DNA of 64,000 nucleotides from Cystobasidiomycetes sp. EMM_F5 (Eukaryota). The translations under genes and the position numbers were made by a program. The notes beneath the pieces are model-generated. The model saw nothing but the letters and a program-made list of their open reading frames with translations, did not search any database and was not told the origin of the DNA. Below, in pieces: positions 1-64,000 of this stretch. The DNA lies in assembly GCA_051047955.1 (NCBI GenBank), contig JBPGPT010000044.1, forward strand, positions 1-64,000. Reading direction: 5' to 3'. Position 1 is the stretch's first letter; every line of letters begins with the position of its first letter.

Positions 1-300
1 GCGGCTTAAAAGCTACAAGCTGAAGCCTACCTATGTCCTGTCCGGCATGACGTTTAATGGAGGAGCTGAGGGGAGCTACGAGGTGCAGCTCACTCCGCCA
101 TCGGCCCTATACACGGATGGACGCAGTTCAAGACCTGATAGGCTGCGATGCGATGCAAAGCGGTGCGCTCGAGTAGGTTGAGTTTCATACATTGATCCAA
201 TGCCACAGTTGCGGGTGATAGTGATCAGCAAGGGATGCCGAACATGGAGCTGGACGAAGCGCAGTCCAGCCTGTTGCGCAGACTGCTTCACGGACCGTAG
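1..300 (+). CDS. 3' end of an unidentified spliced gene (truncated by window edge)
   Basis: Open frame RLKSYKLKPTYVLSGMTF..., putative short introns, last exon ...GDSDQQGMPNMELDEAQSSLLRRLLHGP* ending TAG at 300; no family recognised. Confidence 0.3.
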
Positions 301-597
301 AATCATAATTGCGGAATGGATACTGATCGATATTAAGCACAGTGCTTTCACCGATCAATAACGAAGCGCATATACTGAAATCCGCAGACAGTTTGGACTT
401 TGTTTCTATTGTATCACAAGGTGTTTTATACGTCTGTCAAACACAAGTGTGCTAGATGGTGGGGACTTTTGAAGATGCATGCGAATTACGCGCAAGACGA
501 TCTTCTTTAGTCTGACAAAAGCCTAATGGGTTGAAGACCGCATTTACTTCAGCTATACACGATCCACTTTTCGCTTCCCGTCACCTCCTCTTCCCAT

Positions 598-2811
598 TTA
601 CAGTACGTATCGGAATTGAGGATTCTGCTAGCCAAATTAGAGTGTTTTTCTGAATGATGTATGGAAACTGACCTTGAGATCCGTCAAATCATCGTCCAAC
701 GCATTATCAAATGCCTCAACGCCCTTTCTGTCTCGACGTCGATTGTCCCAGATGCACAAGTAGCGATATGCGAAAGCCAAAATGAAGGCCGCGATGCCCG
801 TAACGACAACAATCAAGAAAGCAGGCGCATAGCCTGGTGCGTCCTCCGGTTTGAAGAGTAATGGACCGATGATGTTGCCTTTGTATGCAGCAGTCACGAA
901 AACGGACGAAGACCCATCGTGATACGATGTCAGCAACGGTTCACTGCGGCATGAATAAACCTAGGATCTACCGATGCAATAGCCCATGTACAGACCCGCT
1001 GAAGAAGCGGTACGCTTCGTATATCTGCCACGCTGTGTCAGCGCGCTCTTTTCTCTTTTCAAGTATCTCCGAATGGTGAGCCTACCCGCTGGTATTTGCT
1101 ATAATCAAACCCATCATAACAGCGTAGCCACTTCCGTACGTTGTGAGTGTGTAACACGCGTAGACTGTAGTTCGCCCGTCAATGACTATCATCGATTGGC
1201 TTCTTAGGAAATGAGCATAGCCTACGCAAGCCTCCAGTGTTGCTCCGTGGCAAGTTCCACAGAAGGACCGCAGATACTATGGTCACGGCTTGAGTCCCCG
1301 CAATCAAATAAGTCCGGATGCCAGGCTTCTTTGAAGCCAAGTACGGTACCAGAAGCTGAAAAAGATGGAAGATCAATGCGAATGAAAGGGCGCGCTATCT
1401 GCCTCAATTACCTGGAAGAATGCGGCGATGGCTCCAGCCGGCATGAACAGCAACAGAGTAGTCAGAGTACTGAATCCAAGGGACTGAATAATGATGGGAA
1501 GGAAAGATGACACAGGTCCCTGTTCGACGAAAGCTTCTCGGTCATCTTGAGCCCCTATGCAATATGAACAAGATCTTACGTTACAAATCATGCTAAGCAG
1601 AGCGATGGAGAAGGTGATCCAGAATTTTAGATCCAGGAGAAGCTCCACTATTTGTGCCATTTTAAAATGCTTGTTGCGAACGCCTGCATTGTTTGAACGC
1701 AAGCGAGCGACCATAATGTATCTTTGACGCTCATCGAAACCGCGAGCATGTACCGGATCACCTGGAAGGAGCCACAGCAGGACTATGCCCCAGGCAATCG
1801 TAAGAGCGCCAGCTCAGTAGTACATGTAACGCCACGTGTTGACCCCGTTACCAACTTGTCCCCAGCCGTAATTAACTGCCCGAAGTTTTAGTCCATGATT
1901 TAGACTCAATTCCGATCTGTGCTGCATGTGCTCTACGCTCACCTAAAGGTGAAACCACCGATGCCAAGCCCGTCATCGAGTACCAGACTCCCATCCTGAA
2001 CGCCTGCTCGTTTTTCTTGTAGAACAAGCCTACGATAACCATGAACAGAGGTGAAATTCCTGTGTTTGAGCGAGAGTCAGCAGCGTGTATTCTGTATGCT
2101 CTGAGCGGGCTTGCCTGCTTCGAGGAAACCCAAGAAGAAACGTTCGGCATACAGGCCTTGGTAATTTGTGCACTGCGTTGTTAGAAGCAAGGTAATGCCC
2201 CAGACTGTTATGAAACTCGAAGCGACACGCTCGATAGGGTAGCGTTGTGCCAACCACATATTCGGGTAGGCACCAGCGATGAAACCGATGTAGAAAATGG
2301 CTAGATACGGGTTCAGACCGGCCATCTGTTGATTTTGGTGGGGACCTACCCGCAGCAAAAGAGTAACGATTGCCTATCAATAGATTCAGCTCCGTGCGAA
2401 GGCCGAATATTGCCTGCGTTGAATGTCAGATATGCTCTCGGTGTATCGGAATCATCGCTCACAGCTTGCGAGAGCATCGCCTTGTCGTAGTATTGCAGCG
2501 CATATGTCATGCAAAGAACGGGCATAAGGCGGAAGTCCACACGTCGTCGGACAGCGATCTCTTCTGCATCCGTCCAGGTTCTCGGACCTTTGTAGCTCTC
2601 GTAAGTTACGGCACCTTCATCATGGTGTACTGTCTCGATAGGCTCTCCAGGACTCCTCGGACCTGCATCTTCAAATTCGTCTGGCACATTCTGCTTCTCT
2701 TCTGTGAAGCTGTTAGTATTCTGAGGAGGGAGGACGTGGTGAGTGCAGAGTGGCGGGAATCAAGATGGTCGACAGGGGCAATGCGGGCCTCCTTATTTTC
2801 AATGCGGACAT
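598..2811 (-). CDS. MFS transporter, allantoate permease (Dal5-like anion:cation symporter) family; multi-exon, start approximate
   Basis: Exons RRRVDFRLMPVLCMTYALQYYDKAMLSQA, RFFLGFLEAGISP, FYKKNEQAFRMGVWYSMTG, GNIIGPLLFKPEDAPGY, terminal DLTDLK|NPQFRYVL* (stop 598-600). Confidence 0.9.
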
Positions 2812-2933
2812 TCTTCCGAGCGCTCGCCTGAACGACGCCGAATACTTTGGTAGTAACGTCTGCCAATCATATGCTGGCTGAGTGCGCAACCACACTGGAA
2901 AGTACAATGGCTGCGATGTTGGAGCCGCACTCT

Positions 2934-3502
2934 CTAATTGGATCGATGATCTACCTTTAGAAAAAGGGATAAGCGAGGTAGGTCGGACAAAGGAACACTC
3001 TGACGGACTGTTAGCGATCGTGCGTACCGATGTATAAGTGACTCACCATATGGCCCCTGCCGGTTGTGTCTGATACTCTGCTCCAGCTCACTGCCTTGAC
3101 AGTCTCAGAGTCGCCTTCGGTTGATTTTATAGTGATTGCTCCGCCCTTTAATTGAACTATGTATTGATCGTCTGGAGCGCAGTGAAAGTCGGTGACTGAG
3201 GGTTTGATGAGATGGTCAGCGTTCACAGACTGACATCTAGTATGGAAACGGGGTAAACGGTGGGACAGACGCTGTTGATTTCCAGTCGGGTTGAGAACAG
3301 TCCTAATCTGGAAGCCTTGTATGGGCAAGCTTAGACAGAAACAATGTTAGCTTGCCTGCCTGCCTGCTTGGACGGAAGTCATCCCAGCGCACGGATCACT
3401 TTCGATGCCAGTCGGACTGTGATGCTTCAGCTCGACATCCTCGTAAACGAAACGCGAGCCTCCTTCTGGCGTTGCAACCGTTGTACGTAGCTTGATGGAC
3501 AT
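2934..3502 (-). CDS. Small 4-exon cupin-fold protein
   Basis: Spliced by hand: MSIKLRTTVATPEGGSRFVYEDVEL...DFHCAPDDQYIVQLKGGAITIKSTEGDSETVK...DTTGRGHMSVPLSDLPRLSLFLKV; H-x-A-P-x-x-Q and DTTGxGH motifs of small cupins; GT-AG introns with CTAAC/CTGAC branch sites. Confidence 0.7.
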
Positions 3503-3542
3503 CTGTGGAGAGACAAGCTGTTCTAGAAGCCGGCTGGGTCCG

Positions 3543-3644
3543 AGTATACTGCCGAAGAGCGAGGGGTAGACCGACGCCGGGTTCTGGACAGGAGTAGTAT
3601 ACTGCCGACGGGCGAGGGGTAGACCAACGCCGGGTTCTGGACAG
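3543..3644. repeat. Tandem direct repeat, 2 x 49 bp, period 53
   Basis: agtatactgccga(a/c)g(a/g)gcgaggggtagacc(g/a)acgccgggttctggacag at 3543-3591 and 3596-3644, 3 mismatches. Confidence 0.95.
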
Positions 3645-3703
3645 ACTGTCTGTGGGAGTTGATACTGAGCGTCAAGACTTCATCGGATTTGCTCTATTCA
3701 AGT

Positions 3704-4822
3704 ATGTGCGACTTCTCACAGTACGGCGGTCCGAGCGCCGAATGGCTCGCGCTCGAAGCCGAGCTGTCTACACCTTCTGTTGACGGACTGTCAATCAACG
3801 ACCTGAAGAAGCTGACTAATGGTGGACGAGAGGCTACATCAGCTAAAGAGATGGAAAGTCTGGCGGGCAGTATCGAGATGCAGGACTACACCATCGAGGC
3901 CAGAGACGGCTATAAACTCCAGGCGCGGACGTACCGCAAAAAGCAGACGAAGAATGACCGGCATGCTGGAGCAGTCTACATACATCTACACGGAGGAGGC
4001 CATCTATTCGGCACGCTCGATTCGGAAGACGCGGCGTGCGCAAGACTAGCAATCTCATCGGGAGTCACAGTCTTGAACGTCAATTATCGACATACACCAG
4101 AAGCAACGTACCCTGTCCCTTGGAATGACGTAGAGGACGCGTATAGCTGGCTGCATGCTGTGCGGCCTTTTCACTTCGATCCGTCGTTTGTGATCCTCGG
4201 AGGCATATCCGCTGGAGCGTGGATGACGGCTTCAATTGCACTGGCCCAGCATCTCGGCAACAAGCTGCAAGATTGTCCGAAGATAGCTGGGCAGGTGCTC
4301 ATCATTCCTTGCTTAATTCATGCCGACTGTTACGGTCCTCAAATGGCCAAAATGCTTGAGCCAGAAGTCTCTTCACGTCACCAGCACGCAAATGCACCTA
4401 TCTTACCGAACGAGCGCATAAAGCTGTTCCTAGATCTGCTCAAGGTGCAAGATATCGAGGCTGAAGATTTGCTCCTCAATCCTGGCAATGTCACACCTAC
4501 TGATGCGAAAGGCTTGCCTCCGACCGTTATTGGTGTTGCTGGGTACGACCCACTCAGGGATGATGGCTTGTTATACGCACAGACATTGGAAGCCGCAAGG
4601 TGAGCACATAGACGGATGTTTGTCCATACGTCCGACACTCACGTATCGATCTCCTACAGTGTGCCGACAGCAGTGGACATCTTCAAGGGTGTACCGCATG
4701 GATACCGTCGTTACGGAGACAAGCTCAGCCTGTCGAAGCGGTGGGACGAGGTCATTAGCGAAGGTCTGCTCTGGATCCTGTCACGGCCCTGTCAGGGCAA
4801 AGCTCTCAGATGCAATGAATAA
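3704..4822 (+). CDS. Alpha/beta hydrolase, hormone-sensitive-lipase-like (Abhydrolase_3) esterase
   Basis: HGGG oxyanion motif, NYRHTPE, GISAG nucleophile, GYDPLRDDG, GVPHGY in last exon after one intron (~4600-4659). Confidence 0.9.
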
Positions 4823-4988
4823 ATATCAACAAGGATCCTATCCTTTTGCTAAAATTTCAGTCGCAGTAATCGATGTCTGCGAGGTTGCGTACCCGCTGCT
4901 TTGCTCTGTTACGAGGCCATCGTCTGGGTATCCTGTTTTTATCCAGCCAACTGCAATGCGCTGTTCTGGCTCTTTGAAACCTGTCAGG

Positions 4989-5559
4989 TCATCCTGCAAG
5001 GCCATATTTGAGCTGCATGCCATGAATCTGCGGTTGTCGAGCACGTACTGCCGCTTCACCACTTCGTAATGGGTCATGAGAAGTTTGTCGGCGGTAGCGT
5101 CCGCGAACGTCAACCTCGCGAAGAACGTTGTTCGGAAGACCTCCCCGTTCTTTCTTGTAAAATCTGGTTAGAAGAATGGATTTGAGTACTAACATATGAA
5201 GGTTCCGAGCGTCTTGGGTTTTTAGACCGACCAGCTGAACCCCACACAACTGCCTCGCTGCCGTCTTCATTGGTGTAAACTCTTTCAGGATGGTGATCTC
5301 TCAACGCAATATGCTCCCACATCCCTTCCCTCATTTTTATAAGTCCAGCTTTACCAGCATATGCCGCGCCAGAGAAATTGCACTCGCCATCTTCTGTAAA
5401 GTAACTAGCATTGGCGTTTCTGCTTGGCTTAGTTGTTTCTGTTTCATCATATTTTCAGGCTTACCTCACGTATTCCTCGTGAGCACCCGGCTTGTCAGAT
5501 GTCTTGTAGAATCGATGCACGAAATCCTGGATGCTTGGTGAGACTAGTCTTGAGGACAT
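4989..5559 (-). CDS. SnoaL/NTF2-like fold small protein (multi-exon)
   Basis: Spliced MSSRLVSPSIQDFVHRFYKTSDKPGAHEEYVSYFTEDGECNFSGAAYAGKAGLIKMREGMWEHIALRDHHPERVY...FFARLTFAD...THYEV; FYxxxD..FTED..G pattern typical of fungal SnoaL-like proteins. Confidence 0.65.
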
Positions 5560-5757
5560 CTTTGGATTGCTACAGTAAGGATGACTCGCCAGTCTTCAAG
5601 AAAGTAACAAGCGTCTACCACCACCGAAACGCTAACCGGCGACCCCGGCTATATGGATCGGTGCCGGCATTTTGCGGCAACGTCAGAATCAGCGCTTTGC
5701 AATTTGAACCAACAAATTATAGACATCGGCTTTGCGCTTATCTCGGTGAACTCGGAA

Positions 5758-6638
5758 ATGGATACCCTGTACTGGTCGCCAAATTCGCCCTGTGCGCTGC
5801 GGCACTGCGGCATATTATTTAATAACTGCTGATTCCCTAGTCGCAGATGTCAAAAAAGTAATGCTAGCACTGCGCGAGCTGGGACTGGAGAGCGACGTCT
5901 CCATCAAGAGAGGCGTGACCAGTCCCGTGTCTTTACAAACCGAACATGACGCTTGGAATCCGGCGGGAAAGGTAGGTTGTGGACTCTGGACTCATGCTGG
6001 AATAGATAGCCAAGCTTGTACAATTTTATCCATCATTATGGTTAGGTCCCTACTCTAATACTTACATCTGGCCGGGCGGTGTTCGGCAGTCAGGCTATCT
6101 GCCAATATCTAGATAGCATTGCCGATCCAAACAGAACACTCTTTCCGGACGCAAAGAACAAGCACGAAGAGCTGACTCTGGAGAGCTTGGCTGACGGAAT
6201 GCTAGACGCTTGTCTGCTGGTACGGTATGAGATATCGACACGGGTAAGGTGTCTTATTCCTGCGGTCTCTTCGCATGCTCAGCTCAACAAATATTCGCTC
6301 ATAGCCGGAAGCGTATCGCTGGGATAAGTGGATAGACGGTCAGACTAGCAAAATCACGCGAGCGCTCAAGATTATATATCAGCGTCTCGATCCAAGCTCA
6401 AAGCAATACCAATTACCAGACCCAGCAGCCAAAGTCCTGCCTTTGGGCGGAATAAGCATCGCCTGCGGATGCTGGTGTGAGTTTTTTCCCAGGCTGTCGT
6501 TTTAATAACCCTGACACGACCGCAGACTTGGACAAGCGTTTTCCGGAAATCAACTGGCGGGATGGAGATGGCGCGTCATTGGCAGCCTGGTATGCAGCCG
6601 TTCAGAAGCGAGCGTCCTGGAAGAATGGTGATAATTGA
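5758..6638 (+). CDS. Glutathione S-transferase (YibF-like), multi-exon
   Basis: MDTLYWSPNSP, WNPAGK|VPTL, FGSQAICQYLD, LESLADGMLDACLLVRYE, RWDKWIDGQ. Confidence 0.85.
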
Positions 6639-6673
6639 TATTGTACTACTAGACGAGAATATGAAGCGACTTT

Positions 6674-8565
6674 CTATGCACAGCTAAACGACGACGCATC
6701 GGTATCATTTCCACCGTTAAAGATCGCCTTCTGCGGGTATGGGCAGAATTTGCGGGTGTAGGCAACGCCCTGACTAGCGTTGTTGTTATTCCAACGCACT
6801 CCCGTCACCGAATTTGGGGCTTGACCCTGCTCGACCCAGGCTATGAGGGCACGAAGCACATCGTGCTGGACATCGTCTGCCAGAGGAGGTGTACCACCAG
6901 ATCTTTGCGATTGTCCGCCGAAGCCGTCTTTGCGGCAACTAATTCAGCAGTCGTTGAGTATGAGTGAGAATTCAGCTCACTCGCTCCATCTCCGCCATTA
7001 CAATGAGCCATTCCTGGTATGCGAAAAAGGCGATAAAAGTCGGTAGTACTGGTATTGGTGTTTGCCTTATTGAAGGCGTCGACCGAGTTGTAGAAATCGA
7101 TAGAATTGCCAGCTGCTATAAGCTGATCTCCCATTCCGACGTAGTGCAGAACCTTTCCGCCTCGATTCACAAAGGAAGTTAGGTTGGGGCTTGTCAAATC
7201 CTGTGGTCACGCTTAGCAAGTTCAAGGATGACGAATACGTCTGAACCTGCGCACCATGTTACCCGGATTCACCGCATCCCCCTTCAGTATATCTGTGATA
7301 TTCAAGTTGCGATAGTCCCAGGTCGTGTCGTTCCATACAAAGTATTTGTAGAAATCGGGCGAAATTGAGAATATTGTCGGGCCGACCAAACCCGTTCGGT
7401 AAGACAGTTCACCGCCCGGCGCATACGAAGCGAAGACGTAGGTATTGTTGCCATCGAGGTATGGGCGGTATAAGTTTCGAACGGCCGCGATTTGTGGGAT
7501 CGTCAGACAGGCTGTCGTATTGGTGGCATTAAGGCTACAGGTCAGCGTCTCTGGACGAAAACTGCGCCAATCTCAGCGCGGCGTATATTGGACTGCATAG
7601 ACTGGCACGTACGCGCATGCATATGGATCTTCCAGTACACCATCGCGCACACCATCGAGGCCATCACACTGTCTCAAAACTTCGTCGTGAATAACACTCC
7701 AAGTTGCCGACGATATCCAGGACGATGCGTTGACGGGAGCCACGAGGTTATACTGCCGAATGGACCACGGCTGCAAGCGCGACATACGATTTGCCGGTGA
7801 GCCAACCACAATGGCATCGAAGTCTTCGGGGAACATTTGTGCTGCCTTGAGACCCATCCTTCCGGCTGTGGAGCATCCGAGGTAGTAGGTCTTGTTCTGA
7901 GCTGTGCCATAATATACTTGCGTGATAGATTTTGCGGTGAGGGTGCTGACTCGGAGCGCCCTGTGCGTTTGCGAGTATTAGCACGTTAATCCGACGTCCG
8001 AAGAAGATTTCAGACTACCTGTAAGCGAAATCTGTAACGGCATTCTTGTCAACACCCCATGAGCCGTCTAGCGAAGACGAATTGTGGCCAGTATTGGTGG
8101 AGAAGGACGCAAACCCTCGGTTTGCGCCATCGAAAGACAGAGAAGAGTAAACGATGCCTGTCGAGAGATTATGTAGCTTGTACTTCAGCGTGGCATGTGA
8201 CGATGGGTAAAAGCACAGCTGGGAAATATACCTCCATTCCAGCCTCCGTTTCCGAAACCAAGCAGTCGATTATTCCAGGCATCAGGCAGCCAGACTTCTG
8301 TATTTGCATAATTTCCGCTGGTAGCGTTCGTCGTAATCAGTAACGCCAGGCGGCAGAAAGCAGTGAGATTAGTCGTCGTTATGCTGCTAGCATTGGAGGT
8401 GAAGTTGACGAGAGCGCCAGCCGGGAAGTATTGCTTGACGGCGATTGTCACACCTGTAAGGTTCGCAGGCAAAGTGAAATTGTTGCATAGCGAAGCCCCA
8501 GGACCTTGTTGAGCTATGGCGGTTGTAGCAGCCAGTAGAGTTACGATAGATGCAGCGAATAACAT
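6674..8565 (-). CDS. Secreted tannase/feruloyl esterase
   Basis: Signal peptide, EVWLPDAWNNRLLGFGNGG, GCSTAGRMG nucleophile, QCDGLDGVRDG, LFRIPGMAHCNGG, WVEQGQAP, CPYPQKA. Confidence 0.92.
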
Positions 8566-9260
8566 TTCAGCGTTGACTACTCAACTATACTAGTAGAGAA
8601 GAAAAGAAGAAAAGTAGGCACAGCGCGAACGATGGGAACGATGGATATCGTTCGGATGGCCGGCACCTTTGGGCTCCATGGGGTAAAGTGCACGGGGACT
8701 AGGCCCGTGGAGATCATGTGGGCTCTCGCCTAAACAATCGGCCGGCCGCGCGCTGCGCCGAAAAAGTCCTGCAGCCTCCAAGAAGGCGTGCATACAGGCG
8801 TTTGTGCAGACTCGAAATATCATAGAACATGCAATCTTCCCGTCCATTGCATTGATGGATATTGATCAATGACCGACGTACGCATTTGAATGATACTCGA
8901 GCTCGCTCGATATATGCCGTGATCGACCGCTGAATGTCCACTTACATACAGATTGTATGCGTACACGACAAGCGTACTGCACTATGATGTATGGATTCGC
9001 GAGAGATCGAAAGACGTTCCCCCTTTCCTATAGGCAGCTTATGCATATAGTTCCCCGCCCTTAGTAAGCTTGCGCCGTCCGAAGATGGAACAACATGAAG
9101 AGTCGAAAGCTTGGCAAGCATGCAGTATTTCATTACTCCAGTGACATATCTGACTACGTATTCTATGCTTCCCGCGCAGCTGATAGTTCTACCTAATACT
9201 TTAGCACCGGCCACTTTACTTGTAACAAGTCACTCCCGATTTCTGACAAAGGCTACAATT

Positions 9261-11350
9261 TCAAAACTTCAAGTCGTCATCAACGTTGCGATTCTCCTCT
9301 TTCCCAACCTTGCGTCGAAGCGCTGCGATTCGACGGACTTCGCGTTCGGTGTCTTGCGTCAACCACCAACAGACTGTGAGAGCGCTGACAATCGTAGCAA
9401 TGGTGAGACCAGCGCAGCACATATACGGCAGCAAGTAGCGTGGTGCTGCATTTCGTGAACGTGGGAGTTTTGACATGGTAACAGAAAGGTTAGAGGGTCA
9501 GTCGCAGAAATTGTGGAGAAAAAGCAGATGAAATGAGTAATCAGCGACCCGTAACCATTGACGAGATGTAAGACGAACCATATTGCGAGCGGAAGATTTG
9601 AGCAGACCCTGTGAGAAGGCCGTACGATGTTAGCTCTCGCACAGACTACGAACTGGCGGACCGCGCGAGTATCTAGACTTACAAAGCCCTGCAATTTGAG
9701 CAGACCCATTCATCCATGCAACAACAAAGCTATAGGATGTAGCACCGCGCGCGGTCTGAAGTCGCCATGGCAGGTATGTCACAAATGCCCAGGCTGCGAA
9801 AAAGCTGCCAATGATGACAATTGCGTAGAGTGCCGCTTTGCTAGTGACGAAGGCCAAGAGGAACAGGCAGACCACCCAACAAGAGCATGAGAAGGTATAT
9901 ACGATTGGACGAGGAATCATGGTTAGACGATCGTTGAGAAGAGCTCCGAGTGTGCCTCCCATCCAGTATAAAAATGCTGGAGCAATGCTGAGAAGTTGCA
10001 CAGTCGCGCCATTAGAAAGGCCAAAGCTTGCAACGATTGTGGGAATCCAGAACAGATACTGAGCTTTGTATCAGCTATGGCTCCTGCGCGGGGGATTTTT
10101 TGGGTGCTCACCCCTAAAACCCCAGTCTGATATGCGATGATAGTTATGCCAAAAGCATAATTCTGCCATGAGCGAAGCTCGTACTTAATTGCCGCCCAAT
10201 CTATGTTTGCGTCCGTCGATCGCGAGGCGTTCTTCTGCAGACGGCCGACGACCCAGGCGCGCTCTTTTTCAGTAAGGAAAGAACAGGTATCGGGGTCTGT
10301 TCAAGCCTCGATGAGCGTAAGCCGAGAAAGATGAAGCTATTATCTTACAATTGGGCATGTAGAACCAGACGACCACGGCGATTGGTATGCCAAGCAGCCC
10401 TTGCACGATGAAAACCCATTGCCAGCCGGAGAGCCCACGGCCATCTGCAAAGGAAAAACCATATGTGATGAGAGCACTAAAAACGTTGCAGAATTGGTAC
10501 TGCAGGTTACTTTTCAGCCTCGCCTACCCATCTGTTCAGCCGCGCATCTATTTACCATAGTTGACACGATTGCGATGCGCCAGCCCAATTCCTCTGTTCG
10601 ATAATAGTACGAAAGGTGAGCATAGATTCCCGGCGCAAGGCCTGCTTCCATTAACCCGAGGAATGCACGAGCTGTCAAAAGGCCGCCTAGATTCTTTGAA
10701 GCTGCGTGACACGCCGTCACGGCCGACCAGAGAAGGAGGATACGGATATAGTGGACGCGCTAGGAGGAATGAAAGGCCCGACGCTACTGTCAATCATGCT
10801 TTCTGTACGCGCTCAAGACTTTGTTTCACAACTTACCGGAGTGGCCCACTTCATGGAGAGATTGGACGGCATCTCTCCCAAGACATAAAACAACGTAAAC
10901 AGGGTTGAAGTAAGCTAGAGATAGCCAGGAATTAGCGTTTACCGAGATCCGGTTAGGCCCGCTAGTCGCCTACAGCATAGTCATTGGAACTGATATTCAG
11001 CTGATTGAGAATATTGGTTGGCTTGCCAGCATTCATGGTCTTGACGTAGCTGATTGCGCCCGAATCTATTCCGCGAAGCGTGTATATGAGCATGCAGATG
11101 GGAATCATGTGCCAGTCGACTTTGCGAATAATCCGCTGGCCCTCTTCGTACGTGAACCTGACAAAGTGCAGGGTATTAGTCACGATGAAAAAGCTTTATA
11201 GTTCGCTTACAATTGTCGTTGTTGTTGTATCTCATCGATAGATTCACCGACTGGGGACACATGCCCGGATCCATCTTGGGAGTCTGTCTTTTCGACGTCT
11301 ACTTCTTTTGGATACTCAGGAAGCATGGCAATCGTCCGAGTGTCAGTCAT
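9261..11350 (-). CDS. MFS transporter (anion:cation symporter, allantoate/nicotinate permease-like), multi-exon
   Basis: IIRKVDWHMIPICMLIYTLRGID, RAFLGLMEAGLAPG, YYYRTEELGWR, GLSGWQWVFIVQG, multiple TM exons. Confidence 0.88.
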
Positions 11351-11435
11351 GTCGACAATAGTAGAGAGGAGAAGCTGTTGAGGACGTAGGAAACAGGAAG
11401 AGATACGAATTTCATGCTTTATATGTTTTGTGCAC

Positions 11436-11577
11436 TCGCGCAACCCTTATCAGCGGATACGTCTCAAGGCAATTGCAGTTCGCCCAAATTTTCCGGTAAA
11501 ATAGGCACCAGAGGAAAGAGATTGGTTCGCCGACTAGTCGCGCGAAGGCTCTGCGCGAGAGAACTCAGTTTGCGCGA
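11436..11577. promoter_or_regulatory. TCGCGCA motif cluster in MFS/aldolase divergent promoter
   Basis: Exact copies at 11436(+), 11552(-), 11571(-); palindrome TCGCGCGA at 11538; GATA sites at 11446 and 11599. Confidence 0.5.
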
Positions 11578-11679
11578 GCAGTTTATGGTGGCAAAATAGA
11601 TAACCCCACCAGGAAGATGAGGTGTCTTGCTCAGCCTCTTCACATTTATCATCACACACTTACTGCCATACTAATTACG

Positions 11680-12844
11680 ATGGTACCGGGTATCATGCTT
11701 AACAACGGGACATCTTCCTCGACTACTGTGCAACAGGCAGAAGCGTCCGCGGCCCCACTCAAGCCGGTTGCCAACCCAGCAGCAGTTCCGCAGACAGCAC
11801 GTCAATTCGATACCAGCAAGACTCCTCTGGAGCGGACCTGGAGAGGAGATGTCGATGGTCGAGTCCGCTACGAGGGTTACCCGAAGTTCAATGGTGATAG
11901 GCTCGCAGAGCGGCAATGGGTGAAGGTGAGATGCGGACGCCAACACTTACATCACCTCGACTAATGAAGCGTCCGGTCAACTGTACTTTGGTAAGGAGCA
12001 TCTCGCAACAGCGTTCCAATTCTGGGGGAAATTAGGCTTTGGAGACGGCCTCAGCGGTCACATCACGTACCGAGATCCCGTTCTTGTGGAGTGCGTCTTG
12101 TTTCTTGAGACTGTTGGAGTCAACCTGACACGGCGATAGTCACTTCTGGATGAATGCTTTCGGGCAACACTTCTCCTCCATTCGCGTTTCAGACCTCGTC
12201 CTCGTTAGCCCGGAGGGTTTCGTGACGGAACATGGCGCGCAGCGCCCCATCAACCAGGCCGGCTTCAACATACACAGTGCGATACACCGTGCTCGTCCAG
12301 ACTGTCATGCCGCTGCGCACTGTCATTCACTTTATGGCAAAGCATGGAGCGTATTTGGGAAGAAAATCGATATTCTTACACAAGATGCTTGTCTCTTTCA
12401 CAATAACCAAGCGGTATACGAGAACTTTGGAGGTATCGTTTTGGCTGCCGAAGAAGGTGAAGAAATCGCCCAAGCATTGGGCCCCAAGAACAAAACGGCA
12501 ATCCTGCAAAATCATGGCTTGCTCACAGGTGAGTGGTCGCGAAAGCTCTTCTTTATACGGCAAAGGTTTTCCACACGCCTTCAGCTGACATCTGCGCTTT
12601 CGACGCAGTTGGGGAGACCGTTGACGAAGCCGTATATCTTTTTAGCGCCTTGGAGAGAATGTGCCAAGCTCAATTACTCATTGAAGCGGCTTTGGGTGGA
12701 GGAAATCTGACCAAAAAGGTGATTGGTGACGCCGAAGCTGCATGGACAGCCGCGACTCTTCAATATCCGGAAAACGTCTACGCAAACGCCCAGACAGAAT
12801 TTGATTTACTGCGCTTGGAGCGTGGTCATTTCTTTTTGCAGTAG
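11680..12844 (+). CDS. Class II aldolase/adducin-fold metalloenzyme
   Basis: GLSGHITYRDP, FWMNAFGQHFS, INQAGFNIHSAIH, AAAHCHSLYG, ILQNHGLLT (HxH...H metal ligands). Confidence 0.9.
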
Positions 12845-13250
12845 AAGACTCCGCCTATGAGCTTGTATATTAGGAAACGAGATGAAGTATCCGGATTGAT
12901 ATGGCTCTCCCGGATTGATATGGCTCTCCCATTAGTAGTCGGCGTGACTCGGTGCATGTTCAGCATAAATTCTGCCCCGCATTGTGCATGCTCTCTCATC
13001 TTCAGCCCTGCTAAATTGGACCATGTGAGTAGCTGTCAGTAGCATATCACTGCAGTGAACCAAGTCAATGGACAAAGTCAGAGAGCAATGCCACTTGAAG
13101 GACGTTTGACGGGAAAATTTCTGCAGCTGCGTGCCCGATCAGCTCGTGGTGAGTGTAGGCTCAAGAGGTGATGTTCAGGAACGCGCTGCTGCGTTACAGA
13201 GCACCGCATGATCAGACACAACACATCTGCTCGTCCCCAAAATGTATGCT

Positions 13251-14379
13251 CTACAACGACGGCTCCCCGGGTTCGACAACACCCCTTCGTTCCGTGAGCA
13301 GCGTATAATGCTCAATGCGCCTGTGCTTCTCGAATGCAAAGGTTTTGCCCTTACCCATCGCAGCAGCATCAATATCGATATCTGCCACGACTACCTCATC
13401 TCCCTCGGTTTTATTTTCTGCAACGATATGTCCTTCCGGGTCCACAATCATACTGCCGCTTATGAGAGGATGCAGACCGTCATCAACACCGCAGCGAGCA
13501 GACGTGATGAGGAAAGTCGAATTGGTGTACGCATGCGCCTGGCATACGAGTTTGTGGTGAAACATGGCATCTTCATAGGCTTGTTGGCGAGTCATCGAGT
13601 CCGGATCGATGCCCCAGAGCTCTGGCGCCCATGCTGTTGTGTTCTGCATGGGGCCGCGAGTCGCAATGAAAAGGTGTCAGCTGAATACGCAAATTCGACA
13701 GCGCTTCGCTATTTTGTCTCACATAACCTATGCACATAATCTCCACGCCTTGAAGCCCATAGACTCGCCAACCTTCAGCCCATCTTCTATCATTGCAGAT
13801 CAGCATGCCAATGATTGGACTCTTGCTGCTTCCTCCGGACGCTTTACGTAGGGACGGTGCTCGAAAGGCGTTGAAGCCCAAATTCCCGGGCAGGAAGTAA
13901 CGCTTCTCAAGCTGGTTGGTTGCTATTGGATCCTTGCTGAAAGGCTCAACCGTACCAGGCAAATGGATCTTGCGATATTTGCCAATAGGAAGCCCGCTTT
14001 CCGAACTGACGTATGTTGCCGTATTGTACCTCTGCCCAGCGGGTGTTTGCTCAGCATACCCCACGACTACGTCGATGTCCAACTCTGCTGCTTTAGCGAA
14101 GAATCTTTGGACAGCTGAGGAATTACGGCAGCCGACAATGCCTTTCGGACTGTCTTCCTCTACATCAAAGCAGGCTGCGAGCTCCTGATCATCAGGTGAA
14201 GAGTAGTATGTTCGAGGGAAGAATGTCGTGAAGGTCGTCTCCGGAAACACTGCCAGCTTCACGCCTTTTGCAGCGGCTTCCTCCAGTAATTTGATTAGGC
14301 GCGGAATGATATCTTCTCGACTAGCACATCGATCAACCCTTCCGACTTGAATCGCAGCGACACGTAGGGGACGAGGCAT
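13251..14379 (-). CDS. N-carbamoyl-D-amino acid amidohydrolase (D-carbamoylase; nitrilase superfamily), one intron
   Basis: Catalytic Glu-Lys-Cys in VFPETTFTTFFPR, YRKIHLPG, ICNDRRWAE; LEKRYFLPGNLGF and IGY|NT are D-carbamoylase-type signatures. Confidence 0.88.
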
Positions 14380-14595
14380 GTCGAAGAGACGGGTCAATAA
14401 TTTTGGGTAGACTTAGGAGACGGCACCAAGGCTGCGAACGGCTAGAGCTACGCGTCGAATTTGGTAATAGCGGGAGGGAGGCGTCGCAGTATGACTCTTC
14501 CGGTCGCTTTCAGTGAGATCTGCATGAGCATACTACTGTACTCGCCCTCAACGACCTGTCATCAATTTGGCCGAACGGACTTTACTTCCCCTTCC

Positions 14596-14661
14596 TTCGC
14601 GCAAAGACCGCGCTCGCGATTGGGCGGTCTCTTGTGCGAAATTGCCCGAAGAAAGCGATAA
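14596..14661. promoter_or_regulatory. Dyad element with TCGCGCA in carbamoylase/racemase divergent promoter
   Basis: TTCGCGCAA-AGACCGC...GCGGTCT-C-TTGTGCGAA inverted repeat (14596-14640); GATAA at 14657. Confidence 0.45.
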
Positions 14662-14888
14662 AACGATACAGCGAAAGTGGCATTGCTCGGAATACGGCAC
14701 ATGGCTGCAGTCGAGTACATTAGGTGTATCTAAAAGGGCTGCGCCGGCCTCACTCCGCTGTCGCTCTCCGCACGTACACCCTTTTCTCTACATCAATCCT
14801 TCTACGTAACGTCCTGTAACACGACTAGTTGGCAAGACGCCTTGCCTTGCCGTTTCTCAGTACAGTCAGCCATTTCGATAACTTCGTC

Positions 14889-15663
14889 ATGAGGAGCATT
14901 TCGATTCTTGTCATCAATCCTAATTCTTCGCAAAGTATTACGGACGGTCTCGCCTCATCGCTTGTGCCTTCCGTTGCCGGCTTACCCAATGTCGAGCTCG
15001 ATTTCTACACGGGACCTGCACATGTTGCAGCTGCTATTGTTGATTATTCAACTATGGCATCAACTTCAGTACATTGCTACGAGGACCTTCTAAAGTCGGG
15101 GAAACTCGATAAATACGACGGATATCTCTGCTGTTGTTGTGAGTATTAGGCCCAGCAGTTGGAAAGCAACGTGCAGTCTGAAACCCAGTCCAGTCTCCGA
15201 TCTGCCTTTGCAGCATATGATTCGTGAATACCATGGTACTGGCAGCAAACGGCTGTGCGTCGGAATGTTTGAGGCCGCAATATCCGAATGCATGCTATAC
15301 TCGCGTCGCTTCGGTGCTCTCTGCGTCGGAACGGGACAAAAGCCCCTGCTTCCCAAGGGCGTTTCTGCATACCTTGGTGCCAATGGCAGCGACAGGTGGA
15401 TGGGATATGTCGCCAGCGGCCTCGGCGTACTGGAGCTGCGGGAGGGCGACAGGAACATAGTCGAAATGACTGTCCGTGACGCGGCAAGGAAGGTAGCGGA
15501 GCTCGGCGCGGAAGCCATCATGTTGGGTTGCGCTGGCTTCTCTGGTATGGAGGACATAGTTCTTTCCGGAGCTTCCGAAGCCGTTGGCGGAAGGACCGTA
15601 CGCGTCGTCGATGGAAGCAAAGCAGGCTTAAAAATGTTGATAGGCGCGTTGCTGGTGACGTAG
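14889..15663 (+). CDS. Asp/Glu/hydantoin racemase (hydantoin/allantoin racemase, Dcg1-like), one intron
   Basis: ILVINPNSSQSIT, YTGP, CCC|FSD after splicing, GMFEAAI, IMLGCAGFSG, VVDG; both catalytic Cys positions present. Confidence 0.9.
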
Positions 15664-15853
15664 TGCACCACAACAACGCAGAGGACGGACAAAGTCAGAG
15701 AGCTGGCCTTTCTTTCATGTTTTATCGGCCACACTGTTTAGCGTGGTCGACGCATCAAGAGTGTCTAGCATGTAGTCCAAATCTGGCATAGCAGATATCG
15801 CCCAAACGTCGAAGTTCGGCAGATCTGCGAAAGTGAAGTCAGTCGCTAGGCGT

Positions 15854-18492
15854 TCAGGAGCGGGAGCAGCGTTGTACTAGATGGATGAACAGATCAGCAA
15901 TAAGTTCAAGCAGAGCAACAAGCTTCCTTACAATCTGTGCGGGCGAAATATGCGTAAAGGAAGTAGAGACTGGGATGTTACTGATGAAGTCTGTTGTGGT
16001 TCCGTAGGCTGCTTGACTGCTCTGCACTAAATTTGTTGCTCGCTTCTTAGGCTGCAAGGCCGACAAGAGATCGCTGAAGTCATCGTCGAGCATTCCGTTT
16101 GCTAAAAGCCTAGCCGCAACATTACGAGCGCGTTGCAGCGCCCATGAGGCCGTCACCCAGTGAAATTCTGTATACGATTGTTCGATTGCCTTGCACAGCC
16201 TGGCGGTCAGAGTGACAGGATGCATACGATGATTGTCAGGTATAGTATTATACTTTGACGTGGTAGCATCCTGTGTGACGTTTGGCATTTTTATAGCCAA
16301 GGAGTATCGCACCAAGCACGATAGTACCGATGACAAGACATGAGTAGCATCTGCGTAGCAACGAGGGATCAGCGGAATTCAACTCTGTAAAGACACTTCA
16401 CGTACATGGAAGGTAGAATGAGCGGAAGTTGGCTGGCTTAAGTGAGGACACGAAGCGGACGAAGCTGTCAAATACCAGCAAGCTCTGCATGCTTGGTACG
16501 AAAGGTGATCCCAAGCCGAATTCTCTCTCTATCCTGATTCGCGCTATCATGCATCGAAAGCCAAGCAAAAGTAACAATGCGTTGTCTAGAATGTGTGTGA
16601 GCCTAATGCAGCACGGGAGGCTTTTTAACACCAGAGAACTTACCCATACCAGGAGGCCTGTCCTGCGTATACGTACACGCCTCTGCGTCGTGACATAACA
16701 AGGCCAGCGCTTCATCAAGCTCATTGCATAACTTGAGATTCTCGTGCCGACGGTCCGAAGTCAATCGTGCGAGTACAGCTAAACGCCGCTGCAACCGCGA
16801 TACCAACATTGTCACTTGACAGAGTAATGGAAAGGCATTTTGTGACGGCTCGAAATTGTAAGGACTATGATGCTTTCCGGGGAGGTTGCAATTTGCAAGT
16901 TCGTCCGGCCTTAGTGTGGAGTAATTTTCGTGCTGAATATGGCTTGGTCGACTAGTTAGGAAGCTTGTCCATGTGTCGTGTACAAACAAGCACCACCACA
17001 GCGATCTGCGGACATTCTGCTCTTCGACCGGGATATTCCAAGATCGAGGCTCGATATGTAGACCTAGCATTTGAGCCTGAGCAATGGTCTTAGCCAGTAG
17101 CATGTAATCCATTCGCGTGTCAAGACAAAAGCGACGCGTCAACGCCAGAACAGGAATAGCGATCGAGTCCAAATCCATGGTGACGGACGCCAAATTGGCA
17201 ATATCTGCCTCTTGCGCGACGCGCCATACGTACTTTTGTAATTCCTGCGAATCTGCTTGAAGCTCGAGTGCTTTACATAACATAACAGCCTGTAGGAGAG
17301 ACGAATGTTGGCCCCCTTCTTCCGAACACGGAAAAGCGGGGAGGCATTCTTTCGCCATCGCGGACATCAAGCTGCTTTCGGATGTCCCCTGAAGTAGTAA
17401 AATTGCTCGCAGCCGCTCCAAGAGATCTTTGGCTTTGGCTTCAGACGCAGCAACCGCGTTCTTTCGGTCTGTTGTCACGACTTATCAGAACAACCAAACG
17501 AATGCGCTCGCATGCAAAACCTGACGTACATTCTGGAATAGGATGCACCACAAAGAACATGGGGCTGGTCTTGTCGATGGACATCTGCGTGTGTGATGAG
17601 CCAGTACCTTCGTTCGACTGATGGCCATTTGACTGGCCGTCCGGTTGAAGCAGCAGGAGATCATCGGTCAGCAGCGCAGTGATGGCGATCGCTTCTCCGC
17701 AAAGATCCCTCTGCTGCTGCTGTCCTCGTCCCGAATGTTGAGGCTGTCTGAATACCGAATTGGACGCTGCAGGATGGTGATTATGGAGCGGGGTGTTATT
17801 TGACGCCTCTTGAAGGATTGGCCTCGCATCATGCGCATTCAAATGCAGGGAATTTTGGCCCTGTGTCGTCAATTGATAATCCTGCCAGAGGGAATCTTGT
17901 AGTGTCCCTAGCAGAGGTTCCGAAGACAATGATGAAGAGGAGACCGTATTGGCGGCTAAGATATCTTGCAGCCTTGCCATTTCGGAGTGTGATGCTGGAA
18001 GACTCTGGCTAGCGTTAGCGGCAGAGTCTGGGAGATGGAAAGTTAGCGAAAGTCTAGCTCTCAGCAATGGGAAGACTGACGGCTTCGATATGCTTCATCA
18101 AGCTGCGATATATTCCTGTCATGTTGAGTGGTGCGCCCTTTATCGTATGTCACAGAGCTTCCAGCGGAGAGCGTAGGCAGTATGTTGTGCTGAAGCGATA
18201 CATGGCTAGCGGCTGTATCACTCAAGTCTGGTTGCTGTTGTTGTTGGGGCGTCCGTCTTCTCTTGGGCGAGCCTTCGCCGGGGTCATCGTATCGCTTTCT
18301 GGGCGGCATGAGGAAGGTGCAGCTCTTTCCGCCGTTCCGACATAGTTCACATGCAGCACCGACTTGCTCGATGACACAGCGCAGTCTCTTGCTACGACAA
18401 TTATCGCATGGCCGGTTCTTCCGACTGCGTACTGGTCGAATGCCCTTCCAAGCCTTATCGCTGGTTTCCTTCACGCCGGCTTGCTGCTCCAT
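15854..18492 (-). CDS. Zn2Cys6 transcription factor with fungal-specific TF domain (Dal81/TamA-like); 3' end approximate
   Basis: RPCDNCRSKRLRC..CELCRNGGKSCTF binuclear cluster; AQMLGLH..W.IP.EE..RRSLWWCLFVHDTWTS middle homology region. Confidence 0.88.
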
Positions 18493-19422
18493 TGCGCTGG
18501 TTGCACGGGGTCATTACTGGCCTTTTATGGGTTCTTTCGAAGTCATGGTGACCTTGCAGCAGATTGACCGAGGCTAGAAGCTGGAGCAAAGCTTAAGTTC
18601 AAGAAGCTGGCAGAGGCGCAAATCAAAATCTCCCTTCACAACGTTTATCAATTCGACTTCGACTGGCAATGCTGCGGAGTGTCCATCCTCCTCAAAATGT
18701 CGTCACATCTCTCCCCCCTGTTGTTCAAATTGTTGATGCCATTTAATCTGATGTAATAGAGGTGACTGACTCGCGCTAAGTGCCAAATATTTCAGCTACG
18801 AAGAGCGTGCAAGGCTGACAGCGCTGCGATAACGTCCTCCTCTGTCCGCTTCTGGGGAGGATACGCGTCTGATTTTACCTGACATGCGCGCGACCAAACA
18901 CTCACATTTGTCCGTATTGCAGTATGCACACCCTGCAGTTTTACTGCTTCTTCTATTGCTTCATTCCTCGGAATGGAGGAACACAATCCTTTCGTCAGAT
19001 TCAGTGATGGCTGTTCGACGGATGTTCTTCCTGGCCAAGGCTTTGGCCAGATGGCGATGTCTACTCTGACCGGATCAAAGGCCGACAATTTGTGGGATGC
19101 ACTGAGTGACAGCGTTTCTCCTTGTCGTGGATGTGGTGATTACTGTGCGCTTCTGTACAACAAATCTTTGGTCAAGGCTGTCCCTCGTGACATCGCACAA
19201 GGTAACGTGTGATTCTCTGATCGTGCAATAGTGGTGACCGGTAGCGATGTGACACGCGTTGGCTGCAGACCCATCAAGGCCAAGTAGTTTTGGCCTCCTG
19301 CAAATCCGAGAAGCAGGAAAATCCGCAAGTGAAGTACAGGCCTGCAGTCCGTATCTGTCATCGCTGCACATTTTTGTAATACAGTATAAGAGCGACAACA
19401 ATCCACAACGCTACGGAAAACG

Positions 19423-20799
19423 CTACAACTTGCTCTTGACTATGGCTAGACTTGGGAAGCTGACCACTTCTCTTGCTATACGGGTCGCTTCTTCCGCACA
19501 TCCCCAACAGCATTGCCAGCCATAGCCTCCATGACCGTAGTTGTGTATCAGTGGGATTGAAGCTGACTCTGTTGCAGTATCGTCTACCCCCTTTACGCCG
19601 TTGAGATCAAGCTCCAAGCGTATCCCTGCCGCGCGAGTCGGACGAAAGCCTACCACAGACTTGATTGCTATACTTTGTAGGTCGACGTGCTCGGTCTGAT
19701 GTTTGGCCGATGCTGGCAATGAAGCCGTGTAAGGTTTGGCGGTAGGTCGTTGCTCAAGTTGAGGGCAAATTTCGACAGCTCGCCTTACGATGTCAACTGT
19801 CGTTTCCGGTCGTGGACTTTCGTGCCTGAGGGTTTGTAGCACTCGCATCAGCGTTGGGAAAGTGTATAGTAAGTGCAAGTTCGTAACGCAGACGCACCAA
19901 TCTTCCGCTTCCCGGGTACCACCGATAATGACTTCTCCCGATGCTCGTGGGATAACATACGTCCGCTGTCCTCCCTCGCCTCCACTGAGTGATCCAACCT
20001 GTCTTGTCCATCCACTCCTGACCCACGGGGCTCTGACTGCCAAGACTTGTCCGCGAACGGGAACAACCGTCTTGTCATTGACGTCGGATAAAGAGCGAGA
20101 TCCCAGCCCTGTGCAATTTACCACAGCAGCTGGCGACGCTCTCAGTGCTGCCAGAACAATTGCATGCTTGAGAGAGTCTGCTTTCGGTATGCGAGTGATA
20201 GTCCCGCCTAATCTCTCTATCCGTTTTGTAAGATAGGCCAGGTAGAGTGTTGGCTCCATAGTAAGCGATGTGAAGGAGCAGGAGTGCTGGGCAAAAGGCG
20301 GTAGCTTTGCGGCATCGTGTACGATAAACTGAAGTCAAAAGTCAGCTCGCCCTGCGCGTCCTGGCCGTCGACTGCGCATACTACTCACGTCTGGCAGCTG
20401 TTCAAGGAAACGAAGGTGCTTCTCGCCTTCGGTGTAGAATTCCGTTTGTGTCAATCGCAGCAGCCCAAACCTTGCCGCTTGCTCCGCATCCCTGCTTTCG
20501 TTCCAAAACACATCAAATGTCCGCTGATCCAGGAAGCGTTGCCGCCAGTCACCGTTGGCTGCGAAGGACAGATGGTGTGCTCCAGCAGCAGTGCTGGCAT
20601 AGTGCGGGTTCAGTTCATCGCTTGGGAGGTGTTGCGCTACGACTCTGACAACCAGACCAGCTTCCAGCAGTCGTACAGCAGTCGTCAGACCAACGCAGCC
20701 AGCTCCAACGACGAGGACTAGTGGTGCTCGGTGTGGATGTGCAGTCGGCATCCGTCGAAGCTGCTCTGACGCTGATGGCTGACGGCTCTCAGTGTCCAT
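19423..20799 (-). CDS. DAO: D-amino acid oxidase family FAD enzyme with C-terminal SKL peroxisomal signal
   Basis: VVGAGCVGLTTA, YASTAAGA, VVNCTGLGS, PVRGQ, YVIPR, GFRPTR, HNYGHGGYGWQ, ends -KSKL*. Confidence 0.9.
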
Positions 20800-20925
20800 G
20801 ACGTTGAAGAGGAGGTGGTGATAGCACGCCGACGTCTCCTTAGGATACCCTCACCGCTATTGACAAAGTCTGCAGCTTACAATACGTACTTTTACTCCTC
20901 TGGCAGTCCAGGCGAAGTTCGCCAC

Positions 20926-20984
20926 TCGCGCAGACCGGTCAATTGGCTCGCGCAAGGCTTTGGCGAGGTGGCCGACGACGATAA
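20926..20984. promoter_or_regulatory. TCGCGCA motif pair in DAO/hydantoinase divergent promoter
   Basis: Exact copies at 20926 and 20948; GATAA at 20980. Confidence 0.5.
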
Positions 20985-21147
20985 AGAAGCAAGGCGTTGT
21001 TAAGTATGCAGGCGCAACACTTTAGAGCGGTGGAAAGCCGTCCTGTCCACAAGACGTACGAGCAGGAGACATAGCGAAGGACTGGTGTATCACCACTTGA
21101 AGCCAACGACTCTCAAAGGCAGGACATTACACAAGTCCAGCTCAAGT

Positions 21148-22783
21148 ATGTCTTTGGACCTCATCATTAAGAACGGTATTATTGTCACTGCGAGCGACGA
21201 GTACAAAGCCGACATTGGCGTACGCGATGGCAAGATTATCGTCATAAGCGCAGAATTGCCTGTGCCAGATGGGTGCGAGGTTATTGATGCGGATGGAGGT
21301 TTTGTGACGGTGAGCGAAGTAACGCCAAAGCTATATTCTGGGTTTATGCACTGATGACTCTACTTCTATCTAATCTGCACGACTACAGCCAGGAGGTATC
21401 GATTCACACGTACACATCGCACAATCCGCCGCAAAGTCGTTGGGCGCGAGAAGTGCAGATGATTGGACTACAGCTACTCGTTCTGCCGTGGGTGGGGGGA
21501 CCACGAGCGTCATTGCTTTCGCCGTGCAGAATCGCGGCTGCTCTATGCGGGATGCCGTTGACGCATACCATGAACTTGCGAACGACAAGGCCATATGTGA
21601 TTACGGGTTCCATGTCATAGTGTAAGCAGATATCAAGCATATGAGGCTGGACATCATCTGAAGTAACATATGCTTCTACAGCACGGATCCAAGCGAGCAC
21701 CAAATGCATGTCGAGCTACCGTCACTTATGAAGGATGGCATCACGAGCATCAAGATCTACTCCACATATCCTGCTCTTAAGCTAAATGACACTCAAATTC
21801 TGGACACCTTCTACGCCGCTCGACAGCATGGCATCACTGTAATGGTCCACGCGGAGAACTCCGACATGATAGAATGGTTTACGAAAGATCTCGAGAACCG
21901 CGGAATGACTGAACCTTGGCATCACGGCACATCACGTCCTCCCATCGTTGAATCCGAAGCCACAAATCGTGTGCTTGCCCTGAGCGAGATTATGGACTGC
22001 CCTATTCTCTTTGTGCACGTATCGGCTCCAGATGCCATTGCGGTCATTCGGAACGCACAGACACGCATGCTTCCAATCTATGCTGAAACATGTCCGCATT
22101 ATATGCTGTTAACCGCAAAGGAAATGAAGGCTCCAGGGTTCGAGGGTGCAAAAGCATGCTGTGCTCCACCTCTACGAGAAAATCCAGACGATCGAGAACG
22201 TGTCTTTGATGGCTTGCGGAATGGGACATTGACAATCTACTCTTCGGACCATGCACCGACGAATTATTACGACGCGGACGGAAAGCAGCTTGGTCTGACT
22301 AAAAATCCTGGCAACAACCCTCGCGGCAATTTCCGGTACATACCCAATGGCTTGCCTGGAGTCGAGACGAAAGGCCCTCTCCTTTGGAACGAGGTCTGCC
22401 GCGGCAGGATAACGCCCTCGCAATTCGTCGCCCTCAACTGCACCAACGCAGCTAAATTGTATGGCATGTACCCACAGAAGGGCACGATTCAGCCTGGAAG
22501 CGACGCCGATTTTATAATATGGCAAAAGCCAGCGCAACGCCAACGATTCCAGCTCTCGGTATCGAAGTTGCATTCGGCGTGCGACTACACTCCTTATGAA
22601 GGACACGAAATGCTAGACTGGCCGTTGAAGACGATTCTGCGAGGCAAGATTGTGTACGATGGGGAGACGAATGAGGTAATTGCCAAACCAGGCTTTGGGA
22701 AATGGCTAGTTAGGGGAAAGAGTCAGCTGCAGGGCCCTCGGAATCAGTGGCTCAGCGAATGGCGGCCGAGATATATGCAGTAG
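21148..22783 (+). CDS. D-hydantoinase/dihydropyrimidinase (amidohydrolase superfamily)
   Basis: DLIIKNGIIVT, PGGIDSHVH, GGTTSVI, GITSIKIY (carboxy-Lys), VHAEN, FVHVS, SSDHAP, PNGLPGVET, KGTIQPGSDAD, DYTPYEG. Confidence 0.93.
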
Positions 22784-23182
22784 TCGTATCAGTCGTATAG
22801 CACAATCACCCCAGTCCCTCCATGTTTCATCATTGCGTTGTACCGCCAGTATGCAGCTTGGCAACTTGCGACTTAATGGATTGGTTCTTCCATTGCCAGC
22901 TGCCAGTCGTCAGGATCGCAACTAACTTGAGCTTTCTCTTGCACGCATGACGGCCTGTGCGCGGACGATCGAGGCGCATGTTGACCACAAAACAACCATG
23001 CAAATACAAAACATGACAATAGGATACTGCAATTGATGTATACTGACTTCATATTACTTTAAACATACTCTCTCGCCTTCCTCCGCCGCTCTCCTGCTGA
23101 TTTCAATAAAAGAAGTTATTTTCGCCGGATTTCGGTCAAACGAGAAGCGAGAAGCGAGAAACGACGACCGACTAGGGACAAC

Positions 23183-25927
23183 ATGCATTTCTTCATCGAT
23201 GAATTGGAGGTCGCTTTCCCGTACGATCTAGTGTATCCGGAGCAATACAGCTACATGTGCGACTTGAAGAGGACCCTCGATGTCGGCGGTCATTGCGTGT
23301 TAGAAATGCCGTCGGGCACTGGCAAGACGGTCTCTCTTCTCAGTCTCATCGTTGCGTATCAGCAGGCTTCGCCGGAACCACGAAAGCTCATTTACTGCTC
23401 GCGTACCGTCCCGGAAATCGAGAAAGCTTTGGCCGAATTGAAACGACTATGCGAGTATCGGAAGGACGAGAATCCCATCATGGGAATAGGCTTGACGTCT
23501 CGAAAGAATCTCTGCATCCATCCTCAAGTGGCCAAAGAGAAGAAGGGCAAAGCTGTCGATGCTAGATGTCGGGATTTGACAAATGCAGCCGTGTGCGAGC
23601 GAGGTAGAGCGGATCCAGGCAGCGTGGAACTATGCGACTTTCACGAAAAGTTGGGAGAGCGCGAACCTGGAGATTTGTTTCCTAGGAATATTTGGACTCT
23701 TGACGACATCAAACAGTACGGCATTCAGGAAGGCATCTGTCCATATTTTGCGGTTCGCCGCATGCTAGCGCATGCCGACATCGTAATCTACTCGTTCCAC
23801 TACCTTCTCGACCCGAAAGTCGCAGAGCAAGTATCTCGAGAGATGGATAAGAATTCCATCGTGGTATTTGACGAAGCTCATAACATAGACAACGTGTGCA
23901 TTGAATCGTTAAGCATCGATCTGACCCGTCCAATGTTGGAAAGCGCAGCGAGAAGCGTACAGAATATTAATGAACGGATAGAGGAGCAAGTCATTTCTCA
24001 GCCTCGTTTTCCTGACTGCCGCGCTAACGAAGCCGCTTTGTTTAACAGAGTCAAGAGAACCGATGCGACGAAGCTCCAAGATGAGTATCAGAAACTCGTA
24101 CAGGGTCTACAGGAGCAAGATCTGGCCAGAGATGAAGAACAATGGATGACGAATCCGGTCTTGCCAGAGGACATCTTAAAGGAAGCTATACCCGGCAACA
24201 TTCGTCGTGCCGAACATTTCACCGCTTTCCTAGCCCGCTTTGTGGAGTATCTGAAGACGCGGATGCGCGTATTGCACGTCGTTGCGGAGACACCAGCTTC
24301 TTTCCTTCAACATCTGAAAGAGCTTACTTTCATCGAGAAGAAGCCTCTCAAATTTTGCTCTGAGCGGCTGTCTTCTTTGGTGCGGACTCTGGAGATACCA
24401 AGACTAGATGAGTATTCTGCTCTGCAAAAAGTAGCAGCTTTCGCCACCTTAGTAGCAACATACGAGAAAGGTTAGACTTGACTAAATGCACTGGCAAAGT
24501 TTTCGGCTGAGAGTAGATTCCCCAGGCTTTCTCTTGATTTTGGAGCCTTTCGAAAGCGACATGGCCACAGTGCCCAACCCAATTTTTCATCTGACGTGTC
24601 TTGACGCATCTCTGGCGATCCAGCCAGTATTCGAGCGATTCAGCAGCGTCGTTATTACTTCTGGAACGATCTCGCCGCTGGATATGTATCCAAAGATGCT
24701 AGGATTCACCGCAACTGTCATGGAGTCGTATGCAATGACACTCACGCGAAACTGTTTCCTGCCGCTGGTCATCACACGGGGATCAGACCAAGTTCCAATC
24801 AGTTCAAGATTCGAAGTTCGCAACGAACCCGCTGTCGTCCGTAATTTTGGCACTATTTTGATAGAATACTGCAAGGCTGTACCGGATGGCATTGTGGCAT
24901 TCTTCCCAAGCTACCTGTACATGGAAAGTATCGTCGCGGCCTGGAACGAAATGGTGAGCACTTCGCAATTCACAGCTGGTTTGCGATTGCTCACCGTCTG
25001 AGAACTCAGGGTATATTGAACGATGTCTGGAAGCATAAGCTCATCTTTGTAGAAACTCCAGATGCGGCCGAGACAAGCATCGCACTGGAGAACTATCGAC
25101 GAGCATGCAACAACGGCCGAGGCGCAGTCTTACTCTCTGTCGCTCGAGGCAAAGTTTCCGAGGGCATCGACTTCGACCATAACTACGGCCGGGCTGTAAT
25201 CATGTTTGGCATCCCCTACCAGTATACGGAGTCGAGAATACTGAAGGTCAGGCCGAGTAGCAGTCGCCGTCGGCAGTAAGATACGTGCTGATTGCAGCTC
25301 GACAGGCTCGGCTCGAATATATGCGTGACAACTACCGCATTAGAGAAAACGACTATTTGACTTTTGATGCAATGAGGCACGCAGCTCAATGCGTTGGGCG
25401 TGTATTGCGGGGAAAGGTTAGGGTACGGGACACCGATATGCATGGCTCAGCTGACTCAAGTATCATTGTCGCCGCGTATTCAGACTGACTATGGATGCAT
25501 GGTCTTCGCTGACAAGGTGGGTAAAAGGTCTGACAACGACACATGCGCATTTGTTGACCTTGGTCTCACGCAACAGCGCTTTGCAAGATCGGACAAGCGG
25601 GCAAAATTGCCCAAGTGGATCAATCAATATATTGCCGACACTGCTACCAATCTGTCGACTGACATGGCTATAGTCATGACGAAACGCTTTCTTCGTTCAA
25701 TGGCACAGCCTTTCGAGCACGATCAGACCGGCGTGTCCATGTGGTCGTTGGAGCATATCGAGGCCCGCCAGAAGGCTGTGAGAGAAGCTGCGGAGGGCGG
25801 TCGAACGCTCGGAGGGGCAGACGAGGTCCGCAATCCTGTTGCAGACGCCGAAGCGGAAGGATGGTTTGAAGGGTTTGAAGACGAGGAAATTATGGCCATC
25901 GACGAAGCAACCAATGACCAGGTTTAG
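23183..25927 (+). CDS. RAD3: TFIIH DNA helicase XPD/Rad3
   Basis: [60 protein letters not shown]. Confidence 0.97.
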
Positions 25928-26166
25928 GTCAGACTTACTTTGGCTCAAAGCACTGTACTGCTCAACAAGTGTAGCATAGTGAAGGCGGTATGTTTGTCCT
26001 GGGGTCTCTACGGCCTAAACTACTTTCCGGCTCTTCCCGTCCGGTTCTTCCCTTCGGTCACGGCTAGCGGCGCCGAAGCCTTCCATAGATCAACGCGGTG
26101 CTTTCGACAGCCTCTGCGACCAATACGACCTTGCTTCTGCACACTACACACACATACGCTGCAAAC

Positions 26167-27598
26167 ATGGATACCTCTGTCCCGAATGGCCGCATCGTCA
26201 CACTGACCAGGTCGGTGGATTGGTATCCGGACCCCGCTGCATTTCATCCGGCTAATGGGAATGGCGCTACTGCAGTCATACTCTGCAAGAACAGCATGAG
26301 CTAGGACCTAATGCTACTGGAGATCTCACTGCTCTGCTCCAAGCCATCCAAACGACATGCAAGACTATTGCCATGAATGTGCGGAGAGCACGGCTGTTGA
26401 ATCTGTGAGCATTCGAACTCAAAAACACAACACTCTCCAGCGCGCCTGACCAGACCGCTCTCTCTCCCAGAATTGGCGCGGCTGGTACCGCCAACAAGAC
26501 TGGTGACGATCAGAAGAAGCTCGATATCCGTGAGGCCGTCTACAATGGGCTACAACCTAATGACAGGCTGCTGACGGTTTTCTGACTGCAGTCTCCAACG
26601 AAATCATGGTCAACACGTTAAAACTTTCTGGCAAGACTTGCGTGATGGTGTCTGAGGTGAGGGCCGCGTCGGTGCTTCTCGAAACATCAGTCTAATGTCA
26701 TATACAATTACAGGAAGATGAGGAGGCCATCATTGTCGAGGACATGTATCGAGGAAAGTACGCAGTCGTCTTTGATCCTCTGGATGGTTCTTCCAACATC
26801 GACGCCGGTGTGAATATGTGAGTAGATGTGGCTGCAGTAGCAACTCCGCATAGCCTGACCTGGCTGTAGTGGAACGATCTTCGGTGTCTACCTCGTCAAG
26901 GGCAAGGGCTCCGTCAACGATGTGCTCAAACCAGGAAGACAGATGGTCGCCGCTGGGTACTGCATGTATGGGTCGTCTTCCAATCTTGTAATCAGTACTG
27001 GAAATGGCGTCAACGGCTACACGCTTGACATCGTTTGTGAAGCTTTGTAGTCGTAACAGAGATTGTGATGCTGACATTTTGCAAAAATCTGCAGGGTATC
27101 GGCGAGTTTATCCTAACCCATCCAGACATCAAAATTCCATCTCGAGGCAAAATCTACTCTTGCAACGAAGGTAACTCTCTCTTCTTCCACGAACCTTGCA
27201 AAAAGTACTTGGAGAGCATCAAATGTGTGTCTATCAGCATCGGAATACCACAGTTTATACTAAAGATTCGTCAACGTACAGTCCCGAGCAATGGCAAGCC
27301 GTACTCCGCGAGATACATCGGATCCATGGTTGCGGATGTTCATCGAACGCTGCTCTACGGCGGCATCTTCTTGTACCCGGCGGACAAGAAGAGCAAGTCT
27401 GGCAAGTTGCGTCTCCTGTACGAAGGCTACCCGATGGCATATCTTACGGAGCAAGCGGGTGGCTTAGCAACCGATGGCAAGATTGCCGTGCTAGATATTG
27501 TCCCAACACAGATACATCAACGCACAGGCATCTTCCTTGGCAGCAAAGAAGACGTGGAAGATGTGATGGCATTCTACAAAGCTGAGGCCAGTGCTTAG
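26167..27598 (+). CDS. FBP1: Fructose-1,6-bisphosphatase
   Basis: [58 protein letters not shown]. Confidence 0.96.
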
Positions 27599-28518
27599 AC
27601 TCGAAGACTCGATATGTATCATTAGACTGCGATAAACGGTGTGGGCCGTTTTGCCTGTTACGCACAGAGAACAACACATAGTCAGCAGGCGGAATTGCAT
27701 TTGAGTTTGACAGAGTGAGGCATATCAGTGCTCCTTGAGGAGTCGCAAATTGGTGTTACTCTCGGCCAGAGACATCGCCAGCCTCGCGGGCCGACTACTG
27801 CACTTCGAGCGGATCCTGCTCGGAGCGTTACCACCGGTAGCGAACCCACTGTGCACGGCCGCTGTACCCATCCCGATCCTAGACGTAACCGGATACAGAT
27901 GTGATTCCGGCCGCTATGGGTACGAGAGGGCGCGTCCGGACCAAAGTCGCGAAACGCATGATGTCTCGTCATCATTTGCTTAGAGTTTCCTGTCTGGGAG
28001 TCCACTGCAGCATCCATGGTATCTTGGGAAGAGCAGCTCGGCCTTGTATTCCTGACGATGTTGAATGAGATTATTGATGCCCGCCTTTGCCAGAGCAGAA
28101 GCGTGAGTCTCTTGCTTCGCTGGCCTACTGGACTTGCGTCCAAAGGGCAACTTGTAGCTGTTGGCTCGGCCTTACGCCCGTTTGCAAATTAAATCGCATG
28201 CAACGGGTGAGTCTCGAGCAGCTTTAATAGTCTCCGTGCGCAGTGTATGTCGATGTTATCGCCAGAAGTAATTCGCTTCCTGGGGAATGCTACTTGGGTT
28301 CCGTCCGCTGACAGCGTTTCAGACACCTGCGAGTTCCGTATAGACGGCGGCTAGCGATGTCTCTTGCTCAAACCTTTTACTTGTGCATCACGGTAGGAGG
28401 ATGGTGGGACGAGGTATGAAGAGCCATACTCAACTCACCTTTACTACATTGCTCCGGCATTTCATGTCATCGGTCGTTGCGAGCAAGAAAGAGGGAAAGG
28501 CCTGCCAATTGTTATCAT

Positions 28519-31500
28519 CTACAAAACACCCTGAGAGTGCCTCTGAAAAGTATCATACAAACGAGTGAACGCTGAGCCTGCAGACGAGATGACAAGCCGA
28601 TCTACGAAATCGTCTACTTGCGTTGAATTCAAGTTTAGCTGGAAGCGGTCCCGCAGGTGCTGACTGGTGGCTTCCCCGCTGTTAAAGCAGGGGAGCTTGC
28701 TGCTTGTCTGCATCATCTCCACCATTGTAACGATGCGATCTGCGTGTCGTCTGATTTCGCGAAACTGTATACGCAGCAAGTTGCGAAACTCTTCCCACTT
28801 GGGGCTGCCCATTCCGCCAAGAATGTCAATGTAATCTTGAGTGAGCTTGAAAGGAGCCATCTCGAATCCGAGAGAGCCCGGCGAGTTGGACAGCATAAAA
28901 CCAAAGTCGATATGCATGACGTGCCCAGCCTTGTCGACCAGTATGTTGCCGTTATGTCGGTCTTTGATCTGCAACAAATAGCAAATAATGCTATAACTGG
29001 CCAGACTCTTGCAGAAAGCGTCTTGCGCTCTCCTGAAGGAAAGAGAAGTAGGCTCGCCGAAGTATTCCAAGAAATGGTCGTAGAGCGTAAAAGCCGGCAA
29101 ATATCCCGACGGGGCAGCTCCGTTGATTTGAGTGCCGGTAGCCATTTGAGATGTCATCTTGACGTACGCTTCCTTCTTAATGGAATGCACTGAAACAGCA
29201 TCGGTTATGGTTTCAAGCAGCCCCGTACTTTCGGAAGTGACGAGAATGCGAAAGCTGCCAGGCATGGATACGTGATTAGCGAAGCTCCGCGACGTCTACC
29301 ACTACCGCTCACTATCTTATCCAATGTGGGCATTTCGTTTCCGTCCAGACTCTGCCGAACTCCTTGATGATCTGAACAGCAAGCTGTTCTTGACGGAGAT
29401 CAGCGCCGGTCTTGACTATAACGCTCAATACATCCCAGGATGCCAGATGCCCATAGGGTGACGCTGCTCGGATGCGAGACTTTTTATCCGCCCAGCTCTC
29501 CTGAAATACGGCACCGGACGGATCCTCCTTGTTGACTGCGCGCATTACTATGCTTTTCTCTTCCTTACTGGACTCCTGCATCGCACCGTAATGAGCTTCC
29601 TTACGTTGATCTCGCCCACTGTTGAAACGATAGCGAGAGCTCGCCACCCGCACGCGAGCCATTCTCTCTTCTTCCAAGCCCATCATTTCATTCATGATGC
29701 GTTCGCGGATTGCAGCCGCCTCTTGTGGACTCAGTACCCGAGGTCTCTGATGCGGCAACAGACTGCTGCTACTAGGCGACATGTTGCTGCTTGATGCCAC
29801 TGCATTTTGCCGATCTCCGAGAGAAGCGGGCACTGCAGTCAAAGTCGACCCACTAGAAACAGTGGGATCCGTCATTGCGTAAGTACCGCTAGCAGCTGTC
29901 GTCAAATCGAGATCGGTGCTAACGCCCGAAGACGCCTGCTCGGAGGATGATTTTGAAATGGCTTCTGCGATAGAGCTAGCTGTGTCTCGGCGTCCGCCTC
30001 CGAAACTGGAACGCATTGCATCCATGCCGACACCCATGACAGATCCAACGAGGGAACCGACACCGTAAGTAATATTCAGTGGTAATGCGAGGCCAGCTCC
30101 AACAACTCCTGTGACGACTTCGGTGCTGCTACTGGGGAGCTGCTGTGAGGCTGTCAACTGAGCAAGCATGATTGCTGCCATACGCATGCGTTCTGCATAC
30201 TCGTCCACAGTCAGCGCTTTACTTGATGAATTGCTAGAAGCCGAATTTGTTGATTTCGATTGTCCCAATGCTGCTGTCAAGGTCTGTCCAGATGCTAAAT
30301 TGAATGACTTTCGTGCTTCCGCTCTCCTCCAGGCAGCTTCATCCTCGTCCCGGTTATGAATTTGCTGGTGATAATCTGGCAAAGCGATAGCATTGGCGTC
30401 GTGTATGCTTAGATCACCATATAACTGTTCGACAAGATCGACTTCCTCCTTTGCGGCGGAAGCTTGAGGCTGATTAGAATCTGTTGCTGTGAAAAATACT
30501 GCAGAACTATCGCCAATCTCGGATACTCCGTTAGGTATCCGAAAATGTCCATTGAGTTCGCGAGTCGGCGGGTCGGTGATCGGAGTTGTTGGCGTAAGGG
30601 ACGGAGAGGTACCGAGCCGTCCGTATTCAGGAGCAGGTGGTATACCCGGACTGCGAGACCTTACGAGATCAGACTGGCCTTGAGCTATGGCTTCACTCCT
30701 ATTACGCGGTTTTCCATCACGTTCGCTCAGCACAGATCTGACATCTTCTGCATTCTGCCGCCTTGACGGGTCGAAATCAAGATCGTCTTCGAGTATCTCG
30801 ACGTGAATCAAAAAAGGTGCACGATCTGCAGAGTTGAGGACGACCGATTCCGACGGGGAAATTCGAACTATGCGATGATGCGGATGAGAGCGGTGCTTGT
30901 CTGATTGTGCCGTAAAGATTGTTTCGGAGTCGATCCTTAGAGAGGCGTTTGCCGTATGCGCGACACCACCACCTCCCAGGCCCGAACAGGCCATGTTCAG
31001 GCAGCAACCTCGCGGTAGTCCGTGATTCAGCATAGTCAGCTCCGCCCTAAGAGCAGACAGTCTTGCCATTTTCGGTACGGCAACCAAGCGAGTTGCGATA
31101 TCTTGCAAGCCCGTGAGAAGATCGAGTTGAGAGCGACAAGCGTAGGAACGCAGCATAGTTGACAGTACTTTTGGAGGTATGCTGTGGGAGTATTGATGGC
31201 CGGATTGTAAGGCTGATGTGGAAGCAGCATAGGGATGGTTGAGGGAAGGGCTAGATCGAGCATTGCGAGCGTTATTAAGGGACAGACGCGTCGAAGCATC
31301 TGGAGAGTGATATGGTAGGGTGCCGATCGGCGGCGTTCGAACAAGCGGCCTATCGATGTATCGGTCTTTTGGCGTTGGCGAGCTGAATGTCACCTTAGCA
31401 TCTCGTGCAATATTTATGTCATCAATATCCGTTGCGGTCGCTTGTACTTGAGCGGATGTATTCGCTGTCGGAGATGGCAGACAAGTCATGCTGTACGAGT

Positions 31501-32638
31501 GGCCGACCTTGTGCAACTTGGCTAGATCTGTACTTTTTCGCCCTGTCGGATTGGAAGAATTCCGTTGTCGCGATCGGTTGTACGAGGCAGCAGACAGAGG
31601 AGTACGTGGAGACATGACGTAGCTATCAGTTGCGCGAAGAAGGGGGGCGCCAGGAATATATGAAGGATCAGACTGTGATTTATTGGAGATGGTTTTAGAG
31701 CGGTTGAGGCGACCAGGTTTCGATGGTGATGCGGTAGGTGACGTTGGTGCTGCGAGGTCGCTAGAAGATGCACGAGCGTGGCGCTGACTTCGCCTCAACG
31801 CTGTAGATCCATTTGTATGGCTAGTACTAGCTTGAGGTTGCACAGTAGGGTGATCGTCCTCGCTCTCGCTATTGTCGTAGCCCAGATCTGGAGTATTGAC
31901 GGGACTCTGTACCGCATTTCCACCCGTTGGCCCAGTCAATCGGCTCCGCTTTCCCTCCTCAACGGCGACCTTGCCGACCGACGATGATAAGTGTGGCATC
32001 GACACTGCGGCTAGTAACACCGCCAGTCCAGCTACCACCGCTTGGACAGCCCCTTGACCAGGAGAGAGGTGTTGGCGAGCTGACTGTGCATCGGCTGTAG
32101 ATTCCAAGACTGCGTCGCTAAAGATGATGTGCTGAACGCGATTGTATACGCGCCGGCATACAGCGAATTGAGGAGTGGACGGGTTGCTCGACAAGTCTGT
32201 GAGAGATGCTTGCAGTTGCCAGAGGGTCTGTCGGCAGAAACTCGAGCGGATTAGATTGACAACAGTGCACTGACCGGCGAAGCCCTACCAGCATAGCCAG
32301 ATGAAGGGACTCGTCGCACTTCTTCACCACAAAGCCCTCCAGTGCCCCACTATCGCCTACAGACGTGATCAGGAGATGGCACAGCTGCGGCCAGTAGAAC
32401 TCGACCTCTTGCTCTGGGAATTGTGCCAGACGCGCGACGAGGTAGTATGTGATGCCGATGGAATGGGAGAACAGCTTGAGACTGGAAATGATATGACACA
32501 AAGCCAGTAAGAGGTGTGCAGTTACTCTACACAACTGCGCACTCACTAGGACACGGCGCGGTGCACGTTGAAGTCGTCTCGGCTGCAGACCTCGAGAAGC
32601 TGCGAGGGCGACATTGCCGGCAGAGGCAGCGATGGCAT
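28519..32638 (-). CDS. PIK1: Phosphatidylinositol 4-kinase type III beta
   Basis: EFYWPQLCHLL N-terminal helical region, LNSADRAPF, IVKTGADLRQEQLA, KDRHNGNIL, HIDFGF, FEMAPFKLT. Confidence 0.95.
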
Positions 32639-33002
32639 GGTGAGAGTGGTAGCGTATGGTGTGTATGATGGTCTATTGTGATGTCCTGCAGTGCCGTGGT
32701 TGCTGCATAGTCTGACTTTGTGCACTCTTTCGACGATTAAAGTGTCGCGTCGAGCTGCAGACGTCCAATAGCTTTGTACTTGTGCGTGCACAGTCTGCTT
32801 GGACAGCAACTACATGCAGATGTGCAGAATGTCGTGCGATGAGCGATAGATGGTTATGACATGGTTTGCAGGAAGCGAGAGACAGCTTTGAACTGGAAGA
32901 TGGACTCGTTTCAACGCCGAGCAATTCACATAAAACATTGGTCAACGTGATCCCTACTGCTGATTACTACCGACTGATCCACTAACACTCACTCTACGCA
33001 CC

Positions 33003-34800
33003 ATGTCGTCGCGGCCGGTGTGGATTCCGGCTTTCAACAATGGACAATTACACTGCTGCCATCTTACTCTAAGATACGGTCGTGCTCGCAAACGCAAGAA
33101 TCTGCAGTCGTCAGTAATTCTGACTGCCATCCAGTCGTCCGATACATGTACAGCAGAGGGGCAATGCTCGCCAGTCCTATTGACATGGAGTGGACCAAAT
33201 GATGAGAGAAGGCCTCGCAACTGGCCAAGCTGCCGAAAATGGATTATAAGTGTCCTGGGATTTTGTTTCACTGGGTAAAGAAGGCATTTCCAGCTTTGCA
33301 GCCTGTAGTAGCTGATTGCCGTTCGCCGACGTCTACAGTCTAGCCTCCATCTCCGTCTCTAGCTATTCAATCACAGCGTCCGTCATTCAACAAGAGTTTC
33401 ACTGCTCTAGGTTACTAGCACTCGCGGGACTCAGCATATACACAGTCATGTTTGGTGTGGCCCCCATGCTGCTCGCACCACTGAGCGAGCTGTACGGGAG
33501 AAGAATTGTGTACATCGCGTCAGTCTTGGTGTACACCATCTTTCAGATCCCACAAGCTGCTGCATCAAACATTGCTACACTGCTCGTGGGCAGATTCTTC
33601 TCTGCCATCGGCGGATCGACTGGCATATCGCTTATTGTGCGCGCAAATCATCGAAAACCAAGCTATGGCTAATTTCGGCTGCTGTCAGGGAGGGACCCTC
33701 AGTGATCTCTTCGACGACCATCATCGCGGGCTTCCCATGTTGATGTTCGCCTTCTCCGCTTTCGCTCCTACCGCCCTCGGGCCAATCTGTTTTGGCTACG
33801 TTGGCATGCTGGAAGGCTTCAGACTTGCTGCCTGGATTCAGTTCGGCCTGGCAGGGCTATTGTCCATTGCCATCTGCCTTCTGCAAGGCGAAACGCGAGA
33901 AGATGTGATCTTGTCAAAGCTTGCCCCTAAATTGACTCGCGAAAGTGGTCGTCCGCATTGCGCTACTGCCGAATCGAAGAAGTCAAGGACTGTTGGACAG
34001 ATCCTTCAGACGACCCTTGGTAGACCTTTCCGACTTTTGGCCTTTGAGCCGATCCTGCAAGCTTGGACTCTATACGTATCTTTTGCATGTGAGCACTTTC
34101 GAGAGAAAAAAAGTCACAGAGGCTGTTTAACCCTACCGTACAGGGGGCGTCTTGTACCTGTTACTCTTGTCAATCCCCATTATCTACACCGACATCTACA
34201 AGTTCAATCTTGGCGAGGTTGGCCTGGTTTACATTACCCAAATTATCGGTGCGACACTCGCACTGCCGCTATCTTTGCACTGTGACCGTTTGTATCGTAA
34301 ACACGTGCGATCTCATGGTCCGGAAGCTCGCATGTTTGCAGGAATGGCTGGTGGGCTTCTGTTGGCGCTTGGAGCATGGCAGTCGACCTGGACTGCAGCA
34401 TCTTCCGTCCACTGGACCGTTCCGCTAGTTGGCATAACATTTGTCTATTGTGGCCTAATGCAAATCTATCTGACAGCTTTTAGCTACGTGACCGATGTGT
34501 ATGCGCAGTACGCAGCAAGCGCACTCGCCGCAAGTAAGAAGGTCGCCGCCGCAACCCACCTGTATTGTATGGCTAATAGATTTTGCACCAGTGAATCTGG
34601 GGAGAAACACGGCAGCAGCAGCCGTTCCACTGTTTGGTAACCAGACGTATGAAGCCTTAGGAATACATGGCGCGGGAAGCCTGGTAGCTGGCCTCGCTAC
34701 CTTGCTCGCTCTCATCCCCTTCGTTATATACACCTTCGGCTCACGCTTGCGAACGCGTTCGGCATTCGCGATGAGTATGCAAAACGGCTTGGGAACGTAA
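33003..34800 (+). CDS. MFS drug:H+ antiporter (DHA1) transporter; start approximate
   Basis: W.GPND..RPRNWP..RKW, APLSELYGRR, GGTLSDLF, GETREDVIL, RPFRLLAFEPI, YAASALA. Confidence 0.9.
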
Positions 34801-34871
34801 CGCGTATGATAAGAGAAACGGATTGGAACCCTTTGTGAAAGCGACAACGGGGTTACAATAGCTTTTACATA

Positions 34872-34939
34872 ACGATTTACTGGTATGTTTGATCAGTGCT
34901 TTTCAATGACGATTTACTGGTATGTTTGATCAGTGCTTT
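34872..34939. repeat. Perfect 31-bp direct repeat x2, period 37
   Basis: acgatttactggtatgtttgatcagtgcttt at 34872-34902 and 34909-34939. Confidence 0.95.
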
Positions 34940-36693
34940 ATAACACGCAAGTAAAGGAAGTCGCGCTATTGGGGTCTCCATTACCGTTGTAGCGAGCCCA
35001 CTTGGGATATTGGCAAATCGGACGCTGGTAACCCACGCCCAGATCAGCGCGATTATTGCGGTAGGAAGTGCCAATGAAGCTATCGGGAGCGGTGCCATTC
35101 TCGAACCAGTTGAGTGCGCCAAAAATCATGTTATTCTGCGGGGACTGGCTAACAGGGCGCGACGTCGCAGAGTATGAGCTTGGCTGGCCGATATTGTTTG
35201 GCCCATTTCCACCTGCGCAATGTCCCATCCCGGGGACAATGAATAGTCGAAGATAATCACTGAGCGTCTTGTTTGAATTGGTGCTCATGAATGTATCCAC
35301 CGTGTTGACCCAATCGATGCTGGCATATGGCGAAACTGCACAAGAAAAGCAAGAAGTGTCAAGTGAGATGGCAATCCACTGTAAAGGCGACGTACTGTAC
35401 TTGTCTTGCCAGCCGACATACTGTACGACCTTGCCTCCCTTATTGACATATTCCGTGATGTTGGGATTCGTTGCCTGCGAATCGCTCAGCCTTCTAGTCT
35501 CTTCGACTGCAAATATAGGCTCTTACGCTGTTCGTCGTTCCCACACCTTGAACGCCACTAATAACGTATTGATATGAGATCTGATCGACCGTCCAGCTAG
35601 AGGAATTGGCGACTAGCCACCTGAAGAAGTCCCCATCTTGTCCATACTGTCCACCATCCGGTAGCAAGTTTCCCGTCACGAAACCAAGTTCTCCGCCATA
35701 CGGGAATCCAGCGTAGACAAATGTGTCATTGACGTCCACCCACGGCTCGTAGACATATCGCAAGGTGTTGAGTTGCGCAAATGTCAGGCAATTTGCGGTC
35801 CCGTTTGCCGATACTGGCTCTTGTCCTGGCTTGCAAGCAATCGCTTGAGGACGAAAGCGACATAGGTCCGGGTTGGAAAGAACTCCATCCGCTAGGCCAT
35901 CCAGAGCATCACATTGTCGCAAAACTTCAGTGTTGACGAGTGCCCATGTCGAATTTGAGAACCACGTCGTGCCATTCACCGGGAGAACTCGTTGGTTGAC
36001 CCACAGGGCACTTGCAGACTGTCTCACGTCGTCCAGGCCAGGGCTGCCGACGAGTACGACGTCGTAGTCATATGGATATCGTTGTACTGCCATCCAGCCT
36101 TGACGGCCTCCAGCACTGCAAGATCCGTAGATCGATGTGAAGTTCTGGCCGTAATAGTTGGATATGACGGTTTTTGCGATGACTGTGCCATAATGCATGG
36201 CTCGGTATCCCAGATCAATGACTGCTCCGGTATTATTTTGCGCCCATGCTGCAGAAGAGCCGTTGCTTGAATGTCCCGCATTGGTGGCATGACCGGCAAA
36301 TCCTTGATTCACTACCCCGTATCCGAGTGTACCCCAATCAATTCCACCTCCACTCGCACCATTTCCGACGAACCAAGTTCGCTTGTTCCACGCCGATGAA
36401 TCAGGCAGCCATATCTCACTCTTCGCTTGCGAACCCGGGAAGGTAGAGACGTTTATTTGCAGTCTGCAAAAGGCGGAGATGTTGGTCGTGGCCAATGCAG
36501 TATTTACATCACTGAAGTTAATGGCAGCATTGGCGGGATAATACGTTGCGCTGACAAGGGCTCCTGCGATGCCTTCTGGAAAAGACGTAGGAAAGGTGAA
36601 AGATGTGCATTTTGTAGCTGGATCGGTAGTGTTCTGAGCAAGCGAGAACGGAAGAAGGGCGAGGGTGGCAAACACCGCAGCAGAGAGGTACAT
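34938..36693 (-). CDS. Secreted tannase/feruloyl esterase (second paralogue)
   Basis: Signal peptide, EIWLPD, VGNGASGG, GSCSAGGRQG, QCDALDGLADG, LFIVPGMGHCAGG, WFENGTAP, CQYPKWA. Confidence 0.92.
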
Positions 36694-37131
36694 TGTCGCA
36701 GCGTGACTACTCTGTGCAGCCTAACCACTCAAATGGTGCGACAGCTTGTAGCAGGCTGTCAGAAGGTGAAGATCCAAAGACTGTGTCAGCGATAGCCCAA
36801 GATGCAAACACCGGTAGTCCAGACAATTTACGACTGCCGGAAGAACATACAATTAGCTTTTCTTCGTTAGTATGAGTTCTGCCAAGTCTTCCTCGTGCGT
36901 ACAAGCTGGCGCCCCGCTTGCGAATCTATTCATCCGCATTTCGGCATTGAGATGATGTTTCGGCATTGGCATTTGAGGGATTGAGGGATACCCGGCGTCA
37001 TGAGCGAGGACATACTGCTACTACTGTGAGCTGTGTCGCAGAACGTGGTATCCTATGAGCAGCGTCTGGCCTTGTGAAGCCGTGCCATGAAAGAAGATGT
37101 GTAACTAAGTGAGAGAGCTCTTAGACTCAGA

Positions 37132-38573
37132 ATGACTGCAAGACTTGGACATGCTCAGCTCACGTTATGTAGACTGGTGCACCATCCACGCTGCGCCGGA
37201 CTAGCTCCAGCATCTTTGTTGCTGTTGAGGCCGGCTGCACGTTCTCGAGTCTACTTGCGAAAACAGGCGGCCATACAAGCGGCTAGAGGGATTGCCAGTA
37301 CATCGGCGGTCAGAAACTTGCAGGATGGTTCCGAGGCCCATTTGAGCCAAGCGACAGCTGCTTCTGATGGCGTACTTCAGCAATTGGGCGACATCTTTCT
37401 CGCTGCCCCCATCCCTGTCGGCTCCGTCACATCCTTCACCGCTCTCATCATCCTCAGCACCCTCATTCTCCGCACAGGAATAACATTGCCAGTCACAATC
37501 TGGCAGCGCAACAGGATACGCAGGGTGCAGGATGTGGTCGTCCCAAAGGTGAAAGCATTTATGGAGAGTGAGCGGTATCGACTGCGCACAGAATTTCGCA
37601 AGGCAAATAGAAGCTATGAGGATTACGTCGTCGAACTACAACGAAGAGTACGTAAGCTTTGCTCCACTTCGATGCCAAGTGGCTCAAACCTCGTTCTCTT
37701 CTTTCTACAGACGAAAGTCGAATTCAAGAGGGTTTCAGCTAAGAACAAGTGTCGCTCGCTGCCAACCCTCATTACGCCGATTCTGGTCAACATACCCCTC
37801 TTTATCACAGTCACGTTGACGCTGCGAGACATCTGTTTACGCTCATACGCTTCTCTCACCGGCGCGTCGACAGCTTTATCCGAAGGCGTCTACCGATTGA
37901 CAGATACTGCCCCTCTTTCCGCTCTTGGACGATTCGCTCTCGAAGATCTGCCTTGGTGTCATAGCATCGCGGATGCTGACCCCACCCTAGCCTTGCCAGT
38001 TGCCGTAACGCTGTCAATGCTCATCAATGTGGAATTGCAAGCTGGCTTGCGGACCCGTATGGAACGCATGCGCGCCGGGGCACTCAGTGCAAGCGAGCAA
38101 GCAGAAACAGTCATCTCATCAGCGCCATCAACGCTGGCGAATCAAAGTGCAAGCGGGACGGCTACTTCTGCGCGTCCTCCTTCCATTGCTCATCCAGCAG
38201 TACGCCAGTCCAAGGTTAGCTTAGCAAAGGGCCAAACACGTCGAGTATCGTCGTCTGTCATCCAACAAGGTCCATCAGGGTCTACAATGCCAGCCCTCAC
38301 AATTCTGCCGCCAGCAGAAGCGCGGTCAAGGATTATCACAAACGTATTGCGAGTATTCAGCATACTGTTTCTTCCAATCGGCGCGGTCGCTCCTGTCGTA
38401 GGTGTAACATTTGCTACATATCGTCCATGGGCATTACTAAGCGACAATACAATCAACAGGCTGTAAATGTTTACTGGCTCACGAGCAACGTCTACTCTAT
38501 TATTCAGAACTTGGCACTAGCCTTTGTGGACAAGCATCGTCTGCCGCCGAAAGTGAAAAAACCTAGCTACTAG
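37132..38573 (+). CDS. Mitochondrial Oxa1/Cox18 (YidC family) membrane insertase, Cox18-like
   Basis: Arg-rich presequence, TLILRTGITLP.TIWQR, PILVNIPLFI, DPTLALP, last exon VYWLTSNVYSIIQ ending TAG 38571-38573. Confidence 0.8.
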
Positions 38574-40076
38574 CTACTGTGTCGCGCCAGATAGCATTGC
38601 GCGATAGTGCACAGACTCCCTCTGCGAAGCTTGCAATCGAGCATTAAGTTCCTCAATCTGTCGTCGCAGAGCGTCATTCTCCGCTTGCAACGCTTGCACC
38701 TTCTCATCCGTCTGTCCTTCTCGCATTTTCTTGCGCTCCCGAAAGACGCGCGATTGCTCTTTATTACGCTGTCTTCGTATCTCGGCCTGAGTATTCGGTG
38801 ATCCAGGCGGAATGGCAAGTCTCTGATATGCCTGCGGAGGCGGCGACTTGCTCGCGCCTCGAGCATGACGCTTCACAGCGGTGCCTACCGCAACAGCACC
38901 GGACGCAGCTCCTGCCGGGACTGCACTTGCTCGTGTTCTCTTTTTTCCTGCTTGCTTCGACGGAGGCTTGTCGTCTACTGTGCCTCGAGCTTTACCCTTG
39001 GCGACGCTGACCGTAGTTGCATCAACGAACTCGACAGGGATGTCAGAACGAGCAGAGGTGCTGTCATGTCGTGGAACGTTGGCATACATAATCGGGCTGA
39101 GTATCGTGGACGCCATATTCGTTTCCTCTGTGATCCTGCCCTTTCCATGGCGGTTTGATTTGGAGACGGCAGGCGCGCTTGTGTTGAGCACTGCATGGTT
39201 GTGGTCGCTTGCAAGTATGTTTGTTACTGGCAGTGCACTTGCACCAGGAATTGTTTGGTCTGCAGGTCCCCATTCTGCTTTGGTTGACTCTTGGCTCGCA
39301 AACCCGTTCTGCAGGTCATACTGGGCCGGATAAGGCGATGGTTGTAAAGGAAAGGCGTGGGGATGAGAATGAAGTGCGGAAATGTCAGAAACGAAGGTAA
39401 GCGCCGACTGGACAGGGAGAGGTGCAGAAAAGGGTTCGCCAGGCAGGGCAGAAGTTGAGTAATTGGCGAGTGAGTACGGGTCTGCCGCAGAATGTGTTGC
39501 GCTTGCAGATAGTATAGGCGGTAGGCTTGTGCTAGACGATGCCACAGGCTGAGCAGGGTAGGCCAAGCTCTTGAGGAACCAGTCGTAGAGCTTGCTGGGC
39601 GAGGCGGAAGAGCTCCTGTCGTTGACGTCGTCTCCATCATTGTCCTCCATGTCGCGACTCGTGCTTGCTGGCTGCTCTGCTGCATCCTTCTCGGCTTCCT
39701 CGTCTTCCTCGTCATCCTGTTGCAGTCGGCTTGGAGGGAGCACAAAGTCCTCGTCATCCGACTCTGACTCGCTGGGAAATTCGAAATAGTTGTCCATGGC
39801 CAGCATGGCTGCGAGTTCTTCCTCGGGAGGTGCGACGGGTATTCTCCCATAACGCGTCGGTTGCGGCTGGGTAGGCTGAGGATGCATGTTTGTGATTGAC
39901 TGGCTGGGGAGACATTGCGCCTGTCCTGGCGCGTACGATGTCTGAGTAAACGATGCAAGCGGCGCCAATGATTCGAGTCCAGAGTACGTCGCTGACGACG
40001 ATAGACCGGCACTGCTTGCCTGGGGCCTGTGTCCGCCGGGAGAACGATGGACGCGCTTTGGTGCTGGCTCGCGCAT
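38574..40076 (-). CDS. bZIP transcription factor (C-terminal bZIP)
   Basis: IRRQRNKEQSRVFRERKK basic region followed by V..LQAENDALRRQIEELNARL zipper; long acidic/Ser-Pro N-terminus. Confidence 0.85.
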   Translation of the reverse strand: MREPAPKRVHRSPGGHRPQASSAGLSSSATYSGLESLAPLASFTQTSYAPGQAQCLPSQSITNMHPQPTQPQPTRYGRIPVAPPEEELAAMLAMDNYFEFPSESESDDEDFVLPPSRLQQDDEEDEEAEKDAAEQPASTSRDMEDNDGDDVNDRSSSASPSKLYDWFLKSLAYPAQPVASSSTSLPPILSASATHSAADPYSLANYSTSALPGEPFSAPLPVQSALTFVSDISALHSHPHAFPLQPSPYPAQYDLQNGFASQESTKAEWGPADQTIPGASALPVTNILASDHNHAVLNTSAPAVSKSNRHGKGRITEETNMASTILSPIMYANVPRHDSTSARSDIPVEFVDATTVSVAKGKARGTVDDKPPSKQAGKKRTRASAVPAGAASGAVAVGTAVKRHARGASKSPPPQAYQRLAIPPGSPNTQAEIRRQRNKEQSRVFRERKKMREGQTDEKVQALQAENDALRRQIEELNARLQASQRESVHYRAMLSGATQ

Positions 40077-40240
40077 GCTGGGTATTTACTGCTAAGCCGG
40101 CATATGTGCGACGACGACAGCGTATTGATTACAGCGTATGCCTTGGTTGGAGCGCAGCAAACCAGGGCGACCCTTCAATTTACGCGATCACAACAACGGC
40201 GGCAGGCGTAAATGGCTGGTTTATAGTGCTAGTTACCCTG

Positions 40241-40953
40241 CTACACTGCAACGTCTACCTCACGATATCGCAGAACAGCACCGCGGATACTCTTGCCCCA
40301 CCCTCCCAGCAGCGGATGTCGACAGACGGGACACGTTCCCTCGAGGTCCTTGCCTGCAATTGTCGGGATGGCTCGCAGCAAGTCGAGCGTGATGGTCTGC
40401 GTCGTCAGAGACGAGTGAAGGCAGGGTCCGCAGCTGTGCAGGCGTACATTCAGTGTCAGCGTCGTGTGCTCAGAAGATGTAGGTACATCTCTTCGGCTTA
40501 CAAACAGTGGCCGCATTCTGTGACGACCAAGGGGACCGGTGGGCCCATGCATATCGGGCACGTCAACTCGCTCAGTATCGTCTTTGGAGCATCGTCGTCT
40601 TGCTCGTCTCGCCGCTCTGGTGATCTCGCTTGCGCTGCTGCTTCAGACCTGGCGTGTGACGAAGCGACCGGTCTGAGTGGTGGTGTCGGAGAATCGTCGA
40701 TGAGGATGGCTGTGGAAGTGGACTGCCCAGGCTGGCGTGAGAGAGGATTGGCAGGCTCAGAGGTGCTCGGCGTCGCGTCCGCGGTTGTTGCATCGTTTCC
40801 TTCGTCGGAAGAGGCTACAGATACAGTGTCGTGGTGATCATCGTCGATACCGCTTGCAGGGTCGACCAGCTCCTCAAAAGTGCTCGCAGGGTGTACTTGC
40901 GATGCAGGGGGCAGGATCTGGTATCGCTCAACTCCGCCTTCGGATTGGTTCAT
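40241..40953 (-). CDS. RING-finger protein, possible SUMO-targeted E3 ligase (Slx8/RNF4-like)
   Basis: CPICM...ECGH|..CGPC...CPVC split by one intron; acidic N-terminus with SIM-like AILIDD. Confidence 0.75.
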
Positions 40954-40998
40954 GATCAACCCTCATTACTATCACACAACTACAAGACTACGCCCAGG

Positions 40999-43900
40999 CT
41001 ATATAGACGACATGTTGGGAAGACCGTAAGAAGACAGGCTAGTGGAAAGTTTGGGGGAAGTTGCCCTGGACGGTGCGGCAGAGTTTGGCATGCTGAACGA
41101 CCACGGATCGCCAGCGAAAAGGTTGCCTGCTGAGAGATGCAACGAATATGTAGGAGGAGAGCCGATGCCAGCTGCATAATGGAGTACGTATGAGTGTTCC
41201 TACATGCTGTAATAGTAGATGACAATAACTTACGCATGCTTAGATTATCCCAGAACCCAGTCTGGCCAAGTTGATCCAGATTGAAGCCCGTATTGAGGGA
41301 CATGTTGGACGGCTCAGCACCGCCGGCACCCATGATATTATGCATTTGCATTTGCGTATGCATTGGCTCCACGGACCCGCCGAATGTATTTACCGCAGCG
41401 GAATCGAGCGCTGGTTGATGAGCAAAAGTGGTATGTATCTGTTGCTGCGATTCAAAGAGCTTGTTGGCAAGGGTAGGATCCAAGCTGACGTTGATATCCT
41501 GTCCGTTACTCGTGTTGAAACCAGTTCCCTTGGCGGATTGCTGCCTGCTTGAGAGCAACAGCTTCAAGAAGCCAGCGTAGAGTCTTGGTGTATGAACATC
41601 ATCAACGCTACAGCTTTCAAACACTTGCACGATACTCTCGACCTCTTTGAGAATGGTTTCGGTGTCGACAAATTCGGCCAGCTCTGGCCGCAGCAGTTTG
41701 AGGAGAAAGACTGCTGCATACGAGGTATTGATAAAGATGGCATCGATAGCGTAGCGCAGGTAGCCATGAGTGTGTAATTCATCTCGGACAAGTCGAATGA
41801 CCTCGGTCGCGCTCGAGTAGCACGGTAAAAAGTAGGGGAGGATCTCCATGCTCGAGGGTGTGGTCTTCAAAATTTGCTGCAAAGCAAACGAGAATGCCAG
41901 TAGTCGATGCCAGTTGAAGTACCATGTCTTCATTGTCGCGGTAAACTTTCCCTCGACGCTGTCTGTGCTTATAGCTGAGCCTGAAGATCGATGCATTCCA
42001 GTAAGCTTCGGTTCGGTTTGTTGGATACTCACTTACTGTACCACTCCGAGTTCCAATTGTCTAGCGCTGTCTCCACTGCACGTGTGACAATAGCACTGGA
42101 GAGTGAAGTGGGTACGCTCAGATGTAACCTAACAACCGCAATACAGTAGACCTACTAGTCTTGCACGCACGAGTCGTGCCCGCGGCTTTCTTCAAAACAA
42201 GACAAGCGCAACAGATCCTGCAAACCTGACGTGATTGAGTACACTTCCAGAATGGCTGCCAAGCTAGCGTCGGTAGGTCTCGCGAGCGGACCCGCCGCCC
42301 ACCGTTTCGCATTTCGTTCAAAAGCGCCAAGCCGTAGGGTGTGAGGTCGGCCAGTCTGGAGCGCCGTGGAGCGCTACGATGCTCATCGGATTAGCTATGA
42401 CGACCATACGAATGGCCTCCTGCTGAGCTTACATCCATAATAAAGACTTCCATCCAGGTTCGTTCTCGATTCATTGCTTCCTGCTGCCAAAGGGCACGCG
42501 TCTCTTCGTCAAGATCAGCAGGCAGAGCAGGATTGCGCCAGAGGTTGAGTTCGACTGCCATACGAATGGCCAGCCCAGAATATGTATATGTCCTGTCGTC
42601 TTCAAAACGCTCGGTAGGCGTATTGTAAAAAGCCAAGAGCATGTAGGCTTGCACGATTTCGACCGACTTGAAGCCGCTCTCAATCATCAAGCTTGCCAAC
42701 TTGCGAGCATAGGGCATACACAACCCGTACAATTCGGGGCGGGCTTCGTAAAATTTGCTTGCTACGGCACAGACTGAGATCAAATGCAGTTAGCTAGCCA
42801 TTAGACCTGACATTGTGAATCTGAAACGTACTGGTTGTGAAGAGGAAAGTTGATCGCGAGCTGACGTTGATGGGCGTATGGAATTCTTGATTGATGTAAT
42901 GCGCGGTGAACATTGAGCAGCGTTGATGATATCTATACTGATGTCAGACGCGCCTGTCAAGAGGGGATAGCATAAAATCAAGCTACTTACGTGTCGAAGA
43001 GCTGGACAGCTTCCTCTATTGTTATGATTTTCTCGGTCAAGAGGGGTGAAGGCAGATTCTTGTCAATTAGTAGTTGCCGCAGAGGTAGTACTGGGGAGCG
43101 AGAGCGGAACGAATCAACATCGCTGAGACCATTTATCATGTATAAAACTAAATACCATTGAATGGACCTGGCTTGAAGTATGCATCATTGGCAACTCCCA
43201 GCTTCTGCTTGCCGTTGCTGTTATCAGAGCGATAGTTGTTATCATGTGACGGTGAAGCATCATAACGCTGGGCATCAAGAGTGTCTCGCCTCTGCCGCTG
43301 CTGATTATTCTCCAGGGACGCTCTGAACAGACTCGATTTCAACCTCGTTGTCCTGTTGAAGAAAGCAGGACTTTCGGAGACTCACTCTGCGAGAAGTCCA
43401 AGCGGGGCCCACGTATTTTCTGGCTCTGGCAGACTGGGTAATCTGAGGGCGGGTGAGTTTGCGACCAGATTTGCCGTGCTACCAGGGCCAGAGTGCGCAT
43501 CCTCAGTCTTTATAGAAGGAGCTCGGTCTGCAGTCGAGCTTGATGTACCACTTCGCATACTTGGATGCTGAAGGTGACTTTGTTGGCCACTGCCGTTGAT
43601 AGAAATGTTTGTGACATTAGGCACGGGTAGAGGTGGAAGGGGATTACCGGGAATTGCGAACGGTGATGAAAAGTCCTGGAGGCCGTTGGGACGAATGTTC
43701 TGGGCGAAAAGAGGGATTCCGGACATGTTGACTGTTGATGCGAAGTTGTTGTTATTATGCGGATCGCTATAAAGCTGGGTTTGGGTTAGCGTTGGCGAAG
43801 GCAAGGGTGGCCGTGTCGTGTCTGGCCCAACTACTGGCGTATGCATGGGCGGTAGACTGCTTGCGGTGACAGGCTGACCATTGCTATCAACGATGGTGCC

Positions 43901-45220
43901 GTCGGTGGCGATAGTGAGACCAGCTACGAGTTGCGGATTCCCGGATGCTATGCTACGAAGCACTGTCTCTAAAGTCGATTCCATATTCTTTAGACTCCTC
44001 GCCATGGCATCCGTTTTTTGATTCTTTCGTCTGCCACGCTGTGATTCCTCAAAGATGCATTCGTGACCACCTTGTCGGCATCGTTTGCACTTGGATTGAT
44101 CCTCGCCTTCTGCTGGTTCGCAGCGCATTTTGAGCCGACGACATACGGTACATGCTCGAGAACCACGGGTCGACTTTGACTTTACGCCTGCTTCCTCGCC
44201 GCCGCTCGCTACTCCGGCTGCGCCTGAAAAGGAGGCGTCAAGCGGGGTAGACGCCTTGATGCTGTTGCTCTGGTTGGCGCTGTTTTGTTTTCCTGGCATC
44301 TTTTTGATGCTTGTCGTTGTAGACTTTGTGCGTTTCGCTCCTCGCGCTGTAATGGATGTCTGCGCTTTCCGTCGCTTCTTTCGACCTCCTCCCGCGGCTG
44401 TGGAGCTACCTGGTTGTGTATACTCTGCTGCTTCATCGTCGTCGTCATCGTCGTCGTCATCCTGCTCCTCCTCGTCGTCGTCTTCATCATCGTCATCCAG
44501 CTCATTCTCCTCATCGTCTTCCTGCTGGCCATCCTCGTCCGCCTCATCGTGCACCGGAATATTGGCTAGCTTGCCTCCACCACCCGTACGGTGATTGCTC
44601 GCAGCTGAAAAGGCCGCGACGTTTGCCTTGTCGAAGAGGGCAGAATGCGCTGTTCCGCTCGGGCCTCCCCCAGCCAAGTGATGCAGCATTGCGGGCGGAT
44701 AGAAGGACGTGCTCGAAGCCAGAGACTGCGCTTCGCTAGACTGCCCACCGCCGTACTGGGAGTGCAGCGGCTGCATGGTCCTCGGGCTGCCGGTCGATTG
44801 ATGCAGCGACGACGACGACGAAGAAGACATTGTGAATGGATTGTAGCCAGACAGAGTGCTCAGCCGGCTCATACCGAGGTTGCTGAAGCTCTGCGAGGTG
44901 TCGTACAGGCCTGCTTGGCTGGAAGACTGCTGCCCGAAATTGTACGGCGAGTTGCTGTTGCCGTTTCCTGCTCCACCGCCATTAGCCCCAGCTGCTGTCG
45001 AGGCTACGGGCGTCTTTGCTGCCGTCGAGACGCCGCTGCTTCCACCACTGTGACTGCTGTCCGCCGTCGCCAGCGCAGAGTCTGACTGCTCATGTCGCCC
45101 TGGCCGGTTCTCGGAGTCTTCCAGAGGCAACTCCGGCGACGTGTGCCGACTTGCACTGATGGGCCGCTGACTCTGCAGCGTGTAGCTGTCCTGCTGGTGC
45201 TGGTAGCGCCCAGGCGGCAT
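40999..45220 (-). CDS. Large Zn2Cys6 transcription factor (PriB-like) with fungal TF domain
   Basis: RGSRACTVCRRLKMRC..CKRCRQGGHECIFEESQRG, APLGLLAE, KSVEIVQAYMLL, SGLAIRMAVELNL, NRERTW; last exon ends ...PNMSSI* at 40999. Confidence 0.9.
44435..44550 (-). repeat. Coding acidic low-complexity (GAY/GAR)n tract
   Basis: DEADEDGQQEDDEENELDDDDEDDDEEEQDDDDDDDDE within the TF. Confidence 0.85.
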
Positions 45221-45914
45221 GTTGACGCGGTGTCAGAGCATAAACAAAGAAGCTTCGTTATGTGCATTGTCTATCGAAATACAAATGCGATGGCAAAAGA
45301 GTAGCTTAGGGTAATGGAAAGGCGGAAGAGCACAACGGACCAGATCAGATGCAACAGACTTGACCGAGCTGCACACCCCAGCTGCTACCTTAACTTCACT
45401 TGCACGTATGCCGTTCTTCATTGCTTTCCTCCTCCCGCTTTCTACGGCGCCCAGAACCCCAGTAAGACCTTGCGGACACATTGCTTGTAATGAAGTCAAC
45501 GACCACGCCAGCGACAGGCGCGTCTTGAAGCCCAAGTCGAAGCTCAGGCAGGTCCCAATGTAGCCAGGCTCGTTTACGATGAGTTGTAACAGCTCCTCTA
45601 CGAAAGTCATGGTGTTATTACCGCTGCCCGCCAAAAACGCCAGCGGAAGATCCAACAGCGTCGCATAGTCGCCTTTCCGGGCCTGAAGATATGGACCACG
45701 GGGCCACGTTGATGCTATTGTGTTGTAGATCTGAGTGTTATTGGGCCGTTGCAAACCTTCCATGAGTTTATTGGACGCTGACTATGCTTTTCTGTCGCCT
45801 TGTCGCTCACAACTCGCCTGTCGCTCACAATACGATTCATACCCAGTGGGCATCACATGCGAAAACGAAGAGCGCAACAAGCCAAATCAACGGCACCCAG
45901 CGCGGATGCGGTTA

Positions 45915-47066
45915 TCATGCTAATTGTTTATACCATGCCACTACCGTAGGGTCTGCCTTGATCCTGTCGCCTCCAGATGTCAATCACCTCCGCTCATCGG
46001 TTATCTATACTTACTGGTCTAAACTTACTTGTCAAAATTGAGGTTGGAAAGGTGCAAGCCCGTCTGAGCGAGAGTCAGCCTTGGTTCATAGATTATCGGT
46101 ATCCCCACTGACGACAGAAGAAACTCGCGACAGCGCGACATACGCCTGTCCTCGCTGACAGGACCTTGTTATCACCCGCACCATTTCGAATGTTTTCAAT
46201 TGCCGGCACTTACTTCGAAGATCTTGCCCAGATCAATGTGAGCAGCTTGCAGTGTTTGGCCTTGTGACTTGTGTATCGTAAACGCGTACGCTAGAGCAAG
46301 AGGCACTTGACGACGACATGCTTGGACTTCACCGCGGTGATTTTCGACTGTATGAAGACGTCAATTACAGAGGTCGCAACTAGTATTGTCCTTGAACCGT
46401 ACTTGTGAATTCGACCGCAGGACATAAGATCGGCATCTCATCGCCGTCGAATTTGACCACCGGCCATCTGCCGTTTGGCAATGGCGGCGGTTGACCAACG
46501 TAGCAGTGAGGCGGATATAGATGCAACAGCTCGGCCTTGATTCGAGTCGGCGAACGAATTATTCCGATGCTTCCTGTGCGACGGCAGCGTTCGTCGTTTA
46601 CGTGTGTAAATTCTACGACAGTACCCATGGATCCATTGACGAGGCCATGGTATGCATTGTTTTGGGTTAAGATCGCCCTGGCACCTGCTTTGAGCTCCAA
46701 CAGTCTCTCAGCTGTTGTATTTTTACTGAGCAGCGCTACCATCTGATCCATTTGATGATCTTGGTATATGGTGTCCTTGGTTTTCACGTTTACAGCGCTA
46801 TCATCTTTTGCTTCGAATTGATGAAGTTCCCCGACGAGTTTCGCAAGACAAGCCCCGTTTTCTGCCGCGACCTCGACTCTCAAAGGGAACAGTTTCGGAA
46901 CAGGTTTTGCGGTATTCATTTCGCGAGCGACGCACCCGGCAAGCAGCTGTGAGGTAGCGACGCTCAGATTTCCTTTGCCCGTATAGGTGCGAATTTCGGA
47001 AAGCGCCTTTGCCAGGGCGTCGTCGCGTTGTCGAAAGATTTTAATCCTCTGCTTAGTGGACGCCAT
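45915..47066 (-). CDS. Pif1-family helicase, C-terminal half only (truncated gene or pseudogene)
   Basis: [33 protein letters not shown]....[57 protein letters not shown]; no Walker A/B found upstream. Confidence 0.8.
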
Positions 47067-47737
47067 TCAAAGGTGAGCTTCCTGCTGCAGCGGTCTCTGC
47101 AGCCTCACTGAACACACATCGAATTGATGAGTACCAGAGTCGCACGATACCACGAACAGTAGATAGCTTACTGGTCAAGATAGATCTGATCCCCGTTCGG
47201 ACCGTTCACAACAAACGCGGGGGCGGCACCAGCTACATTCTGGTTCGCATGAGCGTGTCCATGATTGCATTTGTGTCGTATCCTTGACGGAGTCAGATGA
47301 AAGTACGTCATGAATCTCGGTCTTTGGATTAGCGCGCGACGTTCAACACGAAAGCTTCCATTGATGTCACTCTCTGCGTTATGGCACATTTTGGGTGCAG
47401 CATGAACATCATGTGCATGTTTGTGAACAGACGACCTGCAACAAGGGCGAGCGTATCTGTCGAAACCTTCAAGTTCGTCGCAACCGAATATGGCTTGCGG
47501 CACTTGCAAGCCTATGAGGGCAAATCCGGCGCGCAAACATGGATGGCTACCAGCCCTGGAAGTCGTCAACGGCTGTCTTATGTATGGTCTGCGGCTGGGC
47601 TGGAATAATCGCTATGCCGACAGAGCACGCATTCGGCTCATCAGCCACCACTAAGGACTAACCCGATGAGTTACAAGCAATAGCCAATAACGCGGGTCAG
47701 ACTACCTCATTGTTCTCTGTTCAACGTATCCCTCGAC

Positions 47738-49877
47738 ATGGCTGTGCTTTCTCCTTCCCCACTGTCCCCTCCGCTATTCTCGCCATCTCATTGGGATCCT
47801 CATCAATCATTCAACCTTTTGACAGCCGCCAATGTAGAATTACCGACAATTCCTGCGCCGACTTCAAAGCTATTTCTTGGGCTAGATCTGAGCACTCAAG
47901 CGCTGAAGGGTGCTTTCATTGACGAGAGTCTGAAAGTTGTCTACGAACAAGCTGTCCGCTTTGATGAGGACTTGCCGAGCTATGGGTATGTTTAGACATG
48001 CGACGTTACACATCAAGCTACTCTGACACAATGCTGTGCAGCACAAGCAAGGGCGTTGTCACCTTTGACGGTGGCGTCGTCGTGTCACCTACGCTTATGT
48101 TCGTGGAAGCTATCGACCTGCTCTTTGGAAAATTAGCAAATTCAGAGCTGGGTCGTGACTGTCTGCGGCAGACAGTAGCGGTATCAGCCGCAGCACAACA
48201 GCACGGAACCGTCTACTGGGGAGCGAAGGCTCAAAAGGTATTGTCCTCCATGTCAGCTGCAAACAACCTCAAACAACACTTCGCTGCGGCCTTCTCTACC
48301 CCCTGGTCACCTAACTGGCAGGATTCATCCACGCATGACGAATGTCGAAGGATGGAGGAAGCAGTGGGTGGGCCGCATCGAATGGCCGAGTTGACAGGAA
48401 GCCGGGCGCACGAACGATTCTCAGGTCCGCAGATACTCAGATTCAGAGAGAAGCAGCCAGGAAGTTACGCGCAAACAAGTCGCATCAGCCTTATCTCGTC
48501 CTTCCTCACGACAGTCCTGTGTGGCGATGACATAAAAGACATAGACGAGAGCGATGCGTGCGGTATGAATCTTTACAATATCGCAAAAGGGGATTGGGAC
48601 ACAGATCTGCTGCAATGCGTTGCAGGAAATGGCGACACGGATGCGAGCAAATTACGGAGAAAACTCGGTCCGGTCCAAACCAATGCTGCAGCGGTTGCAG
48701 GGCGTGTGAATGAGTATTTTACGGGAAAGTATGGTTTAAACGGCAGTGAGTTCGAATAATGTTTGTAGTGCTGACTTTGTTTGACATGTTCCGCTGTCTG
48801 TAGACGCCGTAGTCGGGCATGCGACAGGTGATAACAACTCTACAGCTATGTCGCATTCCCTCTCCGCTGGCGATGTTCTGCTCAGCTTTGGCACTTCCGA
48901 TACTAGTAGGTTGCATGCTTCCAGTCGCTGTGGAAGCCGCTGAATATTCCGCGATCAGTACTTGCCTCCTCGGACATATACCATCCTCATCCGGATTACC
49001 ACGTCTTTACGCATCCAGCAAATATACCAGGCGAGCCGAGGCGGTACATGGGCATGCTATGTTTCAAGAAGTAAGACCTCCTCGCCCAATTGATTGGCCA
49101 TCGCTGATTCCGCCTTTGAAGTGGGTCATTGTCCAGGGAATACGTTCGGGATCGCTACGCTAGAGGCGACTGGAACAATTTCGACAGCTTAGTGCGGTCG
49201 CACACTCTACGACCAGCAAGCAAAGTACGGCAGCGGTGTACCGGATTTTACTACCTCAGGCATGAGATTGTGCCGCATAATGCGTTTGGCATTCATAGAT
49301 TTGATGCGGACGATATGTCAATAGACGAGTTCGAGGTGGGTGGACGTTCGCTTTCTCGATACGAAGACATGTCGCTAAACGCTCAGCAGGATCCATCTTT
49401 CAATAACATGGCTATATTAGAAGCTCAATTCCTCTCGTATCGCAACAGGCTAGAAGCGATGCTCGGCTCGGCGAAGTGAGTCCATCGTACAGTAATGTTG
49501 TGTCAAGCACTAGCCCTAATCCGACGGTTTTCAGGCGCATTTATGCTGTAGGAGGGGGCTCTGCGAACGAAACGATGATGGATGTTCTCGCTTCAGTTCT
49601 CGACGCGCCGGTGCATAGACCATCTGCGTTTTCGGCAAATTCGTGTGCTATTGGAGCGTGCATGAAAGCGTACTGGGTTTATTGTACTCAGAGTAAAGAC
49701 CACGCAGGATACGACGCCATCATAGCAGCAGCCTCAAACGGTCAACGTGCTGAGGGCGACCATCCTGTCGCAGTACCTGATGCTGCTGCCGCGGACTTTT
49801 ATCGAGATTCGACGCGCCATTTCTCACAGCTGGAAGCACGCGCACTACAAATGGCTGCATTGCAACGTCTCGAGTAG
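47738..49877 (+). CDS. XKS1: Xylulokinase (FGGY family)
   Basis: FLGLDLSTQALK, AAQQHGTVYW, NWQDSST, GSRAHERFSGPQI, TGDN, SFGTSDT, CFKNGSL.RE, YAVGGGSAN. Confidence 0.93.
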
Positions 49878-49957
49878 TATATTCATATTCGCACTATGGA
49901 TATCTACAATACACAACTCGCATGGACTAGGGACATTGATAGCTACCTTTTGTCACT

Positions 49958-51171
49958 TCAATTGCGTTTGTTGTTAAGCCAAGTATTGACGAGGCCAAAG
50001 AGGGTATCCGAGTTTTTCTCCATGAAAAGCATATGTGCATTGCCGTATATCCCAACCTCTGGAAGGGATATGTACTTGAGGTTGTTACATCCAGCTTGCC
50101 GAAGGAAGGCGACGGTACAGTAATCGTATACGGCATGATACGAAGCTTCCGTTGTCACGACAAGGATCGGCTTGGGTGCAATATTCACCAATTGACGCGG
50201 TGCGGGAGAGTCTGCCTGCAGTATGCAAGCGGAGAGGTTTTGGCTGGCAGCCGGCACCGTCTTTCTCACGAGATCGACGCTTGGGTTTGTCACTGCTGGC
50301 GAGTATGTGATGGGAATCTCGGTCAGACCGTATGGCCTAGACGAAGCATTGCTAAAGACAGCTTCTTGGAAAGGAGGACCTGTTGGCTCCAACATGATCA
50401 GAGAATCCGTTAAGTTGGGCCGCAAGTCCGCTAGCAATAGAGGGTAGGGACCCGCTTGGGAGTGACCAAGTAAGATAGTCGGCTTGCCAATTCTGTCTAA
50501 TAGCTGGACCCCTGCAGCCTGTATGCTCATCTGCTGAACAGTATTGTTCGTGAGCGAGGGGTAGCTTGCAGAATAGAAATTGTCGAATACAGGGTCACCC
50601 ATCCTGCCGGTACCGGGCCATTGCGTGTGATTGATAGCCTGTGGCCAAAGTAGATAGTCCTGAGGCGCAGTGAACTTTTGCTGATAATACTCCGCCGTGA
50701 TGCTGGCAGGCGAACCCCCACTTGCTCCTGGAAGCCACGGCGAGCGACCACGGGAAGTCTGGTCAATGATGTAGCATTCGTAGCCCTCTTTCAAGAAGAG
50801 AGAGGCCCAGCCTTCTCCGCCGTCTGGCTTATTGAGCCAATTCTGTACCATGTCGCATTAGCTGCGTACGTATCGAAATGGAATCTAGCGCTCACTGTCC
50901 CAGTCTGTCCATTTCCGTGCATAAGCAGTACAGGGGCAGCCTTTGTGATGCCGCCAGCTGGCTGCAGTCTTTCGACGTATAATTGGTTGGTGAACACATG
51001 CTCTCCCTTTCCGTTGTCGACATAGTTTTGGCCGACGAAAAAGAAGCTCCGAATATGAGCAACCTCCAGACTGCCGTAGTCTCGTTTCGAGGCTGGGGAC
51101 GGTACTGCTGTCACGAGTCCCAGCAATGCGAGTCCCAGCAAGGCGTGATAGACCATCGATTTCGAAAGCAT
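49958..51171 (-). CDS. Secreted alpha/beta hydrolase
   Basis: Signal peptide + KR, LMHGNGQTG, PDGGEGWA, DQTSRGRS, GHSQAG nucleophile, GNAHMLFMEKNS. Confidence 0.85.
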
Positions 51172-51910
51172 CGCAAATTGCTCCAAAGAGGGAGAGGAGC
51201 TGTAGCGAGGAGCTGTGCGAGGAAAAGGAGAGCAATCTCCTCCACACGCTCTCATCCTCCGCTTCTACGAGAATGCAACTCATGCCGAGCTTGCCGAGCG
51301 GGGGGACGGAGCTCCGCGATCCATCATGCATCGGTCACTAGAGGAGGTTGTTAGTCAGCTGCCGTCGGTCACCAGCGTCCGTGCGTGTAGCGTACAGCAA
51401 TGCGGCTGCATGCTCATGGTGCCAGATGCCTTATTGTATCCGTGGCGGGAACCTTTCGCAAGACGCCCACCAACTGCCAGTCTCTCTGTAAGCATGCCAG
51501 CTGCCGTTACTTTATATACAGGGCTTAGTGTGGCCTGTCACAGCCTCAGTCTGGGCTGCATGGAGTCTTGCCTTATATTCCGACAGGGCGTATATCATAT
51601 ATCCGAAAAAGGCAGTCCGCGGCGGAGGTGCAGTCCATGTTGTCCTGCCATTCACCACCTTATGCGGTGCGTCCAGATGTCGACCTGCGCCTGCTCATTC
51701 AAGTCGAGATTCAGGATTGACGCAGAGCTGATGCTTCCGGAAACCTCACTCACAGACCTAGACCTCCGAAGTCGTCGAAAGGTCGGGAGCTAATCAGTCT
51801 GAGCATCGCCTTGAAACGTTATGCAGAGCAATGAGCATTCCCTCTACCTCGTTCAGGTTGCCTTCTGATATCCGCGAACTACCCTAGCCAACTGAAGCTT
51901 CTTTCGCACT

Positions 51911-53862
51911 ATGCGCAAGGCACTACTGGAGACAGCACTGTTTTGCGTGGCATTCATGGTCTCCGTAGTACTATGCCGCTCTCATTCTGGTATTACACGA
52001 CTGGACCGTCATCAAACTCGTACTCTTGCCCGCAATGAGCTTCACAAACGGGACGATCGTTCGTCATGATGGGGTTCTGTCTATTAGACTACCGCTGAGG
52101 CTTGTGTCCACCAGTTGACGACCTCCTTCAGACTCAAGCTTACAAAGATTATTGGCAGAATGTTTTGACAGATATTCAAACTACCTGGACCAATACGAGG
52201 ATTCCCCAAGACCTACAGTCCGCAGAAGATCAATACTACCGGTCGGCAGAGAAGGTCTTGATTGACAATGAGCTGCCCTATAAGTACCTTCAGGCCGCAT
52301 CGGAAAAGCAGATCCCATCAGATGCGTCAAGCGGTGCCATGCAGGATGCAGTCAATGCTGCATGGGACCGCAAATTCTCCAGTCCTCAAGACATTTCAGA
52401 TAAAACTCAGCTTTCGAAAGATAAGGCCCTAGCGGCGACAGCGAAAAACTCGCAAAAGTTGTCACCCTACAAGTCTCGCCTAGCTGCTCTTCAAAACGAG
52501 CGTGGCTGGTGGGACTACCTATGCTCCAAGATCAAGAACTTGTTCTCGAAAGCCAGTACACAATCAGGTGATGGACAACTGTCGCAAGATGCAATCAACG
52601 ACTTCCAAAACGACGTGGCTGCGAAACTCGACAAGGCCATTGCAAACATTCAAAAAGAGCTGGACGGCGAAGTAACTGGTGTCGTGGAGGAAGCTGACGC
52701 ACCCAGCGTTGATTCGCTACTTGGTGATTTGACCAAGAACCTGAAGGCGCAGTTTGCGCAACAGAAGCCAGTGGACCTAGTTTCGGCGCAGCGAGCGGTA
52801 CGGAGCGCATGCTCTTTTCATTGTGAATTCATTGCTAACTCAAAGGTGATGTATCAGGCCTGGGCTCAAGTAATATCAGATCTAGAGAATGCTTTTGAGA
52901 ACGACATCGAGCTTCCAACAGACACTGTCTGGGACTATCCCTCGCTTGCGTATGATTACATCACTGGCGGAGACTTCGCGCAAATGTATGCCGATGCCTC
53001 AGGAGTACCTCGTACATCTCTTTTGTGACTTGAAGCCACAGTAAAGGCATACTGAATTTTGCCCTCAACAGCGGCTGAAAACAATGATGATCAGAAGGAC
53101 GATCAAAAGGACAGCGCTTCATCGCAAGATGACCCATTCAAAGATCCCGACTGGAATGATCCGCAAGGTGAGCCTTTCTTTGATGTCGTTTTCCTTTCCA
53201 TTTACCTGTTTCGCATAGCCGTTCAAAACTTGCTGAACGACCTCAAGGCTAAACTTGCCTCACAATGGCAAGATGAGGATCAGAGGCCCACCAGCTTGCC
53301 GGATGCTGCAAACAAGGTACGTCTCGTTTTCCCTCCTTCAAGCATCGCTTGTGACTGATGACTGTGACTCAGGCCAAGGCCTTGCTTGACGGTCTGAAAG
53401 CAGCCAGCGAGGCAGCTAGCGGGTCAAAATGGCCATCGGACAAGACGCAAGGTCTGTATGATGATCTCAAGGAGAGCATCGTTCCAGACGTATACGACGC
53501 GCTGCCGGGAGAAGCTGTGAGCTCGCTCCGCTGGACTCTTAGCTGATCGCTGCTAATATACAATGCTCAGCCATCTGGCAGCGGGATCAATCCGTCGCAG
53601 AATCCGGATGATCTCTGGGACGAGGCAGGCGCAGACCAGCAGCAACAGACTGATGATCGTAACGATTTGAACAAAGATCCGGCTTCAAACGTCGACACTA
53701 CCAAGACCAACCTCAATGACAACAGTGGGAAGACCGGTAGCGGTAAACCCTCTAATACAGATGAGAACACGGACGAAGTGAAAGACGGTACGATGTTTAT
53801 ACCCGAGCGACGTCTGTGAATTTGTTCGAAAGGTGGCAGATACTTCGCCAGTCGAGATGTAG
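51911..53862 (+). CDS. Secreted protein of unknown function (multi-exon; end approximate)
   Basis: MRKALLETALFCVAFMVSVVLC hydrophobic leader, HKR processing site, long acidic/helical exons 52102-53790 joined by GT-AG introns. Confidence 0.6.
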
Positions 53863-53867
53863 CATGT

Positions 53868-56185
53868 TCACCAAGACATAAAAGTTGTAAAATCAGCTGG
53901 CAACTGAATGCTCGTTGCTTCGAAATCGGCAGGATTCGTACTGCTCCCCGACAACTGAAGCCACAGCGCATCGAAATCTAGGTCTTGTTCGACAGCCGGC
54001 TCTATGTACTGCGGTATTTGTTCGGCGGTGTCGGTCGAAGCTTGAAAAAGAGCCGAAGTTCCGTGCTCCGGCTGCAAACCTAATTGGCGCTTTGCTCGAC
54101 GGCAGGCCGTGCTGCGTTCATGTCAGCTCAGCACATAAAAGTCAGAGTTGTCAGAAGGCTAGCTGACCTAAGCACAGCATGACACGACTCTGTTTCTGGC
54201 CCGTTTTCGAAAAGCTTGGCCAGACGCTGTACTTTTACAACAATCTTCGGCATTCGTTCCGGCATCGAGAGTTTAGTAAACTTCAATGCAAGCAGCCCAG
54301 CGTACGCAAAGTCAACTGCAGCAAGAGCTCGGTCAGCCGCGACTTGCGGGCGTATGGACGCAACTTGCTAAAGGATGCGTGTCCCGCATACTGCCATGAT
54401 TCGAGATAGACTTGCGATTCCAAAACCAGCGTCATTGAGTCTTCCGCATACCGCTGTCCAAGCCGCAAAAGAGTATCGGGTGACGTGGCTTCTTCCTCGC
54501 TCTTGACTTGAAGCCAGCAGCACACAATCATCAGCTGACTGTTATACTTAGTTCGCAAAAGGCTGCGCCGTGGAAAGTCCTCCGAGGGGCACACTATATC
54601 GGATCTCAGCTAGGCTCGCTTAAGCTTTCGTAAGGAGTGTAGAGTTGTACCCACATAATTTATGGTCCCACCTCGAAAACCAGCTTTCAATTGCTTGTAT
54701 CTCCTGAAAAGCTACAGCGCTGACATCGCAGTCCGGTGAAGATCTCGTAAAGAGCGTTATAATTCGCTGTCGTATGAGTGCAATGTTCAGCATTGCTGCT
54801 GTCCGGATATCGCTTAGGAGAGCCGCAGGATGTGACAGCACTTGCTCGAGTTGAGAGAGGTAGTGGTCTCCGTTAATATGCGCGCACGGCTGTCGGTTTC
54901 GCATAGTCGACTGGCTTAGATCCATGAACCACAGATGCGAAAAGAGGCGTGTCTTCGACAGCAGAGCAAGCTGTTCTGCATCATCAGAGTGCCACCTTGG
55001 GTGGAGTGCTATCAGATTTGTGGCAGCCGCATCGAGCTGCATTTCGTAGGCGATGCGCATAGCCTGCCCAGTCCCGACGTATGCGTGACTGTTGCAATAG
55101 TCAATGGCACCCTGCACAGTCTGCCGAGACGCCAGGTTGTAGACGCTCACCTTGACCACGTACTGATGATCGCCAAACATTGTGGTTCTTGAACGTCATG
55201 TTTGCTATTGAAGATGCTCTTTGCTAGCCACGACAAAATATACTGTAGGATATTTCGATGATCTAGCCGGCTAGCGCGGTTTGTCGCACAGTGAGCAGAT
55301 GATTCCGCGCGCAACACGGCGTACGTGATGGCGTGAAGAAGATATGGAGTCATATGGCGAAGATCCGCAAAGGAGGCTCGCTTTGAGTCCAATACTGGTG
55401 CATACTCGAAACCCTTCTGTATCCAACTAAGCATGGTTCAGTTGTGTACTATGGCCTCGCCAGTGTCGCAGACTTACACATCGAAACACCGTCTTGCCTC
55501 GAACTCATCGACGAGACCGGACGGAACTGCATCTTCGGGCTCGCTACGGCCAAGGGAGAGAAGTGGTGGTAGAGCATGCAGGGCCGCCGAGCTTACATCA
55601 GCCAAAGAAAACAGAAAAGGCAGGTCTCGTTGCCCTGCCGGATCCCGTTGGCTTGTCGGAGTTCCTTCTCTCGTGAGGTAGGCGCCTGGCAATCGACCAG
55701 ATTGGGCCGCTTCAACGACTTCGTACGCAGCGCTGAGACTTCCATTTAGATTGCTGTTGATGCTGCCGCTAGCGGTTCCAATGTCCATGTAGATTCCGGA
55801 CGGCTGCTGTTGCTGGCGTTGAGCTTGTAGACCTTGAGTAAGAGCGGGAGGAGGTATCGGTACAACAGAAGGAGGTGTAGCATGAGTAGTTGGAGAGCTT
55901 GTGACGTTTCGTCTGCATCGCGCTGTTCAGATGATGCACCCAAGTTGCGACTCCAGGCGACCGACCTTTTAGCAGCCGACCCTTCGTACACGCACACGAC
56001 GCCATGAGCTGCACATCTCAGACACGTTCCGGGCGTCTTGTCACATCTGCAGTAGCAATTGGCTCAGCTGTAGCCCATACCGCTCCGAGCGGCAAAAGGC
56101 GTTCCGCTCACTTCCGCTTCGCGGCACGACACGGTGTGCAAGCTATGCCAGGTCTGCGGCCTCGTTTCCGAGCAGCGTCGTCCAT
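53868..56185 (-). CDS. Zn2Cys6 transcription factor
   Basis: MDDAARKRGRRPGIACTPCRAAKRK|C...CERV..CAAHGVVCVY region, AMRIAYEMQL, RLFSHLWFMD middle homology region. Confidence 0.8.
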
Positions 56186-56258
56186 ATTCAATGGCATTGT
56201 CATCATAATTATAATTACATTTGGTGAGCCGCAGAAACAGCAATTTGCTGACAACGCC

Positions 56259-57216
56259 TCATGGAGTCAACCCTGCAGGTCTAGCTTGCAAAGCAGCAAC
56301 CCAACTGTCGCGCTTCGTGAAAGCTGTGTACCACTCGCAGAGAGCGCTGTCTTTCTTCCAGTGAATGTCAGGGAACCTGACCGACAAATACCAAAGAGCA
56401 GATGCGACAGCAATACCGCCTATGCCAATGTGAGGACTTTCAGGATCGGGAAGCTTCCATATGCCTTTTGCAGGCGACAAAGCTTTGAGAGTTCGAAGGA
56501 TTTTGGACTCCCAGCCTATTATCCATTTCTCCCATCGTAGATTTTCGGGCTGTAGAACGCGATGCTCAGCCAAGTCTCGCTATGAAGCAGTTATTGCTCT
56601 CACGCGAATAGTGGTCTCGTATCGCAATTGCAGCGCTGCATCCAGCAGCCCGTCGGCTACACTTTCCAACATCACATCTTCCATTCTCGCTTTGCCTGAT
56701 TTGAACAGCTTGTCGCCGCCTGCATACAAATCGAGGTACTGTGCAATGGCTTGCGAGCCAAAGTACACCGATCCATCGGAAGCTAGAAGAGTTGGTATCT
56801 GTATTCGAGCACCATCGTCAGGATAGCTAATGCGCATGCTATCCGGCTTACGCGAGCAGCTGGGTTATACTGATCCAATTCCACCTGTGTTGAGATGGGC
56901 GAAGGGCCTTTGCCCGTCAGAATGAAATCTAAACAATGCAAATTTGCAGTCAGTGTGCATTTAAATGTCGCGACGCGTCTTCCAGGATGCCGACCTCCCG
57001 CAGAAACGTAGTTGAACTCGTTGGACAAATTTAGTTCTTGAATGGCTACCAGTATCTAAATACGTGTGAAGGGCGTCACGAAATAGGTGCGAAGGGCATC
57101 ACGAAATAGGTTTGGGAGGCGTCACGAAGAGGCTCGATGAGTGTTTACCACGGCAAGTACGTCTCGCCTACCTTTCGGACATACGGGCTGTTGGCGGACC
57201 AGTATAAAGTGTGCAT
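56259..57216 (-). CDS. Glutathione S-transferase (YibF-like), second paralogue
   Basis: MHTLYWSANSPYVRKV, YNPAAR|IPTL, FGSQAIAQYLD, LESVADGLLDAALQLRYE, RWEKWIIGWESKI. Confidence 0.88.
57068..57132. repeat. Degenerate ~23-bp tandem repeat x3 in GST intron 1
   Basis: gaagggcgtcacgaaataggtgc / gaagggcatcacgaaataggttt / gggaggcgtcacgaagagg. Confidence 0.85.
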
Positions 57217-57409
57217 AGTGTTCAAAGTCTGTTGCAGCAAGGTCAAGTTGGTTGCTCGGTGCCAGGCAGAAGACACACTTGCGGTATACACATAAATGAT
57301 CGACAATTTCTCCGCATCATACTGGACAAAGTAAAGGCCGTTCATTACTATTTTCACGCGAAATGACCGCTCACTCTACTCCTTAATCGTCACTCTGACC
57401 CTCAACCCT

Positions 57410-59463
57410 TTAAACCTTTGCATAATCGACATGGGAGTCTTCTCTCTTAATCCCGTTCGCCTCTGCAACTCGCGTTTGCCTTTGAAGTTTGCCCCCAAAG
57501 AGTTGATCGATCTCCTCCAGCGGAATGCCCTTTGTTTCTGTCGGTTCTGTCAGCGATGATTTCCGTACTGCATCAAAGCACGTACCAGGAAGGAAAAATA
57601 ATACCCAGAAGAAGGACAAGACACAGAAGCTGCCGAAGAAGATATAGGTGCCGTAACCCAGTCTGAGTATCATGTAGGGGACACTTCTCGCAATGACAAC
57701 ATTCCACGCCCATTGCATCGCACTTGTGATGGAGACAGCGAACGCACGGATGTGCAATGGGAATATCTCGGAACATACGACCCAAGGTGTACCAGAGTAG
57801 GATAAGCAGTAGAAGCTATTCTCGTGTGTTTTAGCATTAGGAATGGTCCCCGTTGAGCTATCTCTCACCTGACAAAGATGTAAATGGCAGCTATCGCACT
57901 TATTCCTCCCGAATCTGGAGACGAGTTGGCGGGTCGCTCTGCAGGCTTTCCGACTGCTACGTAGATAGCAACCCAGAACATGCAGAAGGCTCCGCCGACC
58001 GAGCCATAAAGGAGGGTTCTTTTACGTCCTAGGTTATCGACCAAGAAGAACACCCTGTAAAGGTGCACGTTCAATAACACGAGAAGACAGCAATGGTTCG
58101 AAGGACATACCAGATCCAGGTCGTCACGAGTTTGACGACCCCGTAGATTCCCGTGGCAAATAGGCCTGCGCTCGTCCCGGTGATCCCGACTGTCGCAAAG
58201 ATTGTTGGAGCGAAATCTGTTGAATTTTCAGCATCATGTAGAGAGTAGTCAGCCGTATGTCGCAGCTCACAATTCACTGCATTAACGCCGTAGAAGCTGT
58301 GTATCGATTTTAGCACGGATGTTCAACGCCTACAGGTTGGCATTGAAGCTTACTTTTGAAAAAAGAACACCAGAATACCAATGTAGAGGCGTTGACGAAT
58401 ACCATCTTTGAAGATTTCCGAAAAGTACGTCCAATAGGTCGTCTTGCCGCCGTTGGCGATTCTTTCCCTTTCCAGCTGATCATCAATCATCTTCATTTCC
58501 TCCACGAGATACTCGTGCTCAACCGGTAGCTTCCTTATATACGCTAGATTCTCGTTGGCCTTGTCAATACGACCGACTTTTCGGAGCCATCTCGGTGATT
58601 CGACCGTGAAAAGGGAGAGAATAAGGAATAAGCCTCCGGGGACAAGTTGCAGGGCCATTGGTATCCTCCATTGTGTGCTGGTGGGGGCAAGGTGAGTTTG
58701 AACGCCGTATGGGATCCAAAATCCTAGAAGCCCGCCAATTTGCAACACAGCGTCATACGTGCCAACCAGTTGCCCGCGGATAGAAGGTGGAGCAACTTCG
58801 GCCAGATATATGGGCACTTGTAGTGAAGTCAGCCTTGATAAAGATGGGCAGACATTTACGGCGCACCTGCAAGCGAGACGGCACCGACTCCAATTCCACC
58901 TATGATTCGCCCTGCGTACAGTAGACCGATATTGTGCGTTGTACCCGTCATCATGGCGGCTCCGATGCAGAAAATAGTCGCAGCTAGTGTGAAGGCTGGC
59001 TTCCTGCCGAACTTCTCGGTGAAAGGGAACGTGAGAAGTGCTCCCGCGAAGGCCCCGGTTTGGTAGAATGATACGCTGCGCTTGCAGCCGTCAGTACAAT
59101 GTTCTCTGCCGCCCAACAAGCAGCACGCACATGTTCGCCGAGACCTCAGCCTTCAACGTTGGGTTGGATCCAAAATCGAAGTCTCGAATCTGTTTGTGGA
59201 GAGCCTGGTTATCAGCGATTGTAAGCAATGGTGGTAGCGGAACACATACGAAGCTAGGCAGTGCCAAAGTCCCTCCAATGAAGGCATTGTCGTCTGGCAA
59301 CTAGTCAGTACTAGGTAGTGATTCAAGGCAAGGGCACCCTACAGCCGTAGATCACGGCACCCATTGATGCTGCGAGGGTGAGAAGCCATATCCGCAAGTT
59401 GTACACCTCGGGCGGTGTGGGACGGTCTTCAACTTTGCGGAGACTCTGGAAGAATTTCCCCAT
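57410..59463 (-). CDS. Quinate permease-like sugar porter (QutD/qa-y family)
   Basis: VEDRPTPPEVYN N-terminal signature, D.AFIGGTLALPSF, PIYLAEVAPPSIRG, ESPRWL, PWVVCSEIFP, ETKGIPLEEID. Confidence 0.85.
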
Positions 59464-59781
59464 GTTTGAGAATTAGTGCGTGAACAGGTGTTGAGGCGCG
59501 AGGAGAGGTGGTGATGTCCAATGTCCGATATCCCATCTGCGGTGCGGTCGGCGGTTTGCGGTCATGCGGTATGCGTGGTGCGGTGTACCCAGTCGGCATA
59601 CGAAGAAACCGCAGGGGGATGCGGAATAGTCGGTAAGCTGACACGCTAGTCCTGCCAGTTGATCCAGAGTCGCTGTCTATCATACGCGACACTCATCAAC
59701 GTCGCTCTGCAGAATCGCCAATCAACTGTCGACCACTCGCTGTCGTCGCCTCCTCTGTACCAGCTTTCTCGTTTCGCCAAG

Positions 59782-60972
59782 ATGAACGGACACATGCAGC
59801 AGAATGGAGGTTTGAATGGCCATGCGAATGGCGGTGACATCGATGTGCTCACGCAGTCGAAGCGATTAAGCGGCAAAGTAGCCATTGTGACTGGTGCGTG
59901 ATATGCTGCACCGGCGATGTCGATGCAGCACCTTTTGCTGACAAGCGATGTCTGGGCTGGCTAGGGGGAAGTGCTGGTTTCGGACGAGCGATAGTGTTGC
60001 ACTTCGTTGCAGCTGGAGGATGTGTCGTCATTGTCGATATCGATGCAGTCGCAGGAGGGAAGCTGGCGACAAGTCTTGGAACAGCTGCCGTGTTTATGAG
60101 GGGGGATATAACACTAGCATCGACATGGCAAGAGGCAGGAGCTCTGGCGATAGAGAAGTTTGGGACGCTGACCACAGTAATCAACAACGCCGGAATGTCT
60201 TACGAGCCCAAGGTGAGGTGTCAGGCTCGTCGTCCACAGTACAGCTCAAACATCTAAACATTCAAATGACAGCCGACGCACGAACAGTCGATAGAGTTGT
60301 ACGACAAGGTGTTCAATCTGAATGTCCGCCCACTGTTTCTCAGCGTGCAAGTCTTAGTTCCTCTGCTGCTGGCTAGGAGCGCAGAAGGCCCAAGCTTTCT
60401 CACCATCTCTAGGTAAGAGCTCTTGAATCGGGCTGCATTGCTATCCGTAATCTGAGTCGTCATTATCGCAGCACGGGATATACCCGCCCTCGACCAGGAT
60501 TTTCCTTCTACAACGCCTCGAAAGCGGCCGTTACGGTAAAGGCCTTACCCAAGTAAACTCGCTGACAATGAAGCTGACCAAGCGAACGCAGACGGCTACA
60601 AAGACCATGTCATTAGAATACGCTCCGAATATTCGATTCAATGCCATTTCACCTGCTTTGGGTAATACGACAATGTACGTTTAAAGCTTTCTCAAAACAG
60701 ACGAAACTTACTCTCGACACAACGTAGGCTTCAAGCCTCCATAGCACATTATGCAGACCCTCAAGCTCGACTAGCAGAGCTGTGCCAAAGCATACCAATG
60801 GGCAGAGTCACCGAGCCATCTGATATAGCACATGCAGCAGTGTATTTGAGCAGCAATGAGGCGTCTTTCGTAACTGGCACGTTGCTAGAAGTCAGTCTCT
60901 CTCACTGCTCCTCTATATTTCGCAGTCTGAAATTGTATATTCCCTCAGGTCGACGGTGGACGCGGCGTCTGA
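59782..60972 (+). CDS. Short-chain dehydrogenase/reductase
   Basis: KVAIVTG|GSAGFG, INNAG, RPRPGFSFYNASK (YxxxK), IPMGRVTEPSDIA, VDGGRGV*. Confidence 0.9.
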
Positions 60973-61140
60973 TGCTCTAAACAGCAATAAGGACAACGGT
61001 GGTCATTTTGTGCGTGTTTTGCATAGAGTAATCTACTACAGAGTTGCGGAGCTACATCGAGACGTATTGTACAGAAGTCTACCACCCTGCATTTCGCTAT
61101 GATTGGCGATAGGCGGGCACAATTTCTGCGCATGTTATAG

Positions 61141-62389
61141 TCAGAAGTATTCAAATTGATTCGGATCAACGAGCATACCTTGCACATCTTTCCAGACTGA
61201 TTTGAGTCCATCAATAGCTCTGCGCGCATGACGTGACGGCGATGCCTTATCCGGACTAGCCAGACTGGTATTGAATACTTCGACGGTGAGAGGGCCGGTG
61301 TAGCCACAAGCTACGATAGCTGCGAGACACTCAGCTACCGGAAGATAGCCTCCGATAGCTTGCTCAGATGGGTATAGGCGATGATTGCGACTCCATGGCA
61401 ATAATGGCGGTATGCTGGGATCGGTCGGCGGCCGAAATACGCGTGAGTCGACCTTTTCAGCGTCTGCCACTTGGACCATGCATATACGTCGACCATCGAC
61501 GGTGGAGGCCAGACTGTGTAGACTCTCCCGCAATACTGCCATAGATTCCTTTTCAGTGTCGAAGATTCTTCCATGACCGTTCGGATTATACGGGTCTGCG
61601 TACTCCACGGCGAGCATGTTGAAGGTATCGAGGACCAACTGCACGTTCGGATGATCGGCTTTCACAACGCAATCCCAAGCATCAGCCCATCGATTTACGC
61701 GAGAACCCCATGACTGCAAAGAAAACTATTCAGTCCATACTTTGGCCAGTTGCGTGCACGATACTGACTAAAGGCTCATAGCCTATTATTATAGGCGCCC
61801 CGCCATCCGCTTCGGAGTATTCTTGAGCCCATTCACCAAACAAGCGCAAGTCGGCCGCGATAGCGGAGTGGTCGCCGGTGATTCCCGTATCGTGACGGCG
61901 CTGTGAGGTGAGGAAGATGATCTGAGTCTGGAAGGCCCTAAGGAACGGAAAGGTGCTTTTGACTGTCGCTTCGGCCCATTTACGTTCCGAGTCAACAAGC
62001 AGACCCTCCACGTTTACTAAATTCACGCATCAGACATTGTGCGGACCTGGTACTCTAGATTGCGCACTTAGAGGTTGTAGACATAGACATGTCATTCCCA
62101 GCTCTTTAATCAGATTGCCTATTCGCTTTGCTGCAGCGATGTGGGCCGGTGTAGCGGACCATGGGTTGCTCGAGTCGTAACCAGGTTGTTGAGATAGGTA
62201 GTGGAGCCAATCCTGATCGAACAAGTCGATATACTTGTGGCCTTCTGCCGCCATCGTGCGAAGGACATCTGTTACAGTGCATGCGGTCAATTGGGGTGAT
62301 CCGGTACACAGGGCGGAGTCTGACGTACCTTCGAGATTGAAGTGGAGGCGTGAAGCAATGCTCACTGTGCAGGCACCGTACTCTGGCAT
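61141..62389 (-). CDS. Xylose-isomerase-like TIM barrel, 3-dehydroshikimate dehydratase (QutC/qa-4)-like, divergent paralogue
   Basis: GYEPL|SWG, HPNVQLVLDTFN, VQVADAE, WSRNHRLYP, GGYLPV, TVEVFN. Confidence 0.75.
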
Positions 62390-62542
62390 TGTTGCAAATC
62401 GGCTTAATCTCTGTCAAGCTTCGTGTAAATTCCAGGCTATATGACGGACTGCGCGGAATACGTTTGCGGAAAAGGCAACAATATAAATTCAGCATTCTCC
62501 GAGCATGCAACATGAAGCGCTGCTGAGCTGCCTACATCTGAG

Positions 62543-63751
62543 ATGAGTGCGCTGCCGCCTCTGTACATTCCGACGGTATCGTTGGGCAGGGTCAGTGCAG
62601 GTCACAAGGTGAGGCTGCTTATATTTGACGTCAGGGTTCAGCCAGCAACTGAGCTGTTTGCGACGACAGCTCCTCGCAAAACTCCATGTAGCTGCCCAGT
62701 ATGGCTATGCCGGCGTAGAGGTAACATTCGAATGCCTCGAAGACCTGGCAAGCTCGACTGGCGAACCTTCGGTGCCTCGAGAAGAGCGGCTCCGTGCAGC
62801 AGCAGCCAATGTCAAGAGAATCGCCGACAAGCTTTGCCTCGACATTGCAGTATTGTCGCCGTTTGTCACGTACGAGGGATGCAATGACCCGCTCTTTCGC
62901 GAACAACGGTTCCAAGAAGCTACGTTGTGGCTGGAGTTGGCCAGCATCCTCGGGGCTACAGTGATGCAGGTGCGCCGTTCTTTGTAGGTATATGCATCTT
63001 ACGAACGCTAATAGTATTCCTGAACTTACGTACAGCTGCCGTCCAACGTTCTCGAACGAGAGCAATGCACAGACGATCTGCCAACCATAGTGTCCGATTT
63101 TCAACGCCTTGCTGATGCCGCAGCAAAGTACAAGCCAGCCATTCGCATAGCATACGAGAATCTAGAGTGGGGCACATACGTCAAGACATGGCAAGACGCT
63201 TGGAATATCATCCTCGCGGTTGATAGACCAAATTTCGGCCTCTGCTTCGACGTGTGTGCGTGCTACTGCTCTATAATCTGCTCTATACACGGAGATACTG
63301 ATATTCTTCCTCAGTCCACATCGCAGGCTTGCTTTATGGCGACCCAACAGTCACTGGTGGGCGGCGAGTCGATGGCGAACGAGCTCTTGAGTCGAGCATG
63401 GCAGAATTTGAAGCTACAGTTGACATCAACAAGGTCTTCCTATATCAGCTTTCCGACGGTCACCTGATGGATCCTCCGCTGGGCAAACCTGGGAATGCCT
63501 TCTATGATCCGTCGCAAAGACCAGGTTTAACGTGGTCTCGCAATGGCCGTCCGTTTCCTTTTCAAGATGGCTACTTGGCCATCCTCCGTATCGCACGGAC
63601 AATGGTACGGCTAGGCTATCATGGTATTACAAGCATGGAAGTCTTCGTGCCACGCCACCACGACAAAGACGATGCAGTCCCAACGGAAATGGCCGCACAA
63701 GGTATGCAGAGCTGGAACTTGTTGCAAGGTGGTCTAGCAGACCTCTCATAA
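62543..63751 (+). CDS. 3-dehydroshikimate dehydratase (QutC/qa-4)-like TIM barrel
   Basis: TVSLGR..AGH, GYAGVEV.FECL, IAYENLEWGTYV.TW, VDRPNFGLCFD, QLSDG, WSRNGRPFP, SMEVF. Confidence 0.82.
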
Positions 63752-64000
63752 CGAAAATCGCTACGGGAACCTAGTCTGATTAGCCGAGCGCGAACGACGT
63801 TGTAATCATGAGACGCATTTCGACGCTTCATCAACTCATCCCGGCCTCCGTAAAGTTGCCTTCCATGATAATATGACTTGCATGGGATCAAGAAGGTGGC
63901 TGTCTAGACAGTCCGAGACCTCACGGGTCGATGTTATGTGAATGAAGGCGTCGTCTGAGTCGCAGCAATGAGCCAGGACCGAGCCCATCGGCGCCAGACA

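Follow-up and report, generated by a model that had tools for sequence, protein, structure and literature searches.

Genes at the locus

Seven intron-bearing genes lie side by side at positions 9261 to 22783 of the window (the whole 64,000-nucleotide stretch of DNA that was analyzed), between a tannase gene on one side and RAD3 on the other. Gene models were built from splice-site logic and alignments of homologues, with the second intron of the hydantoinase gene set by hand at 21622-21681. The genes, named by their predicted products, are as follows.

11350-9261, reverse strand: MFS permease; 8 introns, about 510 amino acids in the model
11680-12844, forward strand: aldolase-like protein; 3 introns, 321 amino acids; alternative start at 11617
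14379-13251, reverse strand: carbamoylase; 1 intron (13722-13644), 349 amino acids
14889-15663, forward strand: racemase; 1 intron (15139-15193), 239 amino acids
18492-15854, reverse strand: Zn2Cys6 factor; 4 introns, 803 amino acids
20799-19423, reverse strand: oxidase; 2 introns (20388-20329 and 19897-19826), 414 amino acids
21148-22783, forward strand: hydantoinase; 2 introns (21310-21388 and 21622-21681), 498 amino acids

Position 9261 belongs to the stop codon of the permease gene and position 22783 to that of the hydantoinase gene. All spliced models had open frames and GT..AG introns of 49 to 133 nt, and the 72-nt oxidase intron (19897-19826) was confirmed by an alignment gap. Six genes form three head-to-head pairs (MFS permease and aldolase-like gene, carbamoylase and racemase, oxidase and hydantoinase), and Pfam searches with ORF pieces of the gene that follows the cluster gave the DEAD_2 and HBB matches of RAD3. 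The Pfam matches and open spliced models thus confirmed the original prediction of seven contiguous intron-containing genes in this order, six of them paired head to head, with RAD3 at the cluster end.

Predicted enzymes, regulator, and transporter

The carbamoylase matched Pfam CN_hydrolase (90.9 and 43.2 bits). The best 11 of its 17 PDB matches were all D-carbamoylases, with E values from 4.2e-39 to 1e-35, and the first match to any other family was at 3.4e-6. It is approximately 40 to 50% identical to its bacterial counterparts, and its segments PETTFTTFFPR, KYRKIHLPG, and ICNDRRW were unchanged across 34 fungal homologues. By sequence, this CN-hydrolase is an N-carbamoyl-D-amino-acid amidohydrolase (D-carbamoylase), and the distance between the best E value (4e-39) and that of the next family (3e-6) bears out the name it had been given.

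For the hydantoinase, Pfam Amidohydro_1 scored 26.4 and 54.1 bits, and the best NCBIfam model was PRK13404 dihydropyrimidinase (406.5, 95.9, and 38.6 bits); TIGR02033, for which the cut-off is 393, gave 309.4, 87.8, and 28.6 bits. Its closest solved relative was the yeast dihydropyrimidinase PYD2 (2fty, 1.3e-100), with D-hydantoinase 1nfg at 9.4e-70, bacterial D-hydantoinases down to 1e-62, and allantoinases far weaker than the dihydropyrimidinases at 3e-31. The metal-site motifs HVH, SIKIY, VHAEN, FVHVS, and SSDHAP are readable in the translation. Judged by these matches, the protein is a dihydropyrimidinase/D-hydantoinase, a cyclic amidohydrolase. The family and catalytic motifs expected of a D-hydantoinase were therefore found, but the protein resembles yeast dihydropyrimidinase no less than it does the fungal copies found in clusters, and its substrate could therefore be of the dihydropyrimidine type.

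The racemase matched Pfam PF01177 (Asp_Glu_race) at 25.4 and 55.6 bits, which is weak for the family, and its sole PDB match was the allantoin racemase 5lfd (E 1.6e-5). After splicing, the product contains the motifs CCCFSD and LGCAGFSG, which hold the two cysteines. Homologues with 63 to 65% identity share contigs with carbamoylase homologues, and identity to the racemases of three fungal metagenome loci described below (L002, L004, and L005) was just 32 to 36%. By sequence the protein is of a divergent subfamily of the Asp/Glu/hydantoin racemase family; the earlier label of hydantoin racemase holds at the level of the family, with both cysteine motifs present and an allantoin racemase as the only solved relative. 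The Zn2Cys6 transcription factor proposed for the cluster was recovered with Pfam scores of 46.6 bits for Fungal_trans and 19.8 bits for Zn_clus, the latter slightly below the cut-off of 21. Related factors, 43 to 47% identical in the zinc-cluster part, adjoin the racemase in L002, L004, and L005. The protein is a candidate cluster regulator.

Three of the six ORF pieces of the permease matched Pfam MFS_1, and an 81-amino-acid piece matched TIGR00893 (2A0114, D-galactonate transporter subfamily; E 7.9e-12), which classes it by sequence as an anion:cation-symporter-type MFS permease. A related MFS gene adjoins the hydantoinase in metagenome locus L005 and is 41% identical to the window permease on one piece. 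The aldolase-like protein scored 96 bits with Pfam Aldolase_II and, on one exon, 185 bits with NCBIfam PRK06208. In the PDB it matched TqaM (9m09, E 1.6e-36) and NovR (9ryg, 7.3e-31), with true fuculose-phosphate aldolases at 2.8e-5 or weaker, and the histidines of its H-x-H and NHG motifs align with those of TqaM. The class II aldolase fold originally assigned was thus upheld, with the qualification that the closest relatives are the TqaM/NovR oxidative decarboxylases and that the gene was found in no other cluster copy among the loci compared. It is outside the conserved core and is a lineage-specific addition to the cluster.

Known TqaM/NovR/CloR-type members act in antibiotic or alkaloid biosynthesis (PMC13351049). 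The locus could on this basis be a secondary-metabolite cluster for the synthesis or tailoring of a product that contains a D-amino acid or ureide, with the TqaM-like enzyme acting as in 2-aminoisobutyrate biosynthesis. The best PDB match of the aldolase-fold protein, TqaM, is described there as a biosynthetic oxidative decarboxylase, and a Zn2Cys6 factor, an MFS gene, and divergent promoters are a typical fungal secondary-metabolite layout. We consider this very improbable, however: neither the cluster nor the DNA next to it contains an NRPS, a PKS, a terpene synthase, or any other scaffold enzyme, and the core conserved elsewhere comprises hydrolytic and oxidative catabolic enzymes only and lacks the aldolase-like gene.

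The oxidase matched Pfam DAO (25.3 and 74.3 bits). Its best PDB match was D-aspartate oxidase 9vpf (E 8.6e-55), compared to 2.8e-22 for the best D-amino-acid oxidase. It retains the equivalents of human DASPO Arg216, Tyr223, Arg237, and Arg278, and it ends in SKL, a PTS1-like C terminus. The D-amino acid oxidase of the original prediction was not borne out: by these scores and the conserved arginines for an acidic side chain, the protein is an FAD enzyme of the D-aspartate oxidase type rather than a general D-amino-acid oxidase. The likely substrate is therefore narrowed to acidic side chains.

These assignments also bear on whether the cluster encodes a modified form of reductive catabolism of pyrimidines (or orotate), in which a dihydropyrimidinase and a nitrilase-family, ureidopropionase-like decarbamoylase would be joined by a racemase acting on C5/C6 of dihydrothymine or dihydroorotate. 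The best matches of the amidohydrolase (2fty and PRK13404) agree with such a pathway, and ring opening of the dihydroorotate type would yield N-carbamoyl-aspartate, which fits both the D-aspartate-type oxidase and the anion-type permease. Conversely, the 17 PDB matches of the carbamoylase that included 11 D-carbamoylases included no beta-ureidopropionase, and neither the cluster nor the other larger ORFs of the window yielded a dihydropyrimidine dehydrogenase-like gene. The standard products, beta-alanine and beta-aminoisobutyrate, lack the alpha-carboxylate bound by Arg278/Tyr223, and the oxidase would therefore have no role. We regard this reading as unlikely, although with an appreciable chance of being correct.

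A shared motif in the cluster promoters

The hexamer TCGCGC occurs 42 times in the window, and 10 of these copies fall within the 1,574 cluster promoter positions; at least 10 promoter copies were reached by 5 of 20,000 random interval sets, for a motif that was defined post hoc in the window and is of a CpG-rich kind that may be commoner in promoters generally. Half of the eight window copies of the 8-mer TCGCGCAA lie in cluster promoters, and it is present in all three divergent ones.

11436..11443: TCGCGCAA in the MFS permease/aldolase-like promoter, with a second copy at 11570-11577
14597..14604: TCGCGCAA in the carbamoylase/racemase promoter
20948..20955: TCGCGCAA in the oxidase/hydantoinase promoter, with the variant CTCGCGCAG at 20925

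Four fungal metagenome loci (L001, L002, L004, and L005) were then searched with the motif as already defined from the window; seven of nine copies of TCGCGCAA were in cluster intergenic DNA, which makes up 12% of the sequence. We propose TCGCGCAA as a candidate cis-element of the cluster promoters; a motif common to the divergent promoters fits the self-regulation that had been suggested.

Recurrence of the gene set in other fungi

A relative of the carbamoylase was encoded in 79 metagenome loci. The majority are from bacteria or too short to inform, and 23 of the 79, mostly bacterial ones, had HYD matches. The five best loci (L001 to L005) were judged fungal by their introns or Zn2Cys6 genes, and four were long enough for comparison. 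In each of these four (L001, L002, L004, and L005) the hydantoinase and carbamoylase genes are head to head, and in three (L002, L004, and L005) a racemase and a Zn2Cys6/Fungal_trans factor are also present; neither the oxidase nor the aldolase-like gene was found in these four ascomycete-type loci.

Within the named Basidiomycota, adjacency was read from locus-tag numbers and equal contig sizes, not DNA. Homologues of the carbamoylase and oxidase have consecutive tags in six species and tags three apart in three species of Kwoniella, and they are on equal-sized contigs in nine further genomes or contigs. A 17,436-bp contig of a relative carries racemase, carbamoylase, and oxidase homologues together. 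In Meredithblackwellia the carbamoylase and oxidase are on separate contigs, and the Armillaria-group carbamoylases had no oxidase partner among the 120 matches listed. Across the cluster copies, membership recurs and gene order varies.

That these are unrelated genes juxtaposed by chance is made unlikely by this synteny, to the point that we give the idea hardly any credence. All seven genes together are documented in this window only, since the four ascomycete-type loci yielded no oxidase or aldolase-like gene and the named-Basidiomycota comparison covered the carbamoylase and oxidase, but rearranged subsets recur in all four informative fungal loci and, among basidiomycetes, in about 18 genomes or contigs, and the motif is enriched in the cluster promoters. 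Recurrence was thus found for subsets of the cluster but not for the full set. No report of a fungal cluster of this kind turned up in literature searches, in agreement with the earlier statement that no characterized one with the full set is known.

The recurrence might instead reflect pairwise links only, carbamoylase with oxidase and hydantoinase with carbamoylase, in a loosely assembled island that serves to scavenge D-amino acids or N-carbamoyl amino acids, rather than a single linear route from hydantoin, and where the racemase and aldolase-like protein act on other substrates. The ascomycete-type loci combine hydantoinase, carbamoylase, racemase, and factor without the oxidase, the link documented in Basidiomycota is that of carbamoylase and oxidase only, and the window racemase is divergent. 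Such an island is improbable in our estimation, as it is opposed by the three homologues on the 17,436-bp contig, by the same short motif in all three divergent promoters, and by the consecutive chemistry of the four enzymes.

Proposed pathway and substrate

We think it reasonably probable that the cluster is a real catabolic unit, evolutionarily conserved and probably coregulated, and a fungal counterpart of the bacterial hydantoin-utilization (hyu) clusters. The hydantoinase process originally proposed is supported by three hyu enzyme families with their catalytic motifs but not in its general oxidase, and we infer a complete pathway in which each step is assigned from family membership. The anion-type MFS permease would import a cyclic ureide, either intact or already opened to the N-carbamoyl form, and the two-cysteine racemase would interconvert the enantiomers. 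Ring opening by the dihydropyrimidinase/D-hydantoinase would give an N-carbamoyl-D-amino acid, which the D-carbamoylase would convert to CO2, ammonia, and the D-amino acid. The peroxisomal flavoenzyme of the D-aspartate oxidase type would then produce the 2-oxo acid, ammonia, and H2O2. The Zn2Cys6 factor may turn the genes on, possibly via TCGCGCAA in the divergent promoters.

Because the oxidase retains arginines for binding acidic side chains and the permease is in an anion symporter subfamily, an aromatic hydantoin is less likely as the natural substrate than a carboxylated ureide, such as hydantoin-5-propionate, 5-carboxymethylhydantoin, a dihydroorotate-like compound, or N-carbamoyl-Asp/Glu.

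Comparison with known systems

The aldolase-like protein shares with the non-heme-iron oxidative decarboxylases TqaM, NovR, and CloR the class II aldolase fold and aligned histidine motifs, and they are its best solved relatives, but its gene is paired at one promoter with that of a permease, in a cluster of catabolic appearance. The oxidase resembles ChDDO of Vanrija humicola and human DASPO in its best PDB match, its side-chain and alpha-carboxylate arginines, and its SKL terminus. It falls within the family tree of ChDDO, to which it is 43% identical; Arg237 is shared with human DASPO, whereas ChDDO has Met at this place. In Kwoniella, the carbamoylase-linked oxidase copies are a paralogue group apart from the Cryptococcus DAO1-like copies and ChDDO, and clustering of a carbamoylase with ChDDO was reported in no paper found by literature searches.

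The yeast DAL (allantoin) cluster, which includes the racemase-family gene DCG1, likewise serves a fungus in scavenging nitrogen from a cyclic ureide and likewise combines a cyclic amidohydrolase with an anion-type permease and a member of the racemase family, and the sole solved relative of the window racemase is an allantoin racemase. Unlike DAL, the window has an amidohydrolase that matches allantoinases far below dihydropyrimidinases, has no allantoicase, ureidoglycolate lyase, or malate synthase, and adds a carbamoylase and an oxidase without DAL counterparts. Among the pyrimidine degradation genes of the yeast Lachancea kluyveri, PYD2 (2fty) encodes the closest solved relative of the window hydantoinase. 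PYD3 is an M20-type enzyme and is not known to be clustered with PYD2, whereas the partner in the window is a nitrilase-superfamily D-carbamoylase, and the genes for a racemase and an amino-acid oxidase accompany it.

The bacterial hyu clusters and the industrial D-hydantoinase process (racemase, D-hydantoinase, D-carbamoylase, and permease) share with the window three enzyme families and their catalytic motifs, and the hydantoinase adjoins the carbamoylase in the bacterial loci too. In contrast to these, the window genes are eukaryotic and intron-bearing and are arranged as divergent promoter pairs instead of operons, with a regulator of the Zn2Cys6 type, a permease of an MFS anion-symporter subfamily, a TqaM/NovR-like gene, and, as the last step, a predicted peroxisomal D-aspartate-type oxidase.

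Organization of the gene cluster

The seven genes at 9261-22783 were found in the order and orientation originally predicted, on the evidence of both Pfam matches to open reading frame (ORF) pieces and spliced gene models: MFS permease (MFS_1), aldolase-like protein (Aldolase_II), carbamoylase (CN_hydrolase), racemase (Asp_Glu_race), Zn2Cys6 factor (Zn_clus and Fungal_trans), oxidase (DAO), and hydantoinase (Amidohydro_1). The gene models were predicted from splice-site logic and homologue alignments, and all seven gave open frames (510, 321, 349, 239, 803, 414, and 498 amino acids). The three divergent pairs, which are the permease with the aldolase-like gene, the carbamoylase with the racemase, and the oxidase with the hydantoinase, were borne out by the spliced models. 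A GC content of about 0.51, short GT..AG introns, and the Zn2Cys6 and Fungal_trans domains give the window a fungal character. The cluster is flanked on the left by a tannase/feruloyl-esterase gene and on the right by RAD3, which lies directly beyond it as predicted and was recognized by its DEAD_2 and HBB domains, followed by genes for fructose-bisphosphatase and PIK1. A search of RAD3 against the ESM Atlas confirmed its family only and was taxonomically uninformative.

Genes surrounding the cluster
3623-4600, plus strand: Abhydrolase_3 gene
6844-8580, minus strand: tannase/feruloyl-esterase gene (Pfam Tannase), directly left of the cluster's permease
23183-25927, plus strand: RAD3/XPD helicase, housekeeping, right boundary
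27041-27595, plus strand: fructose-1,6-bisphosphatase, housekeeping, right of the cluster
28522-32672, minus strand: PIK1-type phosphatidylinositol 4-kinase, housekeeping, right of the cluster
34941-35522, minus strand: second, separate tannase/feruloyl-esterase gene (Pfam Tannase), about 12 kb right of the cluster

No cluster-related genes were seen among the larger ORFs of the remaining window. Two ORFs encoding xylose-isomerase-like TIM barrels (AP_endonuc_2) lie on opposite strands at 61144-61725 (-) and 63024-63464 (+), near a sugar transporter gene at 57413-59090 (-), and these three may form another small catabolic island.

Hydantoinase, carbamoylase, and racemase

The hydantoinase belongs, like its counterparts in bacterial hydantoin-utilization (hyu) clusters, to the D-hydantoinase/dihydropyrimidinase group of the cyclic amidohydrolase family and carries the binuclear-metal ligand motifs. 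Its translation contains HVH, SIKIY, VHAEN, FVHVS, and SSDHAP, whose residues we take to be the metal ligands. Its exons together scored roughly 426 bits against TIGR02033, as a rough sum, compared to a cut-off of 393, and the last exon scored 406.5 bits against PRK13404. The best solved relative in the PDB was the yeast dihydropyrimidinase 2fty (1.3e-100), the bacterial D-hydantoinases were next (9.4e-70 to 1e-62), and the allantoinases (3e-31) and dihydroorotases were far behind. By its sequence, this amidohydrolase is indistinguishable from a dihydropyrimidinase. The main rival to a hydantoin substrate is a pyrimidine-type substrate such as dihydrothymine or dihydroorotate. The carbamoylase bears on the same question. 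Its identity as a D-carbamoylase was upheld when its first exon was compared to the PDB: 11 of the 17 solved-chain matches, and the best ones, were all N-carbamoyl-D-amino-acid amidohydrolases (E of 4.2e-39 to 1e-35), the next family reached only 3.4e-6, and no beta-ureidopropionase, the type of decarbamoylase used in reductive pyrimidine catabolism, was among the 17 matches at an E of 1e-3 or better. Nor did the cluster genes or the ORFs scanned in the window include a dihydropyrimidine dehydrogenase. The standard beta-alanine route is thus disfavored by the family of the carbamoylase and by the oxidase, although a dihydroorotate-like route is not, and the carbamoylase might, as far as its sequence indicates, also act on N-carbamoyl-beta-alanine.

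As in the hyu enzymes, the carbamoylase is a member of the nitrilase superfamily with a Glu-Lys-Cys triad and a CNDRRW motif, the former presumably catalytic and the latter presumably carboxylate binding. The alignments to D-carbamoylases cover the segments FPE, KYRKIHLPG, and ICNDRRW, and these positions were invariant in 34 fungal homologues. A 507-amino-acid protein from a metagenome-assembled genome, P0244, falls in the same 90% cluster as a 164-amino-acid carbamoylase fragment; as other fungal carbamoylases are only 330 to 360 amino acids long, its gene model is possibly a merger.

The racemase is the weakest of the family assignments, with Pfam scores of 25.4 and 55.6 bits, no NCBIfam match, and a single solved relative in the PDB, an allantoin racemase, which matched weakly (E of 1.6e-5). 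Removal of a 55-nt intron yielded CCCFSD and LGCAGFSG, which correspond to the two cysteine motifs expected of the Asp/Glu/hydantoin racemases. A word-based homologue search with exon 2 recovered three proteins among 631 candidates, one of which was the window's own, and a search of the racemase exon against the ESM Atlas confirmed the family without taxonomic information.

The oxidase is of the D-aspartate oxidase type

The D-amino-acid oxidase label initially given to the oxidase did not hold in its general sense, since the enzyme matched the D-aspartate oxidase 9vpf at 8.6e-55 versus 2.8e-22 for the best D-amino-acid oxidase. It is an FAD oxidase of the DAAO/DDO family (Pfam DAO) with the Arg/Tyr pair for the alpha-carboxylate, and the equivalents of Arg278 and Tyr223 were invariant in all 62 aligned sequences. 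In human D-aspartate oxidase (DASPO), according to the available text of PMC8260693, Arg216 binds the side-chain carboxylate, Tyr223 and Arg278 bind the alpha-carboxylate, and Arg237 acts as a gate. An alignment to the human enzyme (6rkf, whose chain numbering we read as offset by 9) showed that all four residues are kept, with GWTRQ aligning with Arg216 and GGTRE with Arg237, and that the charged side-chain pocket is present. Arginine occupied the Arg216 column in 50 and the Arg237 column in 55 of the 62 sequences, and it was absent from the first of these positions in the two D-amino-acid oxidases aligned. The oxidase is therefore of the D-aspartate oxidase type and is predicted from these residues to bind an acidic side chain. 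Its C terminus is SKL, a PTS1-like and putatively peroxisomal targeting signal. The 72 nt of the gene's second intron, at 19826-19897, keep the frame and contain no stop codon, such that a plain ORF runs through them; the sole indication of an intron was a gap when the protein was aligned with the solved D-aspartate oxidase. An RNA-seq data note exists on D-aspartate in Vanrija humicola (PMC10006432).

Aldolase-like protein and permease

The nearest solved relatives of the aldolase-like protein were TqaM (1.6e-36) and then NovR (7.3e-31), and the FucA-type fuculose-phosphate aldolases matched at 2.8e-5 or more weakly. The protein has the class II fold, and its three histidines, in H-x-H and NHG, align with those of TqaM. 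The available text of PMC13351049 describes the three-histidine metal site of the TqaM/NovR type and, for TqaM itself, oxidative decarboxylation of 2-hydroxy acids with non-haem iron. One possible role of the gene product lies at the end of the pathway, on the 2-oxo or 2-hydroxy acid. A bacterial link between an aldolase-like gene and a carbamoylase gene was considered and rejected, as it came from a single match, metagenome locus L070, where the surrounding genes, for GGDEF and propionyl-CoA carboxylase proteins, are unrelated. One piece of the permease matched the TIGR00893 anion-symporter subfamily (7.9e-12). Dal5, a yeast permease related to it, transports allantoate and ureidosuccinate.

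Conservation of the cluster in other fungi

An alignment of carbamoylase homologues led to 79 metagenome loci, which were searched with the exons of the window; most of these were short or of bacterial origin. The five loci with the greatest similarity (L001 to L005) were fungal, as indicated by a carbamoylase intron in L001 and L003 and Zn2Cys6 genes in L002, L004, and L005. The hydantoinase and carbamoylase genes were head to head in all four of the fungal loci that were long enough (L001, L002, L004, and L005). Three of these, L002, L004, and L005, had a full-length racemase (171 to 179 bits in Pfam) paired with a Zn2Cys6/Fungal_trans factor, and in L005 a related MFS gene adjoins the hydantoinase. 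Neither an aldolase-like gene nor an oxidase, which was searched for in the metagenome loci with its first two exons only, was within reach in the same four loci. In L005, which is of the ascomycete type, the carbamoylase and the racemase are separated by genes for a cytochrome P450 and a sugar-type transporter (17544-18767 (+) and 14131-15782 (+)), and accessory genes thus differ between lineages.

Comparison of the two homologue tables revealed that the carbamoylase and the oxidase are neighbors in many named Basidiomycota. Their locus tags were consecutive in six species (Rhodosporidiobolus poonsookiae, R. ruineniae, Rhodotorula babjevae, R. kratochvilovae, R. araucariae, and Coniferiporia weirii) and three apart in three Kwoniella species, and in nine further cases, including R. 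taiwanensis, equal contig sizes indicated that both genes are apparently on one contig. Meredithblackwellia is a counterexample, with the two genes on separate contigs, and the Armillaria-group carbamoylases had no oxidase partner among the matches listed. In a close relative, a 17,436-bp contig carried homologues of the racemase (63% identity), carbamoylase (70%), and oxidase (51%) together, and a 42,702-bp contig carried racemase and carbamoylase homologues. As in the hyu clusters, linked genes are conserved as a unit, here as subsets in L001, L002, L004, and L005 and on the 17,436-bp contig. Co-clustering in other genomes, which had been proposed as a synteny check, was therefore found for subsets of the genes, both in the fungal loci and in Basidiomycota; the full set of seven is present in the window, and elsewhere only subsets were conserved. 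These subsets could also be read as a looser island of genes linked in pairs, which we consider less likely. Gene order and pairing varied among all of the cluster copies, which points to selection for proximity and not to a frozen inherited block; a chance juxtaposition of the genes is the less likely account of their recurrence.

In FastTree trees of the carbamoylase and of the oxidase, the window's proteins were placed next to Pucciniomycotina within basidiomycete clades. A separate fungal clade comprised the carbamoylases of ascomycete type and those of L002, L004, and L005, and the fungal set stood apart from the 14 bacterial sequences sampled, which were not monophyletic (midpoint rooting, topology alone). 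Among the oxidases, Kwoniella copies encoded near a carbamoylase branched as a paralogue group apart from the DAO1-like copies of Cryptococcus and from ChDDO, the D-aspartate oxidase of V. humicola.

A candidate regulatory element

A CpG-rich word, TCGCGC, is common to the cluster's four promoter regions. The window contains 42 copies of it, 10 of which lie in the 1,574 positions of these regions, and a count of 10 was reached by only 5 of 20,000 sets of four random intervals with matched lengths. For a longer form of this word, the 8-mer TCGCGCAA, 4 of the 8 window copies were in cluster promoters. Once defined in the window, the 8-mer was counted in L001, L002, L004, and L005, where 7 of 9 copies fell in the hydantoinase-carbamoylase and racemase-factor intergenic DNA, which makes up 12% of the sequence. 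These counts are suggestive of a cis-element, a candidate that was picked post hoc and whose enrichment was judged against random intervals rather than unrelated promoters. CGG-N-CCG sites, which are typical of Zn2Cys6 factors, occurred as a few scattered copies with no common spacing. We infer that the Zn2Cys6 factor regulates the cluster.

Proposed pathway and comparison with known systems

The permease would import the substrate, and racemization, ring opening, decarbamoylation, and oxidative deamination in the peroxisome would follow, presumably in that order. A biosynthetic role for the same genes is less likely. Because of the arginines of the oxidase and the anion-type permease, a substrate with an acidic side chain is likelier than the aromatic hydantoins used industrially. 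We tentatively propose, as a reading that is possible rather than probable, a dedicated and ancient fungal pathway for carboxylated cyclic ureides that runs via D-N-carbamoyl-aspartate or -glutamate to a peroxisomal D-aspartate oxidase, under conserved Zn2Cys6 control through the 8-mer. Candidate substrates for such a carboxylated-ureide pathway are hydantoin-5-propionate, 5-carboxymethylhydantoin, and a dihydroorotate-like compound, and the oxidation of histidine or ergothioneine is a candidate source of the first. Hydantoin-5-propionate appears as a metabolite in the metabolomics literature on human blood and urine.

The enzymes themselves belong to known families, and many of the fungal homologues already carry the annotation "N-carbamoyl-D-amino acid hydrolase" or "D-aspartate oxidase." No published fungal hydantoinase-carbamoylase-racemase or carbamoylase-oxidase cluster was found in the literature searched, which included few subscription journals, such that an earlier report is possible; within the same scope, no description was found of a hyu-type cluster in any eukaryote, of Dikarya-wide conservation of the cluster, or of the candidate cis-element. 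The available text of PMC12735256, PMC10120013, PMC4016543, and PMC4489021 had no bearing on the cluster. If the carboxylated-ureide reading is true, it would provide a physiological role for fungal D-carbamoylases and for one branch of the D-aspartate oxidases. The cluster also offers eukaryotic enzymes for producing D-amino acids, and it clearly exemplifies catabolic genes held together despite rearrangements across fungal phyla. To our knowledge, no clear natural role is known for D-hydantoinases and D-carbamoylases, even in bacteria. The conserved fungal cluster couples these enzymes to an anion permease, an oxidase of the D-aspartate type, and a candidate regulator of its own, and this coupling narrows the natural substrates to a few that can be tested and offers a physiological reason for the widespread "N-carbamoyl-D-amino acid hydrolase" genes and extra D-aspartate oxidase paralogues of Dikarya.
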